Shown: in pieces, positions 1-64,000 of the stretch | Numbering within the stretch: position 1 is the first letter of the stretch | How the letters are laid out: each line of letters opens with the position of its first letter | Program-made: the position numbers and the translations under genes | Assembly: GCA_036986135.1 (NCBI GenBank) | Contig: BTQZ01000004.1 | Span: 44,093-108,092 of the forward strand | Reading direction: 5' to 3' | Source of the DNA: Anaerolineae bacterium | Lineage (GTDB): Bacteria > Chloroflexota > Anaerolineae > Anaerolineales > E44-bin32 | Length of the DNA: 64,000 bases | Notes under the pieces: generated by a model | The model's database searches: none | What the model was told of the DNA's origin: nothing | What the model saw: only the letters and a program-made list of their open reading frames with translations

Positions 1-40
1 GTATCAGGGATCATACGGAAGTCTGGGCGCGCGTACCAGG

Positions 41-67
41 AAACAAAATGGCGCCCCGCAGGGCGCC
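41..67 (-). terminator. Rho-independent terminator candidate downstream of the 95..613 gene
   Basis: Perfect 7-bp GC stem GGCGCCC/GGGCGCC (50..56 and 61..67) with a 4-nt loop. On the minus strand it is followed by ATTTTGTTT (49..41). It lies about 28 nt past the stop at 95..97. Confidence 0.5.
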
Positions 68-94
68 GGAGTCTCGGCCAATTGGGAGTTTCGT

Positions 95-613
95 CTAGCT
101 TATGAAATACTCCGCGCCACAGTATGGGCAGTGCAGTACGCCTTTGCCCGCAAATTCCACTTCTCCCCCGCAGAATTTGCAGCGCCGCAAGTCGCGAATG
201 CTCGAGGCCTCAGCGGAATACAGCGTGCCCTCATCCCAATTGATGTAACCACTGTACAGGCCCATGCCGACCAGCGCGTAAATCTGGTCCTGCACTTCTT
301 TGCGGCTCGTACCCAGTTCGAGCACGAGGTCGCTGATTTGAACCTCGCCCCTACTCAAAACCACGTCCAGGATCTTGCGAAGCTCAGCGCGTTCTTCGCC
401 CTCTTCTTGCTCCTGGCGGGACCGCGTAAGAAGCACGATGCCAATCCCGGCAAGAAACAGGGCCGGAATACTGGCCAGGCCAAGCCCGACAATCGCGCCG
501 CCAACATTCAGCTCACCGGCCGCTCTCTGTCCAAGAGAGAACAGGGCGCCAAATCCAAAGATGACGATACCTCCAACGATCATGAGAATGCCGGCTACCC
601 TGCCCAAATTCAT
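95..613 (-). CDS. Small membrane protein with two N-terminal TM helices, a charged linker and a C-terminal zinc ribbon
   Basis: 172-aa ORF with hydrophobic N-terminus (GILMIVGGIVIFGFGALF, GLASIPALFLAGIGIVLL) and a C-terminal CKFCGG...HCPYCG CxxC-x-CxxC motif. Its ATG directly abuts the stop of the upstream DUF2207 gene (TAAATG at 611..616). Confidence 0.75.
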   Translation of the reverse strand: MNLGRVAGILMIVGGIVIFGFGALFSLGQRAAGELNVGGAIVGLGLASIPALFLAGIGIVLLTRSRQEQEEGEERAELRKILDVVLSRGEVQISDLVLELGTSRKEVQDQIYALVGMGLYSGYINWDEGTLYSAEASSIRDLRRCKFCGGEVEFAGKGVLHCPYCGAEYFIS

Positions 614-2488
614 TTATCCAAATCCCGCCGATCCGCCCCCACCACCACCGCCTCCACTGAAGCCACCGCCGCTGAATCCTCCGCCTCCGCTGGTGCCGCT
701 TGAGGAGGGAGCCGATCGCAGCACACGACCGGTGCTGTTGAGCATGCTTGTCAGCCCGGCGCTCATGCTCGCCAAACCCCCGGTCATGCTTCCCGCCATG
801 CCTTCAAGCCCACCCGGTCCTCGGGGCCCACCGGCTCGGCTGGTTCGCCCGGTCGAGGTAGTGGTTGGTCTCCCATACGCATAGGGTCCGTACGGCACCC
901 ACCAGGTCGGCACCGGCGTGCTTGGCTCGGCCGCGAACTTGCGAACATACGAGTCGCGAATTCCAAGCGCGATGGCATAAGGCAAGTACTTCTCGAATAG
1001 CTCGCCGACCAGTTTAAGGTCTTCGATCTTGTCGATCCGCTGCAGGTATACCTTGAAGGCCTTCCAACGGGCGGCTGCTTCGGATCCTTTGACCGTCTTG
1101 GCCGGCATCGCTCCACCGGCGATGATCACTGCGATTCCGGTCAGGACCATTCCACCAAAGAGACAGGGGAACATGGTGGTGTACCTTGCGAGCACCGCCC
1201 CGAGAAAGATCCCGATTCCGATCCCGAAGGCCACCAGCGCAAATCCGATTCCGCGCCAAAGCTTGCGGGTTGAATCCGGATTCTTGCGGAACAGTTTGCG
1301 AGTTTCCATCTCCTTGTAGAGCTTGGATTGGATCTTGGGCAGGGTCTTGTAGAACTTGTTGCGCAGATCGCTGAGCTCGACGGTGTCCCGCCCCCGCTTG
1401 AATATGCCTCCTATGATTGCCGATTCGACTGCATTCAGCGGAACGTCGCTCTCCTGCTTCTGAAAGACGAAGTCCGGAGATCCCAGGCCGAGCCAGCCCT
1501 TCTTTTCGGTCTCTTCGATTCTAAGGGCCCCCTTGCGTCCAAGATCGACGATCGTGGCGACCACATCTCGCATGTCCGCCTTTTCGTCGATCAAGGTGCC
1601 GAGCACGCCGGGTGGAAGATCGTCCGGCGGTTCCGTAATGTATTCCGGAACCGGGCCAACCTTCGGATCTCGCCCCCGCGAATACCAGACCAGGAACACC
1701 AGCGCCGGACCGCCGAAAATCAACATCACCGCCAACAACCCCAGGCCGGCGTTCACGAAAGGCTTCACGTTCTCGTCGTAGAAGAACTCGTTATCGAATT
1801 CCTCTTGCCACGCGGGTACCTCGTTCGGGATAATGCCGTGAGTGAATTCGATACCTACTTCCAATGAATCGGAAGGAGACATGGGTTCGTTGGCCAGGAA
1901 GGTCACACTGGATCCATCCGGGCTCTGACCCCATGTCGCAGCTACACCGGCCGAATCGATAATCTGGAACTGCGCGCCGTCGGGCAGCACGACCGTCACA
2001 TTGACTTCCTGGATGGGGAAATCGCGGTCGGTGGCGATGGCTTGCCACTGGAGCTTGTCACCCGAGTCATAAACACGCAGCGCGTCCTTTACTGTATAGG
2101 CGATATCGAAGGTGCGGATTTGATTGGTGGTCGGCGGGAAGTACCAGCGGATAGCCATGTCCCCGCCCTCTTGCGTAGCATCGAAGGTGAAGGGCTGCTT
2201 GGTGAAGCCGCCCTCGCCATAGACGCCTACCCCCGGCTCGCTAACCGAAATTCGGGTGATCCCGCCAGTCTTGGCTAGTGGGATCTCGCGGAATCCGAAG
2301 GTGAAGGTGCCCTTAGTGAAATTGATGCGCTGGCGCTCGAGGACGTGCAAGTCGCCATTGGGAAGAATGGTGAGGGTCGTGTCCCATCCGTCCCAAAAGA
2401 GGGACTTGGTCTGGGCTTGCACCGGCTGGCCGATGACGAGCAGCCCAAATGCAATCAGCAGGGGTAGGAAGATACGCAGTGGTCGCAT
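614..2488 (-). CDS. DUF2207-family membrane protein (signal peptide, extracellular domain, TM segments, Gly-rich tail)
   Basis: 624-aa ORF with N-terminal signal MRPLRIFLPLLIAFGLLVIGQPVQA and internal TM helices. The C-terminal tail SGGGGFSGGGFSGGGGGGGGSAGFG is typical of DUF2207 proteins as I recall them. Confidence 0.85.
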   Translation of the reverse strand: MRPLRIFLPLLIAFGLLVIGQPVQAQTKSLFWDGWDTTLTILPNGDLHVLERQRINFTKGTFTFGFREIPLAKTGGITRISVSEPGVGVYGEGGFTKQPFTFDATQEGGDMAIRWYFPPTTNQIRTFDIAYTVKDALRVYDSGDKLQWQAIATDRDFPIQEVNVTVVLPDGAQFQIIDSAGVAATWGQSPDGSSVTFLANEPMSPSDSLEVGIEFTHGIIPNEVPAWQEEFDNEFFYDENVKPFVNAGLGLLAVMLIFGGPALVFLVWYSRGRDPKVGPVPEYITEPPDDLPPGVLGTLIDEKADMRDVVATIVDLGRKGALRIEETEKKGWLGLGSPDFVFQKQESDVPLNAVESAIIGGIFKRGRDTVELSDLRNKFYKTLPKIQSKLYKEMETRKLFRKNPDSTRKLWRGIGFALVAFGIGIGIFLGAVLARYTTMFPCLFGGMVLTGIAVIIAGGAMPAKTVKGSEAAARWKAFKVYLQRIDKIEDLKLVGELFEKYLPYAIALGIRDSYVRKFAAEPSTPVPTWWVPYGPYAYGRPTTTSTGRTSRAGGPRGPGGLEGMAGSMTGGLASMSAGLTSMLNSTGRVLRSAPSSSGTSGGGGFSGGGFSGGGGGGGGSAGFG

Positions 2489-2640
2489 GTAATAGGTTAG
2501 CTCAAGCGCACAAATGATACATTCGACCTCCCCACAAGTCGAGCCGACTGGCGTCCTATTTGTGCGAGGAGTACCCGTGCTCGGTAATGTGATGCAGTTC
2601 TGGCTGGTGCGGACCGTCTCAGATTGGGCGTGTGTTGAAA

Positions 2641-3168
2641 CTAGAGTGGGATCTGGGTCGAGGGGATCGAGCCAGCTCGTTCGCGCAACAAGCGTGCGCG
2701 AATCTGGCTTTGCGGGATGGTCAGGTCAGTCAGGTCGACGGCATTCAATAGACGATCCCCGGTGGTGAAGAGGAAGGTGAACCGCCGCCAGGAGCGAGAT
2801 GCAATGGGAGGGGAGAGCTCGAGCACGGGTCCCAACTGCATTTTGAAGTAGGGCTCATCCACCCGCTCATGATCGGTCTCCTGGAAGAGCAGCTCACGCC
2901 GCGTTCTCAGCTCATACCCACGCACTTCTGCCAGGTAACGCACCGTCCAGCGATGCTCGCCGAAAGTCGCTGGAAGGTAAAATGCCAGCCAGTCCACACG
3001 CACCGTGCGAGGCGCGGTTACGAGGGGGATCCGATACCATCCCAGAGTCTGCGCGATCTCGAGGTCCCGCGGCGTGTTCAAGATCGCAACGAGTACCAGA
3101 TCCTCCGCTCCCGGCGGGTTCTCCTTCCAATCACGGGTCACTACCTGGCGGCCGGATTTCATGAGCAT
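2641..3168 (-). CDS. Hypothetical protein, no domain recognised
   Basis: 175-aa ORF in a normal codon and amino-acid context with no overlap with better ORFs. I recognise no motif. Confidence 0.55.
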   Translation of the reverse strand: MLMKSGRQVVTRDWKENPPGAEDLVLVAILNTPRDLEIAQTLGWYRIPLVTAPRTVRVDWLAFYLPATFGEHRWTVRYLAEVRGYELRTRRELLFQETDHERVDEPYFKMQLGPVLELSPPIASRSWRRFTFLFTTGDRLLNAVDLTDLTIPQSQIRARLLRERAGSIPSTQIPL

Positions 3169-3222
3169 CCGATATAATAGATCATTTGTTCTAGGCCGTC
3201 AACTATGAATTTCCCCGTTAAC

Positions 3223-3245
3223 TGAAACCTCCCCTTTCGGGGAGG
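3223..3245 (-). terminator. Terminator-like hairpin after the PLP-enzyme gene
   Basis: Stem CCTCCCC/GGGGAGG (3228..3234 and 3239..3245), loop TTTC. On the minus strand it is followed by TTTCAGTT. It lies 23 nt after the stop at 3268. Confidence 0.45.
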
Positions 3246-3267
3246 CTTGAAACGGAGGAAAACGCGG

Positions 3268-4728
3268 CTAGCCCAAGCCGACCCGCGTATTAAATTCCTT
3301 TATGTGCTGGTCGATCTCCTCGACCTGCCCCTGCGTGGCAGTCCAGTAATCTCGATCGTACCACTGCGCCATGATCTCTTCGTAGGTCCGCCCCTGCTGT
3401 TCCACCCAGGTGAAGTACTTCAGGTTGTGGATCCGGCGCCGATCGGTGTAGCGAAGCTCCAGCAAATTCTCGGTGGTAAGTCCCATTAGATAGCGAGCGA
3501 AATCAGCCGCCGCTTCCAGATCGGTGTACTCACCACGCTCCTGGCTCATCTCCTCCAGGCGGCTTTGATACAGATCCATCGAATCGGTGAGCACGGTGAT
3601 CACGACATCCGAGCTGCCCAGCTCGTAGTATTTGGCGAACTTGATGGCCAAGGATAGGTTGGCGATCCCGGAGAACCCGAGCAGATCGAGCTGCCCTAGG
3701 GTATCCTCGGGCACCCCCTGCGATGCAAGATAGTTCTGGCCGGCGGATTCGTTGAAGAGCCGTGCCAGGTGTACGATCCCGTTGTCGTCCAGGTCGATTA
3801 CCATGTCGGTGTTCTTGACGTTGTGGATCCAGGGCACGTGCTTGTCGCCAATGCCCTCGATGCGATGCGCGCCGAATCCGTTCTCGAGCAATGTTGGGCA
3901 CTGAGAGGCTTCGCCAGCGGCGATCTTGCTTCTCGGAAACTTCTGCTTCAAGAAATCCCCGCAGCCAATCGTGCCCGCCGAGCCGGTCGTGAGCGTGACA
4001 CCGCGATATTCATCGCCGGGGCCGAGCTCCTGCTCGAGCACCTCCAACATGGCATGCCCGGTCACTTCGTAGTGCCAGAGGTAATTCCCGAATTGCTCGA
4101 ACTGGTTGAAGATCATCAGATCTTCTCCCGATTCGCGCAACTCCCAGGTCTTGTCGAAGATCTCCTTCACATTCGATTCGCTTCCGGGGGTCTTGATCAC
4201 CTCTCCCGCTATGTTGGCCAGCCAATCGAAACGTTCTTTGCTCATTCCTTCCGGCAAGATTGCCACCGACTGGCAACCCAGCAAAGCCGAATCGTACGCG
4301 CCTCCCCGGCAGTAGTTGCCGGTGGATGGCCAGACCGCCTTTTGGTTCGTCGGATCGAATTGGCCGGTCACGAGGCTGGGCACGAGACAGCCAAATGCCG
4401 CGCCCACCTTGTGCGCCCCGGTCGGGAACCACTTGCCGACCAATGCCAGGATCCGAGCCTCGACTCCGGTCAGGCTGCTGGGGAATTCGATGTAGTTCAC
4501 TCCCCCAAAACCACCACCGGTTTCAACGGGCTCGTTCTTCCAGCTGATGCGGAAGAGATTCAAAGGGTCCACATCCCACAGCCCGACCTGGCCAAGCCTC
4601 TTGCGGATTCCCTCCGGAATGCTGGCAGGGTCCTTCATCTGGGCGAAGGTGGGGACGACAACGCCGCGCTCCTTTGCGCGGCCGGCGGCTCGCTCGAGCC
4701 GATCCTCGTACATTGTTAAGTCAATCAT
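3268..4728 (-). CDS. Pyridoxal-phosphate-dependent enzyme, tryptophan-synthase-beta/cysteine-synthase superfamily (fold type II), long form
   Basis: 486-aa ORF. The PTGAHKVGAAFG lysine motif and STGNYCRGGAYDSALLG resemble the PLP-lysine and glycine-rich loops of fold-type II enzymes. Exact activity not assignable. Confidence 0.75.
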   Translation of the reverse strand: MIDLTMYEDRLERAAGRAKERGVVVPTFAQMKDPASIPEGIRKRLGQVGLWDVDPLNLFRISWKNEPVETGGGFGGVNYIEFPSSLTGVEARILALVGKWFPTGAHKVGAAFGCLVPSLVTGQFDPTNQKAVWPSTGNYCRGGAYDSALLGCQSVAILPEGMSKERFDWLANIAGEVIKTPGSESNVKEIFDKTWELRESGEDLMIFNQFEQFGNYLWHYEVTGHAMLEVLEQELGPGDEYRGVTLTTGSAGTIGCGDFLKQKFPRSKIAAGEASQCPTLLENGFGAHRIEGIGDKHVPWIHNVKNTDMVIDLDDNGIVHLARLFNESAGQNYLASQGVPEDTLGQLDLLGFSGIANLSLAIKFAKYYELGSSDVVITVLTDSMDLYQSRLEEMSQERGEYTDLEAAADFARYLMGLTTENLLELRYTDRRRIHNLKYFTWVEQQGRTYEEIMAQWYDRDYWTATQGQVEEIDQHIKEFNTRVGLG

Positions 4729-4730
4729 GG

Positions 4731-5699
4731 TTACCTTTCTGTTTCCGCGACCTCCTCTGGCTCCTCGCGCAGCACGTATAGGGGACGGTTTTTCGCCTCG
4801 TCGTAAAGCCGGCCGATGTACTCGCCGAGAATGCCCAGAGAGATGAGTTGAACGCCTCCCAGAAAAAGAACCGCGATGAGCGTGGTGGCCTGGCCCGAGA
4901 GCTCTGCCCTCCCTGACAGACGAAGATAGATCACTATCGGAATTGCAATAATGGCGAGCACTGCGGAGAAGAAACCAAAATAAGTCGCAAGCTGTAATGG
5001 AAAATAGGAAAAGCCCGTAACGGCATTGATCGCCAGGCGGAGCATCTTGCGGAACGGATACTTCGTCTCTCCCGCCTGGCGTGCGGCGCGCTTGTATGAG
5101 ACGCCGACCTGTCGAAACCCCACCCAGGCGGTCATCGCGCGGGGAAAGCGATGATGCTCGCGCATTTTCTTTAGCGCCTCTACTACCTTCCGGTCCAGCA
5201 AGCGGAAGTCGCCCGCGTTGAGCGGGATTTCAACTTCCGTAATGCTGTTGATCACCCGGTAAAAAACGGCGGCCGTGGCGCGCTTGAACCAGCCTTCCCC
5301 TTCCCGCTCCGTGCGCACGGCGTAGACCACCTCGTAGCCCTCACGCCACTTCTCAGCCAGCTCGGAAATGAGCTCCGGAGGATCCTGCAGGTCGGTGTCG
5401 ATGATCACCACCGCTTGGCCACGGCTGTAGTCCAGCCCGGCCGTCACGGCAATCTGATGTCCAAAGTTGCGGGAGAAGAGCACTGGACGCACACGGTTGT
5501 CCTCAAGGGCCAAGTCGCTGATGATGCTAGAGGAGCCATCCGTGCTGCCGTCATCCACCAGCACAAGCTCCCAGGGCTCTCCTATGGCATCCATGGCGGC
5601 CTGCACCCGGTCGTAGAATTCACGAAGCGTTTCGACTTCGTCGAAGACTGGCCCGACCACCGAGAAAGTCGGCTTTTCGTCTGCTACTTTTGCTTTCAT
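4731..5699 (-). CDS. Family 2 glycosyltransferase, polyprenyl-phosphate sugar transferase type (DPM1/ArnC/GtrB-like) with two C-terminal TM helices
   Basis: VVGPVFDE...LVLVDDGSTDGS and DTDLQDPPE (DxD) motifs, with a C-terminal hydrophobic pair. Confidence 0.9.
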   Translation of the reverse strand: MKAKVADEKPTFSVVGPVFDEVETLREFYDRVQAAMDAIGEPWELVLVDDGSTDGSSSIISDLALEDNRVRPVLFSRNFGHQIAVTAGLDYSRGQAVVIIDTDLQDPPELISELAEKWREGYEVVYAVRTEREGEGWFKRATAAVFYRVINSITEVEIPLNAGDFRLLDRKVVEALKKMREHHRFPRAMTAWVGFRQVGVSYKRAARQAGETKYPFRKMLRLAINAVTGFSYFPLQLATYFGFFSAVLAIIAIPIVIYLRLSGRAELSGQATTLIAVLFLGGVQLISLGILGEYIGRLYDEAKNRPLYVLREEPEEVAETER

Positions 5700-5912
5700 A
5701 TCTCCGGCGATATGCTATGCGATTCTGGAAAAAAAAGCACGCGCGCGATTTCTCTCACATTTGCCTGGGTAGCTCAGATGTGGCTATGCGCATGCCGTTC
5801 GATGGTCGGCCCCTTTTGAAACTCAACAGGCCCACTTCGCGTCGCGGCCTCGCTCACGAGCGGGAAAGCAGCAGCCCGGCGCGAGAAATTCTGGGCGGCG
5901 CAAGGGACCAAG

Positions 5913-7160
5913 CTAGGACACCACATCGCGCAGCGCCTCCAGCGTCGGTTCTATCACTGCCGCTTCGCCGGCGGCACGCATGGCAGCCGGAACGTCCTTG
6001 AGTCCGCTGCCGGTGATCACCACCACGATCCGCGCGTCCGATGCCACACGATCGCTCTCGACCGCGGCTTCCAAACCTGCATAGGCGGTCGCTCCGGCCG
6101 GCTCCGCAAAGACCGCCTCATGGCCAAGCGTGCGGATGGCCTCCAAAATCGATCCATCCTCGACGGCAATCATCGCCCCACCCGTTTCGCGTACCGCACG
6201 CAGGGCGCGCAACCCATCGCGCGGAAGGTCGACCGCAATGCTGTCGGCAATGGTATCGGAGTGGACGGGCTGAATCACCTCCGCACCCGTCTCAAAGGCA
6301 TGCGTCACCGCCGCCGATCCGGTGGATTGAATGCCATAGAGCCGAGGCACATGATCGATCCAACCTAGCTCAAATAGGTCCTTGAAACCCTTATGCAGAC
6401 CGGTGATGATATTTCCGTCACCCACGGACACGAAGACCGCCTCTGGCGCCTCCCATCGATTGACCCCTGGACCCGAGAGCTGCTCACAGATTTCGAACGC
6501 GGCGGTTTTTTTTCCTTCGACCGTGAACGCGTTGTAACCGGTGTTGCGGCAGTACCAGCCAAACTCCTCCGCGGCCTCCAACGAGAGCTCGAAGGCCTGA
6601 TCGTAGTTTCCGTCCACGAGCACAACTCGAGCTCCATAGATTAAGAGCTGAGCGACCTTGGCTTGTGGGGCATTGGCGGGGGCCAGGATCACCGCCGGCA
6701 CCCCTACCGCAGCGGCCATGCCGGCCAGCGCGGCGCCCGCGTTGCCGGTGGAGGCGGTGACTACCGTTCCCGCGCCGATCTCTCGTGCCCGCGCCACTAC
6801 CACCGCGCTGGCGCGGTCCTTAAAGGAAGCGGTGGGGTTGCGCCCATCGTCTTTGAACCACAGATTCTCTAATCTCAAGTCGGCCGCTATCCGACGGGAC
6901 TTCAAGAACGGTGTCCAGCCCACTGCCCGCAGCTGGGTACCCTGATTTCCTGGATCCGCGACCGGGAGCAGCGGCAAGTAGCGCCAAATCGAATTCTCAC
7001 GGCTTGAGCCGATCTCTGTGGGCGAGCAGGCTCGTATTACAGAATCGATGTCCAGGAGTATGTCTAAGTTGCCTCCGTCCCTGCTACAGACCATGACCGG
7101 ATCCTCCCAGTCATATTTTTCAGCACAGGTGGAGCATCGATAGCCGATGAAGTGTGGCAA
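5913..7160 (-). CDS. thrC: Threonine synthase with N-terminal zinc ribbon
   Basis: 415 aa. N-terminal YRCSTCAEKY...VCSRDGGNLD, PLP-lysine motif TASFKDRASAVVV and TASTGNAGAALA loop. Confidence 0.9.
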   Translation of the reverse strand: MPHFIGYRCSTCAEKYDWEDPVMVCSRDGGNLDILLDIDSVIRACSPTEIGSSRENSIWRYLPLLPVADPGNQGTQLRAVGWTPFLKSRRIAADLRLENLWFKDDGRNPTASFKDRASAVVVARAREIGAGTVVTASTGNAGAALAGMAAAVGVPAVILAPANAPQAKVAQLLIYGARVVLVDGNYDQAFELSLEAAEEFGWYCRNTGYNAFTVEGKKTAAFEICEQLSGPGVNRWEAPEAVFVSVGDGNIITGLHKGFKDLFELGWIDHVPRLYGIQSTGSAAVTHAFETGAEVIQPVHSDTIADSIAVDLPRDGLRALRAVRETGGAMIAVEDGSILEAIRTLGHEAVFAEPAGATAYAGLEAAVESDRVASDARIVVVITGSGLKDVPAAMRAAGEAAVIEPTLEALRDVVS

Positions 7161-7172
7161 GCGGTCAGCTCC

Positions 7173-8969
7173 TCACATTCCTATGGAATCCACTGAAGCT
7201 CCCTTTCCCTGTCCGTCGAGTCGCACAGGGATCAGCGCTTGTTTCGCCACATCAATCAGTCCTCTATCGGAGAAGCCGGCTTCCGGGATCGAGGGAAGCG
7301 ATATGAAGGAGAGCGTCATAAATGGTGTCTTCAACTGGCATCCCAGAGACGCCGCAGCGGTGCGAACCTTTTCGAGTTGTGTTTCGACCTCGCTGGCCGG
7401 CAGCTCGCTCATCAGGCCCGCTATCGGGAGCGGCAGTCTTTCGAGGATTCTACCTTTCTCTGCAACGACGAAGCCGCCCTGGGATTCTTCCAGGGCTCTT
7501 ACGCACAGGAGCATATCTTCATCATTGGTTCCGACCACAAGAATGTTGTGGTGGTCGTGCGCCACCGACCCGGCGATCGCTCCCCGTTTGAGTCCGAAAC
7601 CCTTCGTCCATCCAACGGCGACATTTCCGTTCTTGCCGTACCGCTCCACGACCGCGAGCTTGAGAACATCGAGCTCAGGCGCGGCCTGCGCCGAGCCATC
7701 CTTGATAGAGAGTTCGGCCTCGCGTAGATGGTTGAAGATCTGATCCGGAACGATCTCGATGACACGCAGTCGCACGGTCGTGCCTTGCGCGGGAAACTCA
7801 AATTCATTGGGCTCGAGATCCGCTAGAACGCGAACCGTCCGCTTCAGCCAGTCAGGGAATTCCTGCGGCTTGAGATCGTCTGTGAGCGAACCGCCCTCTG
7901 CCACGACTCGGCCCCCGACCAGCACCATCTCTGGTCGGATTTCGTCGAGAGACGCGCACAACAGAATGTCGGCGAACCGCCCGGGCGCGATTGCCCCTAT
8001 TAGATGACCCACCCTGAAGTGCTCCGCCGCATTGATCGAAGCAATTTTAATCGCTTGCAGCGGACTCAGACCTAAGCGTATGGCCTCATTGACGTTGTAA
8101 TTGATATGCCCCTCGCGTCGGATATCAGACGGATGCTTATCGTCCGTGCAAAACATGAGGTGGCGCGTGTCAATTTGGCGCTCCAGGACGCCTGCAATCA
8201 AGTCATGCAGGTTCCGCTCTGAGCTACCCTCCCGTATCATGACCGCCATACCGACAGCCAAACGAGCCTCAAGCTGATCGACAGTGACACACTCATGGTC
8301 GTCCGTTATTCCGACAGAGGCGTAGGCCTCAAGTTCCGCGCCTTCCAGGCCGATGGCGTGCCCATTGGCGATCTTTCCGAGCTTTGACGCGGCCAGCACC
8401 TTCTGCAGATGTTCGGCTGACAATCTCAAGACCTTTGAAGGGTCAAGCTCTCCCAGGCTAACAGTTTCGGGCCAGGCAAGGATCCGCTCGACCTGCTTGA
8501 TTCCGAGGTCTCCGCCGGTCGTCTCTAGGCCAGGCGCAGTGGGCACGCGCGACGACACCTGAACGAACATTCGATAAGGTAACTCTTCGACCCCACTGAA
8601 AAAGGCTTCGAGGCCCTCGATACCCGCAACATTAGCCACTTCCATGGGATCGACGAGCAGCGTCGTTGTTCCGGTGGGGACGATGACTTCCGACAGGCTG
8701 GCGGGAGTGAGCAGAGTGCTCTCGATGTGAATGTGAGCATCGATAAACCCAGGGAGCGCGTAGAGCCCTTCCGCTTCGATCGTCTCGCGGGAGGCAGCTT
8801 CACTACTCGGAAAGATTGAGACGATCCGCTCTGCTCGGATTCCGATGTCGGTTTCCGTGACCCGCCCCGAAAACACATCCACGAGTCGCACGCCACGAAT
8901 GAGAAGATCGAGCGGCTCACTGCCCAGCGCAGCGCGAACGCGTGCCTCAAGTGTCGCTAAATTGCTCAT
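7173..8969 (-). CDS. ade: Adenine deaminase family amidohydrolase (copy 1)
   Basis: 598 aa. PGFIDAHIHIESTLLTP...VPTGTTTLLVDPMEVANV matches the adenine deaminase HxH/IES signature and length. Confidence 0.85.
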   Translation of the reverse strand: MSNLATLEARVRAALGSEPLDLLIRGVRLVDVFSGRVTETDIGIRAERIVSIFPSSEAASRETIEAEGLYALPGFIDAHIHIESTLLTPASLSEVIVPTGTTTLLVDPMEVANVAGIEGLEAFFSGVEELPYRMFVQVSSRVPTAPGLETTGGDLGIKQVERILAWPETVSLGELDPSKVLRLSAEHLQKVLAASKLGKIANGHAIGLEGAELEAYASVGITDDHECVTVDQLEARLAVGMAVMIREGSSERNLHDLIAGVLERQIDTRHLMFCTDDKHPSDIRREGHINYNVNEAIRLGLSPLQAIKIASINAAEHFRVGHLIGAIAPGRFADILLCASLDEIRPEMVLVGGRVVAEGGSLTDDLKPQEFPDWLKRTVRVLADLEPNEFEFPAQGTTVRLRVIEIVPDQIFNHLREAELSIKDGSAQAAPELDVLKLAVVERYGKNGNVAVGWTKGFGLKRGAIAGSVAHDHHNILVVGTNDEDMLLCVRALEESQGGFVVAEKGRILERLPLPIAGLMSELPASEVETQLEKVRTAAASLGCQLKTPFMTLSFISLPSIPEAGFSDRGLIDVAKQALIPVRLDGQGKGASVDSIGM

Positions 8970-8988
8970 GGTCTCCCCAGATGTTGAA

Positions 8989-9008
8989 AGACGCCTATGC
9001 GGGCGTCT
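8989..9008 (-). promoter_or_regulatory. Intercistronic hairpin between the permease gene and ade copy 1
   Basis: AGACGCC-TATGCG-GGCGTCT, 7-bp stem, in the 81-nt gap. Function unknown (mRNA stabiliser or weak terminator). Confidence 0.3.
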
Positions 9009-9050
9009 GCGCTGTAAATATATGCTGGCTCGAATAATACTCCCGCGTCT

Positions 9051-10028
9051 CTAGATTCCTCTCTCCCCACGAATATAGGGAATCCCCAACGCAGCCGGGG
9101 CCCCGAGTCGCTTTCGCAATGCCTCTCCGGAAGCGATCACGAGCACGAGGATTACGAACAGATAGGGCAGCATGTTGGCAAAATAGCTGAGCAACGGGTC
9201 CTGCAGAATGAGATGCGCATCCAATGGCAGCGGTGGAGCGCCCTGTAGATCGAGCGGAAGACGGCGGATCGCGCCGAAGAGGTAGGATCCGAATGCCGCT
9301 CGGAATGGACCCCAACCTGCGAAGATCACAAGACCGAGAGCGATCCAGCCCTGTCCGGCTGTTAGGCCGTCGATCCAAAGCGGAGTGATCGCCAGGCTCA
9401 AGCTGGCCCCGGCCAATCCTGCAAGCAGCCCTCCAACGAACACGTAGAGATACCGCAGCCGGAACACGTTGATCCCCACCGAGTCCGCCGCGGCCGGGTA
9501 CTCGCCTACTGCACGCATGTTTAGGCCCGGCCGCGTTCGATTGATGATGAACCAGGCGATTGGCACCATGATGAAACCCAGATAGACGATGACGTTGTGT
9601 TGAAAAAAGATCTGCCCTAGCACTGGGATCTGCCCGAGCAGCGGGATATCCAGCGCGGGCAAGCGCGGGGCATCCCGAACATCCACCAGAGACCAACCAA
9701 TCACTGAGCTGAGGCCCGCCCCGACAAAGGTGAGCGCAAGCCCGCTCACCACCTGATCGGCCCGCAAGGTGATCGAGGCTAGCGCGTGAAGCAGGCTCAT
9801 TAGACCGCCTACAATCATCCCCACTAACAAGGCAATCCACGGATCCCCGAGGGTGTGTGACACAAGAAATGCGGTCACTGCCCCCATCAACATCATGCCC
9901 TCGACGCCGAGGTTTATCACACCGGCGCGCTCGGCAAAGAGCTCGCCAATCGTTGCAAACAGCACCGGAGTGCCCGAGGCCACACCCGCGGCAAGGATGG
10001 TTGTGATGAAGATCAGGTAGTTGCTCAC
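9051..10028 (-). CDS. ABC transporter permease, nucleoside/simple-sugar type (YufQ/NupQ-like)
   Basis: 325-aa polytopic protein. ATIGELFAERAGVINLGVEGMM is the conserved N-terminal motif of BMP-system permeases. 4-nt overlap with the upstream permease gene. Confidence 0.9.
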   Translation of the reverse strand: MSNYLIFITTILAAGVASGTPVLFATIGELFAERAGVINLGVEGMMLMGAVTAFLVSHTLGDPWIALLVGMIVGGLMSLLHALASITLRADQVVSGLALTFVGAGLSSVIGWSLVDVRDAPRLPALDIPLLGQIPVLGQIFFQHNVIVYLGFIMVPIAWFIINRTRPGLNMRAVGEYPAAADSVGINVFRLRYLYVFVGGLLAGLAGASLSLAITPLWIDGLTAGQGWIALGLVIFAGWGPFRAAFGSYLFGAIRRLPLDLQGAPPLPLDAHLILQDPLLSYFANMLPYLFVILVLVIASGEALRKRLGAPAALGIPYIRGERGI

Positions 10029-11194
10029 TGGCCCCCTCCCGCCGCCGCGGACTGCGTAACAGACTCGCTGCGCTCGATTCGCACGCGGTACCGCAGGAGA
10101 AGCTCACCGCCCACCACGACAAACAGAATCACGCCATTCAGCATGGACACGATGCCGAACGGTTGAATCTCGTCGCCGCCTACCAGCAGTCCGCCGAAAA
10201 GATAGGCTACCAAAACCACCCCCCAGGGGTTGAGTTTTGCAAGCCAGGCGACGATGATGGCCGTAAACCCGTATCCGGGAGAGATGCGCTCTTGAAAGAT
10301 GTGAATGACGCCGGAGACCTCGCCCATTCCTGCCAGCCCAGCCAGGCCGCCACTGATCAGCATCACCAGCAGGATGTTGCGTTTGATATTCATGCCTGCA
10401 TAGCGTGCGGCTTCAGGATTATCTCCAATGACCTTGATCTCGTAGCCGAACTTGCTTTTGCGCAGCACGTACCAAAGGATGAAGGCGGCCGCGAGGCCGA
10501 TCAGGATTCCGGCATGCGCAGTCAGTCCTCGCAGAATGGAGAATTGGTCGGCGAACTCAGTCAGCCGCGGCAGCCACGCAGTCCGCGGAAACTTCGGCGT
10601 CAATCCAAAGCCACGCAGCGACCACGGCCCGTAGATGAAGAAGTTGTTCCAAAACGCGGCCACGTAGTTCAGCATCAGAGTGGTGATGATGAGATTCACG
10701 CCTAACCAAGCCTTCAGTGCACCGGGAACCGCGCCGTAAAGTCCTCCTGCCAGGAAGGCAGCCAGCATCATTGCGGGGATCATGATGAAAGCCGGCGTAT
10801 CCGGGCTGAGCAGCTTGAGTGCCACGCCGGTCGCTGCCCAGGCTCCAATCAGGAGCTGGCCCTCCGCGCCGATGTTCCACAGCTGCATGCGAAAAGCGAG
10901 CGCGACGCTGAGACCAGCCAGCAGCAGTGGCGTGGCCTTGATGGTCGTATCGGACAGCGGATAGAGCTCACCTCTCAGCCAGCCGGCAGGTGTGCCGAAG
11001 GCGGCCCGGAAGATGCGAGAATACGCCACGAAAGGGCTGACTCCCACGATCGATAGCAGCACCCCACCGACGATCAACGCGCCGATCACCAGGACGACGG
11101 GGGAGAGGATCGAGAGCCAGCGCGGATTGTCCAGGCGCTTTTGGATGCGGATGCGGTATGGAAACCGTTCGGCGATCGAGCTCTGAGCGCTCAT
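10025..11194 (-). CDS. ABC transporter permease, nucleoside/simple-sugar type (YufP/NupP-like)
   Basis: 389-aa polytopic protein. LWNIGAEGQLLIGAW motif. Adjacent to the ATPase and second permease. Confidence 0.9.
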   Translation of the reverse strand: MSAQSSIAERFPYRIRIQKRLDNPRWLSILSPVVLVIGALIVGGVLLSIVGVSPFVAYSRIFRAAFGTPAGWLRGELYPLSDTTIKATPLLLAGLSVALAFRMQLWNIGAEGQLLIGAWAATGVALKLLSPDTPAFIMIPAMMLAAFLAGGLYGAVPGALKAWLGVNLIITTLMLNYVAAFWNNFFIYGPWSLRGFGLTPKFPRTAWLPRLTEFADQFSILRGLTAHAGILIGLAAAFILWYVLRKSKFGYEIKVIGDNPEAARYAGMNIKRNILLVMLISGGLAGLAGMGEVSGVIHIFQERISPGYGFTAIIVAWLAKLNPWGVVLVAYLFGGLLVGGDEIQPFGIVSMLNGVILFVVVGGELLLRYRVRIERSESVTQSAAAGGGQ

Positions 11195-11200
11195 TTTCAG

Positions 11201-12751
11201 CTATCCGGCTTTGACATTGTGAGCTGTTCGCGTGCCGGCCATCATCAGACCGATTTCCTCGATATCGGCACCTTCAGCGCTCATCTCGCCCATGATTTGG
11301 CCCTCGTAGATCACGGCAATGCGGTCGGCCAGCGCCATGATCTCGTCCAGATCTTCGGAAATCATAAGAATGGCGGCGCCTTCGTCTCGCTGCTCCAACA
11401 AGATGCGATGCACGGCTTCGGTGGCGCCCACGTCCAATCCGCGAGTGGGCTGCATGGCAACCAGCATTGCAGGAGCTCCGGATATCTCTCGCGCCAGGAT
11501 AAGCTTCTGTAAATTGCCGCCCGAAAGCAGTCGTGAGGGAGTTTCAATTGAGGGAGTGGCAATGTCGAATTCGTCAACGAGTTTCTCGGCCTGCTCGCGC
11601 ATGGCGACGAGATTCATCACCCATCCGTTCCCAATCGGCGGGATGCGGTAATTCCGTAAGGCCAAGTTCTCGGATATGTTCATGTTGGGAACACTGCCCA
11701 TTCCCACTCGGTCCTCGGGAACGAAAGATAGTCCCGCCTCGAGCACATGGCTGGGCGAAGCGTTCGTAACTTCGCGACCCTGCGCGATGACCGATCCTCC
11801 CGTCGCCTCGCGCAGCCCTGTAACTGCTTCGGCAAGCTCTCTCTGACCGTTCCCCGACACTCCCGCCAGGGCAAGGATTTCACCAGTACGCACCTCCAGC
11901 GATATCCCCTTCAGAGCCGGAAGACCCTTGTCGTCAAGGGCCTGGAGGTTCCTGATCTCTAGAATGGGCTCGCCGGGAGTCGCGGCCTTTCGATCGATGC
12001 GGAACAAAACCTCTCGTCCCACCATGAGCCTTGCCAGATCCTTCTTCGTCACTCCTTCGAGGTCAATGCCGCTGGACACCATGCGCCCGAGTCGCAAGAC
12101 GCTGATCCGATCCGCGATCTCGAGTACTTCGTGCAACTTGTGGCTGATGAAGATGATCGTCTTGCCAGAGCTCGCCATCTCACGCAGCGTGTGGAAGAGC
12201 TCCTCCACCTCTTGAGGCGTAAGCACCGCTGTGGGCTCGTCCATAATGAGGATGTTGGCTCCCCGGTAGAGCATCTTCAAGACTTCCACTCGCTGCTGCT
12301 CACCTACGGAGAGTTGCCAGATCTTGGCACGCGGATCGACGCTGATGTTGAACCGCTGGCTGAGCGCTTCCACCTCCGCCTCGATCTTCTGGGGGCGGAG
12401 AAGAAATCGAGCTTCATCCAATCCCAGAACTAGATTCTCGGCAACGGAGAGGACGGGTACCAACATGAAATGCTGATGGATCATTCCGATGCCGTCATGG
12501 ATGGCGTCCTTCGGCGATCCAAAGGTGACCTTTGCTCCGTCTACATAGATCTCACCCTCGTCCGGGTGATAAAGCCCGGAGAGGATGTTCATGAGCGTGC
12601 TCTTGCCCGCCCCGTTCTCGCCCAGCAGTGCGTGCACTTCCCCCGCTCGAACGTCAAGGTCGACGCGATCGTTGGCTAACACGCCGGGGAAGCGCTTGAC
12701 GATGCCTCGCATTTCAACGGCGAGGCGGTTCTCGCTCACGGCTGCATTCAA
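11201..12751 (-). CDS. ABC transporter ATP-binding protein with duplicated ATPase domains (YufO/NupO-like)
   Basis: 516 aa. Walker A GENGAGKST, signature LSVGEQQRVEVLK, and a second signature LSGGNLQKLILAREI. Confidence 0.95.
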   Translation of the reverse strand: MNAAVSENRLAVEMRGIVKRFPGVLANDRVDLDVRAGEVHALLGENGAGKSTLMNILSGLYHPDEGEIYVDGAKVTFGSPKDAIHDGIGMIHQHFMLVPVLSVAENLVLGLDEARFLLRPQKIEAEVEALSQRFNISVDPRAKIWQLSVGEQQRVEVLKMLYRGANILIMDEPTAVLTPQEVEELFHTLREMASSGKTIIFISHKLHEVLEIADRISVLRLGRMVSSGIDLEGVTKKDLARLMVGREVLFRIDRKAATPGEPILEIRNLQALDDKGLPALKGISLEVRTGEILALAGVSGNGQRELAEAVTGLREATGGSVIAQGREVTNASPSHVLEAGLSFVPEDRVGMGSVPNMNISENLALRNYRIPPIGNGWVMNLVAMREQAEKLVDEFDIATPSIETPSRLLSGGNLQKLILAREISGAPAMLVAMQPTRGLDVGATEAVHRILLEQRDEGAAILMISEDLDEIMALADRIAVIYEGQIMGEMSAEGADIEEIGLMMAGTRTAHNVKAG

Positions 12752-12767
12752 CTCCTGGAGTGAAAGG

Positions 12768-12804
12768 ATACCGGACAGGTCCGCGTCACGGACCTGTCCG
12801 GTAT
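12768..12804 (-). promoter_or_regulatory. Perfect 16-bp stem-loop between the binding-protein gene and the ATPase gene
   Basis: ATACCGGACAGGTCCG (12768..12783), loop CGTCA, CGGACCTGTCCGGTAT (12789..12804). It sits in the 91-nt gap of an otherwise tight operon. Confidence 0.6.
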
Positions 12805-12842
12805 CTGTTTTCTAACGACCTGCTTCCCGCTTGCAGAATCGA

Positions 12843-14108
12843 CTACCCACCCGACATTGCAGGGATCTCAGCCTCTGGCAGGAATCCCTCTACGAGAAAG
12901 TTCATGCAAATCTGGCACGGCTCGCGGTCGAGTCCGAAGCTATCGATCGTAGCCTGGTCGAGTCCCTCAAGATCTTCCTGAGTTGGCACTACTCCCTCGG
13001 CGATGACAAGGTTGCCCTTGTTGTCGTAGATTGGACCCGTAAACAGATCGAAGCGGTCGAACTCGCCGCTCTGCATCTCGGCCCATTTCTCCTCTACCAA
13101 GGGGATCACCCAATCGGGCACAGCATCAGGAAACTCACCGTCGGTCAGGCCCAGCAGGCCGACGATACCGCTCTCCGCACCCGGATACCAGTCTGAGGGC
13201 GTCCACGTTCCAGCCTGGACTTCTTTGATGAATTCCTCATAGGCCACGCCCCAGTTCCAGTAGGGAACCGTCAGGCAGGCCTCGGGATCGGCGTCGCATG
13301 AGGTATTGCTGTCATAGGCAATTCCCCACAGTCCACGCTCACCGGCGGCCTGGACCGGCCCCGGCGTGTCCGCACCCGTCACGACCACTGTGGCCCCTGC
13401 GTCGAGCAGCGATTCACCGGCTTGGATTTCCTTGTCGGGATCGAACCAGGTGAAGATCCAGCGCACGTCGACCTCACACTCGGGGCAAGTCTCGCGCACA
13501 CCCATCGTTAGGGCATTACTCAACCGAACCACTTCCGCGATCGGCCAGGGTGCGATGTAGCCAACACGGTTGCTCCCGTCTTCCTTGGCGCGCGCACCTG
13601 CGACCATCCCGGCCAAGAACTTGGTCTGCTCCATCGCTCCGAACAGATTTCCAAAGTTTTCGTCGTTCTTCAGGAATCCCGACACGTGCAAGAAGGCGGT
13701 GTCTGGAAACTCTTCAGCTATCTCGGGCATCGGGAATTGGAACTCGAAGCTGGTAGCGATGATGGCATCAAAGCCTTTGCGCGCCAGGTTGCGCATGACC
13801 CGAGCCGCGTCCGCCTCAGAGAGGATGGACTCCAGATAGACGGTGTGAACGTTGTCTACATTCTGCTCTAGGTACTCTCGACCCTGATTGTGGGCATAGG
13901 TCCACCCAGCATCGCCGATCGGCCCTATGTACACGAACGCCACATTAGTCTTGCCTTCCTCGGGTTCGGGCAGCGTGATGGTCACGTCATCCCCGAATCC
14001 CGAGACCGTGATCTCCTCTGGTGTAGCCGGCTCCTGGGCGCACGCCGCAACCAGCAGCCCGCCGACCAACAGCACAGTGATAGCTAGCCCCGCTTTGTGT
14101 CTCATCAT
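12843..14108 (-). CDS. BMP-family (PnrA/Med-like) ABC substrate-binding lipoprotein, probable purine nucleoside binding
   Basis: 421 aa. Lipobox LLVAAC. FVYIGPIGDAGWTYAHNQG and GFDAIIATSFEF resemble the basic-membrane-protein family. Confidence 0.85.
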   Translation of the reverse strand: MMRHKAGLAITVLLVGGLLVAACAQEPATPEEITVSGFGDDVTITLPEPEEGKTNVAFVYIGPIGDAGWTYAHNQGREYLEQNVDNVHTVYLESILSEADAARVMRNLARKGFDAIIATSFEFQFPMPEIAEEFPDTAFLHVSGFLKNDENFGNLFGAMEQTKFLAGMVAGARAKEDGSNRVGYIAPWPIAEVVRLSNALTMGVRETCPECEVDVRWIFTWFDPDKEIQAGESLLDAGATVVVTGADTPGPVQAAGERGLWGIAYDSNTSCDADPEACLTVPYWNWGVAYEEFIKEVQAGTWTPSDWYPGAESGIVGLLGLTDGEFPDAVPDWVIPLVEEKWAEMQSGEFDRFDLFTGPIYDNKGNLVIAEGVVPTQEDLEGLDQATIDSFGLDREPCQICMNFLVEGFLPEAEIPAMSGG

Positions 14109-14205
14109 CTAGTACTCCTCCTATTGTAGAGTTTCGTGGGAATCAGACGGTAGTTGCTACGAGCCGAGCGATGTCACCTCCTCTCATTAAATGAGTCGCC
14201 GGCGG

Positions 14206-15153
14206 TCAAGGGACTATTCGGGTCCCCGTCTTGCCGGCGAGCGCTCGCTCGATATTGTCCGGATCTGTCACCAGGGCTTCTTTGCCCCCAGCCTCCAGGT
14301 ATTTGATGATCGCCTGTACCTTAGGCTCCATACTTCCTTTGGCAAAATGGCCCTGCTCCATGTAAGCCTTGGCTTCTGCCAAGGTCACCTTGTCCAACCA
14401 CAGCTGATCTGGCTGGTTATAGTTTAACGCAATCTGCGGGACTGCTGTCGAGATAAGAAGCAAATCGGCTCCGATCTGAGAGGCCAGCAATGCGGACGCA
14501 AAGTCCTTGTCGATGACCGCCTCGACTCCAGCTAGATATCCCGCCTCGTCTTGAACAACGGGAATTCCACCGCCTCCCACGGCGATCACGACAAAGCCAT
14601 CTCCAATGAGCGACTCGATCGCCTCCCGCTGAACGATCCGCACCGGCAACGGTGAAGGTACAATCCGGCGCCATCCTCGGCCGGCGTCTTCCACCACGAC
14701 CCATCCTTCGGCATCCACCCGTCGATTGGCGGTCGACTCATCCATGAAGGATCCGATCGGCTTTGTGGGCGCCTCGAAGGCCGGGTCGTTGCGGTCCACG
14801 AGCACCTGAGTGACCACGGTGGCTGCCTGCTTCTCGATTCCGCGTCGCGTGAACTCATTGTAGAGCGACTGCTGGAACATATAGCCAATGGCGCCCTGGC
14901 TGTCGGCGCCGCAGTAGTCCAGCGGCACCTCGTGAAGCTCATGCTTTGCGAGCTCGGATCGCCTGAGAATGAAGCCCACTTGCGGCCCGTTGCCGTGGGT
15001 AATCACCACATCCCAGTCATCTTCGATCATGCCCGCGATGTGCTTCATTGACTCGGCCGCCGCTTCGTACTGGTCCTGAACGGTCTTGTGTCCCTTGTCC
15101 TTGATCAGCGAGTTGCCGCCGACGGCGACCACCGCCACTTTTTTCTCTGCCAA
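14206..15153 (-). CDS. arcC: Carbamate kinase
   Basis: 315 aa. VVAVGGNSL...VITHGNGPQVG...GGGGIPV motifs and typical length. Confidence 0.9.
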   Translation of the reverse strand: MAEKKVAVVAVGGNSLIKDKGHKTVQDQYEAAAESMKHIAGMIEDDWDVVITHGNGPQVGFILRRSELAKHELHEVPLDYCGADSQGAIGYMFQQSLYNEFTRRGIEKQAATVVTQVLVDRNDPAFEAPTKPIGSFMDESTANRRVDAEGWVVVEDAGRGWRRIVPSPLPVRIVQREAIESLIGDGFVVIAVGGGGIPVVQDEAGYLAGVEAVIDKDFASALLASQIGADLLLISTAVPQIALNYNQPDQLWLDKVTLAEAKAYMEQGHFAKGSMEPKVQAIIKYLEAGGKEALVTDPDNIERALAGKTGTRIVP

Positions 15154-15172
15154 ATTAGCTTCTCCCCTCGCC

Positions 15173-16153
15173 TCACTTCATCGTCAGTGCCATGACCGCC
15201 TTTTGTACGTGCAGGCGGTTCTCGGCTTCGTCGAATACCACGCTCTGCGGTCCGTCGATCACCGCATCCGTCACCTCGACATTACGGTCGGCCGGCAGCG
15301 GATGCATATAGATCGCGTCCTTATGGGCCAGCGACATCTTGCGTTCGTCCGTGATCCAACTCTCGTATTGATCCTGGATTTGTTTGCCTTCGTCAGGATC
15401 CTGCGTAGTCAGCAGCGGGCCCCAGGACTTGGCGTACACCACTTCCGCCCCCTCAAAGCCGGCTTCCATATCCTCCACAACCTTAAATTTCGTCCCGGCC
15501 CTTTCCGCCTCGGCCTGCGCCTGTTCCATTACATCCTGCATCAACTTGAACTCCGGTGGATGGGCCAGGGTGAGATCCAAGCCGAAGCGCGGCATTTGCA
15601 GGATCAGCGATTGCGGGACGGAGACCGGCTTCAAATACGAAGCGGCATAGGCCCAGGAAACGACCATCTTAACCCCGCGCAGATCAGGACCCTTTTTCTC
15701 TTGAATGGTCATGAGATCGGCCAGGATCTGGAAGGGATGGTAGGTTTCGCACTGCATGTTGAGCACCGGCACACGGGCAGCGTTCGCGACGAAGTTCAGA
15801 TACTGGTTCCCCACTCCCCAGTCCACGTGCCGGATGGCGATGCCGTCGAAGTACCGTCCGAAGATATCGCCGATCTCTCGCTCGGTGTCGCCGTGCGCGA
15901 TCTGTGTGGTCTTGGATTCAATGAAGGCCGCGTGCCCGCCCAGCTGCGCCATTCCCGATTCAAATGAACCGCGCGTGCGCGTGCTGCTGAAGAAAAACAG
16001 CATGGCAAGCGTCTTATCGCGCAAATAGGCGTGCGGCTCGCCCAGCGCCCGCTTGCGCTTGAGGTCATAGGCCACATCCAGAACGGTCTCCACCTCTTCT
16101 TTGCTGAAATCCAGGTCGCCGATCAGATCGCGGCCTCTTAGGTCAGTCTGCAT
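15173..16153 (-). CDS. Carbamoyltransferase of the OTC/ATC superfamily, non-canonical (neither ornithine nor putrescine motifs)
   Basis: 326 aa. The carbamoyl-phosphate motifs are present (FFFSSTRTRGSFE, HPFQ). The OTCase DxxxSMG position reads VVYAKSWGPLL and HCLP reads MHPLPA. Confidence 0.8.
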   Translation of the reverse strand: MQTDLRGRDLIGDLDFSKEEVETVLDVAYDLKRKRALGEPHAYLRDKTLAMLFFFSSTRTRGSFESGMAQLGGHAAFIESKTTQIAHGDTEREIGDIFGRYFDGIAIRHVDWGVGNQYLNFVANAARVPVLNMQCETYHPFQILADLMTIQEKKGPDLRGVKMVVSWAYAASYLKPVSVPQSLILQMPRFGLDLTLAHPPEFKLMQDVMEQAQAEAERAGTKFKVVEDMEAGFEGAEVVYAKSWGPLLTTQDPDEGKQIQDQYESWITDERKMSLAHKDAIYMHPLPADRNVEVTDAVIDGPQSVVFDEAENRLHVQKAVMALTMK

Positions 16154-16285
16154 GTGCTCAACCTCTCCCGTCTCATCTGCCTGGCGTTCGCGTAGATGGC
16201 TATGCGCAGTCGACTATTGCGCCGGCCGGTCTATTCCGGAATCCCATATCCTTTCGTGGTGGAGTCAGCCCTGTGGAGATCTCCC

Positions 16286-17236
16286 CTACTCCATCGCCCC
16301 CAAAACGAGTGAAAGCAGCGCCATTCTCATCACCACCCCATTGAAGGCCTCTTCCCAGTAGCGTGCGTGCCGCGTGTAGTCCACCTCTTCCAGCAGCTCA
16401 TCCATGCGAGGCAGGGAGTGCAGGATGATCGAATCTCCCTTGGCCTTCTTCATGAGCTCCCTGGTCACCTGATAGTTCGCGGGTGTCATGCCCACCTCAC
16501 CCGTGCGCTCATCGCGTGACTTAGTGTAGTCCGGCTGTACCACCGGCTCCATATAGATCACGTCCGCCTTGTCGATGACCTGCTCAATGTGCTCGATTTC
16601 ATCGTACTCCAGGTTGAGCTCATCGATTTCTACCTTGAACTCGTCGGTCAGCGACATGTCCTCCGGGGCGATGTAGCTGGCGCTGATATCGAACTGGCTC
16701 ATTGCATAGCTCATGGAATGCATGGTGCGCATGCGCATGTCACCGACCAAAACGAAATGCAGGCCGTCCAGCGTGCCTTTCTCTTTCAAGATGGTGTACA
16801 TGTCCGTAAGCACTTGCGTCGGATGTTCTCCCCAGCCATCTCCAGCGTTGATCACTGGCACGCTGGCCCACTTCGCGGCCTCTGCGGGCGCACCCTGCTC
16901 GAAGTGGCGCATCACGATCACATCGCCGTAATACTCCAGCATGTGCACCGTGTCCTTGATTGATTCCTGATAGAAATCACCGGCGCGGGTCATCTTGGCG
17001 TCGGCGAAGCCGGTAACCTCGCCACCCAGCCGCAGCATGGCCGCCTCGTGGGCCAGACGCGTGCGTGTACTGGGTTGGTAAAAGGCGGTGACCAGGATCT
17101 TTCCGGCCAATAGATCTGAATTCCGTCGATCACGCGCGATATGGGCCAATCGATCTGCGGTCTCGAACACGCGGAAATACTCCGCACGCTCAAAGCCCTT
17201 CAGCGAAAGAATGTCTCGTCCTGCAAAGCTTCTCAT
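16286..17236 (-). CDS. Aspartate-carbamoyltransferase-like protein, non-canonical second-substrate site
   Basis: 316 aa. QPSTRTRLAHE and EHPTQ are present. The ATCase segment D(I/V)LYMTRVQKER reads DVIYMEPVVQPDY, and HPLPR reads HSLPR. Confidence 0.8.
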   Translation of the reverse strand: MRSFAGRDILSLKGFERAEYFRVFETADRLAHIARDRRNSDLLAGKILVTAFYQPSTRTRLAHEAAMLRLGGEVTGFADAKMTRAGDFYQESIKDTVHMLEYYGDVIVMRHFEQGAPAEAAKWASVPVINAGDGWGEHPTQVLTDMYTILKEKGTLDGLHFVLVGDMRMRTMHSMSYAMSQFDISASYIAPEDMSLTDEFKVEIDELNLEYDEIEHIEQVIDKADVIYMEPVVQPDYTKSRDERTGEVGMTPANYQVTRELMKKAKGDSIILHSLPRMDELLEEVDYTRHARYWEEAFNGVVMRMALLSLVLGAME

Positions 17237-17285
17237 CTGTGATGTCCTCCTGTGACTTGGTCCTCAAAAGAGCGCTCGCGCGAGA

Positions 17286-18002
17286 TTAGGCTGCGGTGCT
17301 CAGACCGCGTCCGACCCGCCGAACGACATGAAACTTGAACGTGCCGGGCCGAAAATAGCTCTGGGATCGATCCACGACCTGCCCGTCCTTGGTAAATAGA
17401 CTAGCTTCGAACCGAAGCAGCACGGATCCTGCCGGAACTCCCAGCCGCTCGGCGACCTGCCCTTCAGCGGACACCGCGCTAATCTCACTTTTCGAATACT
17501 CCAGCGCCGGCTCTCCACGCTCCAACAGTAGATCCAAAACGGAGCCGTGAAATTCCTTGGCCAGCACGGCGTCAGGAATCAGGTCTTTCCCGATAGTGTC
17601 AACTAGGTAGGCCACAGTTTCCCCCTCCGCTAGAATGTCGCGTGAGATCTCAATCACCTGATCGACTCCCAGCAGCTGAGCCTCCTCCGGATCTGAGCTG
17701 CGGTGCAGGATCTCGGAATCTCCCATTTCCACCTCCAGGCCCACCCTGGCCGCCATTGTCTCGATGCTTATCAGCTCTTCCAAGCCGGCTTCGATAACCG
17801 TCGGTGGCACATAGGTTCCTACCCCTTGACGCCGCACGATCAGCCCGCGATCCTCGAGGGCGCTCATAGCTTCCCGCAGTGTGGGACGCGAGACGCCCAA
17901 CTGCTCTGCCAGCCTCGGTTCGGAGGGAAGAACTTCTCCCGGCTCGCTTCGCTCAAGCAGCTCTGCCAACGCGTGCGCGGTACGTTGATAAGGTTTGCTC
18001 AT
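17286..18002 (-). CDS. GntR-family transcriptional regulator, HutC subfamily (UTRA effector domain)
   Basis: 238 aa. LPSEPRLAEQLGVSRPTLREAMSALEDRGLIVRRQGVGTYV winged-helix motif. 4-nt overlap with the upstream ade copy 2. Confidence 0.9.
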   Translation of the reverse strand: MSKPYQRTAHALAELLERSEPGEVLPSEPRLAEQLGVSRPTLREAMSALEDRGLIVRRQGVGTYVPPTVIEAGLEELISIETMAARVGLEVEMGDSEILHRSSDPEEAQLLGVDQVIEISRDILAEGETVAYLVDTIGKDLIPDAVLAKEFHGSVLDLLLERGEPALEYSKSEISAVSAEGQVAERLGVPAGSVLLRFEASLFTKDGQVVDRSQSYFRPGTFKFHVVRRVGRGLSTAA

Positions 18003-19774
18003 CTGCTCTCGTCTATCAGCGGCACGACTTCGAAGCGATTCACATCGACCAGACCGAGGTCGGAGATCCGTAGCTCAGGGATCACGACCAGAGCAAGCAG
18101 ACTCAGCTGCATATTGGCACTATTCAGGGTGCAGCCACATTTCCGAAATGCCTCAAGCAGTCTGGCGGCCTTTCCCGCTACCACTTCTGCAGGCTCATCC
18201 GACATCAAGCCCGCGATGGGCAGCTCAACCAGCGCAATGACCTCGCCGTTGCGCACCACGATCTGGCCGCCCCCCACTCTAGCCAACTCATTGGCCGCCA
18301 GCGCCATGTTGCCGTCATCCGTACCCACTACCAGCATGTGATGAGAGTCGTGGGCGACGGTAGAAGCCACTGCGCATCCTTGGTCCAGGCCAAACCCTTG
18401 GACTAGCCCGAGCTGAACCGTTCCGTTGCCGCGATGCCTCTCGACAAGAGCAAGCTTGGCTAGATCCGCTTCAACGTCCGCCTCTAGGACGCCATTTTGC
18501 GGCTTCAGATCCGCATGCAGATGCTCCGTACGTGCCTGATTTTCATTAACGCCGATGACGTTGGCAGTGACTGGTCCATTGCTTGGTGCGCTCAGCTTGA
18601 AGTCAGCCGCGATCAGTTCTCTCTTCAGGTGAACCGATCCTCGCACTTCCGCTGGGTAGGCAAAATCCGGTGGATCGACCAGGATCTTCCCCTCCTGTAC
18701 CGCCACAAGTCCCTTGGCGATCACGATCTCGACTTCGAATTCGCTAAGTTCGCCAACCAGAAGCAGATCGGCATAGCGTCCCGGTGCGATCTGACCCACA
18801 TCGGTTGACACCCCGAAATGCTCCGCAGTATTGAGAGTGGCCATCTGAATGGCCGTCATCGGCTCCACGCCCTGGTCGATGGCGTGTCGCACGACTCGGT
18901 CCATATGGCCCTCGTGAACCAGCGTGCCGGAATGAATGTCGTCTGTTACCAGGATGAAATGGCGAGAATCGAGCCCGAGCTCAGTCACGGCCCGGATCTG
19001 CTCGGCCACGTCATGCCACGCGGAGCCGAGTCGCATAAAGACCTTCATGCCCTGACGGACTCGGGCCACCGCATCCTCAATGCGTGTACCTTCGTGATCA
19101 TCTTCCGGGCCGCCGGCGACATAGGCGTGGAATGGAATTCCCAGATCGAACGAGGCGTAGTGGCCGCCGGCTACTCTGCGGGCGGCGCGGGCCTCTGCCA
19201 TCTCGGCATGCAAACGCTGGTCGCCTGCGATCACGCCGGGGACGTTCATCATCTCCCCAAGCCCGATGATGCCTGGCCAGCTCAACGCCTGAGCCACTTC
19301 ATGCGGCCCGATCTTGGCTCCCGCGGTTTCCAACCCGGGCGCCGATGGGACGCAAGACGGCATCTGCACCCACACGTGGATCGGCTGCAAAGCGGCCTCA
19401 TCCACCATCATGCGCACCCCATCCAGTCCAAATATGTTCGCGATTTCGTGTGGATCGATAAAGATGCCGGTCGTCCCGTGCGGAAGGACCGCCTGCACAA
19501 ACTGCGTGATGGTAAGCATGCCAGATTCAATGTGCATGTGCCCATCCAGCAGTCCAGGTACGGCGTGCCGACCCTCGGCCTCTATGATGAGCGTCTCATC
19601 GCCGATGGTGTGCCCGGCATCTTCCCCGACGTAGGCAATCCGCTGGCCGCTGATGGCGATTTGCGTGTCGTCCAGGATCTCACCGGACTGCACGCACACC
19701 CAGCGCGCGCCAAGCACGACCATGTCCGCCGGTTTGCGGCCCATGGCGACATCGACGAGGTGCTTTGACTGCAT
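17999..19774 (-). CDS. ade: Adenine deaminase family amidohydrolase (copy 2)
   Basis: PGLLDGHMHIESGMLT...LPHGTTGIFIDPHEIANI. I prefer the ATG at 19774 (MQSKHLVDV...) over the GTG at 19834 given in the ORF track. The start is uncertain. Confidence 0.85.
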   Translation of the reverse strand: MQSKHLVDVAMGRKPADMVVLGARWVCVQSGEILDDTQIAISGQRIAYVGEDAGHTIGDETLIIEAEGRHAVPGLLDGHMHIESGMLTITQFVQAVLPHGTTGIFIDPHEIANIFGLDGVRMMVDEAALQPIHVWVQMPSCVPSAPGLETAGAKIGPHEVAQALSWPGIIGLGEMMNVPGVIAGDQRLHAEMAEARAARRVAGGHYASFDLGIPFHAYVAGGPEDDHEGTRIEDAVARVRQGMKVFMRLGSAWHDVAEQIRAVTELGLDSRHFILVTDDIHSGTLVHEGHMDRVVRHAIDQGVEPMTAIQMATLNTAEHFGVSTDVGQIAPGRYADLLLVGELSEFEVEIVIAKGLVAVQEGKILVDPPDFAYPAEVRGSVHLKRELIAADFKLSAPSNGPVTANVIGVNENQARTEHLHADLKPQNGVLEADVEADLAKLALVERHRGNGTVQLGLVQGFGLDQGCAVASTVAHDSHHMLVVGTDDGNMALAANELARVGGGQIVVRNGEVIALVELPIAGLMSDEPAEVVAGKAARLLEAFRKCGCTLNSANMQLSLLALVVIPELRISDLGLVDVNRFEVVPLIDESR

Positions 19775-19914
19775 GTGGATGGTGTCTGCTTCTAAGCGGG
19801 GGTGCCCAAAAGGAGAGGATCCTCGGCTTTGCACCCCAGGTTCGGGTCAGTCTAACACCGGCACAAAGAGTGGTCAATTGTCAGACAACCCGCCGGGGGA
19901 TGCGCAAAGTCACT

Positions 19915-19926
19915 TGTGCTAGCACA
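19915..19926. promoter_or_regulatory. Perfect 12-bp palindrome, candidate GntR/HutC operator upstream of the ade2-gntR operon
   Basis: TGTGCTAGCACA, about 140 nt upstream of the 19774 start. It fits the general GntR half-site logic (GT...AC around a central TA). No second full copy seen in the locus. Confidence 0.3.
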
Positions 19927-20145
19927 GGACGGCGATGGTCGTCGGACTCATAACCAGGGACCTCTTAGCGGTGGGCAGAACATCGGATTTGTACGAGCTG
20001 GCGAAAGACTGCTCGTTGAGGAAGATCCGATCTTCCCGCTGCTCTGCGGCCGAAGTCACTGGCTGATCCAGCCTTGGGTAATCCGCTATCCTCGGTCAGA
20101 GATGCGTTGGGGCTACTGTAAGGTCGTAGTAGTCGAGCCGCACGA

Positions 20146-21021
20146 TTAGCGTGCGCGCTCGGCCGCGGTAAGAGTGTTCTGAAGCAGCGTGGCAATGGTC
20201 ATCGGACCGACACCTCCGGGCACCGGCGTGATCGCCTCAGCAACTTCAACCGTCTCGTCAAAGGCCACATCTCCCACCAACCGATAGCCGCGCTCGCGGC
20301 TGGGGTCGTCCACGCGATTGATCCCCACATCGATCACGTAGGCGCCGGGCTTGATCCAGTCCCCACGCACCATCTCGGCTCTGCCGATGGCAACGATCAG
20401 CACGTCCGCACTCCGGCAAACGCCCGGGAGGTCCTGCGTGTGCGAATGGCAGATGGTGACGGTTGCGTTCTCACGGACCAACAGCAGCGCGACCGGCATG
20501 CCAACGATGTTGGAGCGCCCTAGAACGACCGCGTTCGCCCCATCCAGGTCCGCGCCGGCATGTTTGAGCAGCGTGATGCATCCGGCTGGCGTCGCCGGTA
20601 CAAAGGCCGGCTCACGTCCCTTTTGAGCCAGTCTACCGATGTTGATCGGGTGGAACCCATCTACGTCTTTGTTGAGATCGATCTTGGCCAGCACCGATTC
20701 CTCATCCAGCCCTTCCGGAAGTGGGAGCTGAACCAGGATCCCGTGGACTCTGGGATCGGCATTGAGCTGCTCGACGAGCGCCTCCACTTCCTCCTGCGAG
20801 CTGTCGGCAGGAAGCTCATGGGCAAACGATTCGATTCCGACCTCTGCGCTCTTCTTGCGCTTCATGCGCACGTAGGTCTCCGAGGCCGGATCTTCGCCGA
20901 TTAAAACTGTCGCCAAACCGGGGGTTGGTCCCCCGGCGCTTTCGAGCTCATGCACTCCCTCTGCAACGCACGCACGAAGATCGGCCGCGATGGCCTTACC
21001 GTCAATGATTTTCGCAGACAT
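20146..21021 (-). CDS. folD: Bifunctional methylenetetrahydrofolate dehydrogenase / methenyl-THF cyclohydrolase
   Basis: 291 aa. IIDGKAIA...[14 protein letters not shown]...[10 protein letters not shown]...[13 protein letters not shown] are classical FolD motifs. Confidence 0.95.
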
Positions 21022-21030
21022 ATCCTTTAC

Positions 21031-23064
21031 CTAGGGTCTCCAGGCGGGGTCGAAATCCTCCGCCGGGTCTTCAGTGAGATGAGTGACGCTGGTGCAGTTG
21101 GTGCTCATGATGGCGATGTCGTGGTTGATGCCGTCCGGCCAGGTCTCGATCGCCAGCCAGCGATCATCGGGCGAGAAGTCTGGCTCCGCCATGGGTTGTC
21201 CGCTGTAGGGTGCCTGCTGACAGACCCGGAAATCGGGGATGCCGCGATCTTCAAATTGCGAGGCCACCAAGCGGGGAACTCCCGAAACACTCCGTTGGAA
21301 AACAACCAGCTGACCGTCGTGGGACCAAGCCGGATGCGTATCTTCCGTATCGCCAAAACCGAAACGCTGATCATTCTCGCCATTGTCGGACATAGACCAC
21401 AGTTGTGCATTGCCTTTTCGATACGAAACAAACAACAGAGCAGTTCCCTGAGGTGACCAAACGGGCTGCAGCTCACGGGCGAAATTGTTACTCAGGTTCT
21501 CGACCTCGGTACCATCCAGATTCGTGGAGTAGATTTGCGGTCGTCCGCCGCGCCCTGAGGCGAAAGCGATGCGCTCCCCCTCCGGGGACCAGGACGGATC
21601 ATAGTCCCCTCCAGGCGCAGTCTGAAGTGGTTGCGGCTGAAGATTTTCCATGTCGAGGATCCACAGTCCCGCGCCGGGATAGGTTTCCTGACTCCCCGCG
21701 CAGGGTGTGGTGAACACGAGCGCCTGGCCATCGGGAGCCCAGAACGGCTGACAGGCCCCATCGCGTAAGTTCGTGAGCGCTACCAACCCCGTGCCATCCA
21801 CGTTGACCAGGTAGATCTGGGGCACCCCATCCCTATCGGAGGCAAAAGCAATCTGGCCTATACCACCCCCGATCGGAGTCGGAAGCGGAGTGAGCGTCAG
21901 CACAGGGTCCACGGTCGGGAGCGGCGTTGCGGAAGGCAGCACGAGCGTAGGTGTGGCTGGGGGAAGAACCACCGCTATCTCCGTAGTCCCCTCAGGTTCG
22001 AGGGGGGTTGGAGTGGGCGAGACATCCGCCGCAGACAAACCGCCGAAGCCCTCAGGCAGGTTCGGCAGCGCGAAGACGGCCCCTACAACGACCATAGAAA
22101 CTACGAGCAGCGGGACCGCAATTCTGGGCCAGCGTGTAGGTTTGGTGTCTTCCAGGGCTACCCGGGTCGTCATATCCGCGAAGCCCGCCGTAATGGGCGT
22201 ACGGGCGGATCGCTCCAGGTATGGGAAGTCGCGCACCAGAGTAGATCCGCTCGCCCGCGCGGCCGCCCCGAGTGCAGAAGCGAACTCGACCATCGATTGA
22301 TAGCGCTCCTCCGGCCGAATCGCTAACGCCTTTTCGATTGCCCGGGCGAGCGCAGGCGTAACGCGCGGGCTGCGCTTGCGCAGCGGTGTGAGTTCCTCGC
22401 GCCCCATCGCCCGCTCGAGCGAGTCCTCAGGGATCTCGGCAGTAAGGCAGGCGTATATCGTGGCACCGGTCGCGTAAACGTCGGTTCGAGCATCCGTACC
22501 GCCGGTGCCGTACTGCTCAGGGGGCGAAAAGCCAGGCGTCATGGCCTTGGCCCCTGTCGTCGTTGTCCCGGATTCGTCCGCTACCTTGGCCAAGCCAAAG
22601 TCCACCAATATGGCCCGATTGTCAGGGGTTATCTTGATGTTGCCGGGTTTGACATCCCGGTGGAGGATGGGGTGGGGCTTGCGGCCGTGCAAGTAAGCCA
22701 GCGCGTCGCAGGTCTCCAGGAACCAAGGTACAGCCTCACCCTCCGATATGGCTCCCTTGCTCTCGATGCGCTCGCGCAGGTCCTTCCCCTCAATGAAGTC
22801 CATGACCAGATATTGCCCCTGGCCCGCGATGACAAAGTGATCCGTGACCCGCGGAAGATTCGGGTGCCGCAGGCTGGCCAGGATCCTGGCTTCACGCTCG
22901 AATTGTCGAGCGTACTCTTTGGTGGTGAAAAGATTTTCTTTGACGGCTACTAATACGTTGAGGTTCTTGTCCCTGGCCATGTACACCGCGCCCATGCCTC
23001 CCTGGCCAAGGATGCTTTCAATGTGGTACCGATCGTGAAGGGTCTCTCCGGCTTTTAGCGGCAT
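21031..23064 (-). CDS. Ser/Thr protein kinase with TM segment, Pro/Thr-rich linker and C-terminal TolB-like (PD40) beta-propeller
   Basis: 677 aa. GQGGMGAVY, HRDVKPGNI and DFGLAK kinase motifs, TM RIAVPLLVVSMVVVGAVFAL, then repeated ...P.WSPDG... PD40-like units. Confidence 0.9.
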   Translation of the reverse strand: MPLKAGETLHDRYHIESILGQGGMGAVYMARDKNLNVLVAVKENLFTTKEYARQFEREARILASLRHPNLPRVTDHFVIAGQGQYLVMDFIEGKDLRERIESKGAISEGEAVPWFLETCDALAYLHGRKPHPILHRDVKPGNIKITPDNRAILVDFGLAKVADESGTTTTGAKAMTPGFSPPEQYGTGGTDARTDVYATGATIYACLTAEIPEDSLERAMGREELTPLRKRSPRVTPALARAIEKALAIRPEERYQSMVEFASALGAAARASGSTLVRDFPYLERSARTPITAGFADMTTRVALEDTKPTRWPRIAVPLLVVSMVVVGAVFALPNLPEGFGGLSAADVSPTPTPLEPEGTTEIAVVLPPATPTLVLPSATPLPTVDPVLTLTPLPTPIGGGIGQIAFASDRDGVPQIYLVNVDGTGLVALTNLRDGACQPFWAPDGQALVFTTPCAGSQETYPGAGLWILDMENLQPQPLQTAPGGDYDPSWSPEGERIAFASGRGGRPQIYSTNLDGTEVENLSNNFARELQPVWSPQGTALLFVSYRKGNAQLWSMSDNGENDQRFGFGDTEDTHPAWSHDGQLVVFQRSVSGVPRLVASQFEDRGIPDFRVCQQAPYSGQPMAEPDFSPDDRWLAIETWPDGINHDIAIMSTNCTSVTHLTEDPAEDFDPAWRP

Positions 23065-23237
23065 GATGAAACGGCAGTCATTTTAGCAAATGGCGCACCA
23101 TATTGACTACCGCCCACCAAGTCCAGCCTTATCAGGAAATATTCTAGCGGGATGCGCGATCCGCGGGCGTAGGCCCTCTGAGTGAACCGGATTCCGGCGG
23201 AGCTTGATGCGCTGCGATATACTCCTGCGCTTAGGTG

Positions 23238-24152
23238 ATGGGTGTGCGGAGATCTCGCCTGATGATCCTTGGTGTATTCGGCCTGTCATTCGTCGTGACA
23301 GCCTGCTCGGCGGACGTCGTGAGCGCAGACCAGCCTACCACACCCCCAACCCTTTCGCCCTCCCCCTTGCCTGAAACTTCTGCGGTCGCGATCACTACGC
23401 CGATACCCAGCCTGCCTGCTGCACTGCCGCCAGACCCGAGTCCCACGACCTACGCCAGCGGACCGGAAATCATTGGCTACAGCGTAGCGGGAAGACCCTT
23501 GACCGTGTATCGGTATGGAGCAGGGCCCTCGCCGCGCCTCATCGTTGCAGGCATACACGGGGGCTATGAGTGGAACACGATCGCGCTGGCACACCAGCTC
23601 ATGAGCTATCTGCTTGTCCATCCGGACATCGTCCCGCCTGACGTCAGCCTCTACGTGCTTCCCGCCCTCAATCCCGATGGCCATGCCCGCTCACTCAGCT
23701 ATGCCGGTCGGGCCAACGAGAATGGTGTGGACCTAAATAGGAATTGGCCTTCGCGCTGGCAGGCGGACTGGCCAAAGACCGGCTGCTGGAATTACCTCCC
23801 CATACATGGCGGGACCGCCCCCTCATCCGAACCGGAGGTGGCGGCTTTGATGGATCTCATCCTCGACAAGGGAATAGAAGCGATCCTCAGCTACCACAGC
23901 GCGGCGCTCGGGATCTTCCCCGGCGGACATCCTCCCCTGCCAGAGTCGGTGGACCTTGCCAATGCGGTGGCCGAGGTCGCTCCATACCCTTATCCGCCCA
24001 TCAACGCGGGCTGTCTCTACACCGGACAATTCGCGGACTGGGCCGCAGAAGCGGGGATACCCGCGCTAGATGTCGAACTTACCAATCACAGGGACACCGA
24101 CCTGGAGATCAACTTGCGGGTGCTGGAGACCTTCCTGAACTGGAAACCTTAA
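23238..24152 (+). CDS. M14-family zinc carboxypeptidase, lipoprotein
   Basis: Lipobox FVVTAC. GIHGGYEWNT (HxxE zinc site), NPDG, VDLNRNW. The track starts at GTG 23235; an ATG is at 23238. Confidence 0.85.
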   Translation: MGVRRSRLMILGVFGLSFVVTACSADVVSADQPTTPPTLSPSPLPETSAVAITTPIPSLPAALPPDPSPTTYASGPEIIGYSVAGRPLTVYRYGAGPSPRLIVAGIHGGYEWNTIALAHQLMSYLLVHPDIVPPDVSLYVLPALNPDGHARSLSYAGRANENGVDLNRNWPSRWQADWPKTGCWNYLPIHGGTAPSSEPEVAALMDLILDKGIEAILSYHSAALGIFPGGHPPLPESVDLANAVAEVAPYPYPPINAGCLYTGQFADWAAEAGIPALDVELTNHRDTDLEINLRVLETFLNWKP

Positions 24153-24193
24153 GGGGCGCAGGCGGGCAGGGAAGCGCGGGTGCTGGGGAACTT

Positions 24194-24749
24194 CTACCCC
24201 TCCCGTACAAAGCCAGACTGAGTGGGTTTGAAATCGGGGAAGATCTGGTCGATGGATTCGTTGTTGAGGCGCGTCCTGCAGACTTCCGCTAGAACATCGC
24301 GATAGTCTGTGGTCACGGCCAGATCGCCCGGTCCGAAAAGCTGATCTCGCTCCAACCCAGGCCACCTGCCATGGATGGTATCCCCACCACATTGCCGCCC
24401 ATCAACAGCATGAGACCGCCGTGGCCATGATCGGTGCCCAGACTAGCGTTCTCTTTCACCCGTCGCCCGAATTCAGTCATGACGACGACGCTGAGTTTGG
24501 AGTGGTAATCCGCCAGGTCTTCGTGAAGCGCAGCCAGCCCTGCCGGGAGATCTGCTCCCGCTCTTCGATGGTGGGTCCGTATGTAAGTCGGCTGAGTACC
24601 CGATTGTCGAAGGCCGATATCGGACCCCACCCAGTAATCGAACGCGGAACTCCCGAGAGTTCCCGGTATAGTGGGGAGCAAGCGGAGAGGGCGGCCCCTC
24701 CGGCCACTAGGCCGGCTAGGCGAAGGAATTCGCGACGCTCGATCGCCAT
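24194..24749 (-). pseudogene. Remnant of a DUF1800/DUF1501 gene pair: N-terminus of DUF1800 joined to a frameshifted C-terminus of DUF1501
   Basis: 24477..24749 encodes a Tat-like signal (RREFLRLAG) and ...LSRLTYGPTIEEREQI..., the DUF1800 N-terminal signature. From about 24560 another frame reads ...LSVVVMTEFGRRVKENASLGTDHGHGG...GGNVVG (DUF1501 C-terminal core). After the C-run at 24382..24385 the conserved tail GDTIHGRWPGLERDQLFGPGDLAVTTDYRDVLAEV... continues in the third frame to the stop at 24194..24196. Confidence 0.6.
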
Positions 24750-24752
24750 GCC

Positions 24753-25292
24753 TCAGACTTGGCCGAGCGCGGGCTGGTCTTGCGCGGCCGCACCGTCTCG
24801 GGCGGCCTGGTCCTGCGTCATCCGACCCAACGCGGTAAATGCCGCCGCACCGAGCGAGCAAAGAGCGATGAGTGGAATGGCAAGGAACCAGCCGATCACG
24901 GGGAAGGCGGCCGCCAGTTCCAGCGCAACCGCTCCTCGCAGGAAGCCGGCCGCTTCAGAGGTGCTTTCCTTCGATCGGGGCAGCAGTCGCCTTCCCATCA
25001 TTGCAGCCATGCCGCTGGTCCCCAGGCTGGCAAGCGCCAACGCGCCTACGATCAGGACCGCTCCAAGGAAGTTAGCGGGACCCAGCGCAATCGAGAACAG
25101 GATTGCGGCGGTGAATCCGATCGGAAGTGCGAGCGCCGATCCGAGAGCCAGGCAGCGCCAGGGCGTGCCCTCGATGCGCGAGCTGGCCTTCCCGACGAAT
25201 CCGGGAAAAATCAACCACCAGGCGATCAACATGCCAGGGAAGATGATCCCTATAGCGAGCAGCGTTCCAAAGACCGCATTGACGTCGGCCAT
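24753..25292 (-). CDS. Polytopic membrane protein, paralogue of 25432..25899
   Basis: 179 aa, 4-5 hydrophobic segments, AAGGAG 8 nt upstream of the ATG. It shares ...G.RLLP.S....AA......A...PV/FVGWFL..P... with the upstream paralogue. Confidence 0.65.
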   Translation of the reverse strand: MADVNAVFGTLLAIGIIFPGMLIAWWLIFPGFVGKASSRIEGTPWRCLALGSALALPIGFTAAILFSIALGPANFLGAVLIVGALALASLGTSGMAAMMGRRLLPRSKESTSEAAGFLRGAVALELAAAFPVIGWFLAIPLIALCSLGAAAFTALGRMTQDQAARDGAAAQDQPALGQV

Positions 25293-25431
25293 GATTCAGA
25301 CTCCTTTCGCGGAATACGCGACTCGCATTCCGTCACGGTGTAATACAGGGGAATGGGATGGAATGTTGCAGTCGGTAGGATGCCGAAAATCAGATGCTGG
25401 CGCGCTCTTTGGAGTGCTGCTCGGCTGTGGG

Positions 25432-25899
25432 TTAGCTCGGGGGTCTTGTGAGCAGGCTGAGGATGAAAGCCCCTAGTCCGCGGAACGAGAGGTAGGGAAA
25501 GAGCAGGAACCAGCCGACGAAGGGGGTGAGGCTGGCCACGACCATGATGGCCGCGCCCCAGGCCGCCTGTCGGATCCCACTCGACTCCGGAAGAAGGCGC
25601 TCGCCGATCAAGGGCGCCATGCCGGCCAGCCCGAAGGCCAGACCACCCACTAGAACGGCGAAAATCAGGAGTGCAAGCAGCTGCAAGAACTCGCCGCCAT
25701 TGCTCAACGCAGCCACGATCACGGAGAGGAAAAGGACGTTGATCAGGCCAAGGAGAAACGACCGGCCCGGCATGGTAGAACCGGTCGACTTTACATCAGT
25801 AATTTGCCGGGGAAAGAGGACCCCCATTGCGACAAATAACGCAACCAGCGTCAAGGTCACCAGGGGAGCTAAGATTAGAAGCGTTAGAGCCTCGGGCAT
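25432..25899 (-). CDS. Polytopic membrane protein, paralogue of 24753..25292
   Basis: I trim the track ORF to the ATG at 25899 (MPEALTLLIL...). GGAGGG lies 7 nt upstream, and this ATG sits 2 nt after the anti-sigma stop. Confidence 0.7.
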   Translation of the reverse strand: MPEALTLLILAPLVTLTLVALFVAMGVLFPRQITDVKSTGSTMPGRSFLLGLINVLFLSVIVAALSNGGEFLQLLALLIFAVLVGGLAFGLAGMAPLIGERLLPESSGIRQAAWGAAIMVVASLTPFVGWFLLFPYLSFRGLGAFILSLLTRPPS

Positions 25900-25901
25900 T
25901 G

Positions 25902-26459
25902 TTATCCCTCCCGCCTTACGCGGCGTAGGACCAGCCCGTTCCCCAGCAGCCAGAGCGCGAGCGCGGCGGCAGCCACGGCCCACAATATCGAGGGGGATAC
26001 GAGCACGGTTCCGATCAAGTCTCCAAACCCGGCAACGTCAAGTTGTGGCGAATCGGGCACTTGGTTTAGAAAATCATTGAGAGTAGTCGAGATGGCTGCC
26101 GCGGCGAGCTCCAATTGCCCTATCAATCGTTCTGCGGCACCAGCCAGCCGAGACTGAAGCTCCCCACCACCGAGCCACAGTACCAATCCGGCGGTGAGAG
26201 CTGCGGCCGCCAGCAATTCACCAAACGCCAGCGAGGGGATGCGCGGCCGCACGGCAGCCAAGACCCCGGGGGCCAGATCGGTAGCGAGCGGTTCGGACGG
26301 CAGGCTTTCAATGGATAGGAAGAGGCTGCGCAATCTCGTCAGCTCGGCTGCACAGTCGGGGCAGACTTGAAGGTGGGCTTCGAGGTCGCGCACTTCCGGC
26401 TGAGCTAGTTCGCCATCCAGGTAGGCCTGGAGAGTTTCGTCGATCGAGTGCTCACTCAT
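25902..26459 (-). CDS. Anti-sigma factor, zf-HC2 (ZAS) type with TM segments
   Basis: 185 aa. H-x3-C-x2-C motif in EAHLQVCPDCAAEL. 8-nt overlap with the ECF sigma gene. Confidence 0.8.
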   Translation of the reverse strand: MSEHSIDETLQAYLDGELAQPEVRDLEAHLQVCPDCAAELTRLRSLFLSIESLPSEPLATDLAPGVLAAVRPRIPSLAFGELLAAAALTAGLVLWLGGGELQSRLAGAAERLIGQLELAAAAISTTLNDFLNQVPDSPQLDVAGFGDLIGTVLVSPSILWAVAAAALALWLLGNGLVLRRVRREG

Positions 26460-27000
26460 TGACGGAAAGCAGCGCTGCCAGCTTCCTTCGAGCTCTGTAC
26501 AGGTGACTCTTCACGTCGCTTATTGGTAGCTCAAGCGTCTCGGCGATTTCAGAATAGCTCATTTCTTGATAGTGCCGCAACTCGATCACTGCTCGGTAGT
26601 GCGGCGGCAGCTCAAGGATCGCATTGCGCACTTCCTCTGCGGCTTGCGCACCCTGCAGATAGGTCTCCGGCTCCTCCCGAGGGGCTGCCGGAGATTGGTC
26701 TCGCTCTTCATCAAATTCGAAGCTCTCGGGCTTCTGTCCTTGTATATGGTTTAGGCAGGCGTTGGTCGCCACCCGACGGATCCACGGACCGAAAGGTCGC
26801 TCGACATCGAAGGTCTCCAATCGGTCATAGGCACGTATGAAGGTTTCCTGCGCCAGGTCCTCAGCTTCCATTCGCTCGCCGAGCATTCGATAGCAGACGT
26901 TGAAGACCGACCGTTGATACCGTGCTACGATCTCCCCGAATGCTTCCACCTCGCCGCGCCGCGTGCGAAGCACCAGGTCACGGTCGGTGGGCTCGACCAT
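26452..27000 (-). CDS. ECF-type RNA polymerase sigma-70 family factor
   Basis: 182 aa. Region 2 (FGEIVARYQRSVFNVCYRML...DLAQETFIRAY) and region 4 (MSYSEIAETLELPISDVKSHLYRARRKL). Confidence 0.9.
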   Translation of the reverse strand: MVEPTDRDLVLRTRRGEVEAFGEIVARYQRSVFNVCYRMLGERMEAEDLAQETFIRAYDRLETFDVERPFGPWIRRVATNACLNHIQGQKPESFEFDEERDQSPAAPREEPETYLQGAQAAEEVRNAILELPPHYRAVIELRHYQEMSYSEIAETLELPISDVKSHLYRARRKLAALLSVNE

Positions 27001-27188
27001 GCCCCATAGGGTACTACAGTGCCCACCGTCCGAAGTCGCGCTACGGCGAGATTTTTTTGCCCAGGTTAATCATAGAATTAGGCTCATGCAGAACGGGTTA
27101 AGAACAATGTCAATTGACGATTGAGCCTTTGATTGGTACATTTTTCACTAACAAATCCTGTTTTATTAGCGGAGGAGTCACCTCGTAA

Positions 27189-28043
27189 ATGATAGCAGCA
27201 GCCTTAATTGGCTTGCGTGAGGGCCTGGAAGCCGCCCTGATTGTCGGAATCGTGCTGGGGTACCTGCGCAAGATAGGTTACTTGGAGGGACGGAGGTCCG
27301 TCTGGTTGGGGGTATTTGCAGCGGTTTTGGCCAGCCTGGGGCTGGGCTTCATCATCCAATTGCTGGGGCTGGGATTGGAAGGTCGGGCTGAGGTGATCTT
27401 TGAAGGCACCACCATGTTCTTGGCCGTCGGCGTACTGACCTGGATGATTTTCTGGATGCGTAACCAAGCGCGCCTCGTCAAGACCTCCCTCGAGCGGAAT
27501 GTTCAAGACGCAGTCAAGACTGGAACAAAATGGGGGGTCATACTCGTCGCCTTCATTGCGGTGTTCCGCGAAGGGGTCGAGACAGTGCTCTTTCTGTCTG
27601 CGGCCGCATTTGCGTCTGATGGCCAAGGGACACTGATCGGCGCCATTCTGGGACTTGCGACGGCGATCTTGATTGGAGCCCTGATCTATGCTTCAACCCC
27701 TCAGCTGAGCATCCGTCTCTTCTTCAACATCACCAGCGTGCTGTTGCTGCTATTTGCTGCCGGATTGCTGGCGCATGGGATCCAAGAGTTTCAGGGGGCG
27801 GGGCTCATTCCAACCGTCAACGCACATGTTTGGGACACCAACAATGTCTTGGACGAAAACTCCTCCCTGGGCCAGATGCTTTCAGCGGTATTTGGCTATA
27901 ACGGCAACCCCTCCTTAGAGGAGGTGGTTGCGTACTTCGGTTACTGGATCGCCGTACTGTTGGGTCTGCGCTTGTGGATGGATAGGCGTTTCGCGTCGAA
28001 GCTAGAGCAGGCCTCAGCTGTAACTTCCGAGCTCAAACAATAA
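27189..28043 (+). CDS. FTR1/EfeU-family high-affinity iron permease
   Basis: 284 aa, 7 TM. Two REGxE motifs (LREGLEAAL and FREGVETVL). Confidence 0.9.
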   Translation: MIAAALIGLREGLEAALIVGIVLGYLRKIGYLEGRRSVWLGVFAAVLASLGLGFIIQLLGLGLEGRAEVIFEGTTMFLAVGVLTWMIFWMRNQARLVKTSLERNVQDAVKTGTKWGVILVAFIAVFREGVETVLFLSAAAFASDGQGTLIGAILGLATAILIGALIYASTPQLSIRLFFNITSVLLLLFAAGLLAHGIQEFQGAGLIPTVNAHVWDTNNVLDENSSLGQMLSAVFGYNGNPSLEEVVAYFGYWIAVLLGLRLWMDRRFASKLEQASAVTSELKQ

Positions 28044-28050
28044 AGCTGGG

Positions 28051-28075
28051 GCTGTCTCAAAAGACAGCTTCATTC
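28051..28075 (+). terminator. Terminator-like hairpin just after the FTR1 gene
   Basis: GCTGTCT-CAAA-AGACAGC (28051..28068) followed by TTCATTCC. Confidence 0.4.
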
Positions 28076-28161
28076 CTTATTGGTGGGGAAAGCACTCCTT
28101 CATGACCCAGGAATCGCGGCCCCCATGGCACTAAGGTGCCGCCTTATCGCGAATAAATTGG

Positions 28162-28203
28162 GGGCTGTCCCTCAGATTTTGCCTCTTGGGACAGCCCTTT
28201 TTG
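28162..28203 (+). terminator. Strong intrinsic terminator candidate in the convergent gap
   Basis: 10-bp stem GGGCTGTCCC (28162..28171) / GGGACAGCCC (28188..28197), 16-nt loop, followed by TTTTTGTATTTT. Confidence 0.55.
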
Positions 28204-28241
28204 TATTTTCGCTGCACAGCGGTACTTCTCGGGGTGATCCT

Positions 28242-28853
28242 CTAGGGCGCGTTCGGCTCCGGAGCCTGATTGCGGAAGTTTCTCACGTATTGCTCGGCGA
28301 GATCTGCATCGAATTCATCGAAGCGCAGCATCCGGCCCCACGAGGTCATCACAACCGGTTCCTCAATAGAGGGCCACGGGAAGGCGATCACTTTGAAGTT
28401 CCCAACCCGGCTCATGACCTGCTTGATCCCATCTTTCAAGTCATCGCACTCAGACTCATTGAGAGCGTCGCAGTTGTACCAGAAGATCACGTATCCATGC
28501 TCCTGGCTATGCATAAGAGGGCCAGCTGGGAATTCACCGAACGAATCCACGCTTCCTGCATCATTGAATCCCGCCACTGCTGGCGAAGAGTACATCTGGC
28601 CTGAGGTCGGAGGATCCGAATTGTACGGCCCGGGATCGGAGCCATCGGCGACATGCGCCCTACTTTCCATCTCCTCCACTGCCTGGACCTGCGGGATCTC
28701 GACAAACTCACCGCTTTCACGCGCGCTGGCTTGGTTAACCAGCCACGCGATTCCCGCGATTGCGACAGCCGCGATCACCCCCCCAATGATGATGCTCCGC
28801 GTACGCTCTTTACGTCTCTTTGCCTTGATTCTTTCGCGCGTGGATTTGCTCAT
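28242..28853 (-). CDS. DUF3105-domain protein with N-terminal basic region and signal anchor
   Basis: 203 aa. KAKRRKERTRSIIIGGVIAAVAIAGIAWL anchor, and HSQEHGYVIFWYNCD resembles the DUF3105 core. Confidence 0.75.
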   Translation of the reverse strand: MSKSTRERIKAKRRKERTRSIIIGGVIAAVAIAGIAWLVNQASARESGEFVEIPQVQAVEEMESRAHVADGSDPGPYNSDPPTSGQMYSSPAVAGFNDAGSVDSFGEFPAGPLMHSQEHGYVIFWYNCDALNESECDDLKDGIKQVMSRVGNFKVIAFPWPSIEEPVVMTSWGRMLRFDEFDADLAEQYVRNFRNQAPEPNAP

Positions 28854-29080
28854 CTCACCTCCGGCAAAATCCTAGCATATCGAACGCTGCTGATGCGCGC
28901 CTCGTGGATGAGATAGCCATTAGAGATCCCTTTTCGCCGCTTTTCCGACGCGTGATCCATATCGATGATTTAGTGAAGAAAGTCAGATTGACGAAAGCCG
29001 ATGACCGTCATAAGGTTTGCAGGATAATCTGGACAGGGATTGGAACCGTGGCCGGTAATGATAGATTCCTCTCATCTTCA

Positions 29081-29383
29081 ATGAGTCGACGATTAGGCAC
29101 TCTTCTCGTTCTGCTAATTGCTATCAGCTTCACGACCAACTTCGTGATCGACGCGGACTGCAGCTCATCAGGGGTTGCAGGCGGTGACTGCGCTTTGTCC
29201 CGTGCACTTGGCCTGGAAGGCGGGGCCGCACCAGGGGCTGGCTGTGTCCATTGCGGTTTTCACTCGCCTTCCCCAGACGTAATTGACATCCCGGATCATC
29301 TGAATCACTGGCCGCCTCAGGATCCTGTCCTAGAAGCTGCATCTAACCTCTCTCCACCAAAGTTACCTCCCAAGCTCACCTAA
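29081..29383 (+). CDS. Possible small secreted or membrane-anchored Cys/His-rich protein
   Basis: Internal ATG of track ORF 28904..29383: MSRRLGTLLVLLIAISFTT... then C-x10-C and CVHCGFH. A TTGACG-17-TAAGGT promoter-like pair lies upstream. No homology recognised. Confidence 0.3.
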   Translation: MSRRLGTLLVLLIAISFTTNFVIDADCSSSGVAGGDCALSRALGLEGGAAPGAGCVHCGFHSPSPDVIDIPDHLNHWPPQDPVLEAASNLSPPKLPPKLT

Positions 29384-29526
29384 TAAACCAGTTCCGCACT
29401 TCGCCTCATCCGAGGGAGACATAAAGCCGGCCTGACTGCACGGCACATGGTCTTGTCCCGGTTGCGCACGGTGACCCTCGAATTGAAGAGCTATGAGTGC
29501 CTTAATTCTGACCATCGCCAACATCC

Positions 29527-29964
29527 ATGGACGACGGAGTGACTATGACACCCATTCGAGACCACATGAGACCGCGCACCGTTCTGCTTCTGGCTGCGCT
29601 GGCGGCCCTCATCCTGCCGCTGCTGGCGGCGTGCGGGAATCCGACTCCCCGGATCGTCGTTGAACCGACGTCGCAAGACCTGGGTGAACGGGCCCAGGAG
29701 CGGATCGAGCTGGCCTACACGGTGCGCAACGCGGGAGACGCCCTCTTGATAATCGAAAAGGTCAGCACCTCCTGCGGCTGCACCGTAGCGGAACTGGATC
29801 GTACGGAGATCCCACCCGGGGAAACAGCTCAGCTGCTCGTTTCGCTCGACCCGGTTGAGGACGACCTGTTCGGCGATGTGAAGCGCGTTATCTACCTGCG
29901 CAGCAACGACCCGGATGCTCCTGAGGTCTCCGTGGAATTCAATGTGCAGATCAACAAGCCCTGA
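29527..29964 (+). CDS. DUF1573-domain lipoprotein
   Basis: 145 aa. Lipobox LLAACG. ...VRNAGDALLIIEKVSTSCGCTVAEL... matches the DUF1573 SCGCT core. Confidence 0.8.
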   Translation: MDDGVTMTPIRDHMRPRTVLLLAALAALILPLLAACGNPTPRIVVEPTSQDLGERAQERIELAYTVRNAGDALLIIEKVSTSCGCTVAELDRTEIPPGETAQLLVSLDPVEDDLFGDVKRVIYLRSNDPDAPEVSVEFNVQINKP

Positions 29965-29978
29965 GCGGAGAGGCAACC

Positions 29979-30677
29979 ATGTTGAAAGGCTGGCTTGAGA
30001 AGCTCGCGGGGAGCAACACCCTCTATTACCCCGGCTGCGTCACCCGTTACGCGCTGCCCGAGGTGCAGGAGCGCTACGAGCACCTACTGCGCCGCGCCGG
30101 TGTAGATTTCATCGTCCTGCCCGGAGAAGCGCTGTGCTGCGGCAGCCCGGTGAAGCGCGCCGGATACGAGTCTGATTTTGAGGAACTAAAAGCGAAGAAC
30201 CTGGCGGTCTTCGCCCGCTTCAGCGTGCGTCAGGTTATCACCAATTGCCCCGGGTGCTACCACACCCTCAAAAATGACTACGAATTGGAAGCGTTCCATG
30301 TAACGCAGGTCCTGACCCAAGAAAACAGGCTCGACCTCGGGTCGGTCAACGGCGAGGCGCTCACCTACCACGATCCCTGTCATCTGGGGCGCTGGTCGGG
30401 GATCACCGAAGAACCGCGCCGGCTGCTGGCCGACGCCGGCTGGCAGGTGGCGGAATTGCCGGATAACCGGGAGAGCAGCCTGTGCTGCGGTGCAGGAGGA
30501 GGCCTAAAGTCCAACTTCCCGGAACTGGCAAACGCGATCGCAAAAGACCGCCTGGCGCAGGTGCAGAATGGGCGCCTGTGCACCGCCTGCCCGCTCTGCT
30601 ATGCACACTTCAAAGAGAACGCCGGCGAGATCGAAGTGCTGGAATTCAGCCAGGCACTCCTGGAGCAGGGGGCGTGA
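29979..30677 (+). CDS. Cysteine-rich (CCG) domain protein, GlcF/LutA/HdrD C-terminal type
   Basis: 232 aa. Two CCG motifs (YYPGC...ALCCGSP and HDPCH...SLCCGAGGG). Confidence 0.85.
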   Translation: MLKGWLEKLAGSNTLYYPGCVTRYALPEVQERYEHLLRRAGVDFIVLPGEALCCGSPVKRAGYESDFEELKAKNLAVFARFSVRQVITNCPGCYHTLKNDYELEAFHVTQVLTQENRLDLGSVNGEALTYHDPCHLGRWSGITEEPRRLLADAGWQVAELPDNRESSLCCGAGGGLKSNFPELANAIAKDRLAQVQNGRLCTACPLCYAHFKENAGEIEVLEFSQALLEQGA

Positions 30678-31855
30678 TGAACTTGGAGTTCCTGAAAACC
30701 TGCCTGGGCAGTGAGAATGTTTCCGCCCGCCCCGAAGATCTGCTGTCGTGCAGCCGGGATGCTTCTCGCATCGAGGGAGAATGCCTGGCGGTGGTCTGGC
30801 CGCGGGGCGCAGCTGACCTGGCAGAAGTGGTTGTATGGGCGCAGCGCGAGGGCGCGGATCTCACGCCGCGCGGCGCCGGGACCGGGCTGTGCGGTGGGGC
30901 CACGCCGCAGCGGTCGATCGTGGTCGACCTGTCTCGCCTGACCGAAATCGGGGATGTAGGGAGCGGGCGGAAGGGAGTGCGTGTGCAGGCGGGCGTTGTC
31001 ATTGGCCGACTTAACCGTCATCTACACCCATATGGACTGTACCTTCCGGTCGTTCCCGGCAGCCACCCCGCGGCCACCCTCGGCGGGATGATCGCCACCG
31101 ATGCCTCCGGCATGCATGCCGTGCGCTACGGCAGCATGCGAAGCTGGGTGGAGATCGTGACCATGGTGGATGGAACAGGGCGCATCCACCGGCTGAGCGG
31201 CGAGGCGCTGGAGGATGTCGTGGGCCGGGAGGGAGCGACCGGCCTGATTGTGGAAACCGAGCTGAAGCTGACGGAGCTCCCCGGGCAGCGCAGCCTGACG
31301 GTGCGGGCCTTTGACGACGCCACTGCTCTGCTGGCTCAACGAAGCCGCTGGCTGGAAGATCCTCGCCTGATGGCTCTGGAATATCTGAACGCCCGGGCCG
31401 CGAAGGTGGTCGGCTGGCCGGCCCGCCCGCACCTGCTGGCCGAATTTGAGGGCGACGGAGGAGAAATCGAGGATCTGGGCCGGATGGCTGATGTCTGGCG
31501 CAAGCGGGACAGCCTGGGGCCGCAACTTTCCCGCCGGGGCATGTCCATGAGCGAGGACCCTCAGGTGGACGGAGAGGCGCTGGCGGCCCTGATCGATTGG
31601 CTGGAGGCAGAGGGCATCCCGGCGTTCGGGCACCTCGGCACAGGGATTATTCACCCTCGCTTCCGCCCTGGTGATGAGCGCCTCATCAAGCTTTACGAGC
31701 AGGTGCAAGCATGGGGCGGCCGGATCAGCGGGGAGCACGGGATCGGTTTGAAAAAGCGGCGCTGGACCGGCCCAGAATTTCGGGAGGAAGTCCGGCAGCT
31801 GAAAGATCGCTACGATCCAAGCCGCCTCATCAACCGAGGCAAGCTATGTTCGTAG
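30677..31855 (+). CDS. FAD-linked oxidase (GlcD/D-lactate dehydrogenase family), short form
   Basis: I start at the ATG at 30677 (MNLEFLK...), which overlaps the upstream stop as GTGATGA. FAD_binding_4-like PRGAGTGLCGGA. Confidence 0.85.
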   Translation: MNLEFLKTCLGSENVSARPEDLLSCSRDASRIEGECLAVVWPRGAADLAEVVVWAQREGADLTPRGAGTGLCGGATPQRSIVVDLSRLTEIGDVGSGRKGVRVQAGVVIGRLNRHLHPYGLYLPVVPGSHPAATLGGMIATDASGMHAVRYGSMRSWVEIVTMVDGTGRIHRLSGEALEDVVGREGATGLIVETELKLTELPGQRSLTVRAFDDATALLAQRSRWLEDPRLMALEYLNARAAKVVGWPARPHLLAEFEGDGGEIEDLGRMADVWRKRDSLGPQLSRRGMSMSEDPQVDGEALAALIDWLEAEGIPAFGHLGTGIIHPRFRPGDERLIKLYEQVQAWGGRISGEHGIGLKKRRWTGPEFREEVRQLKDRYDPSRLINRGKLCS

Positions 31856-32199
31856 AACGCCAAGAGAATCCGCCCTGCATTGAATGCGGGCTCTGCCGGG
31901 AGGCCTGCCCGGTCTTTACGGTCGTGCGTCAGGAATCGGTCAGCCCGCGCGGGCACGCGATTCTGGCCGGTGGCGGCTTGCCGGCCCTCACCTTTTACCA
32001 GTGCACGCTCTGTCGGACCTGTCGGGTGGTTTGCCCCGTGGATCACGACCCAGAGGGCGAGAGAATTCGCGCTGGCCTGGTGGCTCACGGCCTCGAAACC
32101 GAAGCAAACCGGGAGATGATCGCCAATATCCGTGAGTACGGGAATCCCTTTGGATCGTTGAAAGATGGAGAAATCCCAAAGACTCTAACCTGCTGTTAG
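31846..32199 (+). CDS. 2x[4Fe-4S] ferredoxin-domain protein (GlcF N-terminal type)
   Basis: ATG at 31846 overlaps the end of the oxidase gene. CIECGLCREACP and CTLCRTCRVVCP cluster motifs. Confidence 0.75.
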   Translation: MFVERQENPPCIECGLCREACPVFTVVRQESVSPRGHAILAGGGLPALTFYQCTLCRTCRVVCPVDHDPEGERIRAGLVAHGLETEANREMIANIREYGNPFGSLKDGEIPKTLTCC

Positions 32200-32210
32200 G
32201 AGCCAAACCT

Positions 32211-33422
32211 ATGCGCTTCAATCTGCGCCTGCTCATTCCGATCTTCGCCTGGCTGACCGTGACAGGCGGCGCTAGTACGGCACAAGCCGCCAGCCTGCAG
32301 GCCGTCATCTACTACAACGAGGCCTGCGACGAGTGTGTGAAGTACATCGAGGGCTCGCTGATCGACATCCTATCGGACTACGAAGTGACGGTCGTCAGAA
32401 AAGACTACATCAACCAGCCGGAGAACCGGCGCGAGCTGAACCAGCTCAACGAAAAGCTGGGCATTCCGCTGGATCTGCAAAGCCACCTGGCGGTCTACAT
32501 CGACGGCGGTCGCATCATCCTGATGGGCGAGCCCCCCGAGGCCGTGGTGCGCGAACTACTCGAATCGCCAGTCGGAACCTTCGAAAGGATCCTTGTTTAT
32601 CGCGATGAAGGCGCGGGCGAAGGCGATATGTACCAGGCGTGGGCCTTCGCAGGCCCGGTCCGGAGCTACCCAAGCAGCAGCCCCATGCAGAGTTATCTGG
32701 ATTGGTTCGAGGCCAATCGGGCGGACTTCAGCAGCGAACAACTTGAAAAAACCAGCCTCCTGCTGCCGACGGTGCTGTTGGCCGGCCTGGTCGACGGGGT
32801 GAACCCGTGTGCCATCGCCATTCTGCTGTTCTTTATCACCTTCCTTTATTCCATCCGCAAGTCCACCGCCTCGGTGGCCAAGATGGGAGCCGTCTACATT
32901 GGCGCGGTGTATGGCGTGTACTTCCTGATCGGACTGGGGCTGCTGCGCGCCTCCACTCTGGTCCAGGGCCACTGGCTGGGGCTGATCGGGGCAGCCCTGC
33001 TGATCCTGTTCGGCCTGATCAACTTGCTGGGCGCGCTCTTTCCCCGGTTTCCGATCCGGTTGGAGGTGCCCTCAAAGAGCAAGGAATCGCTCAAGAACTG
33101 GATGTACCGAGCCACCCTGCCTACTACGCTGGTGCTTGGTGTTCTGGTTGGCATCCATGAGTTCCCATGTTCCGGTGGCCCATACGTGGCGGTCCTAGGC
33201 CTGCTGGGCAGCCAGGCGAGTTTCGCGGAGGGCCTAGCTTACCTGGTGCTCTATAACCTGATGTTCGTGATCCCTCTCATCGTCGTGCTGATCCTTTCGA
33301 TGGATAAGGTGCTGGGCAAGAAGATGCAGGCCTGGGAGCGCTCATCGTCGCGGAGGGTGCGCGCCGTGACCGGCGCCTCGATGGCGGCTCTCGGCGTCAT
33401 CATGCTCATTTGGGTCCTTTGA
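32211..33422 (+). CDS. CcdA/DsbD-type thiol-disulfide electron-transfer membrane protein fused to an N-terminal periplasmic CxxC domain (DUF411/CopG-like)
   Basis: 403 aa. Signal peptide, then YYNEACDECVKY...KLGIPLDLQSHLAVYIDGG..G.PP..VRELLESP. The membrane core has DGVNPCAIAILLFF and HEFPCSGGPY (the two conserved Cys of CcdA/DsbD_2). Confidence 0.8.
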   Translation: MRFNLRLLIPIFAWLTVTGGASTAQAASLQAVIYYNEACDECVKYIEGSLIDILSDYEVTVVRKDYINQPENRRELNQLNEKLGIPLDLQSHLAVYIDGGRIILMGEPPEAVVRELLESPVGTFERILVYRDEGAGEGDMYQAWAFAGPVRSYPSSSPMQSYLDWFEANRADFSSEQLEKTSLLLPTVLLAGLVDGVNPCAIAILLFFITFLYSIRKSTASVAKMGAVYIGAVYGVYFLIGLGLLRASTLVQGHWLGLIGAALLILFGLINLLGALFPRFPIRLEVPSKSKESLKNWMYRATLPTTLVLGVLVGIHEFPCSGGPYVAVLGLLGSQASFAEGLAYLVLYNLMFVIPLIVVLILSMDKVLGKKMQAWERSSSRRVRAVTGASMAALGVIMLIWVL

Positions 33423-33654
33423 ACAGCATATGAGCCACCTGACACAACCATCGGCCCTCCAGATCGGGTGCGGATCTTCGAACCGACCATCGGCGACGCG
33501 CTCCGAACCCGTACCAGACGAACCAGTCATGATCGCCAGCCAAACGATCCAACTTGAGGAGCAATTAATGGATTCTTGAAGCGCAGTAGCGTATCTATGG
33601 GCGCAATGAGTGTCTGATTCATAAAGAATGAAAACCGTGAAAAGGAGACAAATC

Positions 33655-34320
33655 ATGAGCAAATCGAGAATCGCCGCGCGGCGCGCAAAAGCGCGACGAA
33701 GGCGCAATCTCACCTACGGATTGGTGGGAATACTGATGGCACTGGGTCTGACCTTTTTCATTGTCACCCGCGTTAGACGCAGTCTGATTCCGCTTCCAGA
33801 TCCTACGGACAAAAGCAGAGGAGAGCCCAGTGCGCCGGTTATCGTCGAGGAGTATGGCGACTTCCAATGACCGTACTGCCGGCAGTTTGCCACTGGCGCG
33901 GAGCGTCAGCTTCAAGAGGAGTACGTCGCAACCGGCAAGGTCCGTTTCGTCTTCCGCCACTTCGCCGTTATCGGACCCGAGTCGCAATGGGCCGCGGAGG
34001 CGACCGAATGCGCGGGAGAGCAGGGGCAGTTCTGGGAGTATTACGATAAGTTGTTCGCCGAACAGGCCGGCGAAAATATCGGCGCCTACAGTAAGGGCAA
34101 TCTGAAGCGTTTTGCCGCCGAGCTCGGACTCGACACGGGTAGCTTCGAGCAGTGCCTGGACACGAAAAAATACAAACAAGTCGTCGAGCAGGAAACTCGC
34201 TCCGGCCAGCGGAGCGGTGTGCGCGGCACGCCGACTCTGTTTGTCAATGGGCAACTGATTGAGAACGGAGCCAACTACCAGGTGCTGCGAGCCGCGATCG
34301 AAGAAGCTTTGCAGGAATAG
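33655..34320 (+). CDS. DsbA/BdbD-like thioredoxin-fold oxidoreductase with an in-frame TGA (33868..33870) at the first active-site Cys: candidate selenoprotein, otherwise a nonsense pseudogene
   Basis: AAAAGGAGA RBS 6 nt before the ATG at 33655, and a signal anchor GLVGILMALGLTFFIV. ...VIVEEYGDFQ-TGA-PYCRQF... continues in frame without a further stop to 34320 and keeps the GTPTLFVNG cis-Pro loop. Confidence 0.6.
33893..33909 (+). promoter_or_regulatory. Candidate SECIS-like hairpin downstream of the in-frame UGA
   Basis: CUGGCGC-GGA-GCGUCAG (6 Watson-Crick pairs plus 1 G-U). The apical loop starts 29 nt after the UGA and begins with G. Confidence 0.35.
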
Positions 34321-34337
34321 TCGCTGGAGTTATTCCG

Positions 34338-34369
34338 ATCGGCAGCTTGCCGATGCGCGATCGGCAAGC
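34338..34369 (+). terminator. Hairpin region after the DsbA-like gene (two mutually exclusive stems), no U-tract
   Basis: CTTGCCGAT (34346..34354) can pair with ATCGGCAAG (34360..34368; 10 bp including the flanking G-C pair) or with ATCGGCA (34338..34344). Confidence 0.3.
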
Positions 34370-34380
34370 CGTAGGCTAAG

Positions 34381-34400
34381 ATATCATCCTATAATGATAT
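34381..34400 (+). promoter_or_regulatory. Inverted repeat overlapping a TATAAT box upstream of the first ArsR gene (candidate autoregulatory operator)
   Basis: ATATCAT-CCTATA-ATGATAT with TATAAT at 34390..34395. The -35 element is poor. Confidence 0.4.
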
Positions 34401-34422
34401 GTTGATATTTAAGAGGCCCACC

Positions 34423-34779
34423 ATGCCGATGACGATCGACAAGAAACGGTTAGCTCTGAAGGCTAAGCTCTTCCGCGGCTTTGGCGACCCTTCTCGCCTC
34501 AGCATCCTGGAGGCGCTGTTGGGTGGCCCAATGGCCGTGAGTGAGATCGTTGAAGCGACGGGCCTGTCTCAACCAAACGCCTCCAACCACCTCGGCTGCC
34601 TCCGCGATTGCGGGCTGGTCACTTCAGAGCAGCACGGTCGCAACGTGATCTATGGACTGAGCGATGATCGGGTTGGCGACCTGCTGGGGTTGGCCGATAC
34701 GCTGCTGGCCGATGTCGCCAGGGGAGTATTCCTTTGCACGCGCTATACAGCAGAGGTAGCAGCCCCTCTGGATCCTTGA
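34423..34779 (+). CDS. ArsR/SmtB-family metalloregulator
   Basis: I start at the ATG at 34423 (AAGAGG 6 nt upstream), because the ATG at 34399 lies inside the promoter. HTH SRLSILEALLGGPMAVSEIVEATGLSQPNASNHLGCLRDCGLV. Confidence 0.85.
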   Translation: MPMTIDKKRLALKAKLFRGFGDPSRLSILEALLGGPMAVSEIVEATGLSQPNASNHLGCLRDCGLVTSEQHGRNVIYGLSDDRVGDLLGLADTLLADVARGVFLCTRYTAEVAAPLDP

Positions 34780-34799
34780 ATCGGAGTCGGCAGGCAGCC

Positions 34800-34916
34800 A
34801 TGAAGCCTTTCATCACCACCATCAGTTTGCTCTTTGCTGGTCTCGTGGCGGCCCACTTGTGGTGGTGGCTGGCCATGCGGCAGCCATGCCGTGGACCGCT
34901 GAAGGATAAATCCTAA
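34800..34916 (+). CDS. Possible 38-aa single-TM peptide between the ArsR gene and the P-type ATPase gene
   Basis: MKPFITTISLLFAGLVAAHLWWWLAMRQPCRGPLKDKS. GGAG lies 13 nt upstream. It ends 4 nt before the ATPase start. Confidence 0.3.
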   Translation: MKPFITTISLLFAGLVAAHLWWWLAMRQPCRGPLKDKS

Positions 34917-34919
34917 GAG

Positions 34920-36854
34920 TTGAGATCCCCTTCAAAAGCAAGGCGTCCCATATCCGAACAACCCAAACCATGGCGAAACCCCAAGGTGCTGACCTCCCTG
35001 GCCTCTGGTCTGCTGCTGCTGGTCGGCTGGCTGATCGGGTTGGCTGGCGCGCCGGAGATCGCCTCGACAGCGATCTACGCGACTGCCATCCTCATCGGCG
35101 GCTACTACTTTGGCCGCGAGGCGCTGGAGGAGCTGATCTTCAAGCGCGAGATCGGCATCGAGCTGTTGATGAGCATCGCCGCGCTCGTAGCCGCCATTAT
35201 GGGACAGCCCGCCGAGGGAGCCATGCTGGTGTTCCTGTACTCCATTTCGGAGGCCGCGGAGGAATACGCCGAGGAAAAAACTCGTTCATCCATCCGGGCC
35301 TTGATGGACCTGGCGCCAAAGACGGCGCTGGTGCGTCGCGGGGATCGTGAAGTCGAGATTCCGGTCGAGGATTTGGCGCTCGGCGACATTTTCATCGTCA
35401 AACCCGGGCAATCCATCGCCACAGACGGCAGAATCCTGATTGGTGACTCAAGCGTCAACCAGGCTCCGGTCACCGGTGAGAGTGTACCGGTTGAAAAGCA
35501 GACCGGCGACACGGTCTTCGCCGGCAGTATCAACGGCGAGGGCGCGCTCGAGGTGCGCGCCATCAAGACCGCTGCGGACAACACCCTCAGTCGCATCATA
35601 CACATGGTGGAGGAAGCCCGGGAAAGAAAAGGCAAAAGCCAGCGCTTCATCGATCGCTTTGGCGAACGCTACAGCCCAGCGATCCTGCTGGTTGGGGTGC
35701 TGATCGCCCTCTTACCGCCGCTGCTTTTTGGCGTTGACTGGACGACCTCGATCACCCGCGCCACCGTGTTCATGGTCGCTGCGGCACCCTGCGCACTGGT
35801 GATCTCCATCCCGATCACCCTCGTGGCCTCACTGGGAACCGGTGCCAGGCAGGGGGTGCTGATAAAGGGCGGGATGTACTTGGAGGAATTAGCAAAGGTA
35901 CGGGTTGTGGCAATGGACAAGACCGGTACCCTGACGCGCGGCGAGCCGGATGTGACAGACGTGCTTGTGTGCCATCAGGAACAGGAGGGGCTGCCGACCT
36001 CACCTCAACAGGTGCTATCCCTGGCGGCAGGCGTCGAGCGGCTCAGTGAACACCCCCTGGCGCGAGCCATCGTCCGGTACGCCGAATCGCAGACGGAGGT
36101 TCCCGCGGAGACCCGAGAATTTCAGTCGCTCACTGGCGCTGGCGCAGTGGCACATTCGAACGGCACCACGGTATACGTCGGCAGCCCTGAGTTGTTCGAC
36201 CGTCGCCTGGGTGTGTCGCTCGACAGCGCTTGGGGCGACATCCGCCGCCTACAGGAGGAAGGCAAGACAGTGGTCGTCGTGGGGGACCAAGATCAACCTT
36301 GGGGCCTGATCGGCATCCGTGACAACCTCAGGCCGAACGCACGCCAGGCCATCCACGCGCTACATGAATCGGGCGCGCAGAAGGTCGTCATGCTTACCGG
36401 TGATAACGCCCGCACGGCCCGGGCCCTTGCCCACGAAGTAGGAATCGATGAGTTCCACGCCCAGCTCAAGCCAGAGGACAAAGTGGTCAAGGTGCGCGAG
36501 CTGTCCGAGCGCTACGGACACGTGGCAATGGTTGGCGACGGCGTGAATGACGCGCCCGCGCTGGCCGAGGCTACGGTGGGGGTGGCAATGGGCGCAGCCG
36601 GAACAGATGTGGCGCTGGAAACTGCCGACGTAGCGCTGATGGCCGATGATCTCGAAAAGCTAGCCTACGCTCTGCAGCTGGCGAAGCGCAATCAGTCCGT
36701 GGTTAACCAAAACCTTGTGCTCTCTGCCATCGTAATCAGTACGCTGGTGATCGGCGCCGTTGTGGGATGGCTCACCCTCCCGCTCGCCATATTGGGGCAT
36801 GAGATCAGCGAGTTCGTTGTGATCGGCAACGGCCTGCGGATGTTGCGCTCCTAA
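34920..36854 (+). CDS. Heavy-metal P1B-type ATPase without N-terminal metal-binding domain, P1B-4-like (Co/Zn/Ni/Fe-type), TM4 motif APC
   Basis: 644 aa. DKTGTLT, TGDN, GDGVNDAP. TM4 reads AAAPCALVISIP, and the last TM reads GHEISEFVVIGNGLRML (HE..-type P1B-4 signature as I recall it). TTG start is uncertain. Confidence 0.9.
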   Translation: MRSPSKARRPISEQPKPWRNPKVLTSLASGLLLLVGWLIGLAGAPEIASTAIYATAILIGGYYFGREALEELIFKREIGIELLMSIAALVAAIMGQPAEGAMLVFLYSISEAAEEYAEEKTRSSIRALMDLAPKTALVRRGDREVEIPVEDLALGDIFIVKPGQSIATDGRILIGDSSVNQAPVTGESVPVEKQTGDTVFAGSINGEGALEVRAIKTAADNTLSRIIHMVEEARERKGKSQRFIDRFGERYSPAILLVGVLIALLPPLLFGVDWTTSITRATVFMVAAAPCALVISIPITLVASLGTGARQGVLIKGGMYLEELAKVRVVAMDKTGTLTRGEPDVTDVLVCHQEQEGLPTSPQQVLSLAAGVERLSEHPLARAIVRYAESQTEVPAETREFQSLTGAGAVAHSNGTTVYVGSPELFDRRLGVSLDSAWGDIRRLQEEGKTVVVVGDQDQPWGLIGIRDNLRPNARQAIHALHESGAQKVVMLTGDNARTARALAHEVGIDEFHAQLKPEDKVVKVRELSERYGHVAMVGDGVNDAPALAEATVGVAMGAAGTDVALETADVALMADDLEKLAYALQLAKRNQSVVNQNLVLSAIVISTLVIGAVVGWLTLPLAILGHEISEFVVIGNGLRMLRS

Positions 36855-37038
36855 GCCCTGTACGCTCCATATCTGTAATCGGTGACCGGGCTCACAGCCT
36901 GCCAGGCCGCCAGCCTGACCCCGTCCGTCCCGCCCCTACCGCGACCAATCTGCCCGCTATGACATCGCTCATGACTTCAGGCCAGATCCAGAGATTCATC
37001 GAGGTCCGAAGTCTTCCCGAATCACCATCGACGATCGC

Positions 37039-37067
37039 TTGACACCGGCCACATATGAATGTAATAT
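37039..37067 (+). promoter_or_regulatory. Near-consensus sigma-70 promoter for the second ArsR operon
   Basis: TTGACA (37039..37044), 17-nt spacer, TAATAT (37062..37067). Confidence 0.6.
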
Positions 37068-37068
37068 C

Positions 37069-37102
37069 GTGTCATATCTGAATAATTGTTCAGATATCAC
37101 AC
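37069..37102 (+). promoter_or_regulatory. ArsR/SmtB-type operator: 14-bp inverted repeat (1 mismatch) covering the predicted transcription start
   Basis: GTGTCATATCTGAA-TAATTG-TTCAGATATCACAC. The core ATATCTGAA / TTCAGATAT is perfect. Confidence 0.55.
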
Positions 37103-37103
37103 T

Positions 37104-37424
37104 ATGACATCGGATAAGAAAAACGCGGCTCGGGATGTGCTGGACGAGCAGATTGCTGCCCAGACGGCCGAGCTGTTTCGTGCATTGAGCGACACGAGCC
37201 GCGTACGTATCATTTCTGCGCTGGCAGAGGGAGAAATGAACGTGGGCCCATTGGCAGAGGCTGTGGGCATCAGCGAGTCGGCGGTCTCACACCATTTGCG
37301 CGGGCTAAGGCAGATGCGGATGGTCCGCGCCCGGAAAGCGGGGCGCGAAGTCTTCTACAGCCTAGACGACGATCACATCGTCGATTTGTTCAAGCGTGGG
37401 CTAGATCATGTACTGCATGGCTGA
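37104..37424 (+). CDS. ArsR/SmtB-family metalloregulator (CzrA/NmtR-like, C-terminal His/Asp site)
   Basis: ATG at 37104. LFRALSDTSRVRIISALAEGEMNVGPLAEAVGISESAVSHHLRGL and DDDHIVDLFKRGLDHVLHG. Confidence 0.85.
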   Translation: MTSDKKNAARDVLDEQIAAQTAELFRALSDTSRVRIISALAEGEMNVGPLAEAVGISESAVSHHLRGLRQMRMVRARKAGREVFYSLDDDHIVDLFKRGLDHVLHG

Positions 37425-37737
37425 CAGGGATATCGCCCCGCGCACAATCTTGCGGGTCATTGTCCTTCTGATCCTGATTCTGCTGCTGCTGAGTATCCTG
37501 GGCCACTACGCCGGCGACGCATTTGCGCCTTCACCAGTCCCCATGTCATCAACGCTGCAAGGCTCAATGGGCGCGAACACGCTGATCGCTCATCCGGTCC
37601 ACTACGCCTTATCTTGGGCTTGGACCGTAGGCCTGGGAATGCTCATCGGCCTTATTTTCAAATTGGCGATGCCCTTTCAGTTCGACGCTTCTAGATCCTT
37701 CCCTCCTCCAGATCGCCCCCCAATCATCACTTCTTGA
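37417..37737 (+). CDS. Hypothetical small membrane protein between the ArsR and CDF genes
   Basis: Two hydrophobic segments (ILRVIVLLILILLLLSIL, WAWTVGLGMLIGLIFKL). The start overlaps the ArsR stop (ATGGCTGA). No homology recognised. Confidence 0.4.
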   Translation: MADRDIAPRTILRVIVLLILILLLLSILGHYAGDAFAPSPVPMSSTLQGSMGANTLIAHPVHYALSWAWTVGLGMLIGLIFKLAMPFQFDASRSFPPPDRPPIITS

Positions 37738-37896
37738 TATCGATAAGCGCACTGTGTGCCCGCTGTACGGGTGATCCCCACCGCCCAGCGGGGCTGGGCC
37801 TGCTGACCTTCACGGTGCCGGAAAATCCCGTGCTGGTGTCACCGGCGGGGGTTATTGGACGAGGATCGACTTGCAGCAGCTGGGACACTAAGGAAC

Positions 37897-38805
37897 ATGA
37901 CTGAAGCAGTGATGAAAGAGACATTGTCGGCCACGGCGGAGCACCGCCGGGCTTTGAGAATCACTTTCGCTCTCACTTTAGGTTACTTCGTCGTCGAGAT
38001 CGTGGGAGGGATTCTGACGAACAGCCTGGCACTGTTGGCGGACGCGGCGCATATGCTCACAGATGTCGGCGGGCTAGGGCTGGCGCTGTTCGCCGCGTGG
38101 ATGTCTCAGAAGCCGGCGACGCCTGACAAGACCTATGGCTACTACCGCGTCGAGATTCTCGCCGCGCTGGCGAACGCCTTGGCCCTGTTTCTCATCTCGT
38201 TCTATATCCTGTTCGAGGCATACCGCCGTTTTCAAGAGCCGCAGGAAGTGGCCAGCTTGCCGATGCTCGCCGTAGCAGTGGTCGGTCTGGCCGTGAATCT
38301 GGTCGGCATTTGGCTTCTGCGGCGGGGCGCAGAGGAGAGCCTGAATGTGCGGGGCGCATTCCTGGAAGTCATCAGCGATACCCTTGGCTCCTTGGGGGTG
38401 ATCATCGCCAGCTTGATCATGCTGACCACCGGCTGGTTTTACGCTGACCCGATTTTCAGTGTGCTGATCGGCGTGTTCATCCTCCCTCGGACCTGGGTGC
38501 TGATGAAGCAGGCGGTGAATGTCTTGCTCGAGGCTACGCCGGCACACATCAACTTGAAGGCGGTCGAGGAGGCGATGGGTGCCGTGCCTGGCGTCGAGGC
38601 GGTTCATGATCTACACGTATGGACCATCACCTCGGGGTTGGAATCGCTGAGCGCCCATGTGGTGCTTGCCGATGAGATCGACTCGGGCGAGGCGCAGGCA
38701 ATTCTGGAGACGCTTAGCGCGCGGCTGAAAGAGGAATTCAGCATCGACCACACTACGCTGCAACTGGAACATGCCAGTTTGGCGGGAAGCGAAACACGAC
38801 TGTGA
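37897..38805 (+). CDS. Cation diffusion facilitator (CzcD/ZitB-type) metal efflux protein
   Basis: ATG at 37897 (AAGGAAC upstream). NSLALLADAAHMLTDV, 6 TM, and a C-terminal cytoplasmic domain with DLHVWTITSG. Confidence 0.9.
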   Translation: MTEAVMKETLSATAEHRRALRITFALTLGYFVVEIVGGILTNSLALLADAAHMLTDVGGLGLALFAAWMSQKPATPDKTYGYYRVEILAALANALALFLISFYILFEAYRRFQEPQEVASLPMLAVAVVGLAVNLVGIWLLRRGAEESLNVRGAFLEVISDTLGSLGVIIASLIMLTTGWFYADPIFSVLIGVFILPRTWVLMKQAVNVLLEATPAHINLKAVEEAMGAVPGVEAVHDLHVWTITSGLESLSAHVVLADEIDSGEAQAILETLSARLKEEFSIDHTTLQLEHASLAGSETRL

Positions 38806-38812
38806 AAAAGAG

Positions 38813-41032
38813 ATGATTCTCAAAAACCTTCTGCGACGTAAGGCTCGGACCGCGCTGACGTTGATCGGGGTCGCCATCGGTGTGGCGGCCATCGTCGCCC
38901 TGGGAGCTATCGGCTCCGGGCTGACAGACAAGTTCGACGAATTGCTCACCGCCGGCGGGGCCGACCTGACTGTGCTGCAGGCCGGCGCGTCCGAGGCCTT
39001 CTTCAGCGCCGTGGACGTGAACCTGGCCGGAGATATCGCCGCCGTTCCCGGCGTGGCGCAGGTAGAGGGTGTACTGTTGGGCGTGCTGCCGGTCTCTGGC
39101 TCGCCTTATTTTCTGGTTTATGGCTACGATCCGGCCGGCGCGGGAATCGAGCGTTTCACGGTCACCGAGGGACGCGAGCTGGCGGCTCCCGACGAGATCT
39201 TGCTCGGCCGAATCGCCGCCGGCGGTCTGGGAATCTCTCCCGGAGACAGTATTGCACTCGGGGGGAGCACCTTCCAGGTGTCCGGCCTGTATGAGACAGG
39301 CATAACCTGGGAGGATGGCGGCGCATTGCTCACCCTGGCCGGAGCTCAGAAGATCCTCAAGAAGACGGATCAAGTCAGCATATTCCAGGTCTGGCTGGCA
39401 CCGGGGGCAGACGGTGAAGCAGTGCGGCAACGCATCGAAGCGGGAATCCCGGACGTCGGCGTGCTGCGCGCCAGCGAGGTGGCCGAGAACACCGAGGACA
39501 TACAGGTGATCGGCGCGATGGCCTGGGCCATCGCCTTCATCGCGATCGTGGTGGGCGGCCTGGGCATGATGAACGCCATACTCATGAGCGTCTTCGAGCG
39601 CACGCGGGAGATCGGCGCGCTGCGCGCGCTGGGCTGGTCTCGGTGGGATGTGCTCACCATGATCCTGGGTGAGGCGCTTACGCTGAGCGCCCTGGGATGG
39701 GCCGCCGGCATCCTTATGGCTTGTGTCTTGCTGGCGTACTTGGGCAGCACCGCTTCGGGCCAACTGCTGGGCGGCGAAATCACGTTCGGCTTGCTGTTCC
39801 AATCGGTGGCGGTGACTTTTTTCCTTGGCACGGTGGGAGGTCTTTACCCCGCCTGGCGGGCAGCCCGGATGGCCCCGGCCGATGCGCTGCGTGCCGAGGG
39901 CGGCAACCTCCGCCCCCCTCCGCGCTGGATCCCCATACCAGTTTTGCGAGATGCACTGCGCAATAGGACACGCGGGATACTGACCCTGGGCGGCGTCGCA
40001 CTGGGGGTCGCCGTGGTGGTTGCCCTGGTTGGCCTGGGGGAAGGCTTCGTGGGGCAATATAAACAAGTGTCGACGGCCGACGACACGGACTTGGTGCTTC
40101 GTCAGGCGGATGTCATCGACATTTCTCTCAGCGCGCTGGACGGTGAGAGCGTTGGCGCCTGGCTGTCGGACCAGCCACAGGTGGCTGAACTAGCCGGGCA
40201 GATTATCGGCTTCACCAGCGTGCCGGCTTCCCCATACTTTCTCATCTTCGGCGTTGAGCCAGATGCCTATATCACCGGACGCTACCAGATCACGGAGGGC
40301 CGGACGCTGCGCGGCGGGAGGGAAATCATTATCGGCCGCCAGGCCTCACGCGTGATGGAGTTGGGGGTGGGTGACGAACTCTCCCTGTTCAACGAGCGCT
40401 TTCCCATCGTGGGCATCTTCGAGACCGGCGTGCCCATGCAGGACGGTGCGGCGGTGATGCCCCTGGCCGAAGCCCAGCAGGTCATGCGCCGCCCTGGCCA
40501 AGTCACGCTTTATTTCCTGAGACTGCGCGATCGAGATCAGGCGGATGAGTTCATCGCCGCGATCCAGACTCGTTTCCCGGAGGTTATGTCCTCGCGCGCG
40601 GCGGAGTTCTTTGAAAACACTCGGGACATCCAGATGGTGCGTGGCCTGGAATGGGGGCTGGGAGTGATCGCCTTGCTCGTGGGCGGAGTTGTGATGCTGA
40701 ACACCACGGTGATGAGCGTTTACGAGCGCCGGCGCGAGATCGGCACACTGCGAGCCTTGGGCTGGAGCCGGCTGGCTGTGCTGAGAAAGGTGTCCGGTGA
40801 GGCTCTGGCACTCAGCATCAGCGGCGGACTGCTGGGACTGCTCCTGGGACTGGGATTGGTGAGTCTGGCCCAGCTGGCGCCCGCCGCCCAACTGCTGGTC
40901 GGAGGCGCTTTCACCCCGGCGCTCCTGGCCCAGGCCCTGGGGCTGGCCGTCGGCCTGGGGCTGATCGGTGGAATCTACCCGGCCTGGCGGGCATCACGCC
41001 TGGCCCCGGCTGAGGCGCTGCGATACGAATAG
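38813..41032 (+). CDS. FtsX/MacB-type ABC transporter permease with duplicated FtsX modules
   Basis: ATG at 38813 (MILKNLLRRKARTALTLIGVAIGVAAIV). The second module starts LRNRTRGILTLGGVALGVAVVV. Each half ends with an FtsX-like 3-TM bundle. Confidence 0.85.
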   Translation: MILKNLLRRKARTALTLIGVAIGVAAIVALGAIGSGLTDKFDELLTAGGADLTVLQAGASEAFFSAVDVNLAGDIAAVPGVAQVEGVLLGVLPVSGSPYFLVYGYDPAGAGIERFTVTEGRELAAPDEILLGRIAAGGLGISPGDSIALGGSTFQVSGLYETGITWEDGGALLTLAGAQKILKKTDQVSIFQVWLAPGADGEAVRQRIEAGIPDVGVLRASEVAENTEDIQVIGAMAWAIAFIAIVVGGLGMMNAILMSVFERTREIGALRALGWSRWDVLTMILGEALTLSALGWAAGILMACVLLAYLGSTASGQLLGGEITFGLLFQSVAVTFFLGTVGGLYPAWRAARMAPADALRAEGGNLRPPPRWIPIPVLRDALRNRTRGILTLGGVALGVAVVVALVGLGEGFVGQYKQVSTADDTDLVLRQADVIDISLSALDGESVGAWLSDQPQVAELAGQIIGFTSVPASPYFLIFGVEPDAYITGRYQITEGRTLRGGREIIIGRQASRVMELGVGDELSLFNERFPIVGIFETGVPMQDGAAVMPLAEAQQVMRRPGQVTLYFLRLRDRDQADEFIAAIQTRFPEVMSSRAAEFFENTRDIQMVRGLEWGLGVIALLVGGVVMLNTTVMSVYERRREIGTLRALGWSRLAVLRKVSGEALALSISGGLLGLLLGLGLVSLAQLAPAAQLLVGGAFTPALLAQALGLAVGLGLIGGIYPAWRASRLAPAEALRYE

Positions 41033-41042
41033 GAGACCTGCG

Positions 41043-41834
41043 ATGCACGATCCCAATGCAGTCGTGGAGACCCACGACCTGACCAAAGAGTACAGCAACG
41101 GCGCCCGAGTGCGCGCGCTGGAGGCGGTGAATCTGACCGTGATGCGCGGCGACCTGGCCGCGATCATGGGGCCGTCGGGAAGCGGCAAATCCACCCTGCT
41201 GAATCTGATCGGCGCGCTCGATCGACCAACGACCGGCACGGTGTGCGTCAACGGTCGCGACCTGGCCACCGTAAGCAAGCTAGATCGTTTTCGCTCCCGC
41301 GAGGTAGGCTTTGTCTTCCAATTGCACAACCTGATCCCAACCTTGACCGCGGTCGAGAACGCGGCGGTGCCTATGCGCGGGCAGGGCCTTGCGCGTCGCG
41401 AACGGGAACAGCGCGCTCGATTCCTGCTGGGCCAAGTCGGGCTGGAAGACCGTGCCGATGCCTACACCGCCCAGCTCTCGGGAGGCGAGAGACAGAGAGT
41501 GGCCATCGCGCGTGCTCTGGCCAACCGCCCCTCGCTTATCCTGGCCGACGAGCCAACGGGCAACCTGGATAGTGAGAGCGGTCGAGAAGTGGTGGATTTG
41601 TTTCGCCGCCTCAACGGGGAGGAAGGCGTTACGGTGGTCATCGTCACACATGATCCCATGATGGCTTTGTCCTGCCGGCGCATCGTCACCCTGCGAGACG
41701 GCCAGGTGAACCTGGACGAGGTGGTGGATCAGACTTATGAGAAGGAGATCGAGCACATCCGCGAAACTCCCTTGGGCCGGCTGTTTCTCGGCCGGACGAC
41801 ACCGAGGGATGCGAGGACGGCCGTCCTGACTTGA
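41043..41834 (+). CDS. ABC transporter ATP-binding protein (MacB/LolD-type)
   Basis: ATG at 41043. GPSGSGKST, LSGGERQRVAIARAL, ILADEPTGNLD. Confidence 0.9.
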   Translation: MHDPNAVVETHDLTKEYSNGARVRALEAVNLTVMRGDLAAIMGPSGSGKSTLLNLIGALDRPTTGTVCVNGRDLATVSKLDRFRSREVGFVFQLHNLIPTLTAVENAAVPMRGQGLARREREQRARFLLGQVGLEDRADAYTAQLSGGERQRVAIARALANRPSLILADEPTGNLDSESGREVVDLFRRLNGEEGVTVVIVTHDPMMALSCRRIVTLRDGQVNLDEVVDQTYEKEIEHIRETPLGRLFLGRTTPRDARTAVLT

Positions 41835-41890
41835 TGGCAGCCAATATGCTGGCCGGCGCACCACAGCCATGAGCATTCGCCTGGCATCTA

Positions 41891-42322
41891 CTATCCGTCC
41901 GGTTTGAGCTGGCGATTCTCGATGATGTGACAGAGGTGACCCTTGGCGGCCAGGGTCTCGAGCGGCAGGGCGGCAGCCTCGGCGTGCAGATCTCGCAGCT
42001 CGCGACGCAACTCACGCAAGTCCTCGATCTTGCGCTCAACCTGCTCGATCTTGTCTGAGATCAAATGCAGCACGTAGGGACAGGGAGCTTCGCCCGCTTC
42101 GCGAAAGCTCAGGACCTCACCGATCTCATCCAGCGACAGCTCCAGCGTCCGCGCCCTCCGGATGAAGTCGATGCGCTCCACGTCCGGCGCCCCGTACTGG
42201 CGGTATCCGCTCGGGGTGCGCTTCGGTTCGGGCAGCAGCCCGATTTCCTCGTAATAGCGGATGGTTTTGGGATTTAGATCTAGCTTCTGGGCTACCTGCC
42301 CAATTTGCAGTATCTCCGGCAT
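41891..42322 (-). CDS. MerR-family heavy-metal-responsive regulator (CueR/HmrR-like)
   Basis: 143 aa. IGQVAQKLDLNPKTIRYYEEIGLL HTH. C-terminal ...GHLCHIIEN resembles the CueR C-terminal metal loop. Confidence 0.9.
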   Translation of the reverse strand: MPEILQIGQVAQKLDLNPKTIRYYEEIGLLPEPKRTPSGYRQYGAPDVERIDFIRRARTLELSLDEIGEVLSFREAGEAPCPYVLHLISDKIEQVERKIEDLRELRRELRDLHAEAAALPLETLAAKGHLCHIIENRQLKPDG

Positions 42323-42347
42323 ATCGACCGCTCACTCCTCCCGACGC

Positions 42348-42578
42348 TCATGCCAGCTCGACTTGGTAGCCGATCCGATCTAGTTCGGCTTTCACATTCT
42401 CGAGGTCAGTCTCATCTGGGGCCAGGCTGACCTGAATGGTCTGGGCCTTGTGGTCGGCCTTGACGGACTTCACGCCGGGCAGGTTTGAGAGCGTGAACTC
42501 GGCGGTGTGTTCGCAGCCGGCGCAGTGCAGAGTCTTCTGGCCAACGACTTTCAGTTTGAGCATGTTTATATCGGACAT
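42348..42578 (-). CDS. copZ: Heavy-metal-associated (HMA) domain metallochaperone, CopZ-like
   Basis: I trim to the ATG at 42578 (76 aa; AAGGGGA upstream). LKVVGQKTLHCAGCEHT CxxC motif and ferredoxin-like length. Confidence 0.8.
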   Translation of the reverse strand: MSDINMLKLKVVGQKTLHCAGCEHTAEFTLSNLPGVKSVKADHKAQTIQVSLAPDETDLENVKAELDRIGYQVELA

Positions 42579-42622
42579 CTCGATTTTCCCCTTGTTGGTC
42601 GTATCGCTGGTCACTAGGTACT

Positions 42623-42637
42623 TTCTAGTAACTGGAA
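42623..42637 (-). promoter_or_regulatory. Second, weaker CueR-like dyad upstream of copZ
   Basis: Minus strand TTCCAGTTACTAGAA, one mismatch from a perfect dyad. It has the same half-site as the copA operator, but the flanking -35/-10 elements are poor. Confidence 0.3.
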
Positions 42638-42869
42638 TGTTTAAGCTATGACTCATAGACGCAGCCAGGGCCGATTTCTTACCTTTCTTCGCGCCTCTGC
42701 GTATTGATGGCCTGCGACCCCATTTACGTCTAAGAAAGGCCAACCGCCCAGCGGCGGCGCTTCGCCTGGAGACCGCTGATCTGGCCGCAAGACCTCCAAA
42801 ATGCGTAAGCGGCGGATGCCGCAGGCTTGTGATTGCGAATCTCCTTCGGTCTTAATTCCCGTTGAAGCA

Positions 42870-43487
42870 CTACATCGGGCTGGGTTTGAATTCAATGGAG
42901 CCGCCCCACCCACCCGCGAAATGGTGGGTTATCGCTTGCTCCCCCAAGCTGCGCTCCAGATCGGCCCGCTCGACAAATCTCATCTCAAATGGCTGCTCGA
43001 CCCATTTGGCAACCTGACTCATCGGCCATGCCGGCTGCGACCAGAATAGAGCGAACGCGGCGCCCTTCGGGTCAAGCACGCGGCCGACTTCGTCGAAAAC
43101 CTTGTGCGGTGGCCAGAGGTGGGACAAGGCCCAAGTTGAAATGACCAGATCAAAGGACCGATCGGCGAAGGGCAGGCGCCAGATGTCGCCCTGGAGGAAA
43201 GCCGCGGCCGTTTGGCCGTCCAGCTTGGCCTGAGCCTTCATCAGCATCGCCGGCGTCATGTCGAGGCCGACATAGCTGGCGAAGGGCAGTTCCAACCGTC
43301 GCAAGCGGGCAAGGTTGACGCCGGTGCCGCTCCCCAGATCGAGGATGCGCGTCTCGGGCGTCACGAGGCGGGGCAAGACCTCGCGCTCCAAATAAGCTTC
43401 TGCCCTTCCCATGATCCCCTTAGCCCATGCGCTTCGCACGCCGTCATAAAGCGGCGCTACGAGAGTGTAGATATCGACGATACTCAT
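42870..43487 (-). CDS. Class I SAM-dependent methyltransferase
   Basis: 205 aa. ILDLGSGTGVN motif I and FDLVISTWAL post-II motif. It starts 6 nt after the copA-like stop. Confidence 0.85.
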   Translation of the reverse strand: MSIVDIYTLVAPLYDGVRSAWAKGIMGRAEAYLEREVLPRLVTPETRILDLGSGTGVNLARLRRLELPFASYVGLDMTPAMLMKAQAKLDGQTAAAFLQGDIWRLPFADRSFDLVISTWALSHLWPPHKVFDEVGRVLDPKGAAFALFWSQPAWPMSQVAKWVEQPFEMRFVERADLERSLGEQAITHHFAGGWGGSIEFKPSPM

Positions 43488-43492
43488 TTTTT

Positions 43493-45979
43493 TTAGCCCA
43501 CCGGGAAGCCAGCTTCGTTAATGGCTTCGCGTATCTCGTCCGGCGCCGCCTGGCCATCACGGTACTGGACGATCACGAGCTTCTCCTGGAGATCGCCCTC
43601 GACATTCTCCACCTCCGGGAGGCGGGTCACGGCTTGCGTGATCCTCTCCAGGCAGCCCGAGCAGCTCATCGACGGGACACGCAGCTTAAGACTGTGCAAT
43701 TCAGGTACCTCTTCCTCGGCTTTCTCGCCTCTGGGGATCAGCCGTCCGGCAAAGGAGTTTATCAGCACCGCGCTCACGCTGGCGACCATGGCGACCATGG
43801 CCCAGACGGGAGGCACCAGCCCCGACACCGCCAGCGGGACGCCGATACCGTTGAAGCTGAAGGCCAACACCAGGTTTTGCACCGTTTTGCGGTAGGACGA
43901 ACCCCCGATGTGATAGGCATCGACGATGGCCGTCAGCCGCTCACCCACCAGTACCACGTCAGCCGCCTCGATGGCGATGTCGGTGCCGGCGCCGATGGCG
44001 ATGCCCACATCCGCCTGCACGAGCGCCGGCGCGTCATTGATCCCGTCGCCGACCATGGCCACTCGCAATCCCTTTCCCTGGAGCTCGCGCACCTTACTCG
44101 CTTTCTCGCCCGGGAGCACCTCGGCGAAGATCTTATCGATACCGACCGCGGCGGCAACGGCACGCGCGGTGTGCCAATTATCCCCGGTGAGCATCACCGG
44201 TTCCAGCCCTTCCCGGCGCATCCGCCGGATGGCCTGGCGGGCGTCCGGCTTGACCGCATCTGCGACCGCCACCATACCGGCCAGGCTGCCATCGATCGCC
44301 ACCGCCACGACCGTGCGCGCAAGGGCAGCCTGGGCTTCCGCCTGTTCTTCGGCCTCGCGTGGAACTGACACCTGCTCGGCCAGCCAGCGCAGGCTTCCCA
44401 CTTGAACGGACTTGCCTTCAACTGCCGCAACGACGCCCTTGCCGGGCGTGGCGGAAAAGCCCCTCGCGTCGGCGAGATCCAATGCCTCTCCGAGGGCGCT
44501 TTCGACGATCGCGCGAGCCAGCGGGTGCTCGGAGGCACTCTCGGCGCTGGCCGTGAGCCGCAGCAACTCCCGTCGCATTGTGATCGCAGCCACCTCATTC
44601 CCATCCACCACTTGCCAGCCATGCGGCCCCTTGGCGATCACGGCCACGACGGCCGGCTTGCCTTGGGTGAGCGTCCCGGTCTTATCCAGCACGACGCGGG
44701 TGACATCCTTGAAGACTTGAAAGGCTTCGCCGCTGCGCATCAGGATGCCTTTGCGAGCAGCCTCGCCGCCGCCGCGGATCATCGCCAAGGGTGTGGCCAT
44801 CCCCAGCGCGCAAGGGTAGCCCATCACCAACACTGCCAAAGCAGCGAAAACCGCTCGGGTCGGGTCCGGTTGGCCGGTGACCAGCCAGGCGCCCAGGGTC
44901 CAGATCAGGATCGCCAGGCCGGCGAAGGCCAAGACCCCGGGGACGTACACTGCCAGGACCCTGTCCGCCAGGGCAAGGATGCCCGGCTTCATCGCCCGCG
45001 CCTGCTCGATGTGGCGTGCGACCTGGGCCAGGAAGGATTCCTCGCCGACCTGGGTGACCTCCACCAGGAGCGAGCCGGTCTGGTTGATCGACCCGCCGAT
45101 GACCTGCACACCGATTCCCTTCTCGACCGGGATCGGCTCACCGGTCACCAGGCTCTCGTCGACCGCCGAAGCGCCGTCGGCCACGCGGCCGTCCACCGGG
45201 ATGTTCTCTCCGGGGCGCACCCGCACCTTGTCACCGGGCTGGACCTCGGCCGTAGGAATCTCAATTTCCGTTCCATCCGAGCGCACCACGCGTGCCGTGG
45301 CTGGTTGGAGATCAAGCAGCTTGCGCACCGCCTGCGAGGCGCGAGTTCTCACCAGCAGCGAGGCCCAGCCAGAGAGCAGGTGGTAGGTGGTGATGAAGGT
45401 GGCGACGGCGAAGAATTCTGCAGCAGGAAATATCGGGCTGAAGAGGCCAATGACGCCTCCGACGAGTCCCGCGAAGGCGCCAAACTCAAGCAGCACGTGC
45501 TGGTTGAGGATGCCGCGTCGCAGAGACTGGTACGCCATGACCGCTATGTGCAAACCGGGCCCGAAGACCGTGGCCAGTGCTAGAGCCGGCATTGCCAGGC
45601 GGAACCAGGGCTGCGAATAGCCCAGCCACGAAGCGATCATCATAGCCAGGGAGGCGGCCGTAAAAGCGGCGGCCACCAGCAGCCGTTTTCGAGCCTCCTG
45701 GAGCTCCGCCTTTTGCTCCTCGAAGGCCTGCACCTTGTCAGGGTCGCGCACCGTATAGCCCAACTGGCGCAGAACCTCCCGCAATTCATCGGGTGTCCGC
45801 TGCGCCGGGTCATACTCGATCAAGGCCTCTTCGTGCGCCAGGCTGATGTGGACCTCCTCCACACCCTCCATGCGGCCATAGGCCTTCTGGATGGTCATCG
45901 TGCAAAAGGAGCACGACATTCCGCCGATATTGACCTGTAGATGATCCAATTTGCGCGCTTTGGTCTCTGGCGACGACAT
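43493..45979 (-). CDS. copA: P1B-type heavy-metal ATPase, CopA-like, with both N- and C-terminal HMA domains and an atypical TM4 motif YPC
   Basis: ATG at 45979 with AGGAG 9 nt upstream (the track starts at GTG 46015). GMSCSFC (N-terminal) and SMSCSGC (C-terminal), [17 protein letters not shown]4 reads [13 protein letters not shown]. Confidence 0.9.
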
Positions 45980-46042
45980 GACGCTATCTCCTACGCTTGG
46001 GAATTCAGAAAGCACAAGAGCGTGCCAACTGTTCCGGTGGCT

Positions 46043-46073
46043 AGTTTACAGCTTCCAGTTGCTGGAATGTCAA
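46043..46073 (-). promoter_or_regulatory. MerR/CueR-type promoter of the copA-like operon: 19-bp spacer containing a perfect dyad
   Basis: Minus strand TTGACA (46073..46068) - TTCCAGCAACTGGAAGCTG (19 nt, dyad TTCCAG-CAA-CTGGAA) - TAAACT (46048..46043). Confidence 0.65.
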
Positions 46074-46141
46074 GAGGGGATTGACTGCCTCATGAGGCAA
46101 CCGAAGAGGCGCTCAGAAGAGTGTCACTTATATGATTCGAC

Positions 46142-48178
46142 CTACGCCCCCTGAACCACTACCCGAATTTCCTCCACAATCTCCGGGTTCGCCAAGGTGG
46201 TCACGTCGCCGATGTCCTTGGCGTCGGAGATGGCCGCAAGGACGCGGCGCATAATCTTGCCGGATCGCGTTTTTGGCATATCAGGCACGATATGAACATG
46301 CTTGGGTCGCGCGATCTTTCCGATCTCTGTTTCGATCGCAGTTACAATCGCCTCCCGAATCTTCTTGTTCGGCTTGTATTCAGGTTTCAATGAGACATAC
46401 ACGTCCGGTACGCGCCCCTTGATATCATCAGCCAAAGGTACAACGGCGGCTTCCCCAACTTCTGGTACTAGCAGGCAGGCGGACTCGAGTTCTTTCGTGC
46501 CCAACCGGTGTCCGGCGACGTTGATCACGTCATCGACCCTGCCCAAGATCCGGTAATACCCATCGGCGGCTTCAATTGCCGCGTCTCCCGTGAAGTAGGG
46601 CCAATCTCTCCAGTCTTTGCTCTCCGGGTCCCTGCAATACTTATTGTAGTAGGTTGAGACATACCGCTCGCGGTCCCCCCAGATCGTCTCGAAGCCGCCG
46701 GGCCATGGGTTCTGAATACAGATGTTTCCCGCCTTCCCCAGGCCGCGTTCGATCACATTGCCATCCTCATCATAGATGATGGGATGGATGCCCGGCATTC
46801 CCGGTCCGGCGCTCCCAGGCTTCATCGGATGTATCGCCGGTATAGTGCTACAAAGGAAACCGCCCGTTTCGGTCTGCCACCAGGTATCCACAATCACCGC
46901 TCTGCCTTTTCCGACGAAGTGGTAGTACCAGCGCCAGACCTCTGGCTCAATCGGCTCACCGACGGTGGTCATGTGCTTGAATTGGAACTTGTACTTACCG
47001 GGCTCGTCCGGGCCGGCCTTCCTCAGCATTCGGATCGTCGTCGGCGCCGTGTGAAATATGTTGACGCCTAGCCGCTCGGCAATCCTCCAGGGACGCCCAG
47101 CGTCCGGACACGTCGGCACCCCCTCATACATGACGGAAGTAGCCGCGAGCGCAAGCGGCCCGTACACGATGTAGGAATGGCCCGTAATCCATCCAATATC
47201 AGCCATGCACCAATACACATCCTCTGGATGGATATCCTGCACATATTTCGAAGTACCCGCAGCATATGCGAGATAGCCGCCTGTATTGTGCTGACAGCCT
47301 TTCGGTTTTCCCGTGGTGCCGCTTGTGTACATCAGGAAGAGTGGCGCTTCGGCCGGCATAGATACCGGCTCGATGCGAGCGCCAAGATAGTTGGGAAGCA
47401 GCTCGTCCACGAAGAAGTCCCGACCGTCTACCATGCGCGACTTTGAGGCGTACTTCCCCGGATATCTCCGCCAGATGAGGACTTTCTCGACCGCCTGACC
47501 ATTCTCCTCAGCCACCGCGACCGCCCCGTCAGACTTCTCCTTGTGGTCGAGCAGCTCGCCGGAGCGGTGATAGCCATCCATTGTGACCAGGATCCGAGAG
47601 CCCGAATCTGCAATCCGCTCGCCACAAGCCTTGCCGCTGAACCCCCCAAAGACCTCGGAGTGGACGGCGCCCAGACGGGCACAGGCGAGCATCGTGATCG
47701 GTAGTTCGGGGACCATCGGCAGGTGCAGCGTCACCCGGTCGCCGGGCTTGACCCCCGCAAAGTCTCGCAGCACGGCGGCCACCTCGTTAACTCGTGCGTA
47801 CAGTTCCTGGTAGGTGATGGCCACATGCGGTTCGTCCTCCGGCTCCGGCACCCAGATGATGGCGGCCTTGTTCCGGTAGACTGGAAGGTGACGGTCAACG
47901 CAGTTGTAGCAGGCATTGATTCGCCCACCCACAAACCAGCGCCAGCTCGGAGCGTTGCTGGTATCGAGAGTCGTGTGCCAGTAGCTATTCCAGGTAAGTA
48001 AGTCTGCGTATTCTTTGAAGCACTCGGGAAAGTTCTCAAGCCGGAATCGGTCGAACACCCTCTGATCGGTCAGATTGGCCTGTGCGATGAATTCTGCCGG
48101 TGGGTAGAAATATTCTTCTTCCTGCCAGTGTGCAGCAATTTCGGCTTCGCTGACTTCGATGCCTTCCTTATCGCTCAT
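46142..48178 (-). CDS. acs: Acetyl-CoA synthetase (AMP-forming acetate/short-chain acyl-CoA ligase)
   Basis: 678 aa. WFVGGRINACYNCVDRH, YTSGTTGKPKG, WWQTETGG, TRSGKIMRR. Confidence 0.9.
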   Translation of the reverse strand: MSDKEGIEVSEAEIAAHWQEEEYFYPPAEFIAQANLTDQRVFDRFRLENFPECFKEYADLLTWNSYWHTTLDTSNAPSWRWFVGGRINACYNCVDRHLPVYRNKAAIIWVPEPEDEPHVAITYQELYARVNEVAAVLRDFAGVKPGDRVTLHLPMVPELPITMLACARLGAVHSEVFGGFSGKACGERIADSGSRILVTMDGYHRSGELLDHKEKSDGAVAVAEENGQAVEKVLIWRRYPGKYASKSRMVDGRDFFVDELLPNYLGARIEPVSMPAEAPLFLMYTSGTTGKPKGCQHNTGGYLAYAAGTSKYVQDIHPEDVYWCMADIGWITGHSYIVYGPLALAATSVMYEGVPTCPDAGRPWRIAERLGVNIFHTAPTTIRMLRKAGPDEPGKYKFQFKHMTTVGEPIEPEVWRWYYHFVGKGRAVIVDTWWQTETGGFLCSTIPAIHPMKPGSAGPGMPGIHPIIYDEDGNVIERGLGKAGNICIQNPWPGGFETIWGDRERYVSTYYNKYCRDPESKDWRDWPYFTGDAAIEAADGYYRILGRVDDVINVAGHRLGTKELESACLLVPEVGEAAVVPLADDIKGRVPDVYVSLKPEYKPNKKIREAIVTAIETEIGKIARPKHVHIVPDMPKTRSGKIMRRVLAAISDAKDIGDVTTLANPEIVEEIRVVVQGA

Positions 48179-48427
48179 GAGAGTTCCCTCCTGCGGGTCC
48201 GATCCGACAGTACCGAGCGTGCAAGGGCGTCAAACCACTTCCCGCGCACCCGTTCCATGAATTGATCTTTTCAAGCCTTGGGCGAACAAATAGCTGGCGG
48301 TCGAATTCCATTTCCAAAATGCCGCTGAGGATCGAGTCACCAAACACCTGGTCCATAGCTCGATTCGCATCGATGAGAAGAGGATCCCGCCCCGGATGGA
48401 TTGACCATATTTCAAGTCGGCCCGTCC

Positions 48428-49744
48428 TCAGGCCTTTACTTCACCGAGCACTGCGTCTAGGATCCGGACCCCGAGTTCGGCTTCCTGCTCGGTTATGACC
48501 AGCGGCGGCGCGATGCGGATGACATTTCCGTGCATGCCCACCTTACCAAGCAGCATCCCGTGCTCTGCAGCAATTTGCAGGATTTGAAGGGCCATATCTG
48601 GGGCAGGCGCGTACCCATCAACAGGGTCCACAATCTCAAGGCCAATCACCAACCCTTTTCCGCGGACATCGCCCAGGCATTTATGCTTTGTCTGCATAGA
48701 CTCAAGACTGGTCTTTAGAACCTCGCCCACTCGGGTGGCGTTTGAAGCAAGGTCTTCCTTGGAGAGGATCTCCAATACGGCGATAGAAGCAGCGCTCGCC
48801 AGTGGGTTACCGCCCCACGTGCTGGATAGCTCGCCTACCGCTAAGGAATCAAAGATCCGGGATTCTGCTGCTAGAGCCGAGGATGGCACGCCACTGCCAA
48901 ATCCCTTGCCCAAACATAGCATTTGGGGTTGGACATTTTCCCATTCGATGGCATAGAGCTTGCCAGTACGGCCGAAACTCGATTGGATTTCATCGACGAT
49001 GAGCAGCAGATTTCGATCGCGGCACCATGTTTCAAGCGCCTTCAACCAACCGTCCGGAGGAAAGATGAACCCGGCCGCTCCCTGATAGGGCTCCACGATG
49101 ACAGATCCCAGCTCACCCGAGGATGAAGTTTGGAGGATTCTGTCCAGCGCATCTATGCAGAAGAAATCGCACTCAGGATAGTGCTTCTCATAGAAGCAGC
49201 GATAGCAATACGCGTAGGGGGCCATAATCCCCCCCGGAACTGGTGGACCGAACCCACGTCGCGTCGCTTGATTGCCGGCAACACTGAGCGCGCCATACGT
49301 CCTGCCGTGGAAGCCACCATGAAAAGCGAGCACTTCGAACTTTTTCGTATAGCGCCTGGCCACCCGCAGGGCGGCTTCGGTAGCTTCTGATCCCGTTGTG
49401 AGCAGGAATACCCGGTCTAGATTGGAGGGAAGCGTTCCAAGAAGATTTCTTGAAAGGGTGACCCGTTCTGGGGTGGGAAACGAGTAGCAGTTCATCAGCC
49501 GGCCCGCCTGATGGCGAATGGCCGCCACGTGCGATGGGTGGGAATGACCGATATTGGTCACCAAGACGCCGGACGTGAAATCGAGGTATTCATTACCGTC
49601 CACATCGGTGACCCAAACCCGTTCAGCATGGTCCCAAACCACCGGGACTTGATCGGAGACGCAAGGAGGCTCACAGCCGCGAGAGATCTGCAGCAACTCT
49701 GCAGATTTGGGCCCAGGAACCTGTCGCTTTGGTGGGAGTTTCAT
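48428..49744 (-). CDS. Class III (GabT/ornithine-type) PLP aminotransferase
   Basis: ATG at 49744 preferred (MKLPPKRQVPGPKS...). TTGSEATEAALRVAR, DEIQSSFGRTGK. Confidence 0.85.
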   Translation of the reverse strand: MKLPPKRQVPGPKSAELLQISRGCEPPCVSDQVPVVWDHAERVWVTDVDGNEYLDFTSGVLVTNIGHSHPSHVAAIRHQAGRLMNCYSFPTPERVTLSRNLLGTLPSNLDRVFLLTTGSEATEAALRVARRYTKKFEVLAFHGGFHGRTYGALSVAGNQATRRGFGPPVPGGIMAPYAYCYRCFYEKHYPECDFFCIDALDRILQTSSSGELGSVIVEPYQGAAGFIFPPDGWLKALETWCRDRNLLLIVDEIQSSFGRTGKLYAIEWENVQPQMLCLGKGFGSGVPSSALAAESRIFDSLAVGELSSTWGGNPLASAASIAVLEILSKEDLASNATRVGEVLKTSLESMQTKHKCLGDVRGKGLVIGLEIVDPVDGYAPAPDMALQILQIAAEHGMLLGKVGMHGNVIRIAPPLVITEQEAELGVRILDAVLGEVKA

Positions 49745-49848
49745 TCCCGTACCTCTATCAATTCTCAGATCTCGAGGCACTGCAAAATGCCTTTTTGCTC
49801 TACGTCACGCGTTGCTGCGCGCTTGGCAAACCTCAAGCGCTTGGAAAC

Positions 49849-50895
49849 CTACCGCTGGACTCTGCCGGAAGCCTCGCCTCCCATGAGTCGGGCCACTTCA
49901 TCGACTGTGGCCAGATTGGCATCGCCAGGGATGGAGTGCTTTAGACAAGACGCAGCAGCAGCAAATTCGAGTGCCTCGCGATCTTCCATGCCGGCTGCCA
50001 TGCCGTATATCAACCCCGCCGAAAACGCATCCCCGCCCCCAACGCGATCGACGATATGCGTGATGTCATATTTGGTGCTCAGTATGAATTCCTGGCCATT
50101 GTGCAGACAGGCTGCCCATCCATTGTGACTGGCGCTGTAGCTCTCCCGGAGCGTGATCGCCTGATATTTTAGGTTAGGATAGGCCGTCATTACTTTCTCG
50201 CAGAGCGTCCTGTACTTCTCCGGATCCAATTGGCCAGCCTCGACCTCCTGCTCCCAATCGCCCGCTTCGACACTGATACCGAGGGACCTTTGGCAATCCT
50301 CCTCATTTGCAATGCCTACATCAATTAACTTCACAATGTCAGTCATGACTTCAGGGGCTTCCTTGCCGTATTTCCATAATTTCTTTCGGAAATTGTAGTC
50401 GCAGGAGACGGTGATGCCTTGCTCCTTGGCGGTTCGCACGGCTGTGAGGGTGTGGTCTGCTGCAGATTGGCTCAATGCGGGGGTGATTCCGGTAACGTGA
50501 AACCACGTGGCCCCGTCGAAGATAGCGTTCCAATCCAGCGCCTCAGGGCCCGTCGTCGCGATGGCCGAGCCTGACCGGTCGTAGATGACCTTTGAAGGGC
50601 GCTGATTGGCGCCGGGTTCGAGAAAGTAAATGCCCATGCGGTCACCGGCGCGGGCGATTGGTGAGGTATCCACGCCGCATCCCCTGAGACGTGCCACACA
50701 AGCGTCACCAATCGGATTAGCAGGCAAAACGCTTGCGAAGCCAACGTCCACCCCAAAGCTGGCCAACGAAATAGCAACATTGGCCTCGCCACCACCGAAG
50801 GTCGCCTCCAAGACAGGAGACTGAAAGAAGCGCTCAAAGCCAGGCGACTTCAGTCGCAGCATGATTTCGCCAAAGGAAACCACGCGAGCGTTCAT
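49849..50895 (-). CDS. kdgK: PfkB-family sugar kinase, 2-dehydro-3-deoxygluconokinase-like
   Basis: ATG at 50895 overlaps the eda stop (ATGA). [15 protein letters not shown]...FGGGEANVA and [12 protein letters not shown]. Confidence 0.85.
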
Positions 50896-51542
50896 GGCGA
50901 GCCCTCCGCACGTGTGGAGTGAACAATATCCACGGCTTCCCGGACCAGGCGCGAGATTTGAGCAAACTCGCCATCGGCAATCAGCCCCCGCTTCGCCAGC
51001 CAGCTGCCACCACAGCAATGAACGGCCGGCAAACGCAGATAATCCGCCAGATTCTTGGGGTTGATCCCACCCGTCGGAATGAACTTAACCTCCCGATAGG
51101 GTCCAGCGATAGCCTTAATGGTTCGGATGCCGCCCAGAGCCTCGGATGGGAAGAACTTGAGCACCTGGAGCCCTCGATCAAGAGCCATATTGATCTCCGT
51201 TGGTGTCGCCACACCGGGTGTGACGGCGACATTGTTGTCGAGGCACCAGGTAACAACATCGGCGTCATAGCCAGGGGAAACAATGAATCGAGCGCCGGCC
51301 TCCGCGGCTCGTTCGGCTTGTTCCTTGGAGAGAACGGTCCCCGCGCCGACCAAGATCTCGGGATGGGTGCGCGAGAGCGAACGAATGGATTCTTGCGCCG
51401 CAGCGGTGCGGAAGGTTATCTCGGCGCAAGGCAATCCGCCTTCCAGAAGCGCCTGCCCCAATGCAGGAGCATCGTCTGCGCTTGGGATGGCGATTACCGG
51501 CACTACGCCGTACTCACCAAGCTTCATCAGCACCTCATTCAT
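50892..51542 (-). CDS. eda: KDPG / 4-hydroxy-2-oxoglutarate aldolase
   Basis: 216 aa. VVPVI...[12 protein letters not shown]...GAGTV...GARFIVSPG...LKFFP are Eda family motifs. Confidence 0.9.
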
Positions 51543-52773
51543 CGTTGAGCTCGCTTTCGTCGAACGATTGGACGAAGGCGTACAAGGCAGAGGCGGCAGT
51601 CATAATGTCGTCTACACGGATCTGCTCGTCATGGCTATGCGCATGGCGAAGCGATCCTGGGCCAAAAACAACGGTGGGGATACCCGCCTGGTTGTTATAG
51701 AACCATGCATCGCAGGCGGCGGTCATGGCACATATTTCGCCAGATGCGCCCTGCTGCTGTACGGCCTCTACCAACTCTCTCACTAGCGGATGCTTTGCGT
51801 CCAGGCCATAGCCGTCGGAATTGAGCATCGGGAAATCGATTTCGAAGTGATCGCGCAACCATTCATCACCTTCGTCTCGAATGGCCTCCGCCATTTGCAA
51901 TTGGACCTGGTGGCGGTCGGTGTTTGGCAGGAAACCGAGAACTCCCTTGACCGTCGCTTCGGATGGGACACTTGCGGGCCATTTCCCGGCGGCACACTCA
52001 CCAAAGGTTATCGGCATCGGATCCTCGTGGCGATCGAAGAGCGGATCTCCCCTCGAAGCTTCAAGCAGCCTGTCGTGATAGCGCTCAAGGATACTCATAG
52101 CTTGGACAACTTCCTTCAATGCGCTCACAGCTCTATCTTTGCTGCCGCTATGGCTTGCATAACCAAAGGTCTTCAATTCAAACCAGACCGCGCCTCGCAC
52201 TGCGGGAACGACGGCGAGCTCCGATGGTTCCAGCACAACCGCGCAATCGGCCGCGACCCCGCGGCGTACCATGGCCAAGGTGCCGTTCCCTCCATTCTCC
52301 TCCTCAACCACAAAATGGAAGAACAGATCTCCTGCGGGCTTCGCGCCCGAGTGGCTGAGCAACTTGGCCAGTGCGAACAATGTCGCTGCTTGGCCTTTGG
52401 CATCGCATGCGCCTCGGCCATAGATCTTTCCGTGCTTCAGGTGAGGTGAAAAAGCATGCTCCTGTCCTTCGCTCGGCGGCACGACGTCCAGGTGGGTATT
52501 GAAGACGATCGACGGTCCATCTCCTCTGCCACGTATGATGCACTCCAAATTCGGCCTATCCGCGTAGCTGATCCCCGGAATTCGAAATGCATAGTCCGGA
52601 TCCTCCATGATGGAATCGCGGATCGGGACGAACTCATTCTGATCCACGAAGGGGGTCAACGCCTGGTGCAGGAGACGGATTGCAGGGCCTTCTCCCCCTC
52701 GGGTGGAGGGGATCCGAATCAGATCCATCAGCAGTTCGATGGTTTCATCCCGCACTGCTTCTGATGCGTTCAC
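51535..52773 (-). CDS. M20-family metallohydrolase (ArgE/DapE/ACY1-like deacylase)
   Basis: 412 aa. NTHLDVVP, GRGACDAKG, VVEEENGGNG. Confidence 0.85.
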   Translation of the reverse strand: MNASEAVRDETIELLMDLIRIPSTRGGEGPAIRLLHQALTPFVDQNEFVPIRDSIMEDPDYAFRIPGISYADRPNLECIIRGRGDGPSIVFNTHLDVVPPSEGQEHAFSPHLKHGKIYGRGACDAKGQAATLFALAKLLSHSGAKPAGDLFFHFVVEEENGGNGTLAMVRRGVAADCAVVLEPSELAVVPAVRGAVWFELKTFGYASHSGSKDRAVSALKEVVQAMSILERYHDRLLEASRGDPLFDRHEDPMPITFGECAAGKWPASVPSEATVKGVLGFLPNTDRHQVQLQMAEAIRDEGDEWLRDHFEIDFPMLNSDGYGLDAKHPLVRELVEAVQQQGASGEICAMTAACDAWFYNNQAGIPTVVFGPGSLRHAHSHDEQIRVDDIMTAASALYAFVQSFDESELNDE

Positions 52774-52795
52774 ATTCGCCTAATGACTCGCTGCA

Positions 52796-53848
52796 CTAAG
52801 GAATCAGCAACGCCTTTACGGCTTGCATCTCCTCTACTGCATCAAACACCGATTCCCATTCGGTAAGCGGGGCCGAATGAGTAATGAGCCTTGCGACGTC
52901 TATCTGTTTTGACGCAATCAATCCAATGGTTTTCTCCCAAGAAGTGAAGCCCGTGCTCAGGTTAAAAACAATCGTGCACACTTTCCAGATTGCAGCATCC
53001 CAAGGGAATGCAACGGCGTCTTGTCCGGTCATGCCGATGACAGTAATTCTTCCAAGCCGCCGCACAAGGTGGGGCGTAGCGGCAATAGCAGGAGCGGCCC
53101 CCGATGCCTCCACGACCAAATCAGCGCCGCGTCCGTCCGTGAGGTCCTGTACGGCTCGTACAATATCCTGCTGACCAGAAACAATGATCTCATCGGCACC
53201 GATCTCACGCCCGAGCGGCAGCCGCATGCTCTCATCGGCTGCAGTGCCGATCAGCGCGACCGTCCGAGCACCGGCGGCTCTTGCGACCATCACCGAGAGC
53301 AGGCCGATGGGGCCCGGTCCCAATACGACAACGAAATCGTTTGGTTCGACGATGCCGCGTTCTAGAACATCCTGAACGACGTTGGCGGTGGGCTCCACTA
53401 ATGCCGCTTCCTGGAAGGAAACCGAATCGGGGAGGCGATGTAGGAGATGCTCTGGCATGGCGATAAACCGGGCGAAGGCGCCATCAATTCCCCACCCTGG
53501 AGATCGCTTCTCAGAGCACAATTGAATGTGCCCGGTGCGGCACAGCTCGCATTTTCCGCAGGCCTTGGTGTGCGGCTCGGCCACAACACGATCCCCCACA
53601 GCGAAATTGGAGACCGTTGATCCAGCTTCGACCACGACGCCCGAAAATTCGTGACCCATAATGACTGGGGGCCAATAGGGAAAGCTGTCGTGGCGAATGT
53701 GAATATCTGTGCCGCATATGCCAGCCGCCTTGACCTCGATCAGCACCTCATCCACCTTTGGTGAGGGGATTGGCGCATCCATGAGTGCCATATTCCCGGG
53801 GCCTTTGGCAGTCTTAAAGAGGCCCTGCATCTTCTCGGGTTTGGTCAT
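52796..53848 (-). CDS. Zinc-dependent medium-chain alcohol/polyol dehydrogenase (sorbitol/threonine dehydrogenase-like)
   Basis: 350 aa. GICGTDIHI, GHEFSG, C-x2-C-x2-C-x7-C structural zinc site (CGKCELCRTGHIQLC), GPGPIGLL. Confidence 0.9.
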   Translation of the reverse strand: MTKPEKMQGLFKTAKGPGNMALMDAPIPSPKVDEVLIEVKAAGICGTDIHIRHDSFPYWPPVIMGHEFSGVVVEAGSTVSNFAVGDRVVAEPHTKACGKCELCRTGHIQLCSEKRSPGWGIDGAFARFIAMPEHLLHRLPDSVSFQEAALVEPTANVVQDVLERGIVEPNDFVVVLGPGPIGLLSVMVARAAGARTVALIGTAADESMRLPLGREIGADEIIVSGQQDIVRAVQDLTDGRGADLVVEASGAAPAIAATPHLVRRLGRITVIGMTGQDAVAFPWDAAIWKVCTIVFNLSTGFTSWEKTIGLIASKQIDVARLITHSAPLTEWESVFDAVEEMQAVKALLIP

Positions 53849-53886
53849 CGTTACACTACTCTGCCTGCACGGATCCGAAGGCGGGA

Positions 53887-54888
53887 TTAAGCGGCAGGAC
53901 TCTCAACCTCCGGATCGACTAGAAATCGTGGCTTCTCACCCCTCAAGAAGCGGCGAACATCCTCCACGATTTTTTCTCTGATGCTCCAGCCTGCTTCTTC
54001 GGACAGCCATGACAAGTGGGGTGTGCAAGTGGCCCGCTCGTTATGCAGCAGCGGAGATTCTGGATCGGGTGGCTCCTTCTCCTCATAGACATCGATCCCC
54101 GCATGTGCGAGCTCGCCCTCTTTCAATGCTTTGTCCAGCGCACCTAGGTTGATAATGCCGCCGCGGGCGGTGTTGATGAGAATTGCTGTTGGCTTCATGA
54201 GCCTGAATTGCGGCTCGTCGAGCAGGTGATACGTCTCTTCATTGAGTGGGGTGTGCACGGTTACGATATCCGCTTTCTGGAGAGTGATTTCCAGAGGGGT
54301 AGTTTCAATGCCGAGCGATTGCTTCCGCTTCTCGGAGAGATAGGGGTCGTAGATCAGATATTGCAGCCCGAAGCCTTGCGTCATCTTGTAGACGGTGCTG
54401 CCGATTCTGCCGCAACCGATGATGCCCAGAGTTTTCCCACGCACCGAGTACACCGGGTAGATGGGATCGAACGCCCACTCGCCTTTGTCACACGAATCCA
54501 TCAAGATTCGTTTTTGCATCATCAGCTTCCGCTGGCAAGCGAAGATCAGCATGATGGCCTGCTCGGCCACCTCATTGACACAATAATCTGGGATATAGGA
54601 AACACTGATCCCTCGGGTGGCCGCCGCCTGGATGTCCACGTTGTCATAGCCGGCACCGTGGCGAATGATCAGCCTGCAGCGCTCGAGGCCGTCCATCACT
54701 TCGCGCGTGATCTTTGCCATATTGACGATCAGTACATCCGACTGGCCAGCAGCCGCTATGAGCTGCTGAGCGGTCCCGAATTTCAGGTGGTGGGCTGAGA
54801 ACTTAACCCCCAACTCACGGAACTGCTCCGCTTCCCATTTCAGATCGGGCTCGATGAAATCAGTGACAACTACTCTAGAATCGATCAC
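53887..54888 (-). CDS. D-isomer-specific 2-hydroxyacid dehydrogenase (CtBP/PGDH-like)
   Basis: GIIGCGRIGS NAD motif and ...RGGIINLGAL...H catalytic region. The ORF-track N-terminus overlaps the M55 gene implausibly, so I propose the GTG at 54888 (VIDSRVVVTD...). The start is uncertain. Confidence 0.8.
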   Translation of the reverse strand: MIDSRVVVTDFIEPDLKWEAEQFRELGVKFSAHHLKFGTAQQLIAAAGQSDVLIVNMAKITREVMDGLERCRLIIRHGAGYDNVDIQAAATRGISVSYIPDYCVNEVAEQAIMLIFACQRKLMMQKRILMDSCDKGEWAFDPIYPVYSVRGKTLGIIGCGRIGSTVYKMTQGFGLQYLIYDPYLSEKRKQSLGIETTPLEITLQKADIVTVHTPLNEETYHLLDEPQFRLMKPTAILINTARGGIINLGALDKALKEGELAHAGIDVYEEKEPPDPESPLLHNERATCTPHLSWLSEEAGWSIREKIVEDVRRFLRGEKPRFLVDPEVESPAA

Positions 54889-54976
54889 TCTCCGCTCGAT
54901 TTCTGCATTCCATCTTCTCGACCGCCGACCAGTGCCCGCCAGCCACCACTGAAGCCTAGGGATCTTCCACCTGTAG

Positions 54977-55807
54977 CTAGAAGTGACCCCGCACAGTTGC
55001 CAAGGCCAGGTTGGTGCATACGATGCGAACGTGCATGACCTGCCGATAGTCGGTCGACTGATAGCGAATGGTCCGCCCGCTGACTCGCTCAACACCTGGG
55101 ATCAACGCGCAAAGGTGAGCGATCTCCGAGAGCGAGAAGTCGATCTCCAATTCGAAAGATTCGGGCAGCTCAAGCGGCGAGAACCCCCCTGCGCGCTCCA
55201 CAGCCTTTCTCGCGGTCTCCCGAATGACTTGGCGGGCATCCGGCAGTGGCAGATTCTGGGCAGTGAATTGCGATAAGCCGCGCTTGACTACCGCAATTTC
55301 GATTTTTGGGATGATAGCTTTGGCTTCCTCGGCGAATTTGTCGTCGCCTACGACCAGAACAAGCGGGACGCCGAGAAGAGCTCCCCAGTAGGCATTCAGT
55401 GCAAGCTCGCCCACAGTCTCACCATTCAGACGCAGGGCGACCACGTCCCTCATCACGTAGCTGTGATTGAGCACGCCACCGGCTGTTCCGGCCATGGCAT
55501 GACCCATGATGACCGCGCCGGCGAAGGATGGATCGAGACCTTCCATCTGGTTGTCGCGCTTCACATAGCCGGATATGTAAGATGCCTTAGGATGTAGAAG
55601 CTCAGGGAGCAGGTAGTTCATTGCCGCATGTGCTTCGTTCACCAGGAATTCAGAAGCGCCGGCTTCAATCCCTCCTTCTACAATGGCGTTAATTTCCTCA
55701 ATCCATCTGCGGCGGGCGTGCTCGAAGTCAGGATGGCCGGGGAAGCACTGATGTCGATCGACGACTCCCGTGACCCCTTCAAAATCGGCGGATATATAGA
55801 TCTTCAT
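54977..55807 (-). CDS. M55-family (DppA-like) D-aminopeptidase
   Basis: 276 aa. MKIYISADFEGVTG...LVNEAH...GHAMAGT...GELALNAY...VVGDD is collinear with B. subtilis DppA as I recall it. Confidence 0.85.
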   Translation of the reverse strand: MKIYISADFEGVTGVVDRHQCFPGHPDFEHARRRWIEEINAIVEGGIEAGASEFLVNEAHAAMNYLLPELLHPKASYISGYVKRDNQMEGLDPSFAGAVIMGHAMAGTAGGVLNHSYVMRDVVALRLNGETVGELALNAYWGALLGVPLVLVVGDDKFAEEAKAIIPKIEIAVVKRGLSQFTAQNLPLPDARQVIRETARKAVERAGGFSPLELPESFELEIDFSLSEIAHLCALIPGVERVSGRTIRYQSTDYRQVMHVRIVCTNLALATVRGHF

Positions 55808-56931
55808 TCTTCGTCCACCAGTAGGCTCTCTTCGGTCTTCGGATCAAAGAAATGCATGGATTCAGCCTCAAAGCGAACGGCGATCCTTTCATTTTCGCGC
55901 AAGGCGATGTCTGGATTCGCAAGGCATGTGAGCGGAAGATCATCGATCTTCAGCATGAGCAAGTTTGATTGGCCAAGTAGCTCAAGCGTGACGATCTCAG
56001 CGTCAAGAGCTTTTAGGGTCTCTCCGCGCACAAGGTGAATGGACTCGGGTCGAATGCCCATGATCGCGGGGATAGTCTCTTCTTTGGCCCTCCCAAGCGC
56101 AGCGAGGCCCTTTGCCCCTGCATCTACTTCCAGGTTTCGAAAACGAAAGACAGCATCACCATTTGCTCTTTGCAGTTTTCCTTCCAGCAGATTCATCTCC
56201 GGGCTTCCCACAAAGGTAGCGGTGAAGATATTCCTCGGCCTTCTATAAAGGTCGGATGGTGACGCGATCTGCGCAATCCGTCCCTCATTCATGACGGCAA
56301 TTCGCGTACCAAGAGTCAAGGCTTCCACTTGATCATGGGTCACATAAATGAAAGTCCCAGATACGCCGCCAGCTTCCTCCACCAGGCTTTTGTGGAGCAG
56401 CTTGAACTCCGACCGCATGCCAGCGCGCAGCTTGGCATCGAGCGCAGCCAAAGGCTCATCGAGCAGAAAGACCTTAGGGCTACGAACCAAAGCCCTAGCA
56501 AGGGCCACTCGCTGCCGCTGGCCACCACTGAGCTGGTCCGGATAACGGTCAAGCAGCTCTCCTATCTGGACCCTGTTCGCCGCTTTCGCTACCCGATCAC
56601 GGATCTCATCTTTTGGCCTGCGAATGTTCCGTAGGTAGAATGCGATGTTGTCGAAAACTGTCATGTGGGGATAGAGCGCAAGGTTTTGAAAGACCATGGC
56701 CATATCCCGCCGCTCAGGAGGGACGTCTGAAATATCCCTCCCCCCCAATATCACCTGTCCGTCGGTCTGGATCTCCAGACCAGCGATGATCCGGAGGGTG
56801 GTGGTCTTTCCGCAGCCGGACGGTCCCAGAAGAACCACAAAATCGCCCTCGTCAGCATCCAGGTCAAGCCGGTCTACTGCCAAACATCCCGGGAAGCGCT
56901 TGGTAATGGATTCGAGTCTCAAGAAAGCCAT
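55804..56931 (-). CDS. Carbohydrate ABC transporter ATP-binding protein (MalK/UgpC-type)
   Basis: 375 aa. GPSGCGKTT, LSGGQRQRVALARAL, C-terminal TOBE-like domain. Confidence 0.9.
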   Translation of the reverse strand: MAFLRLESITKRFPGCLAVDRLDLDADEGDFVVLLGPSGCGKTTTLRIIAGLEIQTDGQVILGGRDISDVPPERRDMAMVFQNLALYPHMTVFDNIAFYLRNIRRPKDEIRDRVAKAANRVQIGELLDRYPDQLSGGQRQRVALARALVRSPKVFLLDEPLAALDAKLRAGMRSEFKLLHKSLVEEAGGVSGTFIYVTHDQVEALTLGTRIAVMNEGRIAQIASPSDLYRRPRNIFTATFVGSPEMNLLEGKLQRANGDAVFRFRNLEVDAGAKGLAALGRAKEETIPAIMGIRPESIHLVRGETLKALDAEIVTLELLGQSNLLMLKIDDLPLTCLANPDIALRENERIAVRFEAESMHFFDPKTEESLLVDEE

Positions 56932-56943
56932 GCCGACTCCTCC

Positions 56944-57849
56944 TCAGAGCCCCAATCGAGCCGTGAGGCCTTCCAAGATGTGCTTGCGGAAAACGATCGC
57001 TAGCAGCAGCGGCGGGAGAATACTCAGGGTGGCCGCGGCCGCGATCATGCCCCGGCTAGTGCTCATGCCTTGCGAAAGGGAAGCCAGGACCGCGGTCTGG
57101 GTTTGGGATCGAATGGTCTGGGTCAGGATGGTGGCAAAGACGAACTCGCCATAGGAAGCCATGAAGGCAAAGATCGCCGCAGCGATAAGCCCGGGCCGGG
57201 CCAGGGGAACGACCACTTTCGTCATCATTCGGATATAACGGCAGCCATCCAACCTTGCGGCCTCCTCGAATTCAACCGGTATGTTGTGGAAATAGGCACG
57301 AAGAATCCAAATCGTGAATGGGAGGGTGATGGCAGAGTAGATTCCCACCAAGGCTAGCTTGGTGTCGAGCAGATCCAGCCGCAGGAGAAGTATATACATT
57401 GCCACGACGATCGAGATTGAGGGTAAGAGCCGTGTTGCAAGTAACAAGAGGAACACTTTGCGGTCGCCAAAAAATCTATAACGGGCGAAGATATGGGCTG
57501 CAGGGAAACCCACCACCACATTGATTATCGTTACGATGCTCGCGATTATGATGCTGTTGATAATGGCCGGATAGACGAGAGTGCCCCTCATGGTGTACAT
57601 GGATTGCAGCATGATCGTCGAGTTCGGCGGGATCACACCCGTGAATATAAAGTAGTAGTGGTTCGTGGTGAAGACCTCAGCACTTGGGAAATAATGTGGA
57701 GGCCTATCCTGGAGGGCAATCTCCTTTTGAAAGCTTGAGACCACTACCCAGTAAATGGGGGCAAGCAAGTAGAGGAGCACCACGATGCTAACGAGCAGCA
57801 CGAGGATCTTTTTGGCCCGACGTCGCCCGGAGATTGTGTTGAAAATCAT
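56944..57849 (-). CDS. Carbohydrate ABC transporter permease (MalG-type)
   Basis: 301 aa, 6 TM, EAA loop EEAARLDGCRYIRM. Confidence 0.9.
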   Translation of the reverse strand: MIFNTISGRRRAKKILVLLVSIVVLLYLLAPIYWVVVSSFQKEIALQDRPPHYFPSAEVFTTNHYYFIFTGVIPPNSTIMLQSMYTMRGTLVYPAIINSIIIASIVTIINVVVGFPAAHIFARYRFFGDRKVFLLLLATRLLPSISIVVAMYILLLRLDLLDTKLALVGIYSAITLPFTIWILRAYFHNIPVEFEEAARLDGCRYIRMMTKVVVPLARPGLIAAAIFAFMASYGEFVFATILTQTIRSQTQTAVLASLSQGMSTSRGMIAAAATLSILPPLLLAIVFRKHILEGLTARLGL

Positions 57850-57866
57850 GGCCTCCCCTTCCGTCT

Positions 57867-58799
57867 CTAGGGAGCCTCCCGTCGCTTCAGTCGGCGCTCA
57901 GGGTTGAGCACCACGAGATAGAGATAGATGAAGACAATCATGATAAGTGCCAGAATGATCGCCATGGCTGCTCCGCGGCCGAACCGCGTGAAGGTGAACG
58001 ATTCCACGTAGACAAGCCAAGCGAGGGTCCTGGTTGCGTCGCCTGGTCCACCCTGAGTAATCACAAAAACAAGCCCGAAGTGCATTACCAAGGCGAAAAT
58101 CGTCTGGATCACGAGCACCATCTGCAGTACGGGTCGTAACAAAGGCAGCGTGACTTTAAAGAAGGCCCGTATCGATCCGGCGCGGTCCATGCGGGCCGCC
58201 TCATAGACGCTGGAAGGTATGGTGGCCAATCCGGCAGCGAAGAGGAAAGTGCTGTAGGGGACAAACTTCCAGACATAGGCAAATAAGATTGCCCAAAGCG
58301 CCCACCGCGGATCGGCCGCCACCGTGATGTACTCGTCGATGATGCCCAGTCCGTTGAGGACGCCGTTCATGACCCCAAAGCTGGGATCATAGATCCAGGC
58401 CCAGATGACTGCGCTCACAGCGCCAGGGATTGCGTAGGGCAGGAGAAGTGCAACCTTGATGAGGCCACTGCCTCGGAATTGCTGGTTGATCAATAAGGCA
58501 ATCGCCAGGGAGATCACGACCACTGCCACTACGGCCACAAGCGTGAATTTCATCGTGACCACCAGGGAGTTGTAGAACCCGGGCGCCACCGTTGATTTCG
58601 TAAAGATATCTATAAAATTTTGGAACCAGATGATCTTCCCGGTCGGAACTCCGTACTTATATTCTTTGAAGGCGACAATAAACGAATAGAGCAGAGGATA
58701 TGCGATGAAAAACAGGATAAAGACCAGGGATGGCAAGATGATCCGATAGGCAAACAAGGAAGTCTGCCGGAATCGTTTGCGCTCATAAGGAGATTGCAT
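57867..58799 (-). CDS. Carbohydrate ABC transporter permease (MalF-type)
   Basis: ATG at 58799 preferred (MQSPYERKRF...). EAA loop YEAARMDRAGSIRAF. Confidence 0.9.
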   Translation of the reverse strand: MQSPYERKRFRQTSLFAYRIILPSLVFILFFIAYPLLYSFIVAFKEYKYGVPTGKIIWFQNFIDIFTKSTVAPGFYNSLVVTMKFTLVAVVAVVVISLAIALLINQQFRGSGLIKVALLLPYAIPGAVSAVIWAWIYDPSFGVMNGVLNGLGIIDEYITVAADPRWALWAILFAYVWKFVPYSTFLFAAGLATIPSSVYEAARMDRAGSIRAFFKVTLPLLRPVLQMVLVIQTIFALVMHFGLVFVITQGGPGDATRTLAWLVYVESFTFTRFGRGAAMAIILALIMIVFIYLYLVVLNPERRLKRREAP

Positions 58800-58867
58800 G
58801 CAACCTCCTGAGCCAGAGTAGGCAGGGGTGAGGCCTGGCCTCACCCCTGCGCAATCGCGCCTTGATG

Positions 58868-60307
58868 TTATTCCGCCTTGAGGTCAAGCCACTGCTGCTT
58901 GATATTTTCAAGCACGGATTCGGTGGGTTCCTGACGCAAGAGGGCCTTCTGCACCTCAGTGCGAACATAGGAGATCCACTCAGCGAACCAAGGTGCCGAT
59001 ATTCCGTCCTTGGAGATCGCTAGCTCCTTCTGAGCCTGCATGACGCTGGTGTCAGCCATTGCAGAGAAGGCTTTCTCAACGGCCGGATCCTGCCACAAGG
59101 ACAGTATCGAGAATCCCAATCCATTCTCCACGGCCCAGCGCTTGGCGATCTGATAGCCAGTCTCGCCATCTACAGTCGTCTTGCCGCCCAGGAACTCGAT
59201 CAGCTCCCAAGAGGCCACCTTGGTCGCCTCATCCCTCAACGCGCCATTTCCCATCACGTACATGCGGGAGTAGCCATCGGTGGCATGGGTAGCGCCTGGC
59301 ATCATAGAAACCTCAGCCTGTCCGGCCACCTTAGAGATCCCTGGTGTGTTGAACTCGCGCACCATGTAACCCGGCACGATGACGAAAGCAGCGTCGCCGT
59401 TCTTGAAGGCCTGCTGCACATCAACGGCGGTCATTTCGAGCACCTTAGTGGGCACGATCCCGGTGTCGTTGATGGATGCGGCTATGTACTCGATCATGTC
59501 ATAAACCGGGCCTGAGTCGGTTTCGAAAATGGGTTCGAAGTTCTCATCGAACAGATCCGCTCCTTCGGAGTAGATCAGTGCGAAGAAGCCCTCATCGAAC
59601 CAAGCTCCGGCCTTCAGACCGACCATAAACGGCTGGCTGGTGATCCCCTTATCCATGAGGATCAGCGACTGCTCCGTAACCTCGTCCCATGTGGTTGGCG
59701 GCGATGCGATGCCTGCCTCCTCCAACATGGTCTTGTTATAGAAGAAGTACATGACATCCGTGTAGTACGGCAGGCCATAGAGCTTGCCATCGTAAGTCAT
59801 AGCTTCCACCGAGTATGGAGCGATATCCGTCACATAATCTCTTATTTCGGGGAAGTAGTCTTCGACTGGTACCACCCAGCCTGCCGCGGCCCACTTGGCC
59901 AGCCAATGATCCGATCCATACAGCACATCGAAGGAGTTTCCACCTGCGAAAGTCGTGGTGACGTACGTATCGAACTCACCGAATCCGGCGTCAGACCAAT
60001 CGATTTTCACATCGACTGGCACTGGCGCCTGCTCTGCCACCCAATCCACGTACTTATCAGAGTTCTGCTGGACCTTTTCCAGGTCATAGGTCCAGCCCGC
60101 GAACTTGAGTGTCACAGGCCCTAGGGGGGCCAGCTCCTCGGGACCGGCTTCCTCTGGCGCCGCCTCCTTCTCCACGACGACCGGAACCTCGACGGTTATC
60201 ACGACCGGCTCTGGAGCTTCTGCTGGCTCTGCCGCGGGGGCGCACCCCGCGGTCGCCAGGAGGAAGGAGCTGACTAGCAGCGTCCCAAGCATATGTCTCT
60301 TCTTCAT
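58868..60307 (-). CDS. Family-1 extracellular solute-binding lipoprotein (sugar/oligosaccharide type)
   Basis: ATG at 60307 preferred (MKKRHMLGTLLVSSFLLATAGC lipobox), followed by a Pro/Glu/Ala-rich linker. Confidence 0.85.
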   Translation of the reverse strand: MKKRHMLGTLLVSSFLLATAGCAPAAEPAEAPEPVVITVEVPVVVEKEAAPEEAGPEELAPLGPVTLKFAGWTYDLEKVQQNSDKYVDWVAEQAPVPVDVKIDWSDAGFGEFDTYVTTTFAGGNSFDVLYGSDHWLAKWAAAGWVVPVEDYFPEIRDYVTDIAPYSVEAMTYDGKLYGLPYYTDVMYFFYNKTMLEEAGIASPPTTWDEVTEQSLILMDKGITSQPFMVGLKAGAWFDEGFFALIYSEGADLFDENFEPIFETDSGPVYDMIEYIAASINDTGIVPTKVLEMTAVDVQQAFKNGDAAFVIVPGYMVREFNTPGISKVAGQAEVSMMPGATHATDGYSRMYVMGNGALRDEATKVASWELIEFLGGKTTVDGETGYQIAKRWAVENGLGFSILSLWQDPAVEKAFSAMADTSVMQAQKELAISKDGISAPWFAEWISYVRTEVQKALLRQEPTESVLENIKQQWLDLKAE

Positions 60308-60369
60308 GATGTCCTCCATTCGCAAATTGAAAAACGGATCAATCGGATGTTCCCGGCCGACCAAGCAAT

Positions 60370-61056
60370 TCAAAGGTCTTTCCGGCCGGTCAACCTGGAA
60401 GCCTCTTCTGGAGAAACTCCCTCTTTAAGAAGTCTTCGCGTGTCTGACTCGTTCTCAGCCCTCCTTTCCGTCTCCTCAAGGACGTCCTCTGCGATTTCTT
60501 GAGGGATGATCAAGACCCCATCGCTGTCACCCACAACGAAATCCCCCGGACGGATGAGTACATCGTTGAACCAGATGGGGATCTGCCAATCTCGGAGCCT
60601 TGAGCGAAAGAATCCGTCCACGGGACTCGTGAATCTGCAGAAGATGGGGAACCCCATCATCTTCACGAAGCCTGTATCCTTAGCTCCTCCATTAATGACC
60701 GCTCCATTTACGCCGTTGCCCATGCATACTGTGGTCGCCAACTCTCCCCAGAACCCGGATGTTTGATCGTTGCCCGCATCGACGATGATGATGCTGTCTT
60801 CTGGGTAGGAAGCCACCATTTTGGCGGCCGGGCGCTCGCGTTCATCGGGCAAGGGGTCGAGAATCCATTGCAGCGTGAACGCAAAACCTGCAACAACCTC
60901 GCTTCGCAGTTCTACTGTGCAGCATTTGATATCCGGGCCCAACCATTGATGATGCATATCGCGTTCTTGGAACACATCATTGATGGCAGCGGTATAGAGC
61001 TGCTGATAGCGTTCAACCATCTCCTTGACCGGGGTTTCGTAGGAATGCAGCTTCAC
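60370..61056 (-). CDS. RraA-family protein (HMG/CHA aldolase / oxaloacetate decarboxylase-like)
   Basis: 228 aa. IIIVDAGNDQTSGFWGELATTVCMGNGVNGAVINGGAKD resembles the RraA-like fold signature. Confidence 0.75.
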   Translation of the reverse strand: MKLHSYETPVKEMVERYQQLYTAAINDVFQERDMHHQWLGPDIKCCTVELRSEVVAGFAFTLQWILDPLPDERERPAAKMVASYPEDSIIIVDAGNDQTSGFWGELATTVCMGNGVNGAVINGGAKDTGFVKMMGFPIFCRFTSPVDGFFRSRLRDWQIPIWFNDVLIRPGDFVVGDSDGVLIIPQEIAEDVLEETERRAENESDTRRLLKEGVSPEEASRLTGRKDL

Positions 61057-61108
61057 ACTGATTCTCCTCCCTGGAGAGAGCTCGCCTTTATCTCAGCGGC
61101 GGCCCGTT

Positions 61109-62197
61109 TCACCCAATCTCACCTACTTCGATCCGGCGGCCCTCCTCGATGCTAGCTTGCACCGCTTCCGCGACTTGCGTGACCTTCAATCCATCCCATC
61201 CGGAGGGGTATGTACCTTCAAGCTCTCTCAATGAGCCCCCCGATTTCAAGAAACGCACGTTATCCAGGAAATCCTTAATGGCGTCCACGAAGTACCCATT
61301 TACTGACTGCCAACCGAAGACGCTTTGTGCAGAGAAGATGGCTCCCAGGTTGGGAGTGACTGCGCCGTCTGCAGAGGTACAGTAGCGAAGGCCACGATCC
61401 TGGCTATCGAGTTCGATGAGTCCATCGCTTCCGACGATTCGTAGCCCCTGATTAACAACGGCCTCAAATTGAAGAGGCAGAATCCAATTCACGTCGATAG
61501 TGCACGTCAGTCCACCATCCATGAGGATGGAGGCACTGACGGCATCGTATGTATCGATACCCATGGAGGAAAGCTTGCCTTTGCATCCGTGGGCAAACAC
61601 AGAATGAGCTTCGCGGCCGCTCACCCATCGCACGAGGTCATATTTATGAACGCCAAGAAACCAGAAAGGGGAGGACTCCGCGGCCCAACGGGAAAGCCAC
61701 TCAGAGGGAACCGTAATCTTGTCCTCCATATAGGCATACGCATAGTAGGGTTCGCCGATCTTTCCCTCCTGCACCTGCCGCCTAATATCGATGTTGTACG
61801 GGTCATAGCGCTTGTGAAGATCCACCTGCAGGAGGAGACCTTTCTCCTCTGCAACTTCCATCATGGCTCTGCATCCTGCTGTGGTTAGATCCATGGGTTT
61901 TTCGACTAGAACGTGCAAACTATGCTGGAGCGCGTGAATGACAATCTCACGGTGGAGATGATCCGGAGTGGCCACTGTAATGGCGTCGAGGTTCTCGGCC
62001 TCGATCATCGACCGGTAATCGGTGTAACCCTTAATTCCAAACGATTGGGCCTGCCTAGTAGCAGTGGCCTGTGTGTGTGAGGCGACAGCCACGAGTTCAA
62101 GCCTGCCTTCAGCTTCAAGTTGCTTGGCCGCCCGAAGATGATAAGTCCCCCAGATTCCGCCGCCTATGACGCCAACATGGATCTTGGATCCCGTCAT
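61109..62197 (-). CDS. Gfo/Idh/MocA-family NAD(P)-dependent oxidoreductase
   Basis: 362 aa. N-terminal Rossmann VGVIGGGIWGTY and EKP motif (LVEKPM). Confidence 0.85.
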   Translation of the reverse strand: MTGSKIHVGVIGGGIWGTYHLRAAKQLEAEGRLELVAVASHTQATATRQAQSFGIKGYTDYRSMIEAENLDAITVATPDHLHREIVIHALQHSLHVLVEKPMDLTTAGCRAMMEVAEEKGLLLQVDLHKRYDPYNIDIRRQVQEGKIGEPYYAYAYMEDKITVPSEWLSRWAAESSPFWFLGVHKYDLVRWVSGREAHSVFAHGCKGKLSSMGIDTYDAVSASILMDGGLTCTIDVNWILPLQFEAVVNQGLRIVGSDGLIELDSQDRGLRYCTSADGAVTPNLGAIFSAQSVFGWQSVNGYFVDAIKDFLDNVRFLKSGGSLRELEGTYPSGWDGLKVTQVAEAVQASIEEGRRIEVGEIG

Positions 62198-63042
62198 GTG
62201 CGCCCTCCAGGGGGCTGCATGGGTAGCCTTCGGTCAGATGCAGGAGTTCTCATCATGGTGATCTGTGAAGAGATTTTCGTAGCAGTCTCGACCACCCTGT
62301 CTTTCAGCAAACCCTCCAGCCCATTCTTCATCAGCCGAGTCGACGGTCCCGATACAGATATCGCCGCCAGGACATGTCCCCTCATTCCCCAGATTGGCGC
62401 AGCGACGCAGCATATTCCTATCTCGACCTCTTCTTGATCAACGGCATAACCCTGCTGCCCTATTCTGTGAAGCTCCTCTCTTAGAACCTCCGGACGCGTG
62501 ATCGTGTTTTCCGTTATCTGCTCCAGCTTTCGCTGCGAAAAGAATTCATCGAGCTCTGCTGATGTGACATGCGCAAGCAGAACCTTGCCAAGAGCAGTGC
62601 AATGGCAAGGTTGCCTGCGACCGAGCTGAGGCGTCATACGCAAGACATGATCGTGCGAATCAACATGATCGACATACACCAATTCGAAATCATCCAATAC
62701 GCCCATGAAGACGGTCTCTCTCACGCTTTTTGAGAGTTCGCCAAGCATGGGGTGCGCGCTACGGATAAAATCCCATTGATCCAAGACGGCCTTGCCATAG
62801 AGCAGCATTTGCAGGGCGAGGCTGTATTGTCTGCTGGTCGGATCTTGTTGGACTGCCTTGCGGATGAGAAGGGTCTGAAGCAGCCGGTGGGCGGTTGTGG
62901 TACTCAGGTCTAGAGCATGCGCGATCTCGCTCACACCCATGCTCCCGCGGTTGTCCCGCAGAAGGTCGAGAATCATAAATGCCCGTTCAACGGATTGAAC
63001 ACTACCTCGTATGCGGGAGCTATTGGCGGCGGATCTTTCCAT
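62194..63042 (-). CDS. IclR-family transcriptional regulator
   Basis: ATG at 63042 preferred. SVERAFMILDLL...MGVSEIAHALDLSTTTAHRLLQTL HTH. 4-nt overlap with the downstream oxidoreductase gene. Confidence 0.85.
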   Translation of the reverse strand: MERSAANSSRIRGSVQSVERAFMILDLLRDNRGSMGVSEIAHALDLSTTTAHRLLQTLLIRKAVQQDPTSRQYSLALQMLLYGKAVLDQWDFIRSAHPMLGELSKSVRETVFMGVLDDFELVYVDHVDSHDHVLRMTPQLGRRQPCHCTALGKVLLAHVTSAELDEFFSQRKLEQITENTITRPEVLREELHRIGQQGYAVDQEEVEIGICCVAAPIWGMRGHVLAAISVSGPSTRLMKNGLEGLLKDRVVETATKISSQITMMRTPASDRRLPMQPPGGRT

Positions 63043-63289
63043 AATGCGGAATTGCTTTGCGAATAGTGGAATACGGTGCATTATCGCGAAATATATAGCG
63101 TATTTGAAGGACGAATGTCATCTTTGGGACGTGATCATGCGCTTAATCCGTTAGGCCCGCTAAGAGGACCCGGGATCAGCTTTTTCTTGAACTTGTGGGG
63201 ATGCGTTGGCTACTCAGTTCATGGAGGAATCTCTGTATACTTCCTCAGCTTCAACAGAATGCATCATCGAATCATTAAGGAGGAGAATA

Positions 63290-63925
63290 GTGCAGAACCT
63301 AGATGCAATGCCGCCCTATCTAGCTGAGAAGATGCGTTACTGGTCGAATCTGGGCCACTGGATCATAGGCGGCATGTTGGCAATAGTCGGCGTTCTGGCA
63401 CTCTTGGAGATACTTGGCGTACTGACGGGCGGATGGGTCTACGCTTGGCCCGGCGTGCTCGCGCTGGCTGGGCTGGTGCTGCCGCTGGGCATCCTCAGCC
63501 ATGGCGACGAGAAGTACGGGCGTGAGCTAGTCCTGGCCGACCCGCAGCATCGGCAGCACCTGATCATGGGAGGCATCATATTCCTGGGAGGAGTGGCCGA
63601 AATCGTGGCGCTAGCGGCCGGCATCGGCTTCGTACGCTACGCTTGGCCACTGGCGCTGGGCGCGGTCGGCGTGATATTTCTCATTCACCCGCAGCACGGC
63701 ACCGATGCGGCGGCTGTCAAGGCGGTGCGCATCCACCGCATCCTGGGCGGCACGTTCATCCTGGCTGGTCTGGCGCGTCTCATTGCAGTGGTCACGGGCG
63801 CGTACAGCGGCCTTTTTGGGTTCGCATGGATCATTCTGGTACTTGTGGCTGCAGCGCAGTTGATTTTCTATCGCGAGCCCGAGGGCGCGTACGAGGCGGG
63901 TTCACACAGTGAACACGGATCTTAA
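63290..63925 (+). CDS. Hypothetical multi-pass membrane protein
   Basis: GTG at 63290 preceded by AAGGAGGAG (4-nt spacing). 5-6 hydrophobic segments and several His residues (LSHGDEKYG, IHPQHG). No family recognised. Confidence 0.5.
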   Translation: MQNLDAMPPYLAEKMRYWSNLGHWIIGGMLAIVGVLALLEILGVLTGGWVYAWPGVLALAGLVLPLGILSHGDEKYGRELVLADPQHRQHLIMGGIIFLGGVAEIVALAAGIGFVRYAWPLALGAVGVIFLIHPQHGTDAAAVKAVRIHRILGGTFILAGLARLIAVVTGAYSGLFGFAWIILVLVAAAQLIFYREPEGAYEAGSHSEHGS

Positions 63926-64000
63926 GCCGCTCTGGCACATCGGAGGACTCTCCAGGATGATCACGGCTTCTTCCATTTTCTGTCTGAACACGTCTTCCTC

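Follow-up and report, generated by a model that had tools for sequence, protein, structure and literature searches.

The locus described here, which belongs to an uncultured Anaerolineae bacterium, probably represents the terminal, ATP-yielding module of the reductive (2,8-dioxopurine) pathway of purine and urate degradation, in a variant typical of Chloroflexota and joined to genes for purine uptake and deamination. The pathway itself is already known; what appears to be new is a variant that, judging by its genes, would harvest both carbamoyl groups as ATP. The original prediction saw a catabolic N-heterocycle locus in which carbamoyltransferases and carbamate kinase (CK) give substrate-level ATP, and motif losses, conserved clustering and the occurrence of the core within purine-degradation clusters all support this. 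It also held that the route was unexplained by known pathways, but the locus matches the reductive urate pathway reported in 2025 (PMC12507026; bioRxiv 10.1101/2025.04.24.650524). According to those reports urate is converted to 2,3-diureidopropionate, YgeW and YqeA yield ATP, and YgeY and YgeX follow; the carbamoyl intermediates are 2,3-diureidopropionate and mono-ureido-diaminopropionate, and a Chloroflexota variant with an F420 enzyme was noted.

All eleven predicted open reading frames were found in the window (the whole 64-kb stretch of DNA that was analysed), on the minus strand and with the predicted coordinates and order. Family calls for the proteins of the locus were made with Pfam and NCBIfam profiles, and NCBIfam scores were judged against their cutoffs. 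Genes overlap by 4 nt at two junctions (ade-like 2 with the GntR gene, and ABC permease 1 with permease 2), and the remaining gaps are 6 to 132 nt. The unit had been taken to end at ade-like 1 (7173..8969), but it is longer, and two PLP enzymes of the conserved core had been overlooked: after a gap of 12 nt comes a thrC-like PLP enzyme (5913..7160), followed in the same direction by a GT2 gene (4731..5699; Pfam Glycos_transf_2, polyprenyl-phosphate glycosyltransferase-like) and by PALP486 (3268..4728), a 486-aa fold-type-II PLP enzyme. Terminator-like hairpins lie at the end of the unit on the same strand (3220..3280; CCTCCCC-GAAA-GGGGAGG, then TTTCAGTT). The importer consists of a BMP/PnrA-family lipoprotein substrate-binding protein (12843..14108; Pfam Bmp, 150 bits) whose lipoprotein signal ends in the lipobox LVAAC, a two-domain ABC ATPase (11201..12751; Pfam ABC_tran in two stretches) and ABC permeases 1 (10025..11194) and 2 (9051..10028), both matching Pfam BPD_transp_2. 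A perfect hairpin of 17-18 bp (12766..12806) separates the binding-protein gene from the ATPase gene. An open reading frame at 8995-10122, overlapping ABC permease 2, was rejected as spurious.

Relatives of the ATCase-like protein (ATCl) at 73% identity or more occur in at least 80 species-level genomes (more than 583 matches overall). In 80 species-level loci anchored on ATCl, the OTCase-like carbamoyltransferase (OTCl) is a neighbour in 68, GntR in 62 (adjacent to the ATCl gene), CK in 61 and the thrC-like gene in 40, while PALP486 is found in 22, a count limited by flank length. The clustering of ATCl, OTCl, GntR and CK is far beyond chance. Across these genomes the conserved core comprises GntR, ATCl, OTCl, CK, thrC-like and PALP486; adenine deaminases and a BMP importer are added in some loci and not in others. 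Two deaminases and an importer had been proposed as the defining frame, but there are loci that have the core and lack these genes. The core genes are in a different order in Actinomycetota, Verrucomicrobiota and Planctomycetota but remain linked, and the gene-neighbourhood comparison suggested in the original prediction found the clustering conserved across phyla.

Upper-pathway markers are present in 15 of the 80 ATCl loci, with NCBIfam scores (against cutoffs) of 505/444 for SsnA, 898/835 for YgfK, 1000/830 for Se-dependent XDH, 470/321 for YgeY and 534/393 for D-hydantoinase; an F420 LLM reductase is likewise among them. In divergent genomes the core is embedded in full reductive urate clusters with SsnA, HyuA, Se-dependent XDH, YgfK or F420 reductase, and YgeY. 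One locus (L073) holds the entire pathway within one cluster, and in another (L059) the pathway cluster is joined by an Ade-like gene and by a BMP transporter. With PALP486 as an independent anchor in 80 metagenome loci, the sole recurrent neighbours were an OTCase-family carbamoyltransferase (25-27 loci), YgeY (27), thrC-like (25), Se-XDH (21), SsnA (19), YgfK (10), HyuA (9) and CK (8), and SsnA, YgeY, XDH, YgfK or HyuA was present in 35 of the 53 such loci of at least 8 kb. PALP486 also stands alone among housekeeping genes in L087, L089 and L091, which counts against the pathway reading. Because the core lies inside urate clusters and PALP486 leads to the same neighbours, the carbamoyl compound is most likely 2,3-diureidopropionate together with its mono-ureido product. 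Within the 64-kb window no homologue of SsnA, HyuA, XDH, YgfK or the F420 reductase was found, which agrees with the earlier remark on the absence of xanthine dehydrogenase and of ring-opening enzymes.

The reference for the reductive urate pathway is the E. coli ygeW-ygeX-ygeY-hyuA-yqeA / ygfK-ssnA-ygfM-xdhD cluster (Li et al. 2025, PMC12507026; Liu et al. 2025, bioRxiv 10.1101/2025.04.24.650524). In both systems an OTCase-superfamily carbamoyltransferase adjoins a YqeA-type CK, a PLP enzyme assigned to a C3 amino acid is present, and deaminase and importer genes (guaD and purine importers in E. coli) accompany the cluster. SsnA, HyuA, YgfK, Se-XDH and YgeY of the E. coli pathway are found in loci related to ours, whereas upper-pathway genes are missing from the window altogether. 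The other parts differ: the shorter OTCl stands in place of YgeW, a second carbamoyltransferase (the pseudo-ATCase) in place of the hydrolase YgeY, the thrC-like protein plus the extra 486-aa PLP enzyme in place of YgeX, a GntR/HutC regulator in place of the sigma-54 activator YgeV, and an ABC/BMP importer in place of NCS2 permeases.

ATCl (16286..17236) is a pseudo-ATCase of the HSLP subgroup. It retains STRTR, MRH, HPTQ and R167 and carries HSLPR, but is without the aspartate-binding residues K84, R229 and Q231; because this loss is family-wide, ATCl is not an ATCase. It is 66% identical to the orphan pseudo-ATCase A1SH59 of Nocardioides sp. JS614 (HSLP subgroup; Barba et al. 2013, PMC4016543), with which it shares the HSLPR, YMEPVVQxDYT and GDMRM-RTMHS motifs. 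A1SH59 has a ygeW homologue, xdhABC and hyuA as gene neighbours and had no function assigned in 2013 (PMC4016543); compared with that context, the present locus adds CK, two PLP enzymes, deaminases and an ABC importer, and is widespread in Chloroflexota. A sister pseudo-ATCase, the UGTCase Rxyl_2847 of Rubrobacter xylanophilus, converts allantoate and Pi to ureidoglycine and carbamoyl phosphate in vitro. Like ATCl, it belongs to the ATCase branch, lacks the RxQ motif and is followed by CK, and its substrate, an alpha-N-carbamoyl amino acid with a ureido side chain from purine catabolism, resembles the one we propose for ATCl, which may act by phosphorolysis on the diaminopropionate intermediate, at its 2-ureido (alpha-N-carbamoyl) group. 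ATCl and the hydrolase YgeY are nearly mutually exclusive: among loci with an OTCl/YgeW-type carbamoyltransferase, 68 have ATCl only, 20 YgeY only, 2 both and 5 neither, although a Fisher test overstates the significance because the loci are phylogenetically related and were gathered with two different anchors. YgeY co-occurs with both carbamoyltransferases in L073 and L123, which weakens a strict model of YgeY replacement.

OTCl (15173..16153) is a short YgeW-like carbamoyltransferase in which the DxxxSMG motif is missing and HPLP replaces HCLP. It shares 33% identity with E. coli YgeW, is about 70 aa shorter and has none of the YgeW insertions; the two have in common the QIAHG loop, a Q that precedes HPxQ by five residues, the proline-rich loop SWAYAASYxKPxSVPQ and YAKSWG, and the proposed second-substrate residues of YgeW also occur in OTCl. 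No NCBIfam cutoff was passed by OTCl, which counts against the pathway reading; from its motifs, we propose that it most likely phosphorolyses the 3-ureido group of 2,3-diureidopropionate. CK (14206..15153; YqeA/ArcC type; TIGR00746 380 against a cutoff of 358, NF009007 411 against 266) is 48% identical to E. coli YqeA, and such kinases convert carbamoyl phosphate and ADP to ATP, NH3 and CO2. The energy logic, ureido phosphorolysis followed by ATP formation from carbamoyl phosphate, is that of the arginine deiminase, agmatine deiminase and oxalurate pathways (catabolic OTCase, PTCase and OXTCase with CK). In contrast to these, arcA and agmatine deiminase are absent here, OTCl lacks the OTCase motifs, and two sequential carbamoyltransferases would feed one kinase.

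The thrC-like protein passes the TIGR00260 cutoff and retains the PLP lysine motif NPTASFKDR. Where threonine synthase (ThrS) has NPYR[LI]EG, however, its family has NP[FY]xxEG, in which T, M or L replaces the Arg (NAFTVEG in the window), and STGNA stands where ThrS has STGNT; by these alignments the family has lost the phosphate-binding arginine of threonine synthase. YgeX-like genes occur in 3 loci only, all without the thrC-like gene, and we propose that the latter may serve as a 2,3-diaminopropionate ammonia-lyase equivalent in YgeX's place. PALP486, annotated in the source records as 'cysteine synthase' or 'PLP-dependent enzyme', has weak PALP and CysK similarity only; its neighbourhoods point to a conserved pathway member that might act, for example, as a racemase or ureido-amino-acid lyase. 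Only Chloroflexota loci have the GT2 gene between the two PLP genes; the actinobacterial, verrucomicrobial and planctomycete versions lack it, and it is doubtful that this gene belongs to the pathway.

The two Ade proteins share 36% identity, and both belong with the COG1001 adenine deaminases (Atu4426/3nqb; E. coli Ade), with TIGR01178 scores just above the cutoff of 472. Ade-like 2 (17999..19834; 484 bits) keeps all metal and catalytic motifs (HxH, DPHE, E, H, HE, DD, HD) and occurs in 42 of the 80 loci; we propose that it feeds purines into the pathway, adenine or another aminopurine being the putative substrate of both paralogues. Ade-like 1 (495 bits) scores 297 bits against the A. tumefaciens adenine deaminase (Atu4426, PDB 3nqb) and has conserved catalytic residues except for DPME in place of DPHE, the Met replacing a His that is presumably a third-metal ligand in Atu4426. 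Its orthologue was found in L001 only, with distant relatives (37-43% identity) in L059, L062 and L126; it is a lineage-specific addition confined to the nearest relatives. Since ade-like 1 is so confined and ade-like 2 occurs in about half of the loci, bracketing by deaminases is not the conserved feature. An 8-oxoguanine deaminase is a frequent neighbour in most relatives, and the transporter slot is filled by two transporter types in different loci.

A promoter-like site (19849..19877, minus strand; TTGACC, 17-nt spacer, TG-extended TAGACT), which is a consensus match only, lies 15 nt upstream of the ade-like 2 start. Its -35 hexamer abuts a palindrome, TTGTCnGACAA (19878..19888; TTGTCTGACAA on the coding strand), the window's one perfect site. 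In 42 of the 80 related loci we found 54 perfect sites, whereas about 1 would be expected in 1.22 Mb. Almost all are just upstream of the cluster's first gene, usually fused to TTGAC, and additional sites precede the thrC-like gene in 4 loci. The GntR/HutC-type regulator (17286..18002; Pfam GntR winged helix and UTRA effector domain) probably represses the unit through this candidate operator over the -35 box.

We infer the following scheme, including all substrates, the order of phosphorolysis and the ATP yield. A purine nucleoside or base would be imported by the BMP-type ABC system, and adenine-type purines would be deaminated by the Ade paralogues. 2,3-Diureidopropionate would then be formed by upper-pathway enzymes that the window does not encode, namely Se-dependent Mo hydroxylases, a reductase of the F420 or YgfK type, SsnA and HyuA. 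OTCl would phosphorolyse one ureido group, most likely the 3-ureido, and ATCl the other, replacing YgeY; the single CK would turn both carbamoyl phosphates into ATP, giving two ATP per purine rather than one. The thrC-like enzyme would convert 2,3-diaminopropionate to pyruvate and ammonia, and PALP486 would add its own step. Enzymes of the ATCase fold normally act on L-substrates, which is at odds with the D-configured intermediate formed by HyuA. That product is described as (R) (bioRxiv 10.1101/2025.04.24.650524). As to the ureido group removed by YgeW, the two 2025 papers differ (PMC12507026; bioRxiv 10.1101/2025.04.24.650524), and the division of labour between OTCl and ATCl is therefore uncertain.

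Because the window lacks upper-pathway genes, the substrates of the module may be imported intermediates or other compounds. Anaerolineae without the upper pathway might import what other community members release, either ureido amino acids or N-carbamoyl compounds derived from hydantoins (diureidopropionate, albizziin, citrulline-like molecules), and draw ATP from them with the transferases and CK, the Ade genes being merely co-regulated salvage enzymes. Most Anaerolineae loci do show, within +/-10 kb, only the core, deaminases and a transporter slot that switches type. We nevertheless consider such scavenging unlikely: Pfam classes BMP-family binding proteins as PnrA-like binders of purine nucleosides, the deaminases that share the operator suggest purine bases as input, and upper-pathway genes are dispersed in many genomes, SsnA being common in Chloroflexota (Li et al. 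2025, PMC12507026). It is less probable still that ATCl is a ureidoglycine carbamoyltransferase at the end of the oxidative urate pathway, with the second transferase acting on ureidoglycine or oxalurate. The allantoate activity of Rxyl_2847 and the 8-oxoguanine deaminase, which yields urate, would fit, but ATCl belongs to a separate subgroup with different 240s-loop residues, and the oxidative uricase/allantoinase route that supplies allantoate is not seen around it: in 160 loci no uricase, HIU hydrolase or allantoinase family recurs, the cyclic amidohydrolase scores 534 bits as D-hydantoinase against 249 as allantoinase, and the neighbouring genes mark the reductive route.

A source in N6-threonylcarbamoyl-adenosine (t6A) or similar nucleosides, from which an Ade-like enzyme would free N-carbamoyl-threonine for ATCl and the thrC-like enzyme would handle threonine, suits the nucleoside-type importer, the two Ade-like hydrolases, an ATCl without a beta-carboxylate site and the thrC-like neighbour. 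It is very improbable, as the core is also conserved where Ade genes and nucleoside importers are missing and co-localises with SsnA, YgfK, HyuA, YgeY and XDH, the partner pattern of the thrC-like gene fits YgeX, and literature support was not found. Scarcely credible is ordinary biosynthesis, with PyrB, ArgF (or acetylornithine transcarbamylase), an anabolic CK and ThrC/CysK as amino-acid biosynthesis neighbours, even though scores formally exceed the cutoffs of TIGR00670 (ATCase) and TIGR00260 (thrC) and database names agree. The motifs that bind aspartate and ornithine are lost family-wide, as is the Arg with which ThrS binds phosphate; pyrC, pyrI and arg neighbours are absent, with a GntR/UTRA regulator and catabolic neighbours instead; and pseudo-ATCases are known to coexist with genuine PyrB (Barba et al. 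2013, PMC4016543). Together with the clustering across phyla, these losses uphold the original view that the transferases are not ordinary PyrB and ArgF.

The probable enzymes of the reductive purine pathway at this locus carry ordinary biosynthetic labels in databases. Because the ABC importer costs ATP, the net energy gain may be small, and the supply of nitrogen or carbon may be the main benefit of the locus.

All eleven genes that the original prediction placed from the adenine deaminase-like gene ade1 (7173-8969) to its paralogue ade2 (17999-19834) were found on the minus strand at the positions it gave, and their families were confirmed with Pfam and NCBIfam. The unit runs past position 7173: the gene for a thrC-like PLP enzyme (5913-7160) begins after a 12-nt gap, followed by a GT2 gene (4731-5699, minus strand) and, 2 nt from the latter, the gene for a 486-aa PLP enzyme (3268-4728, minus strand), which is the last of the unit and has terminator-like hairpins at its end. 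At the other end, ade2 is preceded by a promoter-like site at a distance of 15 nt, and this promoter region stands between the unit and FolD, which lies farther upstream. The two Ade paralogues are 36% identical, and the ATCase-like (16286-17236) and OTCase-like (15173-16153) proteins 24%. The carbamate kinase (14206-15153) meets the equivalog cutoffs of both TIGR00746 (380 versus 358) and NF009007 (411 versus 266).

Within the unit, a perfect GC-rich hairpin of 17-18 bp at 12766-12806 (GATACCGGACAGGTCCG...CGGACCTGTCCGGTATC) falls within the 91 nt that separate the gene for the binding protein from that for the ABC ATPase; it may act as a stabiliser of the mRNA or as an attenuator and thereby set the ratio of binding protein to transporter. 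Another hairpin, at 8989-9008 (AGACGCC-CGCATA-GGCGTCT, then TTC), separates ade1 from the last permease gene and may terminate transcription in part, in which case ade1 and the thrC-like gene would form a separately tuned segment.

We measured conservation of the neighbourhood by scanning for the ATCase-like gene in one genome per species, which returned more than 583 relatives, and counted neighbours in the best 80 of these (73-98% identity). The 80 come mostly from Anaerolineae, and also from Acidimicrobiia, Thermoleophilia, Verrucomicrobiae and Phycisphaerales. When the proteins of the window were mapped to the 80 loci, we found the OTCase-like gene in 68 of them, the GntR/HutC regulator (17286-18002 in the window) in 62, the carbamate kinase in 61, ade2 in 42, the thrC-like gene in 40 and the BMP-type ABC transporter in about 38. 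The 486-aa enzyme was found in at least 22, a lower bound because its gene often lies outside the 10-kb flank. Only three loci have an ade1-type gene, with an orthologue in L001 alone and distant relatives in L059 and L062. An 8-oxoguanine deaminase (680 bits against the NF006055 cutoff of 532) is present in 44 of the 80 loci and was not found in the window. Where transporter and Ade genes are absent, the order is GntR, ATCase-like, OTCase-like, carbamate kinase, thrC-like, (GT2), 486-aa enzyme; in other phyla the order is shuffled and the genes are still linked. Thus, the conserved core consists of two carbamoyltransferases, the carbamate kinase and two PLP enzymes under a GntR regulator, and the deaminases and importer are accessory to it. 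The original prediction had made the purine deaminases and importer the defining frame of the locus, which does not hold, as the core is found without them. The neighbourhood comparison that it proposed, run here on the ATCase-like gene among the best 80 of more than 583 relatives, did find the clustering to be conserved, including in other phyla.

The GT2 product resembles polyprenyl-phosphate glycosyltransferases (PgfS/ArnC-like). Its gene sits between both PLP genes in Chloroflexota loci (25 of the 80, from L004 to L078), is missing from the actinobacterial, verrucomicrobial and planctomycete versions, and has no evident pathway role. After the 486-aa enzyme comes a small ORF, c29 (window 2674-3105, minus strand), of about 150-200 aa and 65% identity between loci, which has its own promoter-like site (3202..3174) and no NCBIfam match; in three relatives (L031, L035 and L063) c29 is followed by HyuA.

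The neighbours of this core point to the reductive urate or 2,8-dioxopurine pathway, established in 2025 in Escherichia coli, Clostridioides difficile and Clostridium sporogenes. In it, urate is reduced to 2,8-dioxopurine, which then loses its aromaticity and is cleaved open by SsnA and HyuA, giving 2,3-diureidopropionate (PMC12507026; bioRxiv 10.1101/2025.04.24.650524). YgeW then uses phosphate to release one ureido group as carbamoyl phosphate, from which YqeA makes ATP, while the other ureido group is removed by YgeY and the resulting 2,3-diaminopropionate is converted to pyruvate by YgeX (PMC12507026; bioRxiv 10.1101/2025.04.24.650524). Li et al. also mention a variant in Chloroflexota that uses an F420 enzyme, which they show solely as part of a network with colours for generic Pfam families (PMC12507026). 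In 15 of our 80 loci the core is embedded among upper-pathway genes, with SsnA (6 of 80), YgfK, Se-dependent XDH, YgeY and D-hydantoinase/HyuA (5 of 80) above their NCBIfam cutoffs, together with an F420-dependent LLM oxidoreductase. A molybdenum hydroxylase and a dearomatising reductase adjoin the same core in L059, L067, L068, L073, L075 and L079. For example, the Anaerolineae locus L073 contains in one run Se-XDH, XDH-FAD, the thrC-like gene, a relative of the 486-aa enzyme, an F420 reductase, YgeY, the ATCase-like gene, the OTCase-like gene, carbamate kinase, SsnA, XDH-FAD/FeS, Se-XDH and HyuA, and in the Thermoleophilia locus L059 a BMP transporter and an Ade-like gene join the set.

As an independent test, we scanned metagenomes with the 486-aa enzyme as anchor, using a verrucomicrobial member as reference, and collected 80 loci. 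The sole recurrent neighbours were an OTCase-family carbamoyltransferase, YgeY, the thrC-like enzyme, Se-XDH, SsnA, YgfK, HyuA and carbamate kinase, and among the 53 loci with a length of 8 kb or more, 35 carried an upper-pathway marker.

The window itself holds part of this set. The carbamoyltransferase and carbamate kinase pair is present; the kinase passes its cutoffs, and the transferase is YgeW-like yet scores 184 against the YgeW cutoff of 453. Within the 64-kb window we found no homologue of the molybdenum hydroxylase (XdhD/DOPDH) or of a dearomatising reductase (YgfK, UacX or the F420 enzyme), nor the ring-opening amidohydrolases SsnA and HyuA, and neither YgeY nor YgeX was found in the locus. 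The sole M20 gene of the window (51535-52773) is part of another cluster, and its product shares 22% identity with YgeY. We also considered catabolism of t6A or N-carbamoyl-threonine, and dropped it because the core occurs without Ade genes or importer and inside SsnA/YgfK/HyuA clusters; literature searches on t6A catabolism, ureidopropionate carbamoyltransferases and follow-ups of the pseudo-ATCases returned nothing beyond the papers cited here. The locus most likely represents the lower half of the reductive purine pathway, its substrates being assigned from gene context and motifs. The catabolic, ATP-yielding role originally proposed appears right in outline, and the suggestion that the route lies outside known pathways is not borne out.

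The ATCase-like protein retains the carbamoyl-phosphate motifs STRTR, MRH, HPTQ and LPR as well as the alpha-carboxylate arginine, Arg167. Across its family, YMEPVVQPDYT replaces the YMTRVQKER of ATCase, with loss of R229 and Q231; the 80s loop is remodelled (DAKMTRAGDFYQE), with loss of K84; and HSLPR stands for HPLPR. In other words, the PyrB features RxQ (R229/Q231), K84 and HPLP were not found in this protein. This comparison was made with E. coli PyrB, and an alignment with the Pyrococcus abyssi protein from PDB leads to the same result. The protein is still above the TIGR00670 cutoff (256 versus 237), which explains its database name of aspartate carbamoyltransferase.

Such ATCase paralogues were named pseudo-ATCases by Barba et al. 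in 2013, who showed that Rxyl_2847, of a Rubrobacter subgroup, phosphorolyses allantoate in vitro, and who left without a function a pseudo-ATCase of Nocardioides sp. JS614 that adjoins a ygeW homologue, xdhABC and hyuA (PMC4016543). The JS614 sequence (A1SH59, taken from their supplementary alignment) is 66% identical to the ATCase-like protein and has the same motifs, which places the latter in the orphan HSLP subgroup; it has the features of that subgroup (STRT and HPTQ kept, HSLP present, no RxQ), and the ygeW/xdh/hyuA neighbourhood recurs in L059, L067, L073 and L075. It differs from the allantoate enzyme in the 240s loop, which reads VYLPGCSAPKGEA in Rxyl_2847 and IYMEPVVQPDYT here, and neither allantoinase nor uricase recurs among the 160 loci of the two scans. 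The subgroup numbering and motifs in Table 1 of Barba et al. disagree with the labels of their tree files, where the marine group is HPLA, the Rubrobacter group HTLP and the Nocardioides group HSLP, and the 'VXP' motif listed for the HSLP group is PVV in their own alignment, so that group numbers need careful citing (PMC4016543). One further locus, L124, which lies on a contig of 2.9 Mb, has an ATCase-like gene (13682-14605) beside the carbamate kinase of its YgeW/SsnA/YgeY cluster. We set it aside as a second example, as its carbamoyl-phosphate motif is degenerate (GLLTR for STRTR); it has DPLSR for HPLPR, yet passes the TIGR00670 cutoff, and could be a pseudo-enzyme or have a different activity.

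The OTCase-like protein meets no NCBIfam cutoff: it scores 267 against 288 for AOTCase and 184 against 453 for YgeW, and falls below all OTCase models. The OTCase motifs DxxxSMG and HCLP were not found in it by comparison with E. coli ArgI; it has YAKSWGPLL and HPLP instead. We aligned it with true YgeW proteins from L124, L126, L132 and L156, which score 669 bits against the cutoff of 453. Common to both are the 80s loop QIAHG(E/D), a glutamine five residues before HPxQ, the proline-rich loop SWAYAASYxKPxSVPQ and the lysine of YAKSWG. These are positions of the proposed second-substrate site of YgeW, consisting of Q98*, Q160, S200, K203 and K270 (PMC4581275), and their equivalents align in the OTCase-like protein. 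YgeW is also marked by additional helices at both termini and by a long 240s insertion; its insertions and its C-terminal extension were not found in this shorter protein, which is 33% identical to E. coli YgeW. Short-form orthologues (45-56% identity) take the place of YgeW in otherwise E. coli-like clusters such as L094.

We then compared the ATCase-like gene with YgeY in the 95 loci that have a transferase of the OTCase-like or YgeW type. Where the ATCase-like gene is present, YgeY is present in 2 loci and absent from 68; where it is absent, YgeY is present in 20 and absent from 5. Fisher's test gives 6e-14, a value inflated by shared ancestry and by the use of two different anchors. The simplest reading is that the ATCase-like enzyme would take over the job of YgeY, with phosphorolysis in place of hydrolysis. 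ATCase chemistry targets an alpha-N-carbamoyl group, and among M20 enzymes like YgeY there are amidohydrolases of N-carbamoyl amino acids. The pattern is therefore in better agreement with the order of Liu et al., who assign the 3-ureido group to YgeW and the 2-ureido group to YgeY (bioRxiv 10.1101/2025.04.24.650524), than with that of Li et al., who differ on which ureido group YgeW attacks (PMC12507026). On this model, each purine would supply the one carbamate kinase with two carbamoyl phosphates.

The thrC-like enzyme retains its PLP lysine motif. Among 51 family members, the arginine of the ThrS motif NPYR[LI]EG is replaced by Thr, Met or Leu, and STGNT becomes STGNA; the window protein has NAFTVEG and STGNA. 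The lost arginine and threonine are residues that we take, from Thermus thermophilus ThrS structures, to form the phosphate site, and on that basis the enzyme is unlikely to be a threonine synthase, although it is nevertheless above the TIGR00260 cutoff (210 versus 167). Searching the 160 loci with E. coli proteins as queries, we found YgeX-like genes in only three (L110, 11563-12645; L128, 1698-2861; L131, 7531-8697), 35-39% identical to E. coli YgeX. Each lies beside the gene for the 486-aa enzyme, within approximately 100 nt downstream in L110 and L128 and approximately 1.3 kb upstream in L131, and each is in a locus that lacks the thrC-like gene. This distribution suggests that the thrC-like enzyme is the functional counterpart of YgeX and that the 486-aa enzyme does something additional. 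The latter has only weak similarity to CysK/CBS, and sources call it 'cysteine synthase'. As the HyuA product is an (R)-configured intermediate (bioRxiv 10.1101/2025.04.24.650524), a racemase or a ureido-amino-acid lyase would be reasonable guesses. With input restricted to homologues of 77% identity or more, its AlphaFold model reached a mean pLDDT of just 54 and was too poor for a fold search. Homologues approximately 63% identical to the verrucomicrobial reference stand alone among housekeeping genes (PtsI, LepA, signal peptidase and CCA-adding enzyme) in L087, L089 and L091, and the family may have functions other than purine degradation.

Both Ade paralogues are above the adenine deaminase equivalog cutoff of 472 (484 for ade2 and 495 for ade1) and keep the binuclear-metal and catalytic motifs (HxH, E, H, HE, DD and HD) seen in the Agrobacterium tumefaciens enzyme of solved structure, with DPME for DPHE in ade1. 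The binding protein of the importer is a BMP/PnrA-type lipoprotein. The E. coli cluster likewise contains guaD and purine permeases, a precedent for feeder deaminases and importers beside the pathway. The regulator has GntR wHTH and UTRA domains. The palindrome TTGTCnGACAA, of the GT-N-AC type, occurs in 54 copies in 42 of the 80 ATCase-like loci, against about one expected. Nearly all copies stand immediately before the first gene, most of them joined to a TTGAC -35 box, and four loci have a copy ahead of the thrC-like gene as well. The window has a single perfect copy, at 19878-19888, which abuts the -35 hexamer, and TTGTCnGACAA is a credible candidate for the operator of the GntR/HutC protein. 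Another palindrome upstream of ade2, TGTGCTAGCACA, is perfect and unique in the window, and was considered as an operator; it is conserved in no related locus, so TTGTCnGACAA was taken instead. An Rfam gathering scan of the window gave no match, hence no riboswitch such as a purine riboswitch.

In the rest of the window we looked for pyrB, argF, arcA, XDH, SsnA and HyuA and found none. A metal-homeostasis stretch (27189-46015) encodes an EfeU/FTR1 iron permease, two P-type ATPases (one with HMA domains), a CDF cation-efflux protein and a MacB-type ABC exporter. A catabolic cluster unrelated to the locus (48428-63081 on the minus strand, and 63206-63925), with an IclR regulator at its head, comprises a GFO/IDH/MocA oxidoreductase, an RraA-like aldolase, an SBP_bac_1 ABC transporter, an M55 D-aminopeptidase, a 2-hydroxyacid dehydrogenase, a Zn-ADH, an M20 peptidase, a PfkB kinase and a class-III aminotransferase. 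Its substrate is possibly an amino sugar or a D-amino-acid conjugate.

Taken together, these results lead us to a tentative joint reading, to which we give somewhat less than even credence. In this widespread form of anaerobic purine breakdown from the environment, phosphorolysis would remove both ureido groups from 2,3-diureidopropionate. The 3-ureido group would go to the short YgeW-like enzyme, and the HSLP pseudo-ATCase would act on a D-configured N-carbamoyl amino acid, from which it would take the 2-ureido group, so that substrate-level ATP would double to two per purine. Two PLP enzyme families without an earlier assignment would finish the pathway: a thrC-derived diaminopropionate lyase and the 486-aa enzyme, the latter with a new reaction.

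What is new is the enzyme set, with roles proposed from neighbourhood and motifs: a pseudo-ATCase for the hydrolase, a short YgeW-like transferase for YgeW, a thrC-derived lyase candidate for YgeX, an extra PLP enzyme and a conserved candidate operator. The reductive purine pathway was worked out in 2025 only in gut Proteobacteria and Firmicutes (PMC12507026; bioRxiv 10.1101/2025.04.24.650524). Our results suggest that a version of different construction is frequent in Anaerolineae and also found in other environmental phyla, with the ATCase-like gene having relatives in over 580 genomes at species level and the 486-aa enzyme accompanying the pathway in many lineages. They propose a substrate for the HSLP pseudo-ATCase subgroup, without a function since 2013, flag three systematic mis-annotations ('aspartate carbamoyltransferase', 'threonine synthase' and 'cysteine synthase'), offer a candidate regulator-operator pair in the GntR/HutC protein and TTGTCnGACAA, and predict a higher ATP yield per purine. 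The distribution of the ATCase-like gene and YgeY also provides comparative evidence on the order of ureido cleavage; if the joint reading is true, this near-exclusive pattern would settle the published disagreement over YgeW in favour of the 3-ureido group being removed first.

Follow-up and report, generated by a model that had tools for sequence, protein, structure and literature searches.

Two carbamoyltransferase-like genes of an Anaerolineae genome, here named atcL and otcL, probably encode, together with the carbamate kinase gene (ck) that follows them, an energy-conserving decarbamoylation module of anaerobic reductive purine/uric-acid degradation, in a Chloroflexota variant of the 2,8-dioxopurine pathway. 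The evidence consists of motif changes in both enzymes, their conservation across genomes, and the genes found around their relatives. We analyzed a 64-kb stretch of DNA (the window), in which both open reading frames lie on the minus strand at the positions that an earlier note on this sequence had given them. A Pfam domain search found PF02729 and PF00185 in each of the two proteins. The genes of the locus are listed below.

3268..4728, minus strand: PALP2, a distant CysK/CBS-like PLP enzyme, 486 aa
4731..5699, minus strand: GT2 glycosyltransferase, between thrCL and PALP2
5913..7160, minus strand: thrCL, a threonine-synthase-like PLP enzyme, 415 aa
7173..8969, minus strand: ade2, a second adenine-deaminase-family amidohydrolase, 598 aa
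9051..14108, minus strand: BMP/PnrA-family ABC importer of four genes (permeases 9051-10028 and 10025-11194, ATPase 11201-12751, binding protein 12843-14108)
14206..15153, minus strand: carbamate kinase, 315 aa, 19 bp downstream of otcL
15173..16153, minus strand: otcL, probably a compact, knotted carbamoyltransferase of the AOTCase/YgeW type, 326 aa, intact ORF
16286..17236, minus strand: atcL, an ATCase-like "pseudo-ATCase," 316 aa, intact ORF
17286..18002, minus strand: GntR/UTRA (HutC-type) regulator, 49 bp upstream of atcL
17999..19834, minus strand: ade1, an adenine-deaminase-family amidohydrolase, 611 aa, with a 4-bp overlap with the regulator gene
19849..19877, minus strand: sigma-70-like promoter match upstream of ade1, by consensus only

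An Rfam scan of the window returned zero riboswitches and zero other RNA families, and a promoter/terminator scan gave about what is expected from shuffled sequence, except for one large hairpin.

We aligned atcL with E. coli PyrB (36.5% identity) and with P. abyssi ATCase, its closest solved structure (1ml4; 1.2e-72), using MAFFT and HMMER. Like these enzymes, atcL has the ATCase fold and carbamoyl-phosphate site, retaining S52/T53/R54/T55 (STRTR, residues 56–60), R105 (VMRH), H134/Q137 (HPTQ), R167 (MRT), and L267; the earlier note had already read STRTR and HPTQ by eye. The aspartate site, in contrast, is replaced. In the 80s loop, S80, K83, and K84 become R84, D87, and Y89, and in the 240s loop T228 and R229 become E230 and P231. 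Q133 becomes an invariant E137, and P266 becomes S274, which gives the HSLPR reported before. The position of Q231 is taken by V233 in the HMMER alignment and by T238 in the MAFFT alignment, which puts a five-residue insertion (VQPDY) in the 240s loop. The segment at the aspartate ligands reads YMEPVVQPDYTK, as the earlier note had it. The loop EPVVQPDYTKSR, invariant in the atcL family, stands where ATCases have RxQxER, a motif that all known ATCases are said to share (PMC4581275). The altered segments are as follows.

16406..16420, minus strand: atcL HSLPR, residues 273–277 (HPLPR in ATCase)
16523..16549, minus strand: atcL 240s-loop signature EPVVQPDYT, residues 230–238, replacing TRxQxER of ATCase
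16961..16990, minus strand: atcL 80s-loop TRAGDFYQES, residues 83–92, with the changes at S80, K83, and K84

Across 80 genomes, the deviating residues of atcL (79 sequences) and otcL (64 sequences) are invariant or at least 90% conserved, so the deviations are not due to chance or decay. E230, P231, V232, D236, Y237, and T238 of atcL are identical in all 79 sequences. Through the changes at K83, K84, Q133, T228, and R229, and with D236, the cationic ligands of the aspartate β-carboxylate have given way to invariant acidic or neutral residues, and R167, which holds the α-carboxylate, is kept. This pattern fits a predicted substrate of the α-N-carbamoyl amino acid type, with a cationic or neutral side chain.

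The second enzyme, otcL, contains STRTR and HPFQ, as the earlier note had found. Where E. coli ArgI has D231/S235/M236 (the DxxxSMG motif), otcL has K242/P246/L247 within VVYAKSWGPLL. Other OTCase residues are also exchanged: C273 is P285 (HCLP reads HPLP, again as first noted), N167 is S178, and K53 of FxKxSxRT is F55. That DxxxSMG is replaced was thus read correctly before, but the loop is not a degenerate OTCase loop, as AKSWG, with its conserved lysine, is what knotted enzymes of the AOTCase/SOTCase/YgeW class normally carry (PMC4581275). By blastp, otcL is 41% identical to X. campestris AOTCase, 34% to E. coli YgeW, and 29% to ArgI. It scores below every curated NCBIfam cut-off for OTCase (NF001986, 255 against 306; TIGR00658, 245 against 281), AOTCase (NF003384, 267.5 against 288), PTCase, and YgeW (NF005538, 184 against 453; TIGR03316, 174 against 500).

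15287..15307, minus strand: otcL MHPLPAD, residues 283–289 (HCLP to HPLP; D289 corresponds to YgeW D334)
15410..15442, minus strand: otcL VVYAKSWGPLL, residues 238–248, replacing DxxxSMG (K242 corresponds to AOTCase K252 and YgeW K270)
15728..15760, minus strand: otcL NMQCETYHPFQ, residues 132–142 (Q134 corresponds to YgeW Q160 and AOTCase E144; H139/Q142 belong to HPxQ)

The best overall sequence match is the AOTCase structure 3kzc (2e-59), with which otcL shares AKSWG and its lysine, a proline-rich loop, and the C-terminal AENRLHVQKA. However, nine residues of the extended AOTCase 80s loop, including W77, are deleted, E144 and C294 are replaced by Q134 and P285, and no arginine-biosynthesis neighbours were found at otcL. 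The second-substrate residues instead resemble those of YgeW. Of the eight proposed for that enzyme (Q98*, Q160, S200, K203, K270, D334, E344, and D124; PMC4581275), seven are present in otcL, as Q84, Q134, S172, K175, K242, D289, and E293, and are near-invariant across 64 otcL sequences; D124 falls in a gap. AOTCase differs from YgeW and otcL at five of these seven. The two also share the NxQC-HPxQ block, LPAD, and the proline-rich SY-KP-SVPQ loop, with WAYAASYLKPVSVPQS of otcL aligning to WAYSPSYGKPLSVPQG of YgeW. Several elements of YgeW are missing from otcL, namely the helices at both termini, the insert that extends the 240s loop, and the ISGVSC insert, and C330 is replaced by proline. 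The trefoil knot has as its sequence signature the proline-rich loop and an extended 120s loop; in otcL the 120s loop is of intermediate length, and otcL is probably a compact knotted enzyme.

Tool alignments to structurally characterised references agree with the earlier reading. Together with the cut-offs missed by otcL and the loss of RxQxER from atcL, they support the earlier prediction that both proteins bind carbamoyl phosphate and use second substrates other than aspartate or ornithine. AlphaFold2 models of the two proteins, built from close homologues only (27 sequences, 82–95% identical), reached pLDDT values of 66.7 and 66.8, with active-site loops below 50. Foldseek matched them to generic OTCase/AOTCase and ATCase folds at an rmsd of 6–7 Å, the top matches of atcL being ATCases. 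Because pLDDT was about 67, inspection of pockets and knots in these models was set aside.

The earlier note considered two such orphans side by side unusual. The pair is instead a conserved module, and species-representative genomes, mostly Anaerolineae, contain at least 583 stretches that encode atcL. In 45 atcL loci with at least 5 kb on each side, the partner is otcL in 42 and a bona fide YgeW in one (L052; NF005538, 615 bits). Since atcL pairs with a YgeW-type gene in 43 of the 45, it is a companion of a YgeW-type enzyme, not a substitute. The same loci carry a carbamate kinase (43), a GntR/UTRA regulator (38), a BMP ABC importer (33), and, just upstream, an 8-oxoguanine-deaminase-type gene (33; 686 bits against a cut-off of 532 in L011). 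8-Oxoguanine deaminase makes urate. The carbamate kinase of the window exceeds both family cut-offs (NF009007, 411 bits against 266; TIGR00746, 380 bits) and is 48% identical to E. coli YqeA. Members of the atcL clade are at least 74% identical in the best 80 genome loci, and two full-length representatives of 50% clusters are 76–78% identical. Beyond the clade, identity drops to 50% or less.

Nor do the enzymes appear to be complete orphans: atcL fits the description of a pseudo-ATCase, otcL has YgeW-type residues, and the context is that of the reductive uric-acid pathway. Pseudo-ATCases were divided by Barba et al. 2013 into groups that include the Rubrobacter ureidoglycine carbamoyltransferase Rxyl_2847 (group 1) and a Nocardioides JS614 protein adjoining a ygeW homologue, xdhABC, and hyuA (group 2) (PMC4016543). 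Like them, atcL retains STRT and HPTQ, with HxLP changed to HSLP and RxQ lost; it is also mis-annotated as ATCase and adjoins carbamate kinase and YgeW-type genes in a purine-catabolic setting. Compared by published motif, its context and HSLP match group 2 (H[ST]LP and GX[SC]), but its RxQ position, PVV or PV..T depending on the alignment, has no clean match among the subgroup motifs (AIA/AIS/SIA, GX[SC], VXP). By sequence identity, with the drop to 50% or less beyond its own members, the atcL clade forms a tight group of its own, and the cyclic amidohydrolases scored near it give no allantoinase context. Similarly, otcL followed directly by ck resembles YgeW with YqeA, and relatives of the window link it, like YgeW, to SsnA, HyuA, YgeY, and XDH; unlike YgeW, otcL always occurs with a second carbamoyltransferase. 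The arginine/agmatine deiminase pathways, with a catabolic OTCase or PTCase and carbamate kinase, likewise phosphorolyse a ureido group and convert carbamoyl phosphate to ATP (PMC4581275). They differ in having one carbamoyltransferase instead of two and other second-substrate sites, and the atcL/otcL locus has no deiminase or antiporter.

A tblastn search of the window with SsnA, HyuA, XDH, YgeY, YgfK, and YgeX found none of them, nor was the pathway's reductase found there, so the pathway link rests on relatives. Locus L073 holds an F420 luciferase-like oxidoreductase, YgeY, atcL, otcL, ck, SsnA (523 bits), xanthine-dehydrogenase subunits, and a HyuA-type hydantoinase (487 bits). Locus L062 holds HyuA, Ade, atcL, otcL, ck, thrCL, PALP2, SsnA (505 bits), and F420 genes. 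These contexts match the Chloroflexota variant with an F420-dependent reductase (PMC12507026). In L068, YgeY (470 bits) and XDH accompany atcL; a YgfK-like gene is near it in L080, L067, and L075, and XDH and/or an SsnA-like gene in L059 and L065. Hallmark reductive uric-acid genes also occur in L052, L160, L137, and L116. They lie within 10 kb of atcL in only about 12 of 80 loci, and SsnA-centred loci mostly have no carbamoyltransferase within 10 kb. As L073 has YgeY beside both carbamoyltransferases, atcL may not simply replace YgeY.

In the pathway that we propose, from its substrates and order of steps to its ATP yield, adenine-deaminase-like enzymes and the BMP ABC importer would bring purines in. 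In the reductive uric-acid pathway, urate is reduced and SsnA and HyuA open both rings, giving 2,3-diureidopropionate. YgeW with phosphate cleaves this compound, and ATP is formed with YqeA (PMC12507026; bioRxiv 10.1101/2025.04.24.650524). By analogy, otcL would phosphorolyse one ureido group, most likely the 3-ureido group, since AOTCase acts on a side-chain nitrogen and Liu et al. made this assignment for YgeW. The remaining 2-ureido group, for which E. coli uses the hydrolase YgeY, would fall to atcL, because the ATCase scaffold acts on the α-nitrogen of an α-amino acid. This regiochemical assignment is weak, as the literature is at odds over which ureido group YgeW removes, and the order and regiochemistry of the two cleavages are disputed (PMC12990295). 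Carbamate kinase would then convert two carbamoyl phosphates to two ATP, NH3, and CO2, and thrCL and/or PALP2, in the place of YgeX, would deaminate 2,3-diaminopropionate to pyruvate.

Only tentatively do we extend this to a route in which phosphorolysis alone takes 2,3-diureidopropionate to 2,3-diaminopropionate. Here atcL, an ATCase-derived enzyme, would act specifically on the 2-(N-alpha)-ureido group and otcL, a minimal knotted YgeW-like enzyme, on the 3-ureido group, adding two new specificities to the transcarbamylase superfamily. Substrate-level ATP per urate would be double that of E. coli YgeW/YgeY, with the ThrC-like and CysK-like enzymes replacing diaminopropionate ammonia-lyase. 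Elucidation of the reductive uric-acid pathway dates only from 2025, and our literature search returned zero papers characterising a second carbamoyltransferase of the diureidopropionate pathway or the atcL/otcL pair. Two different carbamoyltransferases, one on an α-N scaffold and one on a side-chain-N scaffold, offer a direct handle on the disputed cleavages. The module also suggests that abundant environmental Chloroflexota may obtain two ATP from each purine through substrate-level phosphorylation.

The substrate could be another ureide of purine or pyrimidine catabolism, such as ureidomethyl-hydantoin, 5-ureido-dihydrouracil, or the N-carbamoyl-beta-alanine or N-carbamoyl-beta-aminoisobutyrate of reductive pyrimidine breakdown. 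Dihydropyrimidinases of the HyuA type lie close to the pair in L031, L035, L063, L062, and L073, the last of these has three candidate decarbamoylases (YgeY, atcL, and otcL) for two ureido groups, and BMP transporters carry nucleosides and bases in general. We regard this as rather unlikely, since the otcL pocket follows YgeW closely and a beta-alanine substrate would predict R229/Q231 kept and R167 lost, the opposite of what atcL shows; beta-alanine-type substrates for atcL are rejected on account of this retained, wrong carboxylate ligand. Also unlikely, and somewhat more so, is a diureide of the oxidative pathway, with atcL as a ureidoglycine carbamoyltransferase (UGTCase; allantoate and Pi to ureidoglycine and carbamoyl phosphate) like Rxyl_2847 and otcL acting on oxalurate or ureidoglycolate. 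UGTCase is a pseudo-ATCase adjoining carbamate kinase, its motif H(T/S)LP agrees with HSLP of atcL (PMC4581275), and allantoate, said to resemble 2,3-diureidopropionate in structure, likewise carries two ureido groups. Yet the 80s-loop residues listed for UGTCase are S102*/K106*, while the corresponding ATCase positions hold R84/Y89 in atcL. The scored cyclic amidohydrolases near the pair suit D-hydantoinase/dihydropyrimidinase over allantoinase (487 and 441 against 254 and 246 bits), and the linked SsnA, YgfK or F420 reductase, YgeY, and XDH mark the reductive route.

A very improbable alternative runs the module anabolically, with carbamate kinase feeding the carbamoylation of one or two PLP-made amines, such as the conversion of diaminopropionate into albizziin-like ureido amino acids, to make a metabolite or natural product. 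Antibiotic pathways do contain transcarbamylases for diaminopropionate and diaminobutyrate, and CysK- and ThrC-like enzymes can build amino acids. The nearest out-group pseudo-ATCase (P0260, 47% identical to atcL) has a similar site (ESVVRPDYT/HSLP) in an unrelated, biosynthetic-looking context, where an aminotransferase and an HMGL-like enzyme adjoin regulators that carry BTAD/NB-ARC and GerE domains; this also speaks against the pathway that we propose. Against the anabolic reading, annotated neighbours of the pair include zero NRPS, PKS, or tailoring genes, and comprise uricolytic genes, deaminases, an importer, and a regulator of catabolic type; the wide, tightly conserved atcL clade also fits core catabolism. 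That the annotation is simply correct, with biosynthetic aspartate and ornithine carbamoyltransferases supplied by an anabolic carbamate kinase, is hardly credible. All sources do name the proteins ATCase and OTCase/AOTCase, and atcL even clears the TIGR00670 equivalog cut-off (256.5 against 236.95). However, atcL fails NF002032 (232.3 against 263) and lacks RxQxER and the S80 and K84 ligands, and otcL fails all OTCase/AOTCase cut-offs and lacks DxxxSMG and AOTCase E144/W77; canonical biosynthetic roles are rejected on this motif evidence. Annotated neighbours include zero pyr or arg genes, the pair sitting instead with a GntR/UTRA regulator, an importer, and purine deaminases. Pseudo-ATCases are described as paralogues of a genuine ATCase in the same genome; within the 64-kb window, no second ATCase homologue was found. 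The naming of relatives in at least 583 stretches of genome as aspartate and ornithine carbamoyltransferases is thus a systematic annotation error, which would mislead metabolic models of how these lineages make pyrimidines and arginine.

Among the further genes of the locus, ade1 exceeds the TIGR01178 cut-off (484 bits against 472.5) but is only 38% identical to the strong Ade of L062, and ade2 is 36% identical to ade1. A GT2 gene is present in 25 of 80 atcL loci, and its membership of the system is doubtful. A gene like E. coli YgeX was found in 0 of 80 atcL loci, nor was one reported for SsnA loci spanning 7 kb or more. We considered thrCL as a diaminopropionate ammonia-lyase and rejected this, as it scores ThrC-like instead, above TIGR00260 (210 against 167) and below NF006050 (274 against 303). 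The arginine of the ThrC NPxRxEG segment, which we take to bind the substrate phosphate, is threonine in thrCL of the window, in a column that varies across 48 sequences. Against the proposed pathway, two PLP enzymes exceed the need of diaminopropionate deamination. thrCL is a candidate replacement for YgeX, and PALP2 a candidate replacement or partner. The two flank SsnA in metagenome loci (in the order XDH-PALP2-thrCL-SsnA-LLM), loci L160, L137, and L116 join ABC-thrCL-GT2-PALP2-(HyuA)-SsnA-LLM-XdhD, and PALP2 is linked to atcL across phyla and also to SsnA.

The two carbamoyltransferase genes, atcL (aspartate carbamoyltransferase [ATCase]-like) and otcL (ornithine carbamoyltransferase [OTCase]-like), lie in a run of 13 genes, all on the minus strand, which spans ~3.2–19.9 kb of the window with short gaps or overlaps. 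The cluster contains the following features.

17999–19834, minus strand, ade1, adenine-deaminase family
17286–18002, minus strand, GntR/UTRA regulator
16286–17236, minus strand, atcL, ATC-like carbamoyltransferase
15173–16153, minus strand, otcL, OTC-like carbamoyltransferase
14206–15153, minus strand, carbamate kinase
9051–14108, minus strand, BMP-family binding protein and its ABC transporter
7173–8969, minus strand, ade2, adenine-deaminase family
5913–7160, minus strand, thrCL, ThrC-like PLP enzyme
4731–5699, minus strand, GT2 glycosyltransferase
3268–4728, minus strand, PALP2, 486-aa CysK/CBS-like PLP enzyme

Both carbamoyltransferase genes are intact, and each product has both Pfam domains. 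The earlier note had assigned their motif columns by eye, and alignments of atcL to E. coli PyrB and the P. abyssi ATCase and of otcL to ArgI agree with that assignment; the carbamoyl-phosphate sites are kept in both enzymes, as it had read. Of the ATCase residues, atcL retains S52–T55, R105, H134, Q137, R167, and L267. The substitutions are S80 to R84, K83 to D87, K84 to Y89, T228 to E230, R229 to P231, and P266 to S274, while ATCase Q231 corresponds to V233 in one alignment and to T238 in the other, where a 5-residue insertion is introduced. Given these substitutions and the retained R167, the site for the aspartate β-carboxylate is gone and the α-carboxylate ligand R167 is kept. The family signature of atcL is TRAGDxYQES, GDGWGEHPTQ, GDMRMRTMHS, EPVVQPDYT, and HSLPRMDE. 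The deviating residues are invariant or nearly so across 79 atcL and 64 otcL sequences, so they do not represent decay. The proposal that the second substrates are other than aspartate and ornithine is supported.

By its motifs, atcL fits the description of the pseudo-ATCases of Barba et al. 2013 (PMC4016543), in which STRT and HPTQ are kept, HxLP is altered, RxQ is lost, and the annotation reads ATCase. Phosphorolysis of allantoate has been shown for one pseudo-ATCase, Rxyl_2847, and another, from Nocardioides, was noted with xdhABC, hyuA, and a homologue of ygeW as its neighbors. When 1.84 billion representatives were scanned in full with HMMER, the atcL clade proved tight, with two full-length representatives at 76–78% identity and then a gap to ≤50%, the range of diverse pseudo-ATCases that have a (T/S)RAGD loop; canonical ATCases lie at ~40%. 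Despite the missing aspartate ligands, atcL scores above the curated TIGR00670 equivalog cut-off for “aspartate carbamoyltransferase,” and ATCase is the family’s name in all public sources. One relative, on Logan contig P0260, is a 47%-identical pseudo-ATCase whose ESVVRPDYT/HSLP site resembles that of atcL. Its neighbors are regulators with BTAD/NB-ARC and GerE domains, an HMGL-like enzyme, and an aminotransferase, which suggests the same scaffold in biosynthetic use.

In otcL, K242, P246, and L247 stand for ArgI D231, S235, and M236, and HCLP reads HPLP. The AKSWG motif indeed replaces the OTCase loop, as the earlier note reported, but it is not odd; it is the standard motif of the knotted carbamoyltransferase class and carries a conserved lysine (PMC4581275). 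The closest solved relative is a knotted N-acetylornithine carbamoyltransferase (AOTCase; 2e-59, 41% identity). The extended 80s loop that is specific to AOTCase and contains W77 is deleted in otcL, and E144 is changed to Gln. Furthermore, otcL keeps YgeW residues Q98, Q160, S200, K203, K270, D334, and E344, which have been proposed for the second substrate (PMC4581275), and shares YgeW’s NxQC-HPxQ block and proline-rich loop, but is without the YgeW-specific insertions. It scores under every curated NCBIfam cut-off (AOTCase, 267.5 against 288; OTCase, 255 against 306 and 245 against 281; YgeW, 184 against 453). Judged from its sequence, the most fitting description of otcL is a compact, YgeW-like enzyme. 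Both clades are systematically mis-annotated.

Using atcL-specific peptides as search patterns, we found atcL in at least 583 stretches of a one-genome-per-species collection, and the carriers among the matches listed are mostly Anaerolineae. The gene also occurs, at ~75% identity, on long contigs that are labelled Acidimicrobiia, Thermoleophilia, Actinomycetota, Verrucomicrobiae, and Phycisphaerales. Neighbors were counted at the 45 atcL loci that have 5 kb or more of sequence on each side. Carbamate kinase was near atcL at 43 of the 45 and otcL at 42, followed by the GntR regulator (38/45), an ABC importer (33/45), an 8-oxoguanine-deaminase-type gene (33/45), and thrCL (29/45). A genuine YgeW was present at one (L052, 615 bits). 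Therefore, the side-by-side pair next to a kinase, which the earlier note had thought unusual, is a conserved module and not a curiosity. The YgeW-type enzyme is accompanied, not replaced, by atcL.

In some relatives, atcL, otcL, and carbamate kinase are found inside clusters for the reductive uric-acid (2,8-dioxopurine) pathway, which was established by two 2025 studies. In those studies, urate is reduced, SsnA and HyuA open the rings to 2,3-diureidopropionate, YgeW phosphorolyses one ureido group, YqeA uses carbamoyl phosphate to make ATP, YgeY hydrolyses the second ureido group, and YgeX turns 2,3-diaminopropionate into pyruvate. Li et al. (PMC12507026) noted a variant in Chloroflexota in which the reductase is luciferase-like and F420-dependent. 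Locus L073 contains an F420 luciferase-like enzyme, xanthine-dehydrogenase (XDH) subunits, SsnA, a HyuA-type hydantoinase, and carbamate kinase, with YgeY alongside both carbamoyltransferases. Locus L062 contains HyuA, adenine deaminase, atcL, otcL, carbamate kinase, thrCL, GT2, PALP2, SsnA, and F420 genes; L068 has YgeY, atcL, and XDH, and L080, L067, and L075 have a YgfK-like gene at the atcL locus. Scanning in the other direction, from SsnA, yielded the pattern XDH-PALP2-thrCL-SsnA-F420 reductase, and L160, L137, and L116 join ABC-thrCL-GT2-PALP2-(HyuA)-SsnA-reductase-XdhD. SsnA, HyuA, XDH, the reductase, or YgeY lie within 10 kb in a minority of atcL loci only, and none was found within the 64-kb window. 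In Chloroflexota, SsnA is followed by F420 genes (F420_oxidored, CofE-type ligase, nitroreductase-like, CofD, and CofC) and then a luciferase-like F420 oxidoreductase (L109 11524–16869, L062 13637–15099).

Our best reading of the pair is a new, widespread form of the catabolic scheme in which a carbamoyltransferase works with carbamate kinase, here linked to the anaerobic degradation of purines. We propose that otcL would take one ureido group off 2,3-diureidopropionate by phosphorolysis. Analogy with AOTCase, which acts on side-chain nitrogens of N-α-acylated amino acids, and with the assignment of Liu et al. for YgeW makes the 3-ureido group the probable target. As an α-N-directed ATCase scaffold, atcL would then phosphorolyse the 2-ureido group of 3-amino-2-ureidopropanoate; its predicted side-chain pocket is acidified (D87, E137, E230, and D236 in place of K83, Q133, T228, and the R229 region), with R167 retained. 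Carbamate kinase would yield two ATP, and the PLP enzymes would give pyruvate and ammonia. Of these steps, the regiochemical order is the least secure, as the two published papers disagree on YgeW itself. Our structure models of atcL and otcL were of too low quality for pocket inspection.

None of the 80 atcL loci contains a gene resembling E. coli YgeX, nor was one reported for the SsnA loci of 7 kb or longer; its place is occupied by thrCL and PALP2. The proposed deamination of diaminopropionate would not by itself call for two PLP enzymes. In the window’s thrCL, Thr takes the place of the Arg in the ThrC NPxRxEG segment, which makes a real threonine synthase unlikely, and ASTGNAG and VGDGNI stand for the ThrC loops ASTGNTS and VGNAGN. 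It also has a Cys-containing N-terminal extension of ~55 residues. PALP2 has the PLP-lysine motif TGAHK and long N- and C-terminal extensions, and is kept at 44–77% identity beside SsnA or atcL in several phyla. It is only a distant CysK/CBS relative, and its top-scoring solved structure gives 63 bits.

The proteins ade1 and ade2 share only 36% identity with each other and 38% with a strong adenine deaminase of L062 (631 bits). Both narrowly pass TIGR01178 (484 and 495 against a cut-off of 472.5), and their real substrates may be other aminopurines. Most relatives have an 8-oxoguanine-deaminase-type gene between folD, which lies upstream of the cluster, and ade1 (e.g., L011 5872–7287, NF006055, 686 bits); it is absent from the window, where only 311 bp separate folD from ade1. 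Beside folD, a 677-aa protein (21031–23064), with an N-terminus that by eye only is Ser/Thr protein kinase-like, is kept in several relatives. The PgfS/ArnC-like GT2 gene, between both PLP genes and 2 bp from PALP2, is there in 25 of 80 loci and has no obvious role in purine catabolism. A perfect GC-rich hairpin with an 18-bp stem (12766–12806) lies in the 91-bp gap between the BMP binding protein and the ABC ATPase, and may be a transcript-stabilizing or attenuating element setting the ratio of binding protein to transporter. A metal-handling block at 27189–46015 (FTR1 iron permease, two P-type ATPases, one with HMA domains, a cation-diffusion facilitator, and a MacB-type ABC exporter) looks unrelated to the carbamoyltransferases.
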